From Acaryochloris marina MBIC11017 (GTDB lineage: Bacteria > Cyanobacteriota > Cyanobacteriia > Thermosynechococcales > Thermosynechococcaceae): a DNA stretch of 32,000 bases. The stretch covers positions 6,150,001-6,182,000 of the forward strand of contig NC_009925.1 in assembly GCF_000018105.1 (NCBI RefSeq). Reading direction: 5' to 3'. This document shows, one piece after another, positions 1 to 32,000 of this stretch. Both the position numbers and the translations under genes were made by a program. The stretch's first letter is position 1. The number at the start of each line of letters is the position of its first letter. Below the pieces are notes generated by a model, which searched no databases, had not been told where the DNA came from, and worked only from the letters and a program-made list of their open reading frames with translations.

Positions 1-169
1 CAGGCCTACTCCTTTGAATACTTCAACTTAAAGAAGAACAAAGCTATCGCCAGCCTAAGTCGGCATCAAAGGCGACGAACACTTAAAAATTCCGTGAAGT
101 TGCGTGGTGATCATATGTTGTGTTCGAGGCTGATGAACTAATCTGGTCTACCATTGGGTCGATGGCTAG

Positions 170-1668
170 CTATAGTTCAATGGCACTGACTTAAGAAGTC
201 AGGAAAAAGCTACAAGTCTTGATAGATATAGGATCAAGACTTGCACGCCATAAACTTCTGCCTTTCACTATGTCTGAGTCAGCCGAAATTCTCAAGCAGC
301 AATTTTCCCAAAGCCTGGGTTTACCGTGGACAGATATCCTTCCAGCCTCAAGGTTAGAGGAACTCCTGAAAGAAGAAGCATTCTCCTATCGCAACCGGAT
401 ATATAGCCCCATCGTTACGCTGTGGGCCATGCTTTACCAAGTGCTATCAGCCGATAAAAGCCTTCGTAACACAGTCAAATGCATCACGACTTGGCTCACA
501 GCGGCTGGCATCCAACCGCCCTCATCTGATACCGGAGCCTACAGCAAAGCCAGAAGTCGCTTTCCAGAGTCACTGTTGCAACGTTTAATTCCCGAAAGCG
601 CTGAGTGCTTAGCGCAACCCCTCTCCCCAGAGCACCTCTGGTGTGGTCGGCCCGTCAAGGTCTACGACGGAACCACCGTGTTGATGGCTGATAGTGCGGC
701 CAACCAAGCATCATATCCACAACATGGCAATCAAACAGCAGGCTGTGGTTTTCCCATCGCTCGCTTGGTAGTGTTCTTCTGTTTGGTTACCGGTGCAGTG
801 GCGTCAGCTTGTATTGCCTCCTGGGACACCAGTGAAATTGTCATGAGTCGTTTGCTCTATCAAGACCTTGAGGTCGGTGATGTGGTCATGGCGGACCAAG
901 CTTATGGCAGCTATGTTGATCTAGCCATCATTCAACAACACAGGGCTGATGGAGTGTTGCGTAAACATCATGCTCGCAAGACTGATTTCCGCAAAGGCAA
1001 CAAGCATGGCATTGGTGATCATCAGGTGACATGGCATAAGCCAGCCCAACGGCCTGAGCACATGAGTGAGCAAGATTTTGCCCTGATTCCTCAAACATTG
1101 GTCGTTAGAGAGGTGTGTTTGCGCTTATCCCTTAAGGGCTTTCGCGACCAGCACATTATTGTGGTGACGACGCTGCTGGATGCTCAACGCTACAGCGCTG
1201 GGCAACTGACTCGCTTGTATGGCTGGCGTTGGCCAGTGGCGGAAGTCAATCTGCGCCATCTCAAAACCACCTTAAAAATGGAGATGCTCAGTGCCAAAAC
1301 TCCGGATATGGTGCGCAAGGACATTTGGGTACATTTGTTGGGCTATAACCTACTCAGAAGTCTCATGGAACTTGCGGCACCGCTAGCAGATAATGCTAGA
1401 ACTCAACTGTCTGTGCAAGGAGCACGACAACACTTCAATCAGATGCTTGCTTTGTTGGCGACAGCCAACCGTGCGACCAGAAAGCGGTTGTTTACTCATC
1501 TACTTGAGACCATGGCAGCCGATCTATTACCCTCTCGACCGAATCGGCACGAACCGAGAGTCGTCAAACGCAGACCCAAATCTTTCCCGCGAATGCGACA
1601 ACCTCGCTCTGCTCTCAAAGCTAAGCTAGCTGTTTGATTGAGCTTAAGTCAGTGCCATTGAGCTATAG
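170..1668 (+). mobile_element. IS4-family insertion sequence (about 1.5 kb) with one transposase ORF and 26-bp terminal inverted repeats
   Basis: CTATAGTTCAATGGCACTGACTTAAG at 170-195 matches the reverse complement of 1643-1668 at 25/26 positions. The repeats enclose a DDE transposase ORF. AGCTATAG is also directly repeated at 168-175 and 1661-1668, so the outer 6-8 bp could be target duplication rather than IR. Confidence 0.85.
219..1637 (+). CDS. IS4-family DDE transposase
   Basis: 472-codon ORF between the IRs. The track start is TTG at 219; the first ATG is at 270 (MSESAEIL). Transposase-like blocks are present: VYDGTTV, VVMADQAYGSY, and YGWRWPVAEVNLRHLK (a Y-R-E-K-like signature). Confidence 0.9.
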   Translation: MIDIGSRLARHKLLPFTMSESAEILKQQFSQSLGLPWTDILPASRLEELLKEEAFSYRNRIYSPIVTLWAMLYQVLSADKSLRNTVKCITTWLTAAGIQPPSSDTGAYSKARSRFPESLLQRLIPESAECLAQPLSPEHLWCGRPVKVYDGTTVLMADSAANQASYPQHGNQTAGCGFPIARLVVFFCLVTGAVASACIASWDTSEIVMSRLLYQDLEVGDVVMADQAYGSYVDLAIIQQHRADGVLRKHHARKTDFRKGNKHGIGDHQVTWHKPAQRPEHMSEQDFALIPQTLVVREVCLRLSLKGFRDQHIIVVTTLLDAQRYSAGQLTRLYGWRWPVAEVNLRHLKTTLKMEMLSAKTPDMVRKDIWVHLLGYNLLRSLMELAAPLADNARTQLSVQGARQHFNQMLALLATANRATRKRLFTHLLETMAADLLPSRPNRHEPRVVKRRPKSFPRMRQPRSALKAKLAV

Positions 1669-3801
1669 TTTATTCGCTCTTTCTAGCCAGTCTTTGGCAC
1701 TGGAGGAATCGCCCTGCTGTTGGTAAAGCTTTGCCACCTGACGATAATCCGCTTTTGCTCCTGCACGTTGCCCTGCTTTTTCTCTGGCGCTGCCGCGCAT
1801 GATAAACCAAGACGTTTGAAAGGGCTGTAATTCGATCATCTTGGTATAGTCCGCAATGGCTTCAACATAGCGTTTCTGCTTCTCATACAGTTGCCCACGA
1901 CTCATATAAACCGACGTATCGTTCGGTTTAAGGGTTTGCAGCTGACCATAGGCCGCAATCGCCCCCTCAAGATCATTCTGGTCTTCACTCAGGGACGCAA
2001 TCTGCTCATAGGCACGGGAATTGCGGGGATTAATCTTTGTGATCATCCGATAGTCCTGGAGTGCGCCCTGGGGGTTACCACTGTAGCGGCGCACATGGGC
2101 ACGACGATCGTAGGCTTCAACATTCTTGGGATTGAGCTTGATCAGCTGGTCATAATCTTTGAGAGCGCCCTGCTGATCTCCTTGAATAAAGCGGGTACTG
2201 CCTCGCTGACTGAAGGCCAATACATTTTTCGGATCGAGCCGAATGATAGCGGAATAGTCTTGAATCGCAGATTGATAATCGGTCTGAGCCATATAAAGGG
2301 TTGCGCGCCACAGATAAGCCTGTAAACGGTTGGGGTTCAGTTCAATTACCCGACTAAAATCCGAAATTGCACCCGCTGCATCACGACTCGCATTCCGATA
2401 GGCACCCCGAAGCCAGTAGGCTTGTTCGGCCTTGGGATCGAATTCGATTACTCGGTCTAAATCTTGCAGAGCAGCTTGAGTTTGACCACTTGCGATCGCA
2501 TAATTCGCCCGAGCTAAATAGAGGCGAGCTTCGCGGGGCGAAGTACCAATGGCCTGAGACAAGACGGCCCGGGCGCCAGCGTAGTCCCCAGACTGGGCTT
2601 TGATCGCGGCATTAATCAGGGCGTCATCAACGGGAGAGGGGGGCGGTGCATTGGCAGGCAGATGGGCCTTGAAGGTCATCCCCAAGGACTTGGCTTGTTT
2701 CAGAAATGATTCGATAGGAATCCCGAGATTAAACCCTGTTTTAATCCGAATATCGGTATTGATGGTTGAAGCTTCTAGGGCACTATCGACATCTCCTCGC
2801 CCGTGAATGCCGATGAGTTCACCATTTCTATTGAAAACGCCACCGCCACTCATGCCCGGGAGGGTGCGGTTGGAGTAGATCATGGCATAGCCATCAGCAA
2901 AGCTGCGGCTGCTGCGGGCAGTAATTTTACCATCGGTAAAGTTATAGACGGGTTGAGTGATGGCCGCTGTTGTCATCGGAAATCCCGCTACGAAAACGGG
3001 TAACCCCTCGCTAGCGGTTTGCCCGTTGGCGAGGGAACAGACGCTGTAGGCGCGATCGCTTTGGAAGGTGACGACAGCAAGATCAATATCCTTTAAGGGG
3101 CGCACCTGCAGTGCTGTATGTTGTTGTTGATCGTCGGTGGTAATACGGTAGGGGCTATCGGTTGCAGCCACAACGTGAGCAGCAGTTAGAAGAGTATAGG
3201 TGTTGCCTTGGCGCTCAATAATTACCCCCGAACCCTCGGTGATGTCATTCCCCAATCTAACGGTGACCTGCTTAGCTCGTTGGGCAATATTTCCAGTGGC
3301 CAGAGCAACGGGAGAAGTCCCCGTTGGTCGGTCGGTCTGGGGCAGGGCAATGGGCTGTGCTTTGGTTTTGCAAGTATCGGGATAAAGGGCGGCGATAGGC
3401 CCCGTGGATACGCCTTCTGGAACAGGAACCGCGGGACTACCTGGACCTTGGAGCGGTAGACCCGGTTTTTTGGTGACGACCTGACCTTCTACACGAACCC
3501 CATAGCCAATGCTGACATTATGACCAATTCTGACGGTGGCAGGCTGCGGTTCAGGCGGATTCGTCCCTGGAAAGGGGGACAGACCTGCGGGTAGGGGTGT
3601 TGCGCTGGTGCGATGGTCTCCGACCGGTCGTTGGCCATCGCAATTCTTGGTTACGGTCTGGGCTTGGCTGGAGGTTGGGGCTAGGAGTACTGGCAGCCCC
3701 AGTAGGCCTAGATTGAACAGTAGTAACCCCCACATTACCCCTCGATGTTGCTTCATAACCCGCTTTTGTTTTTGTACATCACCATAGAAATCCAGCGACA
3801 T
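1663..3801 (-). CDS. Membrane-anchored trypsin-like (S1/chymotrypsin-fold) serine protease fused to C-terminal TPR repeats
   Basis: N-terminal hydrophobic segment (WGLLLFNLGLLGLPVLLAP) followed by a Pro-rich linker. Catalytic-triad contexts are LLTAAHVV (His), DIDLAVV (Asp) and LPGMSGGGVF (Ser). About nine TPR-like repeats follow (AI.DY..AI.L.P pattern) to the C-terminus. Confidence 0.85.
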   Translation of the reverse strand: MSLDFYGDVQKQKRVMKQHRGVMWGLLLFNLGLLGLPVLLAPTSSQAQTVTKNCDGQRPVGDHRTSATPLPAGLSPFPGTNPPEPQPATVRIGHNVSIGYGVRVEGQVVTKKPGLPLQGPGSPAVPVPEGVSTGPIAALYPDTCKTKAQPIALPQTDRPTGTSPVALATGNIAQRAKQVTVRLGNDITEGSGVIIERQGNTYTLLTAAHVVAATDSPYRITTDDQQQHTALQVRPLKDIDLAVVTFQSDRAYSVCSLANGQTASEGLPVFVAGFPMTTAAITQPVYNFTDGKITARSSRSFADGYAMIYSNRTLPGMSGGGVFNRNGELIGIHGRGDVDSALEASTINTDIRIKTGFNLGIPIESFLKQAKSLGMTFKAHLPANAPPPSPVDDALINAAIKAQSGDYAGARAVLSQAIGTSPREARLYLARANYAIASGQTQAALQDLDRVIEFDPKAEQAYWLRGAYRNASRDAAGAISDFSRVIELNPNRLQAYLWRATLYMAQTDYQSAIQDYSAIIRLDPKNVLAFSQRGSTRFIQGDQQGALKDYDQLIKLNPKNVEAYDRRAHVRRYSGNPQGALQDYRMITKINPRNSRAYEQIASLSEDQNDLEGAIAAYGQLQTLKPNDTSVYMSRGQLYEKQKRYVEAIADYTKMIELQPFQTSWFIMRGSAREKAGQRAGAKADYRQVAKLYQQQGDSSSAKDWLERANKL

Positions 3802-3819
3802 CTCAGTGCAGCTTTATAC

Positions 3820-4110
3820 CTACCTTTTCGCTGGATCTACAAGGCCATGATAGCCTTCCCATTGATGAACGTCCTGCCGACTCACCTCGTTTGCGTGAAT
3901 TTTCTCGATTGGGCTGAAAATCACCTTCCAAGTTTTCTGGTCTTCAGGAATGTTTCTTTCTGTAGCCCCTCGATACCTGGAGGATATGCCAGATTCTCGG
4001 CACCGTTGGTCCTCCCAAGTTAATGGGCATAAGAACCAATCAAGGCTTGGGTTAGAAAGCTCTACAACTTTGGCCTTCCCCTGGTTTTTGAGCGAAAAAC
4101 GGTTTGTCAA
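3820..4110 (-). CDS. Hypothetical protein (doubtful ORF)
   Basis: 96-codon ORF ending 18 nt upstream of the protease gene on the same strand. It has only a TTG start, no internal Met and no motif I recognise. Confidence 0.25.
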   Translation of the reverse strand: MTNRFSLKNQGKAKVVELSNPSLDWFLCPLTWEDQRCRESGISSRYRGATERNIPEDQKTWKVIFSPIEKIHANEVSRQDVHQWEGYHGLVDPAKR

Positions 4111-4141
4111 AGAGCAGTAAACTCATCCAAAGATCAAAGAA

Positions 4142-4165
4142 GGGACAGCACCGTCCCCCCTTTTT
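4142..4165. terminator. Candidate weak stem-loop terminator
   Basis: GGGAC (4142-4146) pairs with GTCCC (4153-4157), followed by CCC and TTTTT (4161-4165). The stem is short, so this is a weak call. Confidence 0.25.
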
Positions 4166-4346
4166 AGGCGAACGGTTTACTGACCATAATGAATTGGGCA
4201 ATACAAATGGACATTGGAAAGAAAAAGCTCAGGATAGTAATGATGCTATTAAAATAGGCCAGTAATTATCTAACGCAGGAGTGTACGTACACGGCGTTTT
4301 AGGTTTTGACCAAGCCCCTATTGTTATGAAACAACCTCAGTAGGTG

Positions 4347-5240
4347 CTAGCGGGGGATGGTAGGCAGTTCAACAGTAACGGTAGTTCCGGACTGTGGATC
4401 AGAGCTAATTCGCAAGTGTCCACCATGTTCTTCAACGATGCGTTGCACTATGGGTAGCCCTAACCCATTTCCTGTGGACTTAGTGGAATAGAAGGGCTGA
4501 AAGACCTTGGCTAACTGATCGTCAGGAATCAGCTCGCCCCAGTTATGAACATTAATGCAGACCCGATGGTCTTGGCTCTGTAGTTGAATATCAATTTCAT
4601 CTCCAATACTGGATGCTTCACAGGCGTTTGTTACAAGATTAATCAATACCTGCTTAAGTTTGTCCGCATTTCCCTGAATGTTAACTGGGTTACGCTTGGG
4701 GTTATAAGCCAATTTCTTATTAACCGCAGCAGGAATGGCTTGTAAGTTTTTGATGCAGCTCGTGATTAGAGCGTTTAGATCTAGGGAGGTAGCGCTCAAG
4801 TTGTCAGGTCTGGTATAGAGCAAAATCTCATTGACGAGACGTTGTAACCGGTCCGCTTCATCTAGGGCGAAATCAAGCCGCAGTTGAAAAATCTCTGGCA
4901 AATTGAGATTCTTGAAAGACTGAAGGCTCATGAGTATTGTGGTCAATGGGTTCCGAACTTCATGGACAATCATGGTTGAGAACTTGCCTAGCTCTGCGAA
5001 GCGCGCATCCTCGGTTTGACGATTGCTTAAAAATGGTTGCCCTTTAGGGATTAGAGCATCTAATTGGGTAAACACCCTCAGTTCAGACTGTTGTGTTCGG
5101 ATTTGAGACTGATAGTCTCGACTGATGAACGGCTTACTCTGGGGTAAGGTCCGAGGTGAAAATGCCTGATATGTATTCATTGGAAAGATTAACCCACTGG
5201 AGAATAGAAGCATCGGACATATTAATCGTGCGAAGCACAT
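4347..5240 (-). CDS. Small sensor-less histidine kinase (HisKA + HATPase_c), orphan
   Basis: H-box FSTMIVHEVRNPLTT, N-box LINLVTNACEAS and G-box GNGLGLPIVQRIVEEHGG. There is no recognisable sensor domain and no adjacent response regulator. The true start may be an internal Met (MNTYQ). Confidence 0.85.
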   Translation of the reverse strand: MCFARLICPMLLFSSGLIFPMNTYQAFSPRTLPQSKPFISRDYQSQIRTQQSELRVFTQLDALIPKGQPFLSNRQTEDARFAELGKFSTMIVHEVRNPLTTILMSLQSFKNLNLPEIFQLRLDFALDEADRLQRLVNEILLYTRPDNLSATSLDLNALITSCIKNLQAIPAAVNKKLAYNPKRNPVNIQGNADKLKQVLINLVTNACEASSIGDEIDIQLQSQDHRVCINVHNWGELIPDDQLAKVFQPFYSTKSTGNGLGLPIVQRIVEEHGGHLRISSDPQSGTTVTVELPTIPR

Positions 5241-5424
5241 CGTGTCGCAGTGTCAGTCTGTTGTGAAGTTTCTCCAAGAGACACTTGATTTTGCAGTTGG
5301 CCCTGACGATTGAATAGCTACACTTATGCTTTTCCCTAGATAAAAGAATGCCGATTGCTAGATTGATACACCTTTAGGATCAGCTGCCCCACCAGACAAA
5401 GGGGACTTCAATCTGCCTGAGAAT

Positions 5425-5456
5425 TGTGATGCTAATGCAATGTGATGCTGATGCAA
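5425..5456. repeat. Tandem 16-bp direct repeat (15/16 identical)
   Basis: TGTGATGCTAATGCAA (5425-5440) is immediately followed by TGTGATGCTGATGCAA (5441-5456). It lies about 185-215 bp upstream of the orphan kinase start. Confidence 0.8.
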
Positions 5457-5514
5457 GCACTGATATCCCTAGGGTAAGGAGTCGTTGTACCACTTATGAA
5501 CGATTGAGACATGA

Positions 5515-5552
5515 CACAGAGCTGTTGAATCGAGAGCTGCCACAGCTCTGTG
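5515..5552 (-). terminator. Candidate stem-loop downstream of the 119-aa gene
   Basis: CACAGAGCTG (5515-5524) pairs with CAGCTCTGTG (5543-5552), a 10-bp stem with an 18-nt loop. It starts 12 nt after the stop at 5564. No clear U-tract follows. Confidence 0.3.
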
Positions 5553-5563
5553 AAAGGCCCTGA

Positions 5564-5923
5564 CTAAGGATCCGTCTTGGATGTCTTTTCTGGAGACAAC
5601 ATATTCAGGATCCGAGAAGAGAGATTGTCGCTACTTTCCATCATTTCTTTGGCGAGTCCTTTGACTTCAGGATCATCAGATTTTAGGAATTCTGCTGCCA
5701 TTTCAGAGATTTCCATCTGCATAACCAGCATTTCCATTAACTTCTTCCGTCTTTGGTAGGCTGGGCTGATTTCTTTCCGGAACGGAGAAGCAATCAAAAA
5801 GCTTGAATTGGGTTGGGTGGGTAAGTTGGACTGAGTTTTTTGTAAGGGGACTGCAGCAGCAGGAGCGGCCATACTCAATGCAATCAGTGAAGCAATGGAG
5901 CTAACTTTACCGGGGAGAGCCAT
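5564..5923 (-). CDS. Small secreted hypothetical protein
   Basis: Signal-peptide-like N-terminus (SSIASLIALSMAAPAAA) followed by a charged helical region. No family recognised. Confidence 0.5.
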   Translation of the reverse strand: MALPGKVSSIASLIALSMAAPAAAVPLQKTQSNLPTQPNSSFLIASPFRKEISPAYQRRKKLMEMLVMQMEISEMAAEFLKSDDPEVKGLAKEMMESSDNLSSRILNMLSPEKTSKTDP

Positions 5924-6190
5924 TCTTTAAGATCTCATATACGGTGAACTGCACCCAATCGTCTATCTGCCTTTTCATCGAATGGGAAGATATCCCTAGT
6001 TCAAGCAAAGATCGGTTGATAGATTGGTTGCGTAATCACCCTATCGGTTGCCCCTCCTAGGGAGTCTTTTAGTTTTTTGCAGGAGATAACAAAATCTTGC
6101 GGTTCGAATGAAATTATCCGATTAATGCAGAAATATCAGAATTTTCTGTGTCTGACACTACCTTATTTGATGCTGTTTTGGGTGGGATGG

Positions 6191-6640
6191 CTAGCTCAAA
6201 AAGGCATCAAATAGGTTGAGCGTTCGAAGGCGGAGGGTCGCAGCTAGGGCGTCATACTGAATTTTGATCCGTAACATGGAGCGGACTCGTGCCCGTAACT
6301 CCAGGCTATTGATGGGTTTAGAGATAAAGTCATCTGCTCCAGCATCTAAGGAGCGGGCCAAATCTTCTTTGGAAGTAAGGGCAGTGACGATGATGATGGG
6401 AATATGCTTCCAGTTGGGGTTGGCTTTAATCTGGCGACAGACTTCAATGCCATCCATTTGCGGCATCATGACATCGAGCAGAATGACGTCGGGCTGCAGG
6501 GAATCCATCTGCTGAATGGCCGCTGGGCCGCTGGCAGCATAAGTCAACTGATAGCCTTCCCGCAGGAGTAACCCCTCAATCACGTCGAAGACCCGCTCTT
6601 CGTCATCAATGACAAGGATGGAATGTTGTTTACTATCCAT
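6191..6640 (-). CDS. Single-domain CheY-like response regulator receiver
   Basis: ILVIDDEE, the phospho-acceptor context DVILLDVMMPQMDG, IIIVTA, and the conserved Lys in FISKP. It starts 19 nt after the hybrid kinase stop. Confidence 0.9.
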   Translation of the reverse strand: MDSKQHSILVIDDEERVFDVIEGLLLREGYQLTYAASGPAAIQQMDSLQPDVILLDVMMPQMDGIEVCRQIKANPNWKHIPIIIVTALTSKEDLARSLDAGADDFISKPINSLELRARVRSMLRIKIQYDALAATLRLRTLNLFDAFLS

Positions 6641-6659
6641 AATGATTCCTACAACATCG

Positions 6660-8315
6660 CTAAATCTGGAGGTGTTTAGTTAGCATCTGGGTGAGTTGCT
6701 CCATCTTCAAGGGTTTTGAGAGAGAGTCACTAAATCCAGCGGCGAGGAAGCGCTCTTGATCCTCAGGCATTAACAAGGCTGTGAGCGCAATGATAGGAGT
6801 ATCAGGGAGATGGGTTCGAATTTGTCGAGTGGCTTCTAATCCATCCACTTGGGGTAAGCGAATATCCATAAAGATTAAGTCTGGAATTTGAGTTTTGGCG
6901 AGGTCGATGGCGGTTTGGCCGTCTGTTGCGATCGCAACTCGGCATCCCTGTTCTTCCAGATAATCCGTGAGCAACAAAACAATGGCTTCTCGATCTTCAG
7001 CCAGCAAGATCAACGGCTCAGAGATATTCTGAGGTTGATGGGGCGAAACGGTGGGTTTTGCTTTCTCAGCAGAGACATAAGAGCAGGGTAGCGTGACGAT
7101 AAAGGTGCTGCCACTACCCACTTCACTCTCCACCTGAACGGTACCGCCATGGAGATGGATGAGGCGCTGCACTAGGGTTAACCCTAATCCAGTGCCGGGA
7201 TAGGGGCGCGCCCAGGAACTATCCAACTGCACAAAGGGTTCAAAGATGTTGGCGAGATCCGCCGTAGCAATACCAATCCCAGTATCGGTGACCCTAACTT
7301 GGACCTGTTCAGTGTCTGCTGTTGCCTGTACGGATACTGCACCGCCCTGAGGCGTAAATTTGAGGGCATTGCTGATCAAATTCTGTAAGACTTGGCGGAG
7401 ACGCAGCTCGTCTCCGGTGACCTCCGCTAAATCCGTGGGAATATGGTGGCTCAAGGTAATGTTCTGTTTTTGGGCCTGTGGTCGAACCATTGCTAGGCAG
7501 CTCTCAACCAAGGCACTAATTGAGACTCGCCTTCGCTCTAAGACCAAATTACCAGACTCAATTTTGGACAGATCAATTAAATCATTCAGCTGAGTCAGGA
7601 GGGTCTCACCACTCTCTTCAATGGTGCAAACGGACTTTAGTTGTTTGGGATTGAGGGAACCGTAAACTTCTTCCCGCAGGACTTCAGCCAAGCCGATAAT
7701 GGCCGTTAACGGGGTGCGTAGCTCATGACTCATGGTGGATAGGAACTCATCCTTAAGCCCTGCCGCTCGTTCTAGAGCAGCATTGACAATCACTAACTGC
7801 TCACTGAGTTGCCGATACTGGGCATTTACTAGCTGCTGACGTTGATAGAGCTGGTAGTTGTCGATTGCGATCGCAGCCCGTTCTGCTAGGACCTCAGCGA
7901 ACTGGACCTCTTCCTCTGTACAGCGATGGGGCTGTCGATAAAACGAACAGACGGTGCCTAAGACTTTCCCCATTGGGGTTTTAATGGGAATCCCCAGGTA
8001 GGCTGCATAGCCTGCGGGCATCTGCCCGATTGGATCGTGAGCCGAATCCTCCACCATTAGTGTGGCCCCCTGTTCCACCACGCAATTGGTGATGGACCCA
8101 TGCAAGTTCCAAACGGTTTCGGCATTGTCCATTTCCACGCTACTGGCCAGGATTTGATATTGCTCCCCTTGGCAGAGGGTGACGATGGACCAGTCGGTAC
8201 CAATCAGTTGGCTGATTCCTGAGACAACGGTTGTTAGATAAGCGTTCAGATCACTCTGGCGGTAACTTAGAGAGGTTAGGACTTCTAACAAGTGAAGGGT
8301 ACGGTCGGGCGTCAT
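6660..8315 (-). CDS. Hybrid sensor histidine kinase (GAF - HisKA - HATPase_c - REC)
   Basis: GAF-like N-terminal region. H-box FLSTMSHELRTPLTAI, N-box LQNLISNALKFT and G-box GTGLGLTLVQRLIHLHGG. The C-terminal receiver carries DLIFMDIRLPQVDG. Confidence 0.9.
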   Translation of the reverse strand: MTPDRTLHLLEVLTSLSYRQSDLNAYLTTVVSGISQLIGTDWSIVTLCQGEQYQILASSVEMDNAETVWNLHGSITNCVVEQGATLMVEDSAHDPIGQMPAGYAAYLGIPIKTPMGKVLGTVCSFYRQPHRCTEEEVQFAEVLAERAAIAIDNYQLYQRQQLVNAQYRQLSEQLVIVNAALERAAGLKDEFLSTMSHELRTPLTAIIGLAEVLREEVYGSLNPKQLKSVCTIEESGETLLTQLNDLIDLSKIESGNLVLERRRVSISALVESCLAMVRPQAQKQNITLSHHIPTDLAEVTGDELRLRQVLQNLISNALKFTPQGGAVSVQATADTEQVQVRVTDTGIGIATADLANIFEPFVQLDSSWARPYPGTGLGLTLVQRLIHLHGGTVQVESEVGSGSTFIVTLPCSYVSAEKAKPTVSPHQPQNISEPLILLAEDREAIVLLLTDYLEEQGCRVAIATDGQTAIDLAKTQIPDLIFMDIRLPQVDGLEATRQIRTHLPDTPIIALTALLMPEDQERFLAAGFSDSLSKPLKMEQLTQMLTKHLQI

Positions 8316-11300
8316 GATTCAATCGCTCCCAAGCGGTGCAGCATCTGGCGGCGCGATTCCGTGAGGCCCCGCGTTCCTGAAATATCCAGTCCTTCGTAGG
8401 GGCGCTCTAGGGACAGGGTTCCTAACGGTTGACCAGACGCTAGGGACCACAGCCGTAAGGTGCCGTCTTGTCCCCCACTTACCAAATATTGACTATCGGG
8501 GGTGAAAGCTACGGACCAGACCGAGTGGGTATGCCCGGTGAGAATCTGGAGACATTGTCCTGTCCGAGCATCCCAGAGTCGAACGGTGTTGTCCGCACTG
8601 CCGCTGGCAATATATTGCCCATCTGGACTGATTTGGACAGTCAAAGCGAGGCTACTATGACCTTTCAGGATTTGGTAACAGTCTGCTGTGGAGAGATGCC
8701 AAAGTCGGATCATCCGGTCTTCACTGGCCGTTGCCAGGATATCTCTAGCGGCACTGACGGACCAAACGCTGCCAGTATGCCCGGTCAAGGTGTGGCAACA
8801 GTCACCAGTGCGCATATCCCATACTTTAATGGTTTGATCCGCACTACCACTGATCAGGATATTGTCCGAGAAAGTGATGGATAAGACCCAGCTGTCATGG
8901 CCAGTGAATGTCCTGAGGGTGTGGTGATTAACGACATCCCAAAGCCGAATCTGATGGTCAGCACTGCCACTAACAAGGGTCTGACCGTCGGGGCTAAAGG
9001 CAATTGCCCATATCGGGCCACTATGGCGAGGGGTCATGGTAAACTGCCGCCCGGTTCCAGGCTCCCAAAGCTGGACGGAGCCATCTTCTCCACCGCTGGC
9101 AACAAGTTGCCCATCGGGGCTAAAAGTGACTTGGCGAGCTGAGGATTGTAGATGGCGCTGCCGACAATGCTGCTGATTTAGATCCCACAGCCTAACCACA
9201 TGATCGGTACTGCCGCTAGCAACGGTTTGACCATCTGGACTTATCGCTACAGACCAAACCCCGTTGGTATAGCCTTGAAGAGTGCAGAGTCGCTGTAGGT
9301 CCTGCTGTAGCTGCCAGACTCCTAGCATTTGCTTATCGCAAGCTAGAAGCAGACCATTCTGACTAAAGTCGACGGCCCAGATTTGACGGTCGTATGTGGC
9401 CTGGGACTGCAGCAGTTCTCCGGTGGGAACTCGCCAACATTTGAGGAATTGGCGATCGCCTGCCCCTAATATTTCTCCATCCGCACTAAAGGCCATCGAC
9501 CATACAGACGTTAACGCCTCAATCACATGAATGCATTCCTGGGTGCTCACCTGCCAGAGACGAATCGTTTGGGCATCGCTGCTGGCTAAATATTGGCCAT
9601 CGGGACTCACGGCAATACAGGTAATGGGTAGGGAATGTCCGGTGAAAGTGGCTAGGAGCCTAGAGGTTGGATGCCACAGTCGAACCGTTTGATCAGCACT
9701 GCCACTGGCGATCCATTCCCCCTCTGGATGGTAGGCAACGGCAGTGACGCCATCAGTATGCCCGGTCAAGATGCGAATACAGGTTCCTGTCGTCACATCC
9801 CAAAGGCGAAGGGTGCAGTCATTACTGCCACTGACCAGAGTTTGACCCTTTGGGCTAAAGGCAATGGACCAAATCCGATCCTGATGGCCGCAGAGAGTTT
9901 GTTGTCCCTGGCCCTGCTCCAGATCCCAGAGCGAAATGGTTTGATCGAAGCTGCCGCTGGCGAGGGTTTGACCATTGGGGCTAAAGGCAATGGACCAGAT
10001 GGTTTCTGGATGGGCCTGGCAGGAAAATAACAGCTTGCCATCGTTAACTCGCCAGATTCTAGGAATGCCATCGGTATGGGCAGTGGCGACCCATTCGCCG
10101 TTGGGGCTAAACGTGGCGTCACAGATATCGCCAAAGGTCTGGGTGAAAACGCTGTTAGCGATATCAGTATTCTTAAAACTTACACGGTGCAGGTTAATTC
10201 CTTGGAGATAGGCTTGCCAAACGGTGAGATGGGAAAAGTCATAGCCTGTGAGATCGATATTGAAGTACACCAGCAGATTGAGAAGATTGCCCGCAGCATA
10301 GCTGGGCTGCGACGAGAGTTGTGACAGTATCTGCTTAATATGAACCTCAATCTGGGTGGGGCTGCCCAGTCTCTTTAGAAGCCGTTCGGCTATAGGGGCC
10401 AACACCAAGCGAATTTGGCAGTCGCGCAGATAGTCTGGGCTGTCTGCTTTGATCAGGGCATGGGAGTAAAATAGGGAGGTCTCAGGCAGGGGCTGATCAA
10501 GGAGGTCTGCACTGACGGTATCAATCAAGCGATCGCAAACATACTCCATAATCACGGGCTGCAGGGTCAGCTGAAATACGGTGCTATCCCGTTCCAACAG
10601 TGAGCGCCGATCAATGGATTCGATGGTTTCTAGAAGATGAGTTGAGGGAACGAGAATTTCAGCTTGGAGGGTTTGGAGAGAGATGGGGGTGCGTGCGATC
10701 GCAAGCCAATACAGGACCTGTTGTTCTAAGGAAGATAACCGGTCAAACTGTTGATCCAGCAGGAGACGGATTTCACTAAAAGCAATTTGTTCTTGGTCGA
10801 GAAACCCTTGGATATCACCAGCAAAGAGATCTTGAATGGCGGTGGCAACAATCTTAAGGGCAAGGGGATTGCCCTGATAGGTTGCAACGAGCTGACTAGT
10901 GGCGGAATTGAGATGGATCAAGCCTTTTTGACTAAGAAGTTCCTGACCGGTTGATGTTTCTAAGCCCTGGAGCAGGTAAGTGCGAACGGGTGAGGCTTCC
11001 CCTTCCAAGGCTGCTATCCCTTGGGGCTTTTCACGGCTGGTTAGGATTAAGCAGCTTTGATGGTGAGTGCTGGCGATGTGGTGTAGCAGCTCCCCATACC
11101 CTTGAAAGTCAGACTGATACCGGCCAGCAGGACGACCGCGCTCCAGGATAGACTCCACATTATCAAGAATCAACAAACATCGAGACTGGCGCAAGTAGTT
11201 GATGAGTTGAGTGATTTGGCCATCCAAGTGCTGGGGCAGGTCAGCTTCCCGTTTCCCAGACAAGACTTGCAGGTAGTCCAGTAACAGCATCTCGATGGGG

Positions 11301-11821
11301 GGAGCGTTGCGCAGGGATCGCCAGATCAGGGTTGTAAATTGATTTTGAACCTGTTGGGCCAGCTTGACGGAGAGGGCCGTTTTTCCCATGCCGCCCATGC
11401 CCAGCAGGGTGACTAAACGACAGCGATCCGTGACGATCAAGTGGCTGACGGTTTTTAAGGCTTGATGGCGGCCATAAAAGGGGGTGATGTCGGGTGCTCC
11501 ACCCCAATCCTGTTGAGTGGGGACGGTCTGGAGGGGTGAAGGTTGCTCACAATCCTCTGGGGCCAAGTCGAGGGCTAATCCATAAAACAGAACCTGCAGG
11601 GTGGTGAAGTCTACGGTTTCTTGGCGCAGAATCTTGCGGACAGTGGTAGGGTGCAAGCCCTTGGGATCAATCATTTGAATCTGTTGGGCAATGCGGGCGG
11701 CATTATGTTTTACGCCCGTTTGGGCTTCTAATGCGAGTAACCGTTGCTGCAGTTTCATCATCCCGAGGGGCGTCAGTGAGAATCCGCGCTGACGCTGGGG
11801 TGCAGAAGATTGATGATCCAT
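8312..11821 (-). CDS. STAND NTPase: N-terminal HTH-like domain, NB-ARC ATPase and 14 WD40 repeats
   Basis: Walker A LLGMGGMGKTAL, Walker B CLLILDNVE, LILTSREKP, and the GxPLAL motif (QGNPLALKIV). Fourteen WD40 units follow (SGS.D.T.RLWD pattern). The stop TGA overlaps the ATG of the next gene (ATGA at 8312-8315). Confidence 0.9.
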   Translation of the reverse strand: MDHQSSAPQRQRGFSLTPLGMMKLQQRLLALEAQTGVKHNAARIAQQIQMIDPKGLHPTTVRKILRQETVDFTTLQVLFYGLALDLAPEDCEQPSPLQTVPTQQDWGGAPDITPFYGRHQALKTVSHLIVTDRCRLVTLLGMGGMGKTALSVKLAQQVQNQFTTLIWRSLRNAPPIEMLLLDYLQVLSGKREADLPQHLDGQITQLINYLRQSRCLLILDNVESILERGRPAGRYQSDFQGYGELLHHIASTHHQSCLILTSREKPQGIAALEGEASPVRTYLLQGLETSTGQELLSQKGLIHLNSATSQLVATYQGNPLALKIVATAIQDLFAGDIQGFLDQEQIAFSEIRLLLDQQFDRLSSLEQQVLYWLAIARTPISLQTLQAEILVPSTHLLETIESIDRRSLLERDSTVFQLTLQPVIMEYVCDRLIDTVSADLLDQPLPETSLFYSHALIKADSPDYLRDCQIRLVLAPIAERLLKRLGSPTQIEVHIKQILSQLSSQPSYAAGNLLNLLVYFNIDLTGYDFSHLTVWQAYLQGINLHRVSFKNTDIANSVFTQTFGDICDATFSPNGEWVATAHTDGIPRIWRVNDGKLLFSCQAHPETIWSIAFSPNGQTLASGSFDQTISLWDLEQGQGQQTLCGHQDRIWSIAFSPKGQTLVSGSNDCTLRLWDVTTGTCIRILTGHTDGVTAVAYHPEGEWIASGSADQTVRLWHPTSRLLATFTGHSLPITCIAVSPDGQYLASSDAQTIRLWQVSTQECIHVIEALTSVWSMAFSADGEILGAGDRQFLKCWRVPTGELLQSQATYDRQIWAVDFSQNGLLLACDKQMLGVWQLQQDLQRLCTLQGYTNGVWSVAISPDGQTVASGSTDHVVRLWDLNQQHCRQRHLQSSARQVTFSPDGQLVASGGEDGSVQLWEPGTGRQFTMTPRHSGPIWAIAFSPDGQTLVSGSADHQIRLWDVVNHHTLRTFTGHDSWVLSITFSDNILISGSADQTIKVWDMRTGDCCHTLTGHTGSVWSVSAARDILATASEDRMIRLWHLSTADCYQILKGHSSLALTVQISPDGQYIASGSADNTVRLWDARTGQCLQILTGHTHSVWSVAFTPDSQYLVSGGQDGTLRLWSLASGQPLGTLSLERPYEGLDISGTRGLTESRRQMLHRLGAIES
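8404..10099 (-). repeat. Fourteen tandem WD40-coding repeat units (about 126 bp each)
   Basis: Counted from the translation, from ATFSPNGEWVATAHTDG to VAFTPDSQYLVSGGQDGTLRLWS. Fourteen units are enough for two seven-bladed propellers. Confidence 0.8.
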
Positions 11822-11853
11822 ACTGACTAGGGTACTGCTCTGGGGGTATTACA

Positions 11854-11947
11854 GATACACTAGTGGACAACAGTTTCTAGATTATCCATTGCTGGTGTAC
11901 ATTCCAGAATTATTTCCGTTTTCCAGAATTAGTGTCACATACACTAG
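11854..11947. promoter_or_regulatory. Repeat cluster in the promoter region of the STAND/two-component operon
   Basis: ATACACTAG occurs at 11855-11863 and 11939-11947. TTCCAGAATTA occurs at 11902-11912 and 11921-11931. CACTAGTG (11858-11865) is palindromic. TAGTGT-CACAT-ACACTA (11930-11946) is an inverted repeat. Confidence 0.4.
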
Positions 11948-12254
11948 AAAAGTGACTGGTGGCTAGGAGATGTCTACGAGATCATTCGGTGAAGAATAAA
12001 AACGCAGAACCTTTTCCCCTCATAGCTTTCTGGATCTTTCAGACCTATCCGATCTCGATGCTAGTTGAATAATCTTTCTGATCTTAAGTGGACCAAATAG
12101 AATTTTTTGGTTCGTTTTCATGAAGTTAGTGTCGTGTAACGCCTCGCATCATAGGCTGACAAAGCACGTTACGGTTTGGCAGTCCGTGTGCATACGCTTG
12201 TTAGGCTGGGGGCGACCACTACTGTTCCTTTTTTTAACCAGAATTCCGACTGTG

Positions 12255-12692
12255 TTAGGTCTCGGTCTCATGGCAGACCGCTTCAATGTTGTGTCCGTCT
12301 GGATCAAGAACATATGCCGCATAGTACTGCCCACTGTACTGAGGACGTAGTCCAGGCGGTCCGTTGTCTTGCCCGCCTGCGTTGAGGGCGGCTCGATAGA
12401 ACGCGTCGACCTGATGCCGGCTCTCGGCTACAAATGCAATGTGTAGATGCGCGGGCGTCTCTTCCGTTTGGTACAGGCATAGGGAACTCGTGCCTGCTGG
12501 TTGACTAAGCTCAGCACCGTTTGGCGGCCAATCCGTGACTACAGTCACTCCAATTGGTTCGAGCGCTTTAAGGTAGAAGTTTCTGCTTAGCGCAAAGTCG
12601 CGAACGCCGAACTTTATATGGTCAAACACGAGTTCCCCTGTTGTACTTTGCTGGGTCAGCGGTAGTGTTTTACATGGCCTAACGATCAGCAT
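12255..12692 (-). CDS. VOC-family (glyoxalase/bleomycin-resistance/dioxygenase fold) protein
   Basis: FDHIKFGVRDFALSRNFY, HLHIAFVAESRHQVDAFY and YAAYVLDPDGHNIEAV are typical VOC blocks. The real start may be the GTG at 12629. Confidence 0.8.
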   Translation of the reverse strand: MLIVRPCKTLPLTQQSTTGELVFDHIKFGVRDFALSRNFYLKALEPIGVTVVTDWPPNGAELSQPAGTSSLCLYQTEETPAHLHIAFVAESRHQVDAFYRAALNAGGQDNGPPGLRPQYSGQYYAAYVLDPDGHNIEAVCHETET

Positions 12693-12776
12693 AACCGGGC
12701 AGCGAGGTTACGTGTTGATTTCAATTTTCGCCGGATTCGCCGCTTCGGTTAACGCTATTGTTAGCTGGCTACATAC

Positions 12777-13550
12777 TCACTCTTCATCAAGTTGACTGAG
12801 TCGCTCGTCGATGTAATCAAAGCAGTCTTGCGAGCCCGAAATCTCCCAAGTCTCGTGGTCCCAGTCTACGGTAGTGTACGTATCAGCTTGACGGTAGAAA
12901 CACTGAGCATTTCCGGTACCATCTTGGTGGAACTCAAGAAGGTCAGAGTAACGGTAGTCCTCTGGATACACGTTTTGCTCTTTGCAAATCGGGTCCATCA
13001 TCTTGGCCATTACCGAGATGTCTTGGCTACCGAGAATTGGTCCAAATCCATCATGAACTGCGTACAGTCTCGTGAGATCAGGCGGGACCACCCAGTCGAA
13101 TTCGGTCAAGCATAAGTTTGGTTGGACGTCGGTATTTGGTAAGCCACCCGTGTAGACGTGATAATATTGGCGACCGTCGTACAGCACCATGTCAAGAAAG
13201 TAGTGAAGTACCCAAAAGCCATCTTTTTCTTCAGCATACAAGTGGCTGCAGCGGCCTCTCAGCACACTCAGTAAACTGGGAATTTCAACGGCGATTGGGG
13301 CGAACAGATTGTCGATAGCAGCTTGAATATTGAGATTGCCCACGTGAGCCCAAGGGCAGTATTCGGGCATTTCGCCCAATGGGTGCAATACAGTACCACG
13401 ATTGAGATAAATGAGCCGAATGGCGTCGAACCCGTATTCATCAACGAGGCGTCGTTCTAAGTCAGTTGTCCGGACATATTCCGGGCCAAATTCCTTATTC
13501 GGGTCTCGTAGGAGCTGCGACTGATACGTGCTCTTAAGTTGCTCAAACAT
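12777..13550 (-). CDS. SMI1/KNR4 (SUKH-1)-like protein with an N-terminal extension
   Basis: The C-terminal half carries SUKH-like blocks: VPPDLTRLYAVHDGFG, LLEFHQDGTGNAQCFY, and VDWDHETWEISGSQDCFDYIDERL. Confidence 0.6.
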   Translation of the reverse strand: MFEQLKSTYQSQLLRDPNKEFGPEYVRTTDLERRLVDEYGFDAIRLIYLNRGTVLHPLGEMPEYCPWAHVGNLNIQAAIDNLFAPIAVEIPSLLSVLRGRCSHLYAEEKDGFWVLHYFLDMVLYDGRQYYHVYTGGLPNTDVQPNLCLTEFDWVVPPDLTRLYAVHDGFGPILGSQDISVMAKMMDPICKEQNVYPEDYRYSDLLEFHQDGTGNAQCFYRQADTYTTVDWDHETWEISGSQDCFDYIDERLSQLDEE

Positions 13551-13710
13551 GCCTTTGTCAGCTAACAGCTCGTACTCAGGGGCACGAGCAATATTTTAAA
13601 GAGTTCAACCTGTCGGAAAGTTTGAGCGTCCTTTGCAGCACATGGTTTGAAAACGTCTAAAAACTGCAATATGCTCACAAATTACGATCACCCAAAAACC
13701 GTAAAAGGCG

Positions 13711-14229
13711 TTAGTCTACGTTAATTGATTGGATAATCTTATCAAAAACTTGACGATCACGCTCCCAAAGACTGCTCTCTGCTGATGCAGCAACAAATAG
13801 TCTTGTTCTCCCATTTAATCTAAAAATAAGTTCCCAGCTATGTAGCTGAATGTGATCGATCTGATGCGTATATTCTAATCGACCCACATTGATACCATTA
13901 TCAAGTTCAAATTCATCAGCTAAGATTCTTTGGAAATTTTTCTTCTGCTCTTTTAAGGACCTACTTAAATCACTCAAAGATTGCTTTAGACTTCTATTCT
14001 CACTATCTCTTCTAAATTCAAAGAATACATTAGCTTGCCAAGCTTCCTCAGAAACAGAATTTATAACCAGTAGCCCATCTACATCGTTAAGCGCTTCAGA
14101 TTGCCATGACGAAGGAATTTGAAAGTTAATATCCTTATATTTCACTGTTTTGTTATCAATATTTCTGCAAGAAAAAATCATTATAGAAATAAGCATAACC
14201 ACAATAATCTTTTTCGACCGTAGAAACAT
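13711..14229 (-). CDS. AT-rich putative lipoprotein
   Basis: The ATG at 14229 gives MFLRSKKIIVVMLISIMIFSC, a signal peptide plus a lipobox-like IFSC. The track extension to 14334 starts at TTG and is probably non-coding. The gene is visibly much more AT-rich than its neighbours. Confidence 0.5.
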   Translation of the reverse strand: MFLRSKKIIVVMLISIMIFSCRNIDNKTVKYKDINFQIPSSWQSEALNDVDGLLVINSVSEEAWQANVFFEFRRDSENRSLKQSLSDLSRSLKEQKKNFQRILADEFELDNGINVGRLEYTHQIDHIQLHSWELIFRLNGRTRLFVAASAESSLWERDRQVFDKIIQSINVD

Positions 14230-14560
14230 ATCAAAGCCTGAAATATCTCTTCTAAATAAGAGGGAGTTTAGCAAGAGTATAGACACATGAGCAAAAACTA
14301 GTTTCTTATAGGCTGAAGACAAGTAGAGCAGCAAATTGTTCTAGGGTTTACGATGCTTATTTCCTGAACTCAAGGTGGGGATGGGCCAATGCAGAGGGAT
14401 GATGCCCGAATTAAGCTCAGGTCTACTCTGGAATCAAATTGTGGCAAAGCATTAGAGTGATCGAGGAGGATTTTATCCGTATTCAACTGCATGTTAAAGT
14501 TCGATGGAAGACCGGGGATGAGTTCTCCCTTGGGTAATCTTTAAAAAGGACACGGCTAGG

Positions 14561-15796
14561 TTGGATTTTGATGCGCTGGTAGTTGGAGCAGGCCCCGCTG
14601 GGATGATTATTGCGGCGGCTTTGGCTGAGCAAGGCGTAAACGTCGGCAGCCTGACGGCTAGTCCGCTGAGGCAAGTCTGGCCGAATACCTACGGGATCTG
14701 GCGGGATGAACTAGAAGCGTTGGGATTAACGGACTTATTAGGCCATTGTTGGGACAATTGTGTTTCCTATTTTGGTAAAGGGGAAGTCAACCACGGTCGT
14801 GCCTACGGTTTATTCGACAAAGTCAAGCTGCAAAACCACCTGCTGGCCCAATGCGAAGCTGGGGGAGTGACATGGCAGCAAGGTGAGGCCACCCAGATAG
14901 AGCATGATCATAAGCACTCAATCGTCACGACGGGGGCGGGGGAATCCATACGGGTCAGGGTGGTGATTGATGCCAGCGGCCACAAGCCGATGTTTATCCA
15001 GCGGCCAGATCAAGGGGCGGTTGCCTTTCAAACGGCCTATGGTATCGTCGGACATTTTTCTGCACCTCCTGTTGAGCCGCAACAATTCGTGCTTCAGGAT
15101 TTTCGCAGTGAGCATCTATCGGTGACCGAACGGGCCACCGAACCGCCGACCTTTCTCTATGCCATGGATTTTGGGGATGATGTCTATTTTGTGGAAGAGA
15201 CATCTCTGGCGATGGCCCCTCCAGTCAGTTTTGAACTCCTAGAGCGACGCTTGCACCAACGATTGGCTGCCCGAGGTGTTCAGGTGACTGCTGTCCAGGA
15301 GGTAGAACGCTGCATCTTTCCGATGACGCTCCCCTTGCCCGATCTCCATCAGCCTGTGGTGGCTTTTGGTGGGGCGGCGAGTATGGTACACCCGGCTTCG
15401 GGGTATATGGTTGGGGCGCTGCTGCGCCGTGGACCGGGTTTGGCCGCAGCGATTGCCACCGCCCTCCAGGATGCTCAAGCTGGGCCAGCCGAGATCGCCC
15501 GGAAGGCATGGCAGGAGCTATGGAATCGAGATCGCCTCCGCAAGTACTATCTCTATCGGTTTGGCCTGGAGAAGTTAATGCGGTTTGATCAGGGCCTATT
15601 AAACCAGCATTTCGATACGTTCTTTAGTTTGCCTAAAAATCAATGGTCGGGATTTTTAGCCGATACCCTATCGACACCCGAGTTGGTTGGAGTGATGATG
15701 CGCTTATTTGCCATTGCCCCCAATTCTTTGCGCTGGGGGTTGCTGCAAATGCCGGGCCAGGAAAGCAATCTGCTTTGGCAATCAGTCGCTTCCTAA
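14561..15796 (+). CDS. crtL: Lycopene beta-cyclase, cyanobacterial CrtL type
   Basis: N-terminal FAD/NAD fold DALVVGAGPAG. Conserved CrtL blocks are WPNTYGIW, FLYAMDFGDDVYFVEETSLA, FGGAASMVHPASGYMVGALL and GLEKLMRF. At 411 aa it matches the known CrtL length. The start is TTG. Confidence 0.9.
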   Translation: MDFDALVVGAGPAGMIIAAALAEQGVNVGSLTASPLRQVWPNTYGIWRDELEALGLTDLLGHCWDNCVSYFGKGEVNHGRAYGLFDKVKLQNHLLAQCEAGGVTWQQGEATQIEHDHKHSIVTTGAGESIRVRVVIDASGHKPMFIQRPDQGAVAFQTAYGIVGHFSAPPVEPQQFVLQDFRSEHLSVTERATEPPTFLYAMDFGDDVYFVEETSLAMAPPVSFELLERRLHQRLAARGVQVTAVQEVERCIFPMTLPLPDLHQPVVAFGGAASMVHPASGYMVGALLRRGPGLAAAIATALQDAQAGPAEIARKAWQELWNRDRLRKYYLYRFGLEKLMRFDQGLLNQHFDTFFSLPKNQWSGFLADTLSTPELVGVMMRLFAIAPNSLRWGLLQMPGQESNLLWQSVAS

Positions 15797-15810
15797 TCGT
15801 AAAATCGCCG

Positions 15811-16290
15811 CTAGCTGGGTTTTCCCAATAACGCCTGCCAAGCTTGAAATATTGGTTCGAAGGTTCCTGGCTGTTGGGGATAAAGAATGACATTATTTGG
15901 GATTTGTACCCAAGGTTGAGCACTGGCTACCCAGAGATGTGCAACGGGCACGAGCCATTTTGTGTTGTCGAGGGTTCCAGGCTTCACGTTAAAAATTCTT
16001 GGGTTGCGTTCTGGTGCATGATAAATGCGCGTTCCACAGCTAGGGCAAAATGCACAATCGACACGCCGACCACTAGCCGACTCCCTAGTCCAAGTTTTCA
16101 ACACACCTTTCCGTAATTGGAACCCTGTTCTATCAACTGGCATAGATAATCCAAAACTTGCTGATGATTGCTGTTGACACTCTGTGCAATGGCAGACATA
16201 CAAGGCTTTCGGCTGTAGAGTTATTTCATATCGAATTTCGCCGCACTGACAACCACCTGCTAAGGGTAGTGGTATTACGAGTTTTGACAT
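15811..16290 (-). CDS. GFA-family (glutathione-dependent formaldehyde-activating / CENP-V-like) zinc protein
   Basis: Cys pattern GGCQCG, CHCTECQ and CAFCPSCG. It is convergent with crtL, with a 14-nt gap. Confidence 0.85.
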   Translation of the reverse strand: MSKLVIPLPLAGGCQCGEIRYEITLQPKALYVCHCTECQQQSSASFGLSMPVDRTGFQLRKGVLKTWTRESASGRRVDCAFCPSCGTRIYHAPERNPRIFNVKPGTLDNTKWLVPVAHLWVASAQPWVQIPNNVILYPQQPGTFEPIFQAWQALLGKPS

Positions 16291-16343
16291 TTGACGGCCC
16301 GCCCCTTGGCTACTTACAGAATAACGGTTGTATCTTACTCAGG

Positions 16344-16349
16344 TAGTTA
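16344..16349. repeat. Left copy of the direct target-site duplication of the IS5-like element (TAGTTA)
   Basis: TAGTTA(G) at 16344-16349 is repeated at 18047-18052, immediately outside imperfect IRs. Confidence 0.65.
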
Positions 16350-17930
16350 GGGTTTGCTGAGAAAGTAAATTGAGCAAATTCCATGCATCAAATCGTACAA
16401 GCAACCCATTTGTGACGGCCAGAGCCATATCCTTTGACTGGCCCTAGCAAAGCCCCAAGGAAGTCCTGACAGCTCCATAACGCTTTCCAAAACCAGCAAT
16501 CCCACCCCAAAAATGAACGATAAAAAGTGGCTGAGCCACCGCTCCAGATTCATGACCAAGAACGTGATAGCAATCGCACTGGCAGCCGTATCCGCTAACT
16601 TCGCCATCACTCGATTCAAGCCAAACCGTCGCTTGGCCTGCCCAAACTTACCCTCAATCTGGACCCTCACCTTTTCATCCTCACACGCTTGTTGCTTGAG
16701 TTGGGTCTGTACTTGTGGGTCTTGTTGAGGTCTTCCTAACGGCGGTCCACTCAAGCGAATCCCCCGAGCTTTACACCATCGTCGATTAGCCCGAGTCCGA
16801 TAGATTTGGTCAGCATGGACTGAGAAAGGATAATGGCCAAAGCGACGACGAAAGGCTTCCACTTGATGTTGAAGATGCTGGGATTCATTGAACGCATCCC
16901 AACTCAAGCGCTCCAGAAACACACATCCACGCACACAACTGAGGGATAGCTTGGCTCCAAACTCAACGGGTGTTCCAGCTTTGCCTCGGACCATCGGTCG
17001 GACATGAGGCTGACTCATACTGACAATCCGGTCGTCCACTCGACGTACTGACTGTTGATACATCCATTCTTGCTGTCGAAAGACTTCATGAATCACCAGC
17101 AACAGACGGTACTGCCGCCGGGACAATTGGGATAGGGAAGCCCCCAATGTTATCAACCCATCAATATGGGCTAGATTGCGACGCACATAGCCCAACTGCT
17201 GACGAATCCCTTTACGAATCAGCTTGCGGCTCGGTTGACGTTTTTTGGCAATGGCCAGATAGGCTTTGCGGGCCTTCTGGCGGTAGGTGCGAGGTTTGCA
17301 CTTGAGGGACAGCATGACTTGAGCATATAAAGCATCGAGGATGGCTTCGCTTGCTTTGCGGGCATCATTGAGCAAATCCAAGTCTGTCGGATAGCGAATA
17401 TCGGCTGGTGCACAGGTCGCATCTATCAACAATTGGCCCTGGTTGGGAGGGGCAGGAGGCTCATCTTCATCATCGTCAGAGGGAGGAGATGACTCAGGGG
17501 ACATCGCCACAGGAGACCCCTCGGATGCCAGCACAGAGTCCACGACTGCGTCATTGACTTGAGCTAGCAGCTCTAGATTCAACCGTTGGCGAAAGTGAAC
17601 CAGCATGGAGGCATCAAACGGAGCACTCTCTCGATATTCACTAAACCCCAGAAAGTACTGCAAGTAGGGGTTCTCTCGAATCTGTTCTACGGTCTCTGCG
17701 TCGGATATACCCAGTTTCTCTTTGATGATTAAGGTCCCTAAGGCCACACGAAAGGGTTTGGCAGGTGCCCCCATGGTCTGACTGAATTGGTCTGCATATT
17801 CTGACTCAAAGCTCTCCCAAGGAATCAACTCGGCTAGTTTGACCCAGCGATTCTCTCCTGAAAGTTTCCCTCCAAAGGGCAAGTAGAAGTTCTCAAAGGA
17901 CAGTTGACCGGGGGATGGACGGCGATACAT
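16347..17930 (-). CDS. IS5/IS1182-family DDE transposase
   Basis: The N-terminal block QLSFENFYLPFGGKLSGENRWVKLAELIPW and ENPYLQYFLGFSEY are typical of the long IS5-type transposases (InsH-like N-terminal domain plus DDE domain). Confidence 0.9.
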   Translation of the reverse strand: MYRRPSPGQLSFENFYLPFGGKLSGENRWVKLAELIPWESFESEYADQFSQTMGAPAKPFRVALGTLIIKEKLGISDAETVEQIRENPYLQYFLGFSEYRESAPFDASMLVHFRQRLNLELLAQVNDAVVDSVLASEGSPVAMSPESSPPSDDDEDEPPAPPNQGQLLIDATCAPADIRYPTDLDLLNDARKASEAILDALYAQVMLSLKCKPRTYRQKARKAYLAIAKKRQPSRKLIRKGIRQQLGYVRRNLAHIDGLITLGASLSQLSRRQYRLLLVIHEVFRQQEWMYQQSVRRVDDRIVSMSQPHVRPMVRGKAGTPVEFGAKLSLSCVRGCVFLERLSWDAFNESQHLQHQVEAFRRRFGHYPFSVHADQIYRTRANRRWCKARGIRLSGPPLGRPQQDPQVQTQLKQQACEDEKVRVQIEGKFGQAKRRFGLNRVMAKLADTAASAIAITFLVMNLERWLSHFLSFIFGVGLLVLESVMELSGLPWGFARASQRIWLWPSQMGCLYDLMHGICSIYFLSKP

Positions 17931-18046
17931 CGGGTTGCAGGTGCAAGGGTTTTAAATATTTTGAATGATTTTCCTTGCACTTCTCAAGGGCCCTCAACAC
18001 TTGGATACACTGCAAATATTGGAACTTAGACTTCCGAAGCAAGCCC
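16350..18046 (-). mobile_element. IS5/IS1182-like insertion sequence (about 1.7 kb), apparently intact
   Basis: Imperfect terminal IRs: GGGTTTGCTGAGAAAGT at the left end against the reverse complement of the right end, GGGCTTGCTTCGGAAGT. It has a single 527-aa transposase ORF and is flanked by a TAGTTA direct repeat. Confidence 0.8.
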
Positions 18047-18052
18047 TAGTTA
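18047..18052. repeat. Right copy of the target-site duplication of the IS5-like element
   Basis: TAGTTA at 18047-18052 is identical to 16344-16349. Confidence 0.65.
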
Positions 18053-18198
18053 GGTGAGATTATCTCAGCCCCCTATTCTTAGCTTGGTTATTCTAAACTT
18101 CTGTGAAAACCTGAGTTCGGGCCGCTTCGTTAGGGGAGGGACTGGACTTGGGTTTTCTCTAGGATGATCACAACCGCCAAATTCTAGCGAACTCTAGG

Positions 18199-18236
18199 TT
18201 CAATGGCACTGACTTCTTAAGTCAGTGCCATTGATT
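18199..18236. mobile_element. Minimal IR-IR derivative (MITE-like remnant) of the IS4 element at 170-1668
   Basis: TCAATGGCACTGACTT (18200-18215), CTT, AAGTCAGTGCCATTGA (18219-18234): perfect 16-bp arms. The arms equal the inner parts of the IS4 left and right terminal repeats, fused with no internal sequence. Confidence 0.75.
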
Positions 18237-18698
18237 CAATACATCACTATTACATTCTGTGCTCAGAAGTATGTGAGGTCTTTCCTAGAAATCGCCTTAG
18301 ACAAAGCCATAGAACTTGATCCTGACTATGTAATTGCCTACTTCAGACGTGGCACTGCCCGTCTCAACTTAAAGGAATACCCAAAAACGATCGCTGACTT
18401 AAACAAAGTGATTGAGCTAGATCCTGAGTTTGCAGCTGCCTATGTTAGTCGAGGAATCAGCTACACTTACTTGATGAAATACTCCAGGGCATTCTCAGAT
18501 TACAACAAAGCGATAGAACTGAATCGTGAGTTTGCAGCCGCCTATGCCATCCGGAGAGCTACCTACGTTTTAATCGGGAACCTTACTCAAGGCAAACAGG
18601 ATATACAAACTGCTGCCCAACTATTTAAGCAGCAAAATATCCCAGAAGGATATGAGATGACGATCAATTTCCTAAAACAACTTGAGTTTTCACGATAG
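18237..18698 (+). pseudogene. 5'-truncated TPR-repeat gene fragment
   Basis: The reading frame begins inside the IS-end remnant with a GTG only. The first ATG is far downstream. About four TPR units are present (AIELDPDYVIAYFRRG, VIELDPEFAAAYVSRG, AIELNREFAAAY), plus a C-terminal tail like that of the 712-aa protease-TPR protein. Confidence 0.55.
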
Positions 18699-18787
18699 GA
18701 GCCAAAATCCCTAAGCTGGAGTGATTGCTTGGGATAATTCAGGGAGACCTCTGGGAGAAGGATGAGTGATGGAAAACCTAGAAAAGC

Positions 18788-18963
18788 CTGATGTCGATCA
18801 TGGATGAGGTCAATGGCCGATTTGGGTGAGGGACGCTGGAGATTGCAGCATTAGAGGTTATTCCACAATACTCCTATGAGAGTCTTCTCATTCAACCTTC
18901 ACATTGACTTCATGGCCAGACGTGATCTTAAAGGGTAAGACGCAGAGGTGGGCACTGACGTAA
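18788..18963 (+). pseudogene. Remnant of the 3' end of a UmuC-like Y-family DNA polymerase gene
   Basis: One frame reads LMSIMDEVNGRFG*GTLEIAA (TGA at 18827). A second frame, about 70 nt later, reads STFTLTSWPDVILK. Together they resemble the conserved UmuC tail as I recall it (LN..GRGTL..A ... SP.YTT.W.DL..V). No upstream polymerase body is present. Confidence 0.35.
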
Positions 18964-19015
18964 ACCGATAACGGAAGGTCTTTGTCTACAACCCAAAGGG
19001 CTGGGTGAGCAGCCT

Positions 19016-19591
19016 ATGCCAAACACATCAAGAACAAAACGGGTGATGATCATGAATCAAACCGTCCCACAACAACCAGGGCCGAAAGAACGTGCAAAAG
19101 CCGGTTTCGGCATTGTCGATGAAATGTTGAAAGCCTATAACGGTGGCGAAACCTACGTGAAACGCTTTTTGACCTTTGTTGGTATTGGCGGTGTGATTAC
19201 CGGGACGGCCTTAGGCTACAGACCTCATGTGAGTCCTCAAGCACCTCAAGCTGAGCCGATTATTATCCAAATGACTCCTCCAACCTCATTGCCTGCTACT
19301 TCGCCAGCCAAACCTGAGTCCTCTCCAGCCAAGCCAGCAGAACCGTCCACGACTCAGCCTGTCGCTGAAATCCAACCTGAGCCGTCGCAAAAAACTCCAC
19401 CGTCTCAGCCGAATGTTCGGCCTGCACCACTTCCTAAGCCTGTGATTGCCACCCAACCTGTCCCATCCCACGTTACAGTTCAGAAACCCTCCATCGTCAT
19501 TACTCCTCCTATTCTTAAACGCCCTGCACCATCCTTACCCTTTGAAGTGGACCAATCAGACCAAGATGATAGGTTTGAAATTGATGATTAG
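19016..19591 (+). CDS. Hypothetical single-pass membrane protein with a Pro-rich region
   Basis: ATG start, one hydrophobic helix (FLTFVGIGGVITGTALGY), a long P/S/A/Q-rich stretch containing SPAKP twice, and an acidic C-terminus. Confidence 0.45.
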   Translation: MPNTSRTKRVMIMNQTVPQQPGPKERAKAGFGIVDEMLKAYNGGETYVKRFLTFVGIGGVITGTALGYRPHVSPQAPQAEPIIIQMTPPTSLPATSPAKPESSPAKPAEPSTTQPVAEIQPEPSQKTPPSQPNVRPAPLPKPVIATQPVPSHVTVQKPSIVITPPILKRPAPSLPFEVDQSDQDDRFEIDD

Positions 19592-19705
19592 CAGACTCTT
19601 TGGACAGTAGGAAAATCACGTCATTAGGGGTTTAGGATCTATTATTATTTAGAACATTCTCAGCCCACGCTAACAGCATCCAGCACAACATCACTCAACG
19701 TACCA

Positions 19706-19969
19706 GTGATTGAATCTTGGCGTTGCATTGACATTAGGAATCAAGTGATTATTCGAAGGCAGATCTTTAACCATCCTAAATATCCAGCAGGAAAATCACT
19801 GAAATCCTCACCAATTCAAGGTTGATTGACCAAAACTGGTCGAGTGTATGTGACGACAAAGAACTCCATGTATGAACTGGGTACACCTCATTCTGATTGT
19901 GCGAAAGATGCTTCAGATTGGCTTAACTACACGGATCATCAACTCGTGAAGAAATTGACTTACTGGTGA
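19706..19969 (+). pseudogene. Small ORF (about 87 codons) interrupted by one in-frame TGA
   Basis: GTG at 19706 opens 39 codons, then TGA (19823-19825), then 47 further codons in the same frame to TGA at 19967-19969. Each half falls below the ORF-track cutoff. The second half (GRVYVTTKNSMYELGTP) looks protein-like. Confidence 0.35.
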
Positions 19970-20108
19970 GCGTAGAAGTTGCTTCGCAGATTTGATAGAG
20001 GGCCTGGATAAGGATATTGAACCTATTTTTCTTGATTTATAACCTTATACTCATTAGCAAATTGCCTTGCTTAACCCTGACAATACAAACTGATCTAGGG
20101 AGATGTGG

Positions 20109-20162
20109 TCCCCAGAAGTGGGGATTTAAGGTGGGGGTAGCAACCTCATTAGCTTGCTACCC
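20109..20162. terminator. Two adjacent stem-loops downstream of the reductase gene (candidate terminator region)
   Basis: TCCCCA-GAAG-TGGGGA (20109-20124), and GGGTAGCAA (20135-20143) pairing with TTGCTACCC (20154-20162). U-tracts are poor on the minus strand. Confidence 0.25.
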
Positions 20163-20184
20163 GCCCTCACCCGTTGTCGAATCC

Positions 20185-21168
20185 TCACACGCTAATGACA
20201 ACCTTCCCTTGGGCGTGACCTGTTTCTAAATATCGGATGGCTTCCGGGACTTGGTTCAGTGGGTAGTGCCTGTCAATGACAGGTGTAACTTGCCCAATTT
20301 CGATCATCTCTTTCAAAAGGAGTAGATCGGCCTTGTTGCGTTTCATATCCAGAGAGGTAACCTTCTGCTCCACGAACGGTGATATCAGGAGGGCTTTGAG
20401 GAAATGCCCCAGTGGTCCCAGGATGCCACTCCCTTCTGGCCCACCAATGAGGACATATCTTCCATGCTGGTTCATCACCCGAACGCACTCGAATAGCGAT
20501 CGATTGCCAATCATATCCAGCATCAGGTCACAGCCCGCTTTGCTTAAAGCTGGATCCCGCGTGAAGTCTGCTTGAGTGTAGTCAATCACCCGGTCTGCAC
20601 CAATGGAATACATCCTCTCCACATTCCGAGTACTGCACACACCGATGACCACAGCACCAAACGCTTTCGCAATCTGAACAGCATAGGTGCCGACACCCCC
20701 TGAGGCTCCGTTGATCAACACTGTCTGCCCAGACTGAAGCTGTCCTGCATCTCGCAATCCTTGCAACGCGGTTAATGCTGCGAGAGGAACACTAGCGGCT
20801 TCCTCGAAGGATAGATTGGCTGGCTTGGATACTAGTGCCTCCTGTTCCTGGACACAACTATATTCAGCAAAGGAGCCATCAATACGACCATAGACTTCAA
20901 CTCCAGGCTGAAACTGGGTGACGTGTTTGCCTACGGCTTCTACCTGTCCAGCAAGCTCAGCGCCGAGGCTGGGATCTTTGGGTTTGAGTAGACCGAAGAA
21001 CAGTCGCAGGAAGTAGGGGCTGCCCCGCATGATGTGCCAATCTTTAGGATTTGTGGCTGCTGCGCGAACTTTGACTAGGACATCATGGTCGCCAATGACA
21101 GGCTTTTCAATCTCTTGGAGTTGAAGTACGTCTGGAGAACCATATTGGTAGAAATGAATTGCTTTCAT
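20185..21168 (-). CDS. MDR-superfamily NAD(P)H-dependent oxidoreductase (quinone oxidoreductase / zinc-type ADH-like)
   Basis: Rossmann motif VLINGASGGVGTYAVQIAKAFGAVV and a GroES-like N-terminal region (VLVKVRAAATNPKDW). A GAGGAAG Shine-Dalgarno sits in the 14-nt gap after the halogenase stop. Confidence 0.85.
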   Translation of the reverse strand: MKAIHFYQYGSPDVLQLQEIEKPVIGDHDVLVKVRAAATNPKDWHIMRGSPYFLRLFFGLLKPKDPSLGAELAGQVEAVGKHVTQFQPGVEVYGRIDGSFAEYSCVQEQEALVSKPANLSFEEAASVPLAALTALQGLRDAGQLQSGQTVLINGASGGVGTYAVQIAKAFGAVVIGVCSTRNVERMYSIGADRVIDYTQADFTRDPALSKAGCDLMLDMIGNRSLFECVRVMNQHGRYVLIGGPEGSGILGPLGHFLKALLISPFVEQKVTSLDMKRNKADLLLLKEMIEIGQVTPVIDRHYPLNQVPEAIRYLETGHAQGKVVISV

Positions 21169-21182
21169 GGGTTTCTTCCTCG

Positions 21183-23219
21183 TTATTGGTTGTTTGTGGA
21201 CTGAATGTTGCAGGGAGTTTTAATGGCAAAGGTGGGGAGATCGCCCGACATCCTCACATCAACAACGTCACTGACAAAACTGCTACAGTTGAGTTGAAAC
21301 TGGGTTGGGTTAGCAAGAACGTTGATGAGGCTGTGGTCTGAACGATTTTCAATCGAGAATCGGTAGCTTTGAGGGATAGACAGATAGGTTGTTACCAGGG
21401 TTGCAAGTGTCAGCGGCATTACTCTGCTGACTGCAGCACTCCACCTCACTGGATGGAGCAATCCTCTATTCCATAGTTTGAGATCTCGTTTGAACTGCAG
21501 CAGTCGTTGGGAATACTTTATCCGCTCCCGCAGATAGAAGCTCAGAAAGAACGGTAAAGTGCGATCTCCGAAAAAGTGAGTTTGGTATTGCCCCGTTCCC
21601 ATAAAACCTTTCTTGGACCTTAAAAGTCGGGGATGAAGCTTGTTACTCGGGAGATGATTTTTCCCATTCAGCACTGCCTTGAAGACCTGCGGCATCCAGG
21701 ATGCCTGTTCAAGCTGCTGAGTCATCTGCTGTGCTAACTTCGGTATATCTCGGCTTAAGGTCGTTCTATCCACCAGGGTATAGATGTGCTGGGCCAACTG
21801 CTCAAACTCCGGGAAACCACCGCCTGCTAACCTCAGCGTTTGGAGCTGCTGATCATACTCTTGTCGGTTTATTGCTAGTGCACGGCTACTCGTCAGCTTC
21901 ACTAGCTCCAGATAAGCGCCCGTCAACCAAAGAACAGAGAACGGTGACCATAATCGGTAATCTGAAAAGGATTGGTAGGCATGGGTGACTAACTGATCAT
22001 TAGCTTGAATATAGGCCAGGGTTAGCGCCTCGACAGATCGAAAGTAAGCCGCCGAATAATCGCCCGTTTCTTTCGCGGTCAGTAATCGCTCTGCCAGTGC
22101 AGACGTACAGGCCAATGCGGTGTAAAGCCCTTTGGAGAAGAGCGGATCGATAAACCCAGCCGCTTGCCCCAGGAGGCAGAAGCGATCGCCCACCACCTGC
22201 TTGGCACTGTATTGAATCCGTCCGGTGCGGGTCCAGTTCCGTACGGCTTTCGCCTGCCGAAATTGCTCAGCGATGCTCGGAAAGCGCTCAATGAATTGGA
22301 AAAACTCGACTTCGGGACTCAGTTCCGGTTGAGCCGGATATACCCTAGGGTCCAGCATCAACCCCACACTGCACAGGGGATTTGTGGATTTGGCGTGGTT
22401 ATCAAAGGGAATCACCCACAGCCAACCCCCCTTAAAGACGTGATGCAAAGTGCCTTCGGAAAGCTGAAACGGTAGCTGATAGGTTTCCTTTGGGGCTGTC
22501 ACCTCATGGAAGCAGGGGACATCAACCATATGGGTAAAAATGGCCCGCGAGTGAGTCTGCAAATTATGGTGCCGCAGATCAAACTGCTCAGCGAGTAGAG
22601 AGCGAAAGCCTCCCGCATCAACGATATAATCGGCCTCGAACTGTTCCCCAGATTGGGTTAGCAGTGCCACTCCGACTTCATTAATCTCCACTGATTGCAC
22701 CGGAGTATTTTGCATTACCTGTGCGCCATAGCGAATCGCTACCGTCATCAAAAAGTAATCGGTGTCTTGCCGATAGAGATGTAGCTCGTGACCGTAGGGT
22801 TGTTTCGGAATCACCGCCTGAAGAGTGCGCTGTTGATCGAACGGTTGTCCCTCGCTGTGGTGGGCAAAGCTGAAGTGGCGTTTGACGCCGTGGGAGGTGC
22901 CGATGCGCTCGAAGTAGTTTTCAGAACTGAAGTAGGCTAATTCTGGGATGTCGTAGCGCTCGGAAAGCGATCGCATCATCTCAGAGGTTTCTAAAATCAT
23001 CGACTCGCCAATGGCAAATTTGGGATGACTCCCGGCCTCAAAGAGAATGACCTTGAGTCCCTGGCGAGCCAGAATTGCCCCCAGGGTGGACCCTGCAATT
23101 CCAGAACCGATAATGGCTACGTCGATTCTACCGACAGGTAGACGGTGACCTGCATTTTTTTGAGCCGTTGTTGAGTTTATAGGCTGACTGATTGGGGGAG
23201 AGGCATTAAGGGGTTTCAT
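21183..23219 (-). CDS. Flavin-dependent halogenase-like protein with a C-terminal extension of about 150 aa
   Basis: GxGxxG (GSGIAG, 23091-23108), the WxWxIP halogenase signature (WLWVIP, 22407-22424), the Fx.Px.Sx.G motif (FIDPLFSKG, 22128-22154), and KFAIGES. The ATG at 23219 is preceded by AGGAGA at a suitable distance. The track start at 23255 is GTG. Confidence 0.8.
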   Translation of the reverse strand: MKPLNASPPISQPINSTTAQKNAGHRLPVGRIDVAIIGSGIAGSTLGAILARQGLKVILFEAGSHPKFAIGESMILETSEMMRSLSERYDIPELAYFSSENYFERIGTSHGVKRHFSFAHHSEGQPFDQQRTLQAVIPKQPYGHELHLYRQDTDYFLMTVAIRYGAQVMQNTPVQSVEINEVGVALLTQSGEQFEADYIVDAGGFRSLLAEQFDLRHHNLQTHSRAIFTHMVDVPCFHEVTAPKETYQLPFQLSEGTLHHVFKGGWLWVIPFDNHAKSTNPLCSVGLMLDPRVYPAQPELSPEVEFFQFIERFPSIAEQFRQAKAVRNWTRTGRIQYSAKQVVGDRFCLLGQAAGFIDPLFSKGLYTALACTSALAERLLTAKETGDYSAAYFRSVEALTLAYIQANDQLVTHAYQSFSDYRLWSPFSVLWLTGAYLELVKLTSSRALAINRQEYDQQLQTLRLAGGGFPEFEQLAQHIYTLVDRTTLSRDIPKLAQQMTQQLEQASWMPQVFKAVLNGKNHLPSNKLHPRLLRSKKGFMGTGQYQTHFFGDRTLPFFLSFYLRERIKYSQRLLQFKRDLKLWNRGLLHPVRWSAAVSRVMPLTLATLVTTYLSIPQSYRFSIENRSDHSLINVLANPTQFQLNCSSFVSDVVDVRMSGDLPTFAIKTPCNIQSTNNQ

Positions 23220-23484
23220 GGTTAGTTGTCTCCTTTGTGGTGCTGGGGGTAACACGAATGAGTGAAATCAGCGGTACACCTAAATCCCGCACTTTTTTGA
23301 GCAGTCCATGCAGGGCTGCCTGATCAACCACTGGGCCAGTCAACAGTGTATTGCCGTCGTCTTCTAGGATGATCGTTAGGCCCTCAAACCATGGAGTCCA
23401 GCGATCATTCAGGTGGCCCTTGATGCGAATTTCGTAAAGATCAGGTTGGCCCTGTTCTTCAGGTAATACGTGCTGATCACTCAT
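23206..23484 (-). CDS. Conserved-looking 92-aa protein of unknown function
   Basis: The ATG at 23484 gives MSDQHVLPEEQGQPDLYEIRIKGHLNDRWTPWFEGLTIILEDDGNTLLTGPVVDQAALHGLLKKVRDLGVPLISL. The gene overlaps the halogenase ATG by 14 nt. The track extension to 23580 (GTG start) runs through the repeat-rich spacer and is probably non-coding. Confidence 0.65.
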   Translation of the reverse strand: MSDQHVLPEEQGQPDLYEIRIKGHLNDRWTPWFEGLTIILEDDGNTLLTGPVVDQAALHGLLKKVRDLGVPLISLIRVTPSTTKETTNHETP

Positions 23485-23554
23485 GTTGTGCCCCGTACAC
23501 TTTGCTTGTGTAGAGCCGTTGGCTTGGCTCTTGGCTGCAATCTGAAGATATGAA

Positions 23555-23625
23555 GAGATGTGGGGAGGCGTCGTCACCACATGTGGTGAATGAGATGGTG
23601 ATTATCAATGCGAGATGTGGGGAGG
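23555..23625. promoter_or_regulatory. Candidate operator/promoter: two perfect 14-bp direct repeats flanking a perfect 16-bp palindrome
   Basis: GAGATGTGGGGAGG occurs at 23555-23568 and 23612-23625. TCACCACATGTGGTGA at 23574-23589 is self-complementary. A GATAAT hexamer (minus strand, 23601-23606) lies between them. Confidence 0.55.
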
Positions 23626-23629
23626 TGGA

Positions 23630-26362
23630 CTATAACAATTCCAATTCCGCAGCGCGTTTGACGGCGGATCTACGGTTATTAACCCCAAGTTTGCTGTAGA
23701 TGTTCTTTGTATGGGTCCGCATCGTGTTCAGCGACACCATCAGTTCGCGGGCAATTTCTGGACCGCTCAATTCGGTTCTGAGCAATTTGAGTACGTCAAG
23801 TTCGCGATCGCTTAAGGGTTCTGCTAACCCCTGAGTGACAGGTACTTTAACTTGGACATCTCTAAAGGCTCCCAGTAGCTGCAAGACATAGCTTGGAGCC
23901 ATGTCTTGCTTTGCAGCCGCTTGCAGCAATGTCATCATGGGTGGGCCTTCATCCAAGAACAGCCGAATATAGCCCTCCGGCTCAGCCAGTGTCAGAGCCT
24001 GTTGCAGGGGAACAAGGGCTACCGGGATATTGCCCTGTGCTTCCTGGGCTAGAGCCTGCAAGATGAGAAGTGCGATCGCACTCCCAATCCGCCCCCCTGC
24101 TTCTGCTGCAGTCAACAGCCGATCCAGTAGACCCACTGCCCCATGAATAGGTGGTTTCTCTGCTGGATTCTGTCGGTATTGGGTAATCAATATCCTCACC
24201 AGGGTCATATGCTCAAACTCGCGTAGGTAGCTTAGATCGTCGTCAATGGATAGATTTTGCGATCGCACCCACCCCCAGGCTTCCATCAACCGACCTTGCC
24301 GCACCCATACTCGAGCCCTCTGCGCTGCAATAGGCTGTGCAGTGGGCATTGGACTGCGATAGTAGAGCCGCTCTGCTTCATTAAGCAAATCAAGTGCGCC
24401 ATTGAGATCACCTTGGGCCTCCTTCATTCGTGCTTGGGCAATCCGCCAGCGATGCTGCCAATCCGGTAATGTCGCAGTTTCATCGAGTGCTTTGCCAGTC
24501 TGAAAAGACTGAGCGGCGGCATCCAAATCGTTCCATTCACACTGTAATTCGCTAATTCCCATATACAGATTTGCCGTCCCTCGTAGCACAGTCCCGCCCT
24601 TCTCTATGGCAATTTTCGAGAATTTCTGATAGGTCTTCAGCGCTTCGCGGAGATACCCTTGTGTCGCTCGAATTTCAGCCAGGGCATAGCCTAGGTCAAT
24701 GGTGTTCAAAACATCGCCAGCCCTCTGAAAACTCTTAACCACTTCAGTAAAGAAACGGTGGGCTGCGTCTAGATCGCCATTGGCCCAGTGGGCAATTCCC
24801 AGCAGTGAAGTAGGAGCAGCCCGCTTGATATAATCATCCTCCGGCAACAGATCGAGGGCTTGCTGGGCATATTTCAAAGTATCGGGGATATCACCTAAGG
24901 TCTGAGCTTGGTAGGCACGGGCCGCAGCGAGAGTCACTGGGAGAGCGTGAAATTCGGCTTCATTCACCACGACCATTTCAGGTTGTGATGACCCAGGTTG
25001 ATTTGAAATGTCATCCAGCCACTGTTCGATAGCCTGAAGGTGAGGCTCAGCAGCTTCCAGCTTCCCACAGCCCATCAGCGCCCAGGCATATCCTGCGTTG
25101 AGCACAGGTCGATTACAGAACAGCTCATCAGGGAGTGCCTTCATCCAGCCAATCACCGTGGCGTTTTGATACTGTCGGGTTAGATCTCGCCAGTTCAGCT
25201 CGACAAGGTTTGCGGCCCGCTCATAATTTTGAGCCGCAAAAGCATGATAAATCGCATCGGTGGGTAACCCCTGGCGCTCATACCACCCGCTTGCCTGTGA
25301 ATGTAAGCCGGATATTTGCTCGGGTTGTTCCTCAATGGCTTTAGCCTGAAGTACCTCTGCAAACAAGTGATGATAGCGATACCACTGGCGTTGATCATCC
25401 AGGGGCACAACAAATAGATTATCTCGCTCTAAGGTTTTTAAGATCTCTTGACCATTGGTTTGCTCGGTCACGGCATTACATAGAGGACCAGTCAACCGCT
25501 GCAGAATGGAGGATTGTAGTAGAAAGTGACGGATCGGTTCAGACTGACACTGTAAAACCTCTGCGACTAAATAGTCGAGAACGAAATGGTGACTCCCGGT
25601 AAACGTTTGGATAAACCGAGTTGGGTCGGTTTGGCCTTGTATAGAGAGTGCCGCTAATTGTAGACCTGCAACCCATCCCTCAGTCCGGTTTTCTAATGCA
25701 GTGATATCGTCCCTCGAAAGATTGAGACCGATTCTCTGATTGAGAAACTCAACCGCTTCTGCAGTGTTGAACCGTAAGTCTTTGACCCGGACTTCACACA
25801 ACTGACCCTGAACACGCCAGCGGGCTAAGGGGAAAGCCGGATCTTCACGGGTGGCTATCACCAGGTGCGCTTGGGGTGGGAGGTGTTCAATGAGAAAGGT
25901 TAGGGCCTGATCTACGATTGAGTTATCAACCCGATGATAATCATCTAAAACCAGGACAAACTGTTCGGGGATAGTAGTGATTTCATTCAGTAGGACGGTC
26001 AAAATGTTTTCGGTGGAGAGCGGCTGAGGAGATTGGAGAGCTGCCAACACGCTTTCTCCAAAATTGCTTGAGATCTTCCGCAACGCCGCAATTACGTAAC
26101 TCAAAAACCGTTGGAGATCGTTGTCTTCCTCGTCTAGAGATAGCCAGGTAACGGTGCAGTTATCCGAAGAAGAGGGTTCATCAGCGTAATTAGAGACCCA
26201 GTCACTAACTAACGTGCTTTTGCCAAAGCCTGCTGGGGCTGAGACCAGGATGAATTTCCGGTTCAGTCCCCCCTGCAGGTAGTCAATCAGTCGAGCGCGG
26301 GAGACCACCTCTGGGCGTGGGAGAGGGATATAAAGCTTAGTGGCCAGTATAGGGGTCGGCAT
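23630..26362 (-). CDS. MalT/LAL-type STAND transcriptional regulator (AAA ATPase, TPR-like sensor region, LuxR HTH)
   Basis: Walker A VSAPAGFGKSTL and Walker B LVLDDYH. A long helical-repeat middle region follows. The C-terminal LuxR-type HTH is LSDRELDVLKLLRTELSGPEIARELMVSLNTMRTHTKNIYSKLGV. Confidence 0.9.
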   Translation of the reverse strand: MPTPILATKLYIPLPRPEVVSRARLIDYLQGGLNRKFILVSAPAGFGKSTLVSDWVSNYADEPSSSDNCTVTWLSLDEEDNDLQRFLSYVIAALRKISSNFGESVLAALQSPQPLSTENILTVLLNEITTIPEQFVLVLDDYHRVDNSIVDQALTFLIEHLPPQAHLVIATREDPAFPLARWRVQGQLCEVRVKDLRFNTAEAVEFLNQRIGLNLSRDDITALENRTEGWVAGLQLAALSIQGQTDPTRFIQTFTGSHHFVLDYLVAEVLQCQSEPIRHFLLQSSILQRLTGPLCNAVTEQTNGQEILKTLERDNLFVVPLDDQRQWYRYHHLFAEVLQAKAIEEQPEQISGLHSQASGWYERQGLPTDAIYHAFAAQNYERAANLVELNWRDLTRQYQNATVIGWMKALPDELFCNRPVLNAGYAWALMGCGKLEAAEPHLQAIEQWLDDISNQPGSSQPEMVVVNEAEFHALPVTLAAARAYQAQTLGDIPDTLKYAQQALDLLPEDDYIKRAAPTSLLGIAHWANGDLDAAHRFFTEVVKSFQRAGDVLNTIDLGYALAEIRATQGYLREALKTYQKFSKIAIEKGGTVLRGTANLYMGISELQCEWNDLDAAAQSFQTGKALDETATLPDWQHRWRIAQARMKEAQGDLNGALDLLNEAERLYYRSPMPTAQPIAAQRARVWVRQGRLMEAWGWVRSQNLSIDDDLSYLREFEHMTLVRILITQYRQNPAEKPPIHGAVGLLDRLLTAAEAGGRIGSAIALLILQALAQEAQGNIPVALVPLQQALTLAEPEGYIRLFLDEGPPMMTLLQAAAKQDMAPSYVLQLLGAFRDVQVKVPVTQGLAEPLSDRELDVLKLLRTELSGPEIARELMVSLNTMRTHTKNIYSKLGVNNRRSAVKRAAELELL

Positions 26363-26391
26363 GATTTAAGACTCAACATCAAATGCATGGT

Positions 26392-29169
26392 CTAAATTAA
26401 ATCCAGAGCAGTTGCCCGCTTAATCGCTGCCCGACGATTATTGACATTGAGTTTGCTATAGATGCTCTTGGTATGGGTGCGAACCGTGCTCAAGGCAACC
26501 ACTAGTTCACGAGCAATCTCTGGACCAGACAGATCAGTTCTAAGCAAGCGCAACACATCAAGCTCTCGTTGGCTCAGCGGTTCAACTAGCGACTGAGCAG
26601 ATGCAGAGATAGGGGAAACAGCTTGATCCTCACGTTTTTGCCCCCAGGTCTCTAACGCAGTTAATAGCCTACCTGTGTAGCCTGGAGTAATGCCACGGGC
26701 TGCGATTTCACGCAACAGCTCCGCCATTGATGTTCCTTCTTGGGCAAAAATGCGGACATAGCCTTCTGGTTCAGCCAGGGTGAGGGCACATTTTAGGGGT
26801 GAGATCGCCCGCTCAACATCCCCTAATACCTCATATGCCAGTCCCTGAGTTACCAAAATGTCAAGTACACTCCCGTTTCTCCCTGCTGCTTGCGCCACCT
26901 GCAGGAGTCGGGCCAGCAAGTCAAGCACTTGATGAATTACATTGTCTCTGCAATGGCCCTGAGCCGATCTTTGACCATCACTTCGATACCGAGCAATCAG
27001 TACCCTCGTTAAAGTGATATGTTCATACTCTTTCAGATAGCTAAGGTCATCCTCAACGGATAGCTGACGCTCATTTGCCCAGCTCAGGGCTTCAGAGAGT
27101 TGGCCCTGCCTTACCCACATCCGCACCTTCAATGCTGCAACAGGACGCACATCAGGAATAGGGATTCGATGGTACGACCGCTCCGCCTCGTTGAGTAACT
27201 TGAATGCTTCCTCTAAATCCCCGAGCGATTCCTTGAGGTGCGCCTGCACCACGCACCAGAGATGGTCTGCTCCTGGTAACGTGGTGGCTTGCTCTCGCAG
27301 CTCCTCGCCTTGTAGCAAAAGCTGGCTGGCGGTCTCCAAATCACCCTGCTCATAGTGCAGTTCGCTGAGTGCCATCAATAGTTCCGCCGTCCCCCGTCGC
27401 CCAGGCTCACCCTGTTCTGTTGCCAGTTGCAAAGCCTGCTCACAGGTGCGGATAGCCTCTTGGAGTCGACCTTGGCCTCTCCTGATATGGGCCAAAATTA
27501 AGGTGCCACCGATCGCAATCTGGACACCGCCAATTTTCTGAAAAATCGCCAGCCCTTTAGCAAAGGATAGGTGTGCAGCCTCTAGATTTCCGCTAGCCCA
27601 ATAGGCAAGGCCGAGCAGAGATGCAGTGGTTCCGCGCTCATATGCTGCATCCTCTGGTAACAGCGCTAGGGCCTGCTGTGCATAGGTGATGGTACTCGAC
27701 ACATCACCCAACGCTTGCGCTCGATAGGCGCGGGCATTGGCGATAGAAGCCGGTAAAGACCGAAACTGTAGGTCGTCCACCACGACTCTCTCAACGGCTG
27801 GAGATTCGGTGTCCTTGTCCAGCCACCGTTCAGCATTCTGTAAACGCGCTTCCGCAGTATCCAACTGGCCGTCGTTTAGTAACACGAGGGCATAAACAAC
27901 GCTCAGGACAGGTCGGTTATGAAACACTGAGTTAGGAAGTGACTTCATCCAGCCAAATACCGTGGATTCCTGCTGACGCTGACGCATCGTGGGCCATATC
28001 CGCTCGATCAAACTGGCCGCTCGCTCGAAGTCTTTAGCAGCCAGGGCATGGTGGATGGCATGGAATAGTTGATTATTCTGCTCGTACCACTCGCTAGCTC
28101 GCCTGTGCAGAATGGAGAGGTGCTCTAACTGCTCCGCAATCGCATGGGCCTGGAGAACATCAGCAAACAGATGGTGATAGCGATACCACTGGCGCTTGTT
28201 ATCCAGCGGCACCACAAACAGATTGTCGCGCTCCAGATCCGCCAGCATGGTCTGGCTTCCTTGCTGGTTGGTGACTGCATCACAGAGTGGCCCACTCAAG
28301 CGTTCTAACATGGCGGTTTGGAGCAAAAATGTACGAACGCGATCGCACTGACGCTGCAAGACCTCTTCCAACAAGTAGTCCACTATGTAGCGGTCATCAC
28401 CCGAGAAGGCTGCGATAAATTCAGGAATGTCCTCCCGACCTTGCATTGAGAGGGCTGCAAGCTGAAGTCCCGCAACCCAGCCTTCGGTTCGGGTCTCTAG
28501 AGCAGCGATATCTGCAGGCGAAATGTCCAACCCCATCATTCGGTTGAGGAACGCTGCGGCTTCGTTTGAGGTAAAGCGCAGATCCGCAGCTCGCAGCTCG
28601 GTCAATTCTCCTCGACCTCGAAGACGGGCTAGAGGCAGGGGTGGATCAGTCCGGCTAGCAATGATCAGATGCAATTGGAAGGGAAGATGGTCCAGGAGAA
28701 ATGTGATCGCTTCCTGCACACCTCGGTTTTCAATCACATGGAAATCATCGAGGATCAGCGTCAAGTTATCCTCAACGCCATTGATCTCATTGATTAAGAT
28801 CGCCAAAACTGACTCAATGGGCGGTGGTTGTGGAGATTGCAATAACGAGAGCGATCTCTCACCTAGCCCAGAATTAATCTTCTGGAGGGCGGTGATTAGG
28901 TAGGCCCAGAAAAATGCAGAATCATTGTCACCCTGATCTAGTGAAACCCAGGTAACAAGCTGATCCGGGACAGCCGCCACCCACTCCGCCAACAGCGTTG
29001 TTTTGCCGAAACCAGCAGGGGCCGAAACGAGCGTCAGCTTGCGCTCCTTGTGAATCCGCTCAAGCAGCCTCGGACGTGAGACCAAACCAGGACGCCATTT
29101 AGGGCGGTAGAGCTTGGTCTCTAGAAGGGGGATTTCTGCGATCTCTTGCCCTGGCACATCAACCATCAA
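26392..29169 (-). CDS. MalT/LAL-type STAND transcriptional regulator, tandem paralogue of 23630-26362
   Basis: Walker A VSAPAGFGKTTL, Walker B LILDDFH, and the LuxR HTH LSQRELDVLRLLRTDLSGPEIARELVVALSTVRTHTKSIYSKLNV. It is collinear with the downstream paralogue. The likely ATG is at 29166. A 29-nt gap separates it from the next gene. Confidence 0.9.
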   Translation of the reverse strand: MMVDVPGQEIAEIPLLETKLYRPKWRPGLVSRPRLLERIHKERKLTLVSAPAGFGKTTLLAEWVAAVPDQLVTWVSLDQGDNDSAFFWAYLITALQKINSGLGERSLSLLQSPQPPPIESVLAILINEINGVEDNLTLILDDFHVIENRGVQEAITFLLDHLPFQLHLIIASRTDPPLPLARLRGRGELTELRAADLRFTSNEAAAFLNRMMGLDISPADIAALETRTEGWVAGLQLAALSMQGREDIPEFIAAFSGDDRYIVDYLLEEVLQRQCDRVRTFLLQTAMLERLSGPLCDAVTNQQGSQTMLADLERDNLFVVPLDNKRQWYRYHHLFADVLQAHAIAEQLEHLSILHRRASEWYEQNNQLFHAIHHALAAKDFERAASLIERIWPTMRQRQQESTVFGWMKSLPNSVFHNRPVLSVVYALVLLNDGQLDTAEARLQNAERWLDKDTESPAVERVVVDDLQFRSLPASIANARAYRAQALGDVSSTITYAQQALALLPEDAAYERGTTASLLGLAYWASGNLEAAHLSFAKGLAIFQKIGGVQIAIGGTLILAHIRRGQGRLQEAIRTCEQALQLATEQGEPGRRGTAELLMALSELHYEQGDLETASQLLLQGEELREQATTLPGADHLWCVVQAHLKESLGDLEEAFKLLNEAERSYHRIPIPDVRPVAALKVRMWVRQGQLSEALSWANERQLSVEDDLSYLKEYEHITLTRVLIARYRSDGQRSAQGHCRDNVIHQVLDLLARLLQVAQAAGRNGSVLDILVTQGLAYEVLGDVERAISPLKCALTLAEPEGYVRIFAQEGTSMAELLREIAARGITPGYTGRLLTALETWGQKREDQAVSPISASAQSLVEPLSQRELDVLRLLRTDLSGPEIARELVVALSTVRTHTKSIYSKLNVNNRRAAIKRATALDLI

Positions 29170-29218
29170 TTTTTTCGCTCAAGTGCCTGAGATATCTACT
29201 CTAATCGATTGAAAACCT

Positions 29219-29258
29219 ATTTGATGATAGGCCCTAATACAACACGATTTGATGGTAG
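29219..29258. promoter_or_regulatory. 12-bp direct repeat pair upstream of the first LAL regulator gene
   Basis: ATTTGATGATAG (29219-29230) and ATTTGATGGTAG (29247-29258), 11/12 identical. They lie 50-90 bp upstream of the start codon. Confidence 0.35.
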
Positions 29259-29528
29259 TACAGCAATTCTAAATTATTCATACCGCCAAGCAATAAATTA
29301 TCTGAGTTTGACACCGATCTCGGCTATACACATCCATTTCGACCAGCCAGTGCCATAGTCAAATGACGTCACGGACTCCAGTCCTGCTACATGCAGGAAA
29401 GAGTCCATTTGGTTGGACAGCGCAGGAACATTAGGACTTGACCCAGCCCTTTGCGATTCACCGAGCCGATCAGAAGAGTTGCGCGAGCCAACCTCAATAT
29501 TCCTGGGTGCAGCAAGCTATCGAAATAT

Positions 29529-29975
29529 TTAAGAACGACGCACCGCCATAAACCAGACCCACCACAGTAAGAAAAGTTGTAATGGTATGCGAAAGAACAG
29601 ATAGCGAGGGCCGTTAATATTTCCACCAAAGTCAACGGAATTTAAGGCCGCATAGATATTAGACGGAAGTACAGCAATCAAGAATGTAAGTGTCAATAGA
29701 CCATTCATACGTCTGACTGATGGCCATAAAAAGCCAAGTCCCAGAATAATTTCTATGATTCCGGTGATGTAAATGATTGGATAGCGCCCCGGAACCCATT
29801 CAGGCAGCATCTGTACCATGCCTTCGGCCAAAGCAAAATGACTGATTCCTGTGAAGATAAACAAAGCCGCAAAGGCAATACAGCCAGCGGTACGAATCTG
29901 GCGGGGACGTTGGGTGATCGCTGATAGTCCCCAAGTCACAGTAAATACGCTGAGTAGTACAACTAAAACAATCAT
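29529..29975 (-). CDS. DoxX-like integral membrane protein
   Basis: Four hydrophobic segments and DoxX-like blocks (FTGISHF, IIEIILGLGFLWP, VLPSNIYAA). Confidence 0.6.
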   Translation of the reverse strand: MIVLVVLLSVFTVTWGLSAITQRPRQIRTAGCIAFAALFIFTGISHFALAEGMVQMLPEWVPGRYPIIYITGIIEIILGLGFLWPSVRRMNGLLTLTFLIAVLPSNIYAALNSVDFGGNINGPRYLFFRIPLQLFLLWWVWFMAVRRS

Positions 29976-30054
29976 GTCGCTTCCTTATTGAGAGCTTGCC
30001 TGCCTCGTGGCGTTCGAGAAAAAGTCGTGAATTGAGTTGGATACTCTACTACAG

Positions 30055-30699
30055 TTACCAGTGCAAAATGAGTGGCATTGCAGGTCGAAAATCTTGGGTG
30101 TGCCCCAGGGCACGATGTTCTAACGTGATTTCCATCAGATGTTCACAAGCTGATTGGATGGATAGGCGATCGCACCTTGATGCCAACGCCAACACCCCGT
30201 CAGTGTCAATCGATGGTGTAGAAATGACCACCTCCGTAATCCTCTGGGAATTGCGTTCAGGTTGCGGTAGGGGTACACCCGGATTATGGAATGGGAAATA
30301 GAAACAGAGCGGTTCCAGATAGTTCTCGGAATTGGCACCCACATGGAATCCTGTCGGGAGTGGAAAGTAGTCAGGTTGATAATGCCAGCCAGGGAAGGGC
30401 ATGTCGGGGCTGGCATTATCTTTGCAGGGGACAAAAATGATGCCGAAGGGCGAGGCGGTGGGATCTGTTGCTCGCTCAGAAAAGTGCAGGTTTCGACCGG
30501 GACCAGTGTTTGCCTCATGGGCATCTCGCACCCATAGGAATTCCACCATGCCATTGGCAAAGAAAAACCGACGGTTGGCAGTGCCCTGACCGGGATGAGT
30601 GTTTCTTGAGCCTTCTCGAAAGCCTTGTTCAAGCAGTCGATCAGCCACCCTCGCGTCCGGCTCAACCAGTATAAAAACGTGATCCAGTGTCATGTTCAT
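30055..30699 (-). CDS. Glyoxalase-like (VOC-related, Glyoxalase_3-type) domain protein
   Basis: The N-terminal block LDHVFILVEPDARVADRLLEQGFREGSRNTHPGQGTANRRFFFANGMVEFLWVRD fits the glyoxalase-like domain pattern. Confidence 0.7.
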   Translation of the reverse strand: MNMTLDHVFILVEPDARVADRLLEQGFREGSRNTHPGQGTANRRFFFANGMVEFLWVRDAHEANTGPGRNLHFSERATDPTASPFGIIFVPCKDNASPDMPFPGWHYQPDYFPLPTGFHVGANSENYLEPLCFYFPFHNPGVPLPQPERNSQRITEVVISTPSIDTDGVLALASRCDRLSIQSACEHLMEITLEHRALGHTQDFRPAMPLILHW

Positions 30700-30705
30700 G
30701 GCCGT

Positions 30706-31350
30706 TTATGCAGGCTTCTTTGCCACGATGAACAGGATTTTGGCGTTACCGATGGGTGATTGATAATCCCCCGCTTGCCATTGGTAATCGATCTCAAACC
30801 CTGCATCCGTCAAACTTGTCTCTAAGTCTTTTACTGTAAAGATCTTGACTAACGGAAAAAGTCCCAAGACTTTACCCACAGGGGCAATCAGCTTGAACCA
30901 AGCCATCGTATCCCCCAGACACACTGTACTGGTGATGAAACATCCGCCCGGTTGGAGCATTTTATGGACCTGAGCGATCGCTGCTTCCTTGTTTTCGAGG
31001 AGGTGTAAAACATTCAATCCCAACACCGCATCGTAACTGCTGTCTGGGACGTTCAGCTCGTCAATGCTGGCTTGCTCAAAGGTGACGTTTAGGATGTTTT
31101 GGGCGGCGGCTTTTGCTTGAGCGATATCAATCATCTTGGATGAGAAATCGATCGCTTGGATATGGTGCACGTAAGGGGCATGGGCAATGGCCGTCGATCC
31201 GGTGCCACAACCAAACTCCAGCACGTTCATACTGGGCTGAAAATACTCCCGCGTGATTTGGAGTTTTTTCTGGTAAGCGGCTTCATCAGAGATCGGCTGC
31301 TTGGCATATTTCTCGGCGATTTTGTCCCAAAATTGGGTTGATGTCGTCAT
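30706..31350 (-). CDS. Class I SAM-dependent methyltransferase
   Basis: Motif I is VLEFGCGTGSTA, and post-I/II blocks are present (AIDFSSKMI, YDAVLGLNVLHLL, LQPGGCFI). Gaps to the flanking genes are 4 nt and 6 nt. Confidence 0.85.
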   Translation of the reverse strand: MTTSTQFWDKIAEKYAKQPISDEAAYQKKLQITREYFQPSMNVLEFGCGTGSTAIAHAPYVHHIQAIDFSSKMIDIAQAKAAAQNILNVTFEQASIDELNVPDSSYDAVLGLNVLHLLENKEAAIAQVHKMLQPGGCFITSTVCLGDTMAWFKLIAPVGKVLGLFPLVKIFTVKDLETSLTDAGFEIDYQWQAGDYQSPIGNAKILFIVAKKPA

Positions 31351-31354
31351 GGAT

Positions 31355-31897
31355 TCAGCTCCTAGGTAAAGTAGCGTCAGTTTGTGCTGCGATGGTCTGA
31401 TAGAAATAGGCGATGTCCCGGCGCGATCGCAGATGATAAACCTGCTTGGTCGCCTTCACTTGCGCCATATAGTCCCGATATTTGGGCGTTAGTTTGGTGT
31501 GGCACAACCGGACGGTGGTATAGGAATTCAGCGTCCCTTTGAGTAACGGGCTTCCCTCCGGCCAACCAGCGGGTGGCACCCAAGCCCCTTGAAGAAAGCG
31601 TTTAGTCACCCACCAGTAATGCAACAGCACGGGCATATCGAGATAGACCAACGTATCGGCTGTGGCCAAACGCGGCCATAGGGTATCCATTGAGCCAAAG
31701 CCATCCATAATCCACTGGTCCTGTTGTAATAGGGCATCGTGAGCGGCTTTAAACTCAGCGTGGGGCACTTCGCTGCCACCCGGTTGGTACTGGATGGAAT
31801 CAAGGGGAAACCAAGGGAGTCCCGTTATCTCCCCAAGGCGTTTGCTGAGGGTGGACTTTCCCCCACCCGTGTTACCAAATACAGCAACTTTGTTCAT
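31355..31897 (-). CDS. P-loop NTPase / nucleotide-kinase-like protein (topology-modulation/adenylate-kinase-like family)
   Basis: Walker A is VAVFGNTGGGKSTLSKRL at the extreme N-terminus. The size is about 180 aa. Confidence 0.7.
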   Translation of the reverse strand: MNKVAVFGNTGGGKSTLSKRLGEITGLPWFPLDSIQYQPGGSEVPHAEFKAAHDALLQQDQWIMDGFGSMDTLWPRLATADTLVYLDMPVLLHYWWVTKRFLQGAWVPPAGWPEGSPLLKGTLNSYTTVRLCHTKLTPKYRDYMAQVKATKQVYHLRSRRDIAYFYQTIAAQTDATLPRS

Positions 31898-32000
31898 GGA
31901 TAGTTCCTCAGTGGGTTCTGTTCAGTGGCTGTTTAACGGAATCACATGGAATCAATACAAATTGGCGTAGCTAAGCTAACGGGTATCACGCCGATAGCCT

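Follow-up and report, generated by a model that had tools for sequence, protein, structure and literature searches.

The conserved entity at the Acaryochloris marina MBIC11017 locus AM1_6082 to AM1_6086 is not the halogenase but a very widespread cassette of a LAL regulator, an operator and a protein of about 90 amino acids, which is combined with interchangeable cargo. A preliminary description of the window, i.e. the whole 32,000-nucleotide stretch analysed here, had proposed a stand-alone halogenation module; this did not hold, the halogenase being a rare lineage-specific cargo and the MDR reductase a standard cassette member. The cassette would consist of a MalT-type STAND/LuxR activator, doubled here (AM1_6086 and AM1_6085), a conserved, predicted activator-dependent promoter, and a ferredoxin/ACT-like small protein followed by cargo, in Acaryochloris a PltM/CtcP-clade halogenase and the cassette's usual MDR reductase. 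From its sequence features we consider it probable that the operon is induced by a ligand and modifies or detoxifies a free phenolic or quinone compound within this cassette rather than within a biosynthetic cluster, detoxification being suggested solely by the kinds of cargo protein.

Table 1. Features of the Acaryochloris marina locus (positions within the window)
Feature	Position	Strand	Length	Basis or remark
P-loop kinase-like protein	31897-31355	-		Pfam, NCBIfam
Class I SAM methyltransferase	31350-30706	-		Pfam, NCBIfam
VOC/Glyoxalase_3 protein	30699-30055	-		Pfam, NCBIfam
DoxX-like membrane protein	29975-29529	-	148 aa	Pfam, NCBIfam
Intergenic region 5' of LAL_B	29170..29528	-		direct repeat ATTTGATGRTAG twice, 29219-29230 and 29247-29258
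LAL_B (AM1_6086), MalT-type STAND ATPase/LuxR-HTH regulator	29169/29166..26392	-	925/924 aa	
LAL_A (AM1_6085), second MalT-type regulator	26362..23630	-	910 aa	
Predicted activator-dependent promoter/operator of the small-protein operon	23545..23629	-		conservation and co-variation
Distal site CCTCCCCACATCTC	23625-23612	-		predicted operator
Site 1 AATCACCATCTC	23603-23592	-		predicted operator
Sites 2 and 3, palindrome TCACCACATGTGGTGA	23589-23574	-		predicted operator
Site 4 CCTCCCCACATCTC	23568-23555	-		predicted operator, overlaps -35 position
-10-like TATCTT	23550-23545	-		
Small protein (AM1_6084), first gene of the operon	23484..23206	-	92 aa	tag inferred from gene order
Flavin-dependent halogenase (AM1_6083), PltM/CtcP clade	23219..21183	-	678 aa	PDB matches, Pfam, motifs
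MDR-superfamily NAD(P)H-dependent reductase (AM1_6082)	21168..20185	-	327 aa	Pfam ADH_N, ADH_zinc_N, ADH_zinc_N_2

All elements of the locus are encoded on the minus strand (Table 1), at positions agreeing to the base with those given previously, and coordinates and domains bear out a tandem STAND/LuxR pair directly 5' of a tightly coupled small protein-halogenase-reductase operon. LAL_B and LAL_A are separated by 29 nt, the small ORF overlaps the halogenase ATG (23219) by 14 nt, and the halogenase and MDR genes are 14 nt apart with AGGAA inside the gap; because of this overlap and this gap the three genes are presumably transcribed as one translationally coupled unit. The full order LAL-LAL-small protein-halogenase-MDR is confined to Acaryochloris; LAL, operator and 90-aa protein are shared very widely. 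The searchable literature yielded no account of an arrangement of LAL, operator, small protein and cargo, in line with the earlier impression of an undescribed system.

Both regulators contain the MalT-type P-loop PAGFGK[ST]T, a DD Walker B, TPR_MalT and a GerE HTH, and their full-length sequences share 51% identity. Pfam assigned TPR_MalT (E 8.1e-70) and GerE to LAL_A, and TPR_MalT (E 4.5e-65), GerE and AAA_16 to LAL_B. With E. coli MalT both share the succession of P-loop, arm/winged helix, TPR_MalT sensor and LuxR HTH (PRK04841, E 1e-134 and 1e-127); however, they score 450 and, for LAL_B, 424 bits against this NCBIfam model, below the equivalog cut-off of 537. They also differ from MalT in having TCAyCAC instead of a MalT box as half-site, cargo unconnected with maltodextrin use, and an operon that opens with the gene for a conserved 90-aa protein; the partners controlling MalT are likewise small proteins, i.e. 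MalK, MalY and Aes. The LAL_A homologue is truncated to 613/621 aa in strain MBIC10699, so LAL_A may be dispensable.

The repeat-rich spacer between LAL_A and the small gene (23629..23485) measures exactly the 145 bp reported before and is the cassette's conserved candidate promoter. It contains two copies, 57 nt apart, of the 14-nt direct repeat CCTCCCCACATCTC and the perfect 16-nt palindrome TCACCACATGTGGTGA, for which the chance expectation is 0.12 even allowing three mismatches. In the conserved architecture a -10 box follows four heptamers, three of them direct and one inverted, and its consensus AATCAyCAC-N3-AATCAyCACA-TGT-rGTGATGA-CGCCTCAyCACAT-N6-GTATCCTTTGG is present in 33/34 distinct aligned LAL-to-small spacers, which include the window and otherwise derive from unrelated metagenomes, a class-2 spacer being the single outlier. 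The window matches the consensus at 23603-23545 and has TCACCA[C/T] at three sites and CTCCCCAC at two. This heptamer cluster is the only one of its kind in the 32 kb, and none of LAL type occurs in the intergenic region 5' of LAL_B (29170..29528). The same architecture precedes the small gene in loci L001 and L165 and the first gene of the operon in L004. E. coli MalT promoters are built similarly: they contain a number of short, asymmetric repeats, some direct and some inverted, and the proximal repeat replaces the -35 box.

The assignment of the heptamers as operators is based on their conservation and on their co-variation with the recognition helix of the regulator across metagenomic loci, which are possibly not phylogenetically independent. 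Helices of the type ...THTQ[N/H]IY occur with TCATCA[C/T] at all four sites (10/11 loci), ...THTNNIY with TCAACAC at site 2 (4/4), ...THTKNI[Y/F]..KLGV with TCAC[C/A]xC (11/11) and ...THTK[S/R]IY..KLNV with TCCCCAC (4/4 metagenome loci in the aligned set). LAL_A with its recognition helix SLNTMRTHTKNIYSKLGV belongs to the third class, which also accompanies TCACCAC-type operators in L104 and L107, and LAL_B with ALSTVRTHTKSIYSKLNV belongs to the fourth, whose pairing with TCCCCAC was additionally read directly from the sequences of L081/L082, L001, L004 and L165. Since the window promoter mixes heptamer flavours matching the helices of both regulators, it may integrate two inputs. This idea is weak because the CCCCAC flavour also occupies site 4 in L105 and L149, two loci on truncated contigs that show only a single LAL, of the TCACCAC class.

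The small protein belongs to a family lacking a Pfam or NCBIfam model and comprising 11,124 representatives/clusters at 50% identity (E<=1e-3), with more than 8000 matches at ~70% identity. Its AF2 model (mean pLDDT 73.7) predicts a beta-alpha-beta-beta-alpha-beta fold of the ferredoxin/ACT/RAM type. In size and predicted fold the protein resembles stand-alone ACT/RAM domains such as Lrp/AsnC partners, but sequence similarity to these is absent and Foldseek matches to PDB entries are weak (HMA, ACT and Lrp-RAM domains, best E ~0.02, TM 0.4-0.6), the likeness to ligand-binding domains being one of fold alone. Of the 59 metagenomic small-gene loci whose upstream sequence covers 450 nt or more, 52 show the C-terminus of a MalT-type LAL directly upstream in the same orientation, with its end 109-435 nt away. 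Annotated examples of the cassette are found on ENA contigs, on the A. marina plasmid pREC3 and on a Chlorohelix plasmid. The cargo ranges over DUF4386, DUF6326, DUF4395, NmrA, SDR, Rce1-like, MMPL and MDR proteins, usually DUF4386 or DUF6326 membrane proteins together with the same MDR reductase. The small protein is also fused to three unrelated cargo types, which fits poorly both with a pure LAL co-regulator and with a subunit of a specific enzyme. A precedent, by analogy only, for feedback through a small protein controlled by a LuxR-HTH activator is given by TraR/TraM-type circuits, where the LuxR-type activator turns on the gene of its small anti-activator. The two systems share neither sequence nor fold, and the small protein of the cassette, being ferredoxin/ACT-like, also occurs fused to cargo.

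Among the soluble cargo proteins of the cassette family, the MDR reductase occurs most often. Of the 22 loci with enough sequence, 13 encode a homologue no more than 5 kb 3' of the small gene and in the same orientation, and two in-frame small-MDR fusions exist (L154 and L155). Upstream of LAL_B the genes for the kinase-like, methyltransferase, VOC and DoxX-like proteins are tightly packed on one strand (29529..31897), their promoter lying outside the window. The kinase-methyltransferase-VOC trio follows a small-DUF6326 cassette on plasmid pREC3 of A. marina MBIC10699, kinase, methyltransferase and MDR homologues flank the small-halogenase pair in L001 and L004, and the methyltransferase gene lies directly upstream of the halogenase gene in L011, L012 and L016. 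Since these genes also accompany the cassette in genomes other than this one, the module is probably larger than the five genes and includes those at 29529-31897.

AM1_6083 was confirmed by its sequence as a flavin-dependent halogenase with all hallmark motifs (GxGxxG 38-43, catalytic Lys113, WxWxIP 266-271, FxDPxxSxG 356-364), which are kept in 64-66 of 66 clade members; Pfam Trp_halogenase scored 70.4 bits against a cut-off of 21, and the KEGG assignment is K14257. The best solved relatives are CtcP (E 1.6e-112) and PltM (E 1.2e-102), which share with AM1_6083 the FAD domain, WxWxIP and the catalytic lysine (PltM K87; CtcP Lys98, aligning with Lys113; PMC12400496). The PltM-type C-terminal helical region is largely shared as well, the PltM alignment reaching residue 475. 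AM1_6083 differs in lying outside any pyoluteorin or tetracycline cluster and in a C-terminal extension of ~100 aa, common only to L002, L003, L006 and L007. Its clade forms a separate cyanobacterial/Chloroflexota group with 50-76% internal identity and ~43% identity to Streptomyces homologues; the Chloroflexota loci lack LAL and small protein, and their neighbourhood is of another, lipid-flavoured kind.

The proposal of a cassette acting on a free small molecule stands in so far as both characterised clade members, PltM and CtcP, take free, non-carrier-bound phenolics, free phloroglucinol in the case of PltM (PMC5395296, PMC12400496); it falls in so far as the cassette is not specific to a halogenase and a reductase. 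In the model we favour, a small molecule would bind the TPR sensor domain of one or both LALs, which would then oligomerise in an ATP-dependent manner, as established for the MalT family, and place their LuxR HTH domains on the heptamer repeats replacing the -35 box, as conservation and HTH/operator co-variation suggest. The halogenase would use FADH2 from an unlinked flavin reductase, none being encoded in the window, to halogenate a free phenolic; the MDR reductase would act on a quinone or enone, and the methyltransferase, kinase-like and VOC proteins encoded close by may further modify the same compound.

A PltM-like role, in which an endogenous or neighbour-derived phenolic is converted into a halogenated signal sensed by the LAL(s), resulting in autoinduction or cross-talk instead of detoxification, is unlikely but the best placed of the alternatives. 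The chlorinated phloroglucinols made by PltM, one of the two closest solved relatives, are signals acting via a transcription factor (PMC5395296), the cyanobacterial halogenase always adjoins a one-component ligand-binding regulator (LAL, MerR-GyrI or LysR), and two sensors on one promoter would suit sensing of substrate and product. However, most cassettes of the family carry membrane proteins and a reductase without a halogenase, therefore the cassette logic is independent of a halogenated ligand, and the Pfam-scanned ORFs of the window contain no source pathway for a phenolic precursor.

We regard it as improbable that the locus is a fragment or satellite of a secondary-metabolite cluster in which the LALs are cluster activators and the halogenase tailors a product of genes outside the window. 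Actinomycete LALs such as PikD, NysRI/RIII and RapH are large ATP-binding LuxR-family activators, sometimes in tandem, near their target genes, and are classic pathway-specific activators. The neighbours of the more distant Streptomyces relatives (43% identity; L075, L076, L080) include several halogenase paralogues and very large ORFs. The earlier analogy to PikD and NysR nevertheless fails on organism and cargo alike: the actinomycete LALs reside inside PKS clusters, whereas the host here is a cyanobacterium of ~50% GC, the cargo is modular and non-biosynthetic, and at other loci the cargo driven by this LAL-small cassette consists of DUF membrane proteins, reductases and transporters. As noted before, PKS, NRPS and carrier-protein domains are absent from the larger ORFs of the 32-kb window scanned with Pfam, as is any scaffold enzyme. 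Nor do the 50-76% identical relatives reside within recognisable PKS/NRPS clusters, none being detected in the six large neighbours tested, all from cyanobacterial or Chloroflexota loci, of the 15 (at least 1000 aa) in halogenase loci.

Fortuitous juxtaposition, by which a rearrangement put the halogenase beside the regulator cassette and outside LAL control, is very unlikely. Two DDE transposases are present in the window, gene content around the halogenase varies between genomes, and the halogenase gene is directly 3' of the small gene in 4/75 halogenase loci, i.e. the window and three marine cyanobacterial MAGs. Yet the adjacency recurs in different MAGs (L001, L004, L008), overlapping in three cases, the 14-nt overlap sets the halogenase inside the operon, and the MDR gene, a core cassette gene, stands downstream of it. 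An Avs-like anti-phage or conflict system with halogenase and reductase as effectors can practically be dismissed: defence systems often contain STAND NTPases with TPR sensors and the cassette also occurs on plasmids, but the regulators carry at their C-terminus a DNA-binding LuxR HTH that is matched by a co-varying operator, and PADLOC matched nothing beyond generic HTH, TPR and methyltransferase.

The locus has a parallel in other cyanobacteria, where the same halogenase clade occurs with the methyltransferase and a DUF6326 protein behind MerR/GyrI-like (BmrR-type) or LysR regulators, types known from xenobiotic-responsive operons. Those loci differ in regulator family and operator and have no small protein; what they share with the Acaryochloris locus is the theme of a regulated halogenase with small-molecule-modifying partners.

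The conserved unit of this locus is a regulatory cassette consisting of a MalT-type LAL regulator, a heptamer operator and a protein of about 90 amino acids followed by exchangeable cargo, and not the halogenation module as which the preliminary description had presented it. In 84 ENA and metagenome loci, 59 small genes are preceded by 450 nt or more of sequence, and for 52 of these the C-terminus of a MalT-type LAL is encoded on the same strand 109-435 nt upstream; in the window a LAL is likewise located on the same strand within ~450 nt, the spacer comprising 145 bp. The components come from familiar families; the combination in which they are conserved is unfamiliar, and so is the very large orphan protein family at its core. 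In the literature, including that on DUF6326 and DUF4386, we found no description of the cassette, of its operator and recognition code, or of a halogenase under control of this kind. The five-gene arrangement, regarded from the start as not matching a described system, is also absent from the literature found on AM1_6082-6086, on LAL regulators in cyanobacteria and on halogenases in Acaryochloris/Chloroflexi.

Re-derived ORF coordinates place all five genes on the minus strand at the positions of the preliminary description, and they reproduce the 29 nt between LAL_B and LAL_A, the repeat-containing spacer between LAL_A and the small ORF, the 14-nt overlap of small ORF and halogenase and the 14-nt gap with AGGAA between the halogenase and the MDR reductase gene. 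The locus tags AM1_6082, AM1_6083, AM1_6085 and AM1_6086 were obtained by exact protein look-ups, which place the window on the chromosome of Acaryochloris marina MBIC11017. The host is a marine cyanobacterium with a GC content of ~50%, which does not fit the actinomycete setting implied earlier.

Features of the window, in window positions
Feature	Position	Strand	Assignment
DDE-family transposase	219-1637	+	transposase
Kinase	4347-5240		signalling operon
Stand-alone receiver	6191-6640		signalling operon
Hybrid GAF histidine kinase/receiver	6660-8315	-	signalling operon
WD40-repeat protein, 1169 aa	8312-11821	-	signalling operon
Lycopene cyclase	14561-15796		carotenoid metabolism
DDE-family transposase	16347-17930	-	transposase
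Proline-rich ORF, 191 aa	19016-19591	+	
MDR reductase, AM1_6082	21168-20185	-	MDR superfamily
Halogenase, AM1_6083	23219-21183	-	predicted PltM/CtcP-clade flavin-dependent halogenase
Halogenase C-terminal extension (about residues 580-678)	21183-21480		
Small ORF, 92 aa, AM1_6084 by gene order	23484-23206	-	MBIC11017 hypothetical protein
Conserved spacer segment	23603-23545		predicted promoter
Distal copy of site 4	23625-23612		heptamer site
LAL_A, AM1_6085	26362-23630	-	MalT-type regulator
LAL_B, AM1_6086	29166-26392	-	MalT-type regulator
Direct repeat ATTTGATGRTAG, two copies	29219-29258		candidate control site
P-loop kinase-like, SAM methyltransferase (MT), VOC and small membrane protein	29529-31897	-	tightly packed upstream of LAL_B (Pfam/NCBIfam)
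MT of this group	30706-31350	-	SAM methyltransferase

The spacer between LAL_A and the small ORF contains two copies of CCTCCCCACATCTC, 57 nt apart, and the perfect palindrome TCACCACATGTGGTGA. An alignment of 34 distinct LAL-to-small spacers, including that of the window, reveals the shared sequence AATCAyCAC-mTC-AATCAyCACA-TGT-rGTGATGA-CGCCTCAyCACAT, followed by six bases and GTATCCTTTGG, i.e. two direct heptamers, one inverted heptamer and a fourth direct heptamer at the -35 position preceding a -10-like TATCCT. The window segment aligns base for base and matches 32 of the 33 other distinct spacers, so that we predict the spacer to be a conserved promoter. The window promoter carries the additional distal copy of site 4; most loci have a terminator after the LAL gene, and the window has none. 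In two loci in which no LAL is adjacent, i.e. L001 and the A. marina MBIC10699 plasmid locus L165, the operator is still found directly upstream of the small gene, and in L004 it precedes the first gene of an operon in the order MT, DUF6326, small protein, halogenase. No second heptamer cluster of LAL type was found elsewhere in the 32-kb window, in which a generic scan gave no more sigma-70 promoters and terminators than expected from shuffled sequence.

Comparison of the LuxR-HTH recognition helices with the heptamers points to a recognition code. The counts refer to metagenomic loci which are short and possibly related to one another, with ORFs called by a simple longest-ORF rule.

Recognition helix of the LAL and heptamer of the operator
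Helix	Heptamer	Loci
THTQ[N/H]IY	TCATCA[C/T]	10/11, all four sites
THTNNIY	TCAACAC	4/4 at site 2
THTKNI[Y/F]..KLGV	TCAC[C/A]xC	11/11
THTK[S/R]IY..KLNV	TCCCCAC	4/4 in the aligned set; also L081/L082, L001, L004 and L165, read directly

The helix of LAL_A is of the THTKNI[Y/F]..KLGV type and that of LAL_B of the THTK[S/R]IY..KLNV type. In the window promoter, sites 1-3 read TCACCA[C/T], and site 4 and the distal site read CTCCCCAC. L001 and L004, the nearest halogenase-bearing relatives, have pure CCCCAC operators together with LAL_B-type regulators. We read the Acaryochloris promoter as a hybrid with possible input from both regulators. This reading is weakened because the loci L105 and L149, both truncated contigs, pair a CCCCAC site 4 with one visible LAL of the TCACCAC class, and because LAL_A is truncated in strain MBIC10699. 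Among the features of the LALs the recognition helix alone discriminates the operator classes; assigning LAL_A and LAL_B by full-length identity failed, the values being 40-62% (mostly 52-56%) to LALs of every class. On single contigs, i.e. L081 (ENA contig k119_27743) and L084, at least two LAL-small-cargo cassettes of differing operator flavour are arranged in tandem, with CCCCAC and TCACAAC/TCACATC in L081 and with one LAL split into several ORFs in L084. Such tandem cassettes are consistent with orthogonal specificities within one genome.

Both regulators show Walker A and B motifs (PAGFGKST and VLVLDDYH in LAL_A, PAGFGKTT and LILDDFH in LAL_B) with AAA_16 and NACHT matches, the TPR_MalT sensor domain PF17874 (236 and 221 bits versus a cut-off of 45) and a C-terminal LuxR/GerE HTH (PF00196; 48 and 52 bits versus 23.5). 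In the equivalog test for E. coli MalT (NCBIfam PRK04841) they scored 450 and 424 bits, below the cut-off of 537, and we assign them by sequence to the MalT/LAL family and not as MalT orthologues. They are 51% identical to each other, a divergence equal to that of either from LALs of Chloroflexi metagenomes, and do not derive from a recent duplication. The annotation of the sister strain MBIC10699 gives the chromosomal LAL_A homologue as fragments of 613 and 621 aa, with about three extra gene numbers between it and LAL_B, suggesting a disruption of this homologue by insertion. The 360-nt region upstream of LAL_B contains the two copies of ATTTGATGRTAG, 28 nt apart, which are not related to the LAL heptamers and may represent a candidate control site of the regulator genes; a LAL-type operator was not seen upstream of LAL_B.

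No Pfam or NCBIfam model exists for the 92-aa protein, the family of which comprises more than 8000 matches at ~70% identity and 11,124 representatives at 50% identity (E<=1e-3). The window protein shares the family signature (YEIRxKGHL...DQAALHGLLKKVRDLG) and is 60-71% identical to 30 members, with 34 invariant columns. On contigs encoding family members the genes are arranged as LAL, small protein, cargo, some contigs having two cassettes in tandem, and the downstream cargo includes DUF4386, DUF6326, DUF4395, DUF4389, NmrA/SDR reductases, Rce1-like proteases and an MMPL transporter. In-frame fusions of the small domain to MDR (two), DUF4386 (three) and DUF6326 (three), i.e. to three unrelated cargo types, suggest the small protein acting with whichever gene comes next. 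A role as dedicated MDR subunit, for which the two MDR fusions would speak, is weakened by the similar numbers fused to DUF4386 and DUF6326. The AF2 model (pLDDT 73.7) has a beta-alpha-beta-beta-alpha-beta topology, and Foldseek returned weak matches to ACT, RAM and HMA (ferredoxin-like) folds (best E ~0.02, TM 0.4-0.6). Position, conservation and the ACT-like fold of the model suggest a ligand-binding or feedback partner.

Among solved relatives, the best matches of the halogenase are CtcP (tetracycline halogenase, E 1.6e-112) and PltM (phloroglucinol halogenase, E 1.2e-102), and the Pfam Trp_halogenase score is 70.4 bits versus a gathering score of 21. The hallmark motifs noticed earlier are all in place: GxGxxG as GSGIAG at 38-43 (FAD binding; each glycine kept in 64-65 of 66 clade members), WxWxIP as WLWVIP at 266-271 (W, W, I and P invariant, 66/66), the nearly invariant FxDPxxSxG and a lysine, K113 in HGVK, aligning with HGQK of CtcP and kept in 65/66. 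The catalytic lysine is K98 in CtcP and K87 in PltM (PMC12400496). The protein thereby carries every sequence mark expected of PltM/CtcP-clade (PltM/CtcP/PrnC, K14257) flavin-dependent halogenases, and we predict it to be one. A flavin reductase gene was not found among the scanned ORFs of the window. The ~100-residue C-terminal extension is common only to four cyanobacterial relatives (L002, L003, L006, L007), three of which are in a LysR-MAPEG context, and is absent from the closest relatives with the small-halogenase pair, L001 and L004. It has no domain match; a membrane anchor was rejected, the best 19-residue hydropathy of 1.27 being too low for a transmembrane helix.

The characterised relatives CtcP and PltM both act on free phenolic substrates. 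We consider it probable that a ligand would gate a MalT-like activation of the translationally coupled operon, with a free phenolic or quinone compound as the substrate that its enzymes would modify. Of this reading, the structural and regulatory side is the more secure and the physiological purpose much less so; binding, induction and chemistry we infer throughout. PltM produces chlorinated phloroglucinol signals (PMC5395296), and a signal loop of this style is the leading rival, albeit an unlikely one; the cargo (halogenase, reductase, MT, kinase-like, VOC and efflux/membrane proteins) resembles xenobiotic-response sets more closely than biosynthesis.

A still less likely alternative, according to which the locus is the satellite of a distant biosynthetic cluster, is opposed by the absence of scaffold enzymes (PKS, NRPS, terpene synthase, RiPP precursor) and carrier proteins from the scanned window ORFs; the lack of PKS, NRPS and carrier proteins stated before was borne out by the Pfam scan of the larger ORFs. 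The lycopene cyclase belongs to carotenoid metabolism and is separated from the cassette by a transposase. A scan of one genome per species yielded 423 halogenase relatives, mostly from cyanobacteria and Chloroflexota MAGs, and neighbours were clustered for the best 80 of these loci. Six of the 15 neighbours of at least 1000 aa were scanned, giving WD40-STAND proteins, cyclases, a restriction enzyme and a macroglobulin and no PKS/NRPS, which likewise speaks against a biosynthetic cluster. The halogenase clade is not a typical tailoring enzyme of biosynthetic clusters.

Among the clustered loci the small protein directly precedes a halogenase, besides the window, only in L001, L004 and L008 (cyanobacterial MAGs, two of them marine-type Cyanobacteria bins), with overlapping genes in two of the three. 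Other cyanobacterial halogenases are located behind a MerR-GyrI regulator together with DUF6326 and an MT 67-72% identical to that of the window (L011, L012, L016) or behind a divergent LysR regulator together with a MAPEG protein (L003, L006, L007). The Chloroflexota set comprises VTT/DedA, a 504-aa Pyr_redox_2 protein, sometimes an ABC transporter, the halogenase, a YdjM/Zn-phospholipase-C-like protein, a CDP-alcohol phosphatidyltransferase and AhpC/TSA_2, with at least one member in 32/74 loci and members on both sides in 16. As the small-halogenase adjacency is rare and the other neighbourhoods differ, the five-gene order is specific to Acaryochloris, where several assemblies show it; the conservation across genomes that was to be checked is limited to this genus. 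A fortuitous adjacency of the five genes is considered very improbable, and an anti-phage defence system hardly credible, as PADLOC returned generic HTH, TPR and methyltransferase matches only and no defence-system model.

The Chloroflexota MAG halogenases (52-62% identity; L024, L026, L033-L035, L041, L043-L051, L057, L064, L067, L069 and others, halogenase at ~10001-11650 in each) have a lipid-flavoured neighbourhood, which may point to a phenolic or quinone substrate associated with the membrane. The window MT is 64-72% identical to the MTs of L004, L011, L012 and L016. In the Nostocales order MerR-GyrI, DUF6326, MT, halogenase the MT is directly upstream of the halogenase, as is the MT homologue in L004; MT and halogenase may form a functional pair, e.g. 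for O-methylation of a halogenated phenol.

The MDR reductase shows PF08240 (GroES-like ADH_N) and the Rossmann domains PF00107 and PF13602, all above cut-offs, and with 191 bits remains below the cut-off of 296.8 for the PIG3 quinone reductase subfamily TIGR02824; we classify it by these models as a generic member of the MDR superfamily. A homologue is present in 13 of 22 cassette loci with enough downstream sequence, and kinase, MT and MDR homologues flank the small-halogenase pair in L001 and L004. The kinase-like, MT, VOC and membrane-protein genes upstream of LAL_B probably belong to the same functional toolkit as the cassette; no LAL operator for the kinase-MT-VOC genes was found within the window, their promoter lying beyond its end. 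The conjugative plasmid pREC3 carries a paralogous cassette without halogenase (L165, 284137-300349) in the order LAL, VOC, AraC, DUF6326, MDR, small protein, two DUF6326, kinase-like, MT, VOC, MT, with a pure CCCCAC operator.

We tentatively propose a model according to which LAL, heptamer operator and ~90-aa protein might constitute an unrecognised, extremely widespread class of inducible switches (Cyanobacteria, Chloroflexota, Nitrospira, Deinococcus, plasmids). In this model the small protein would be an obligatory partner, serving as ligand-binding co-regulator or feedback element on the LAL or the following cargo, and one or two helix residues (K, Q and N reading C, T and A at heptamer position 4) would decide the specificity, allowing for many orthogonal cassettes per genome. 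On this view, two regulators and one promoter would make the Acaryochloris locus a logic gate for halogenation of a free phenolic.

These analyses provide a genomic role for a very large orphan family (11,124 clusters) and context for the orphan families DUF4386 and DUF6326. A big subfamily of MalT-like regulators is given a DNA-recognition code that can be tested directly and might serve for orthogonal switches in synthetic biology. The analyses also identify a clade of PltM/CtcP-like halogenases that are predicted to be regulated as single enzymes outside biosynthetic clusters, which is relevant to how marine cyanobacteria make or remove halogenated phenolics and to the search for free-substrate halogenases as biocatalysts.

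Rfam and ARAGORN revealed no structured RNA/riboswitch and no tRNA integration site in the window. The proline-rich ORF has no family match and is convergent with the end of the MDR gene at a gap of 593 nt. The two DDE-family transposase genes are located on either side of the central part of the window, suggesting a rearrangement-prone region. Apart from the cassette, the gene of the WD40-repeat protein overlaps by 4 nt with that of the downstream hybrid kinase, which is followed by the stand-alone receiver and the further kinase in a signalling operon.
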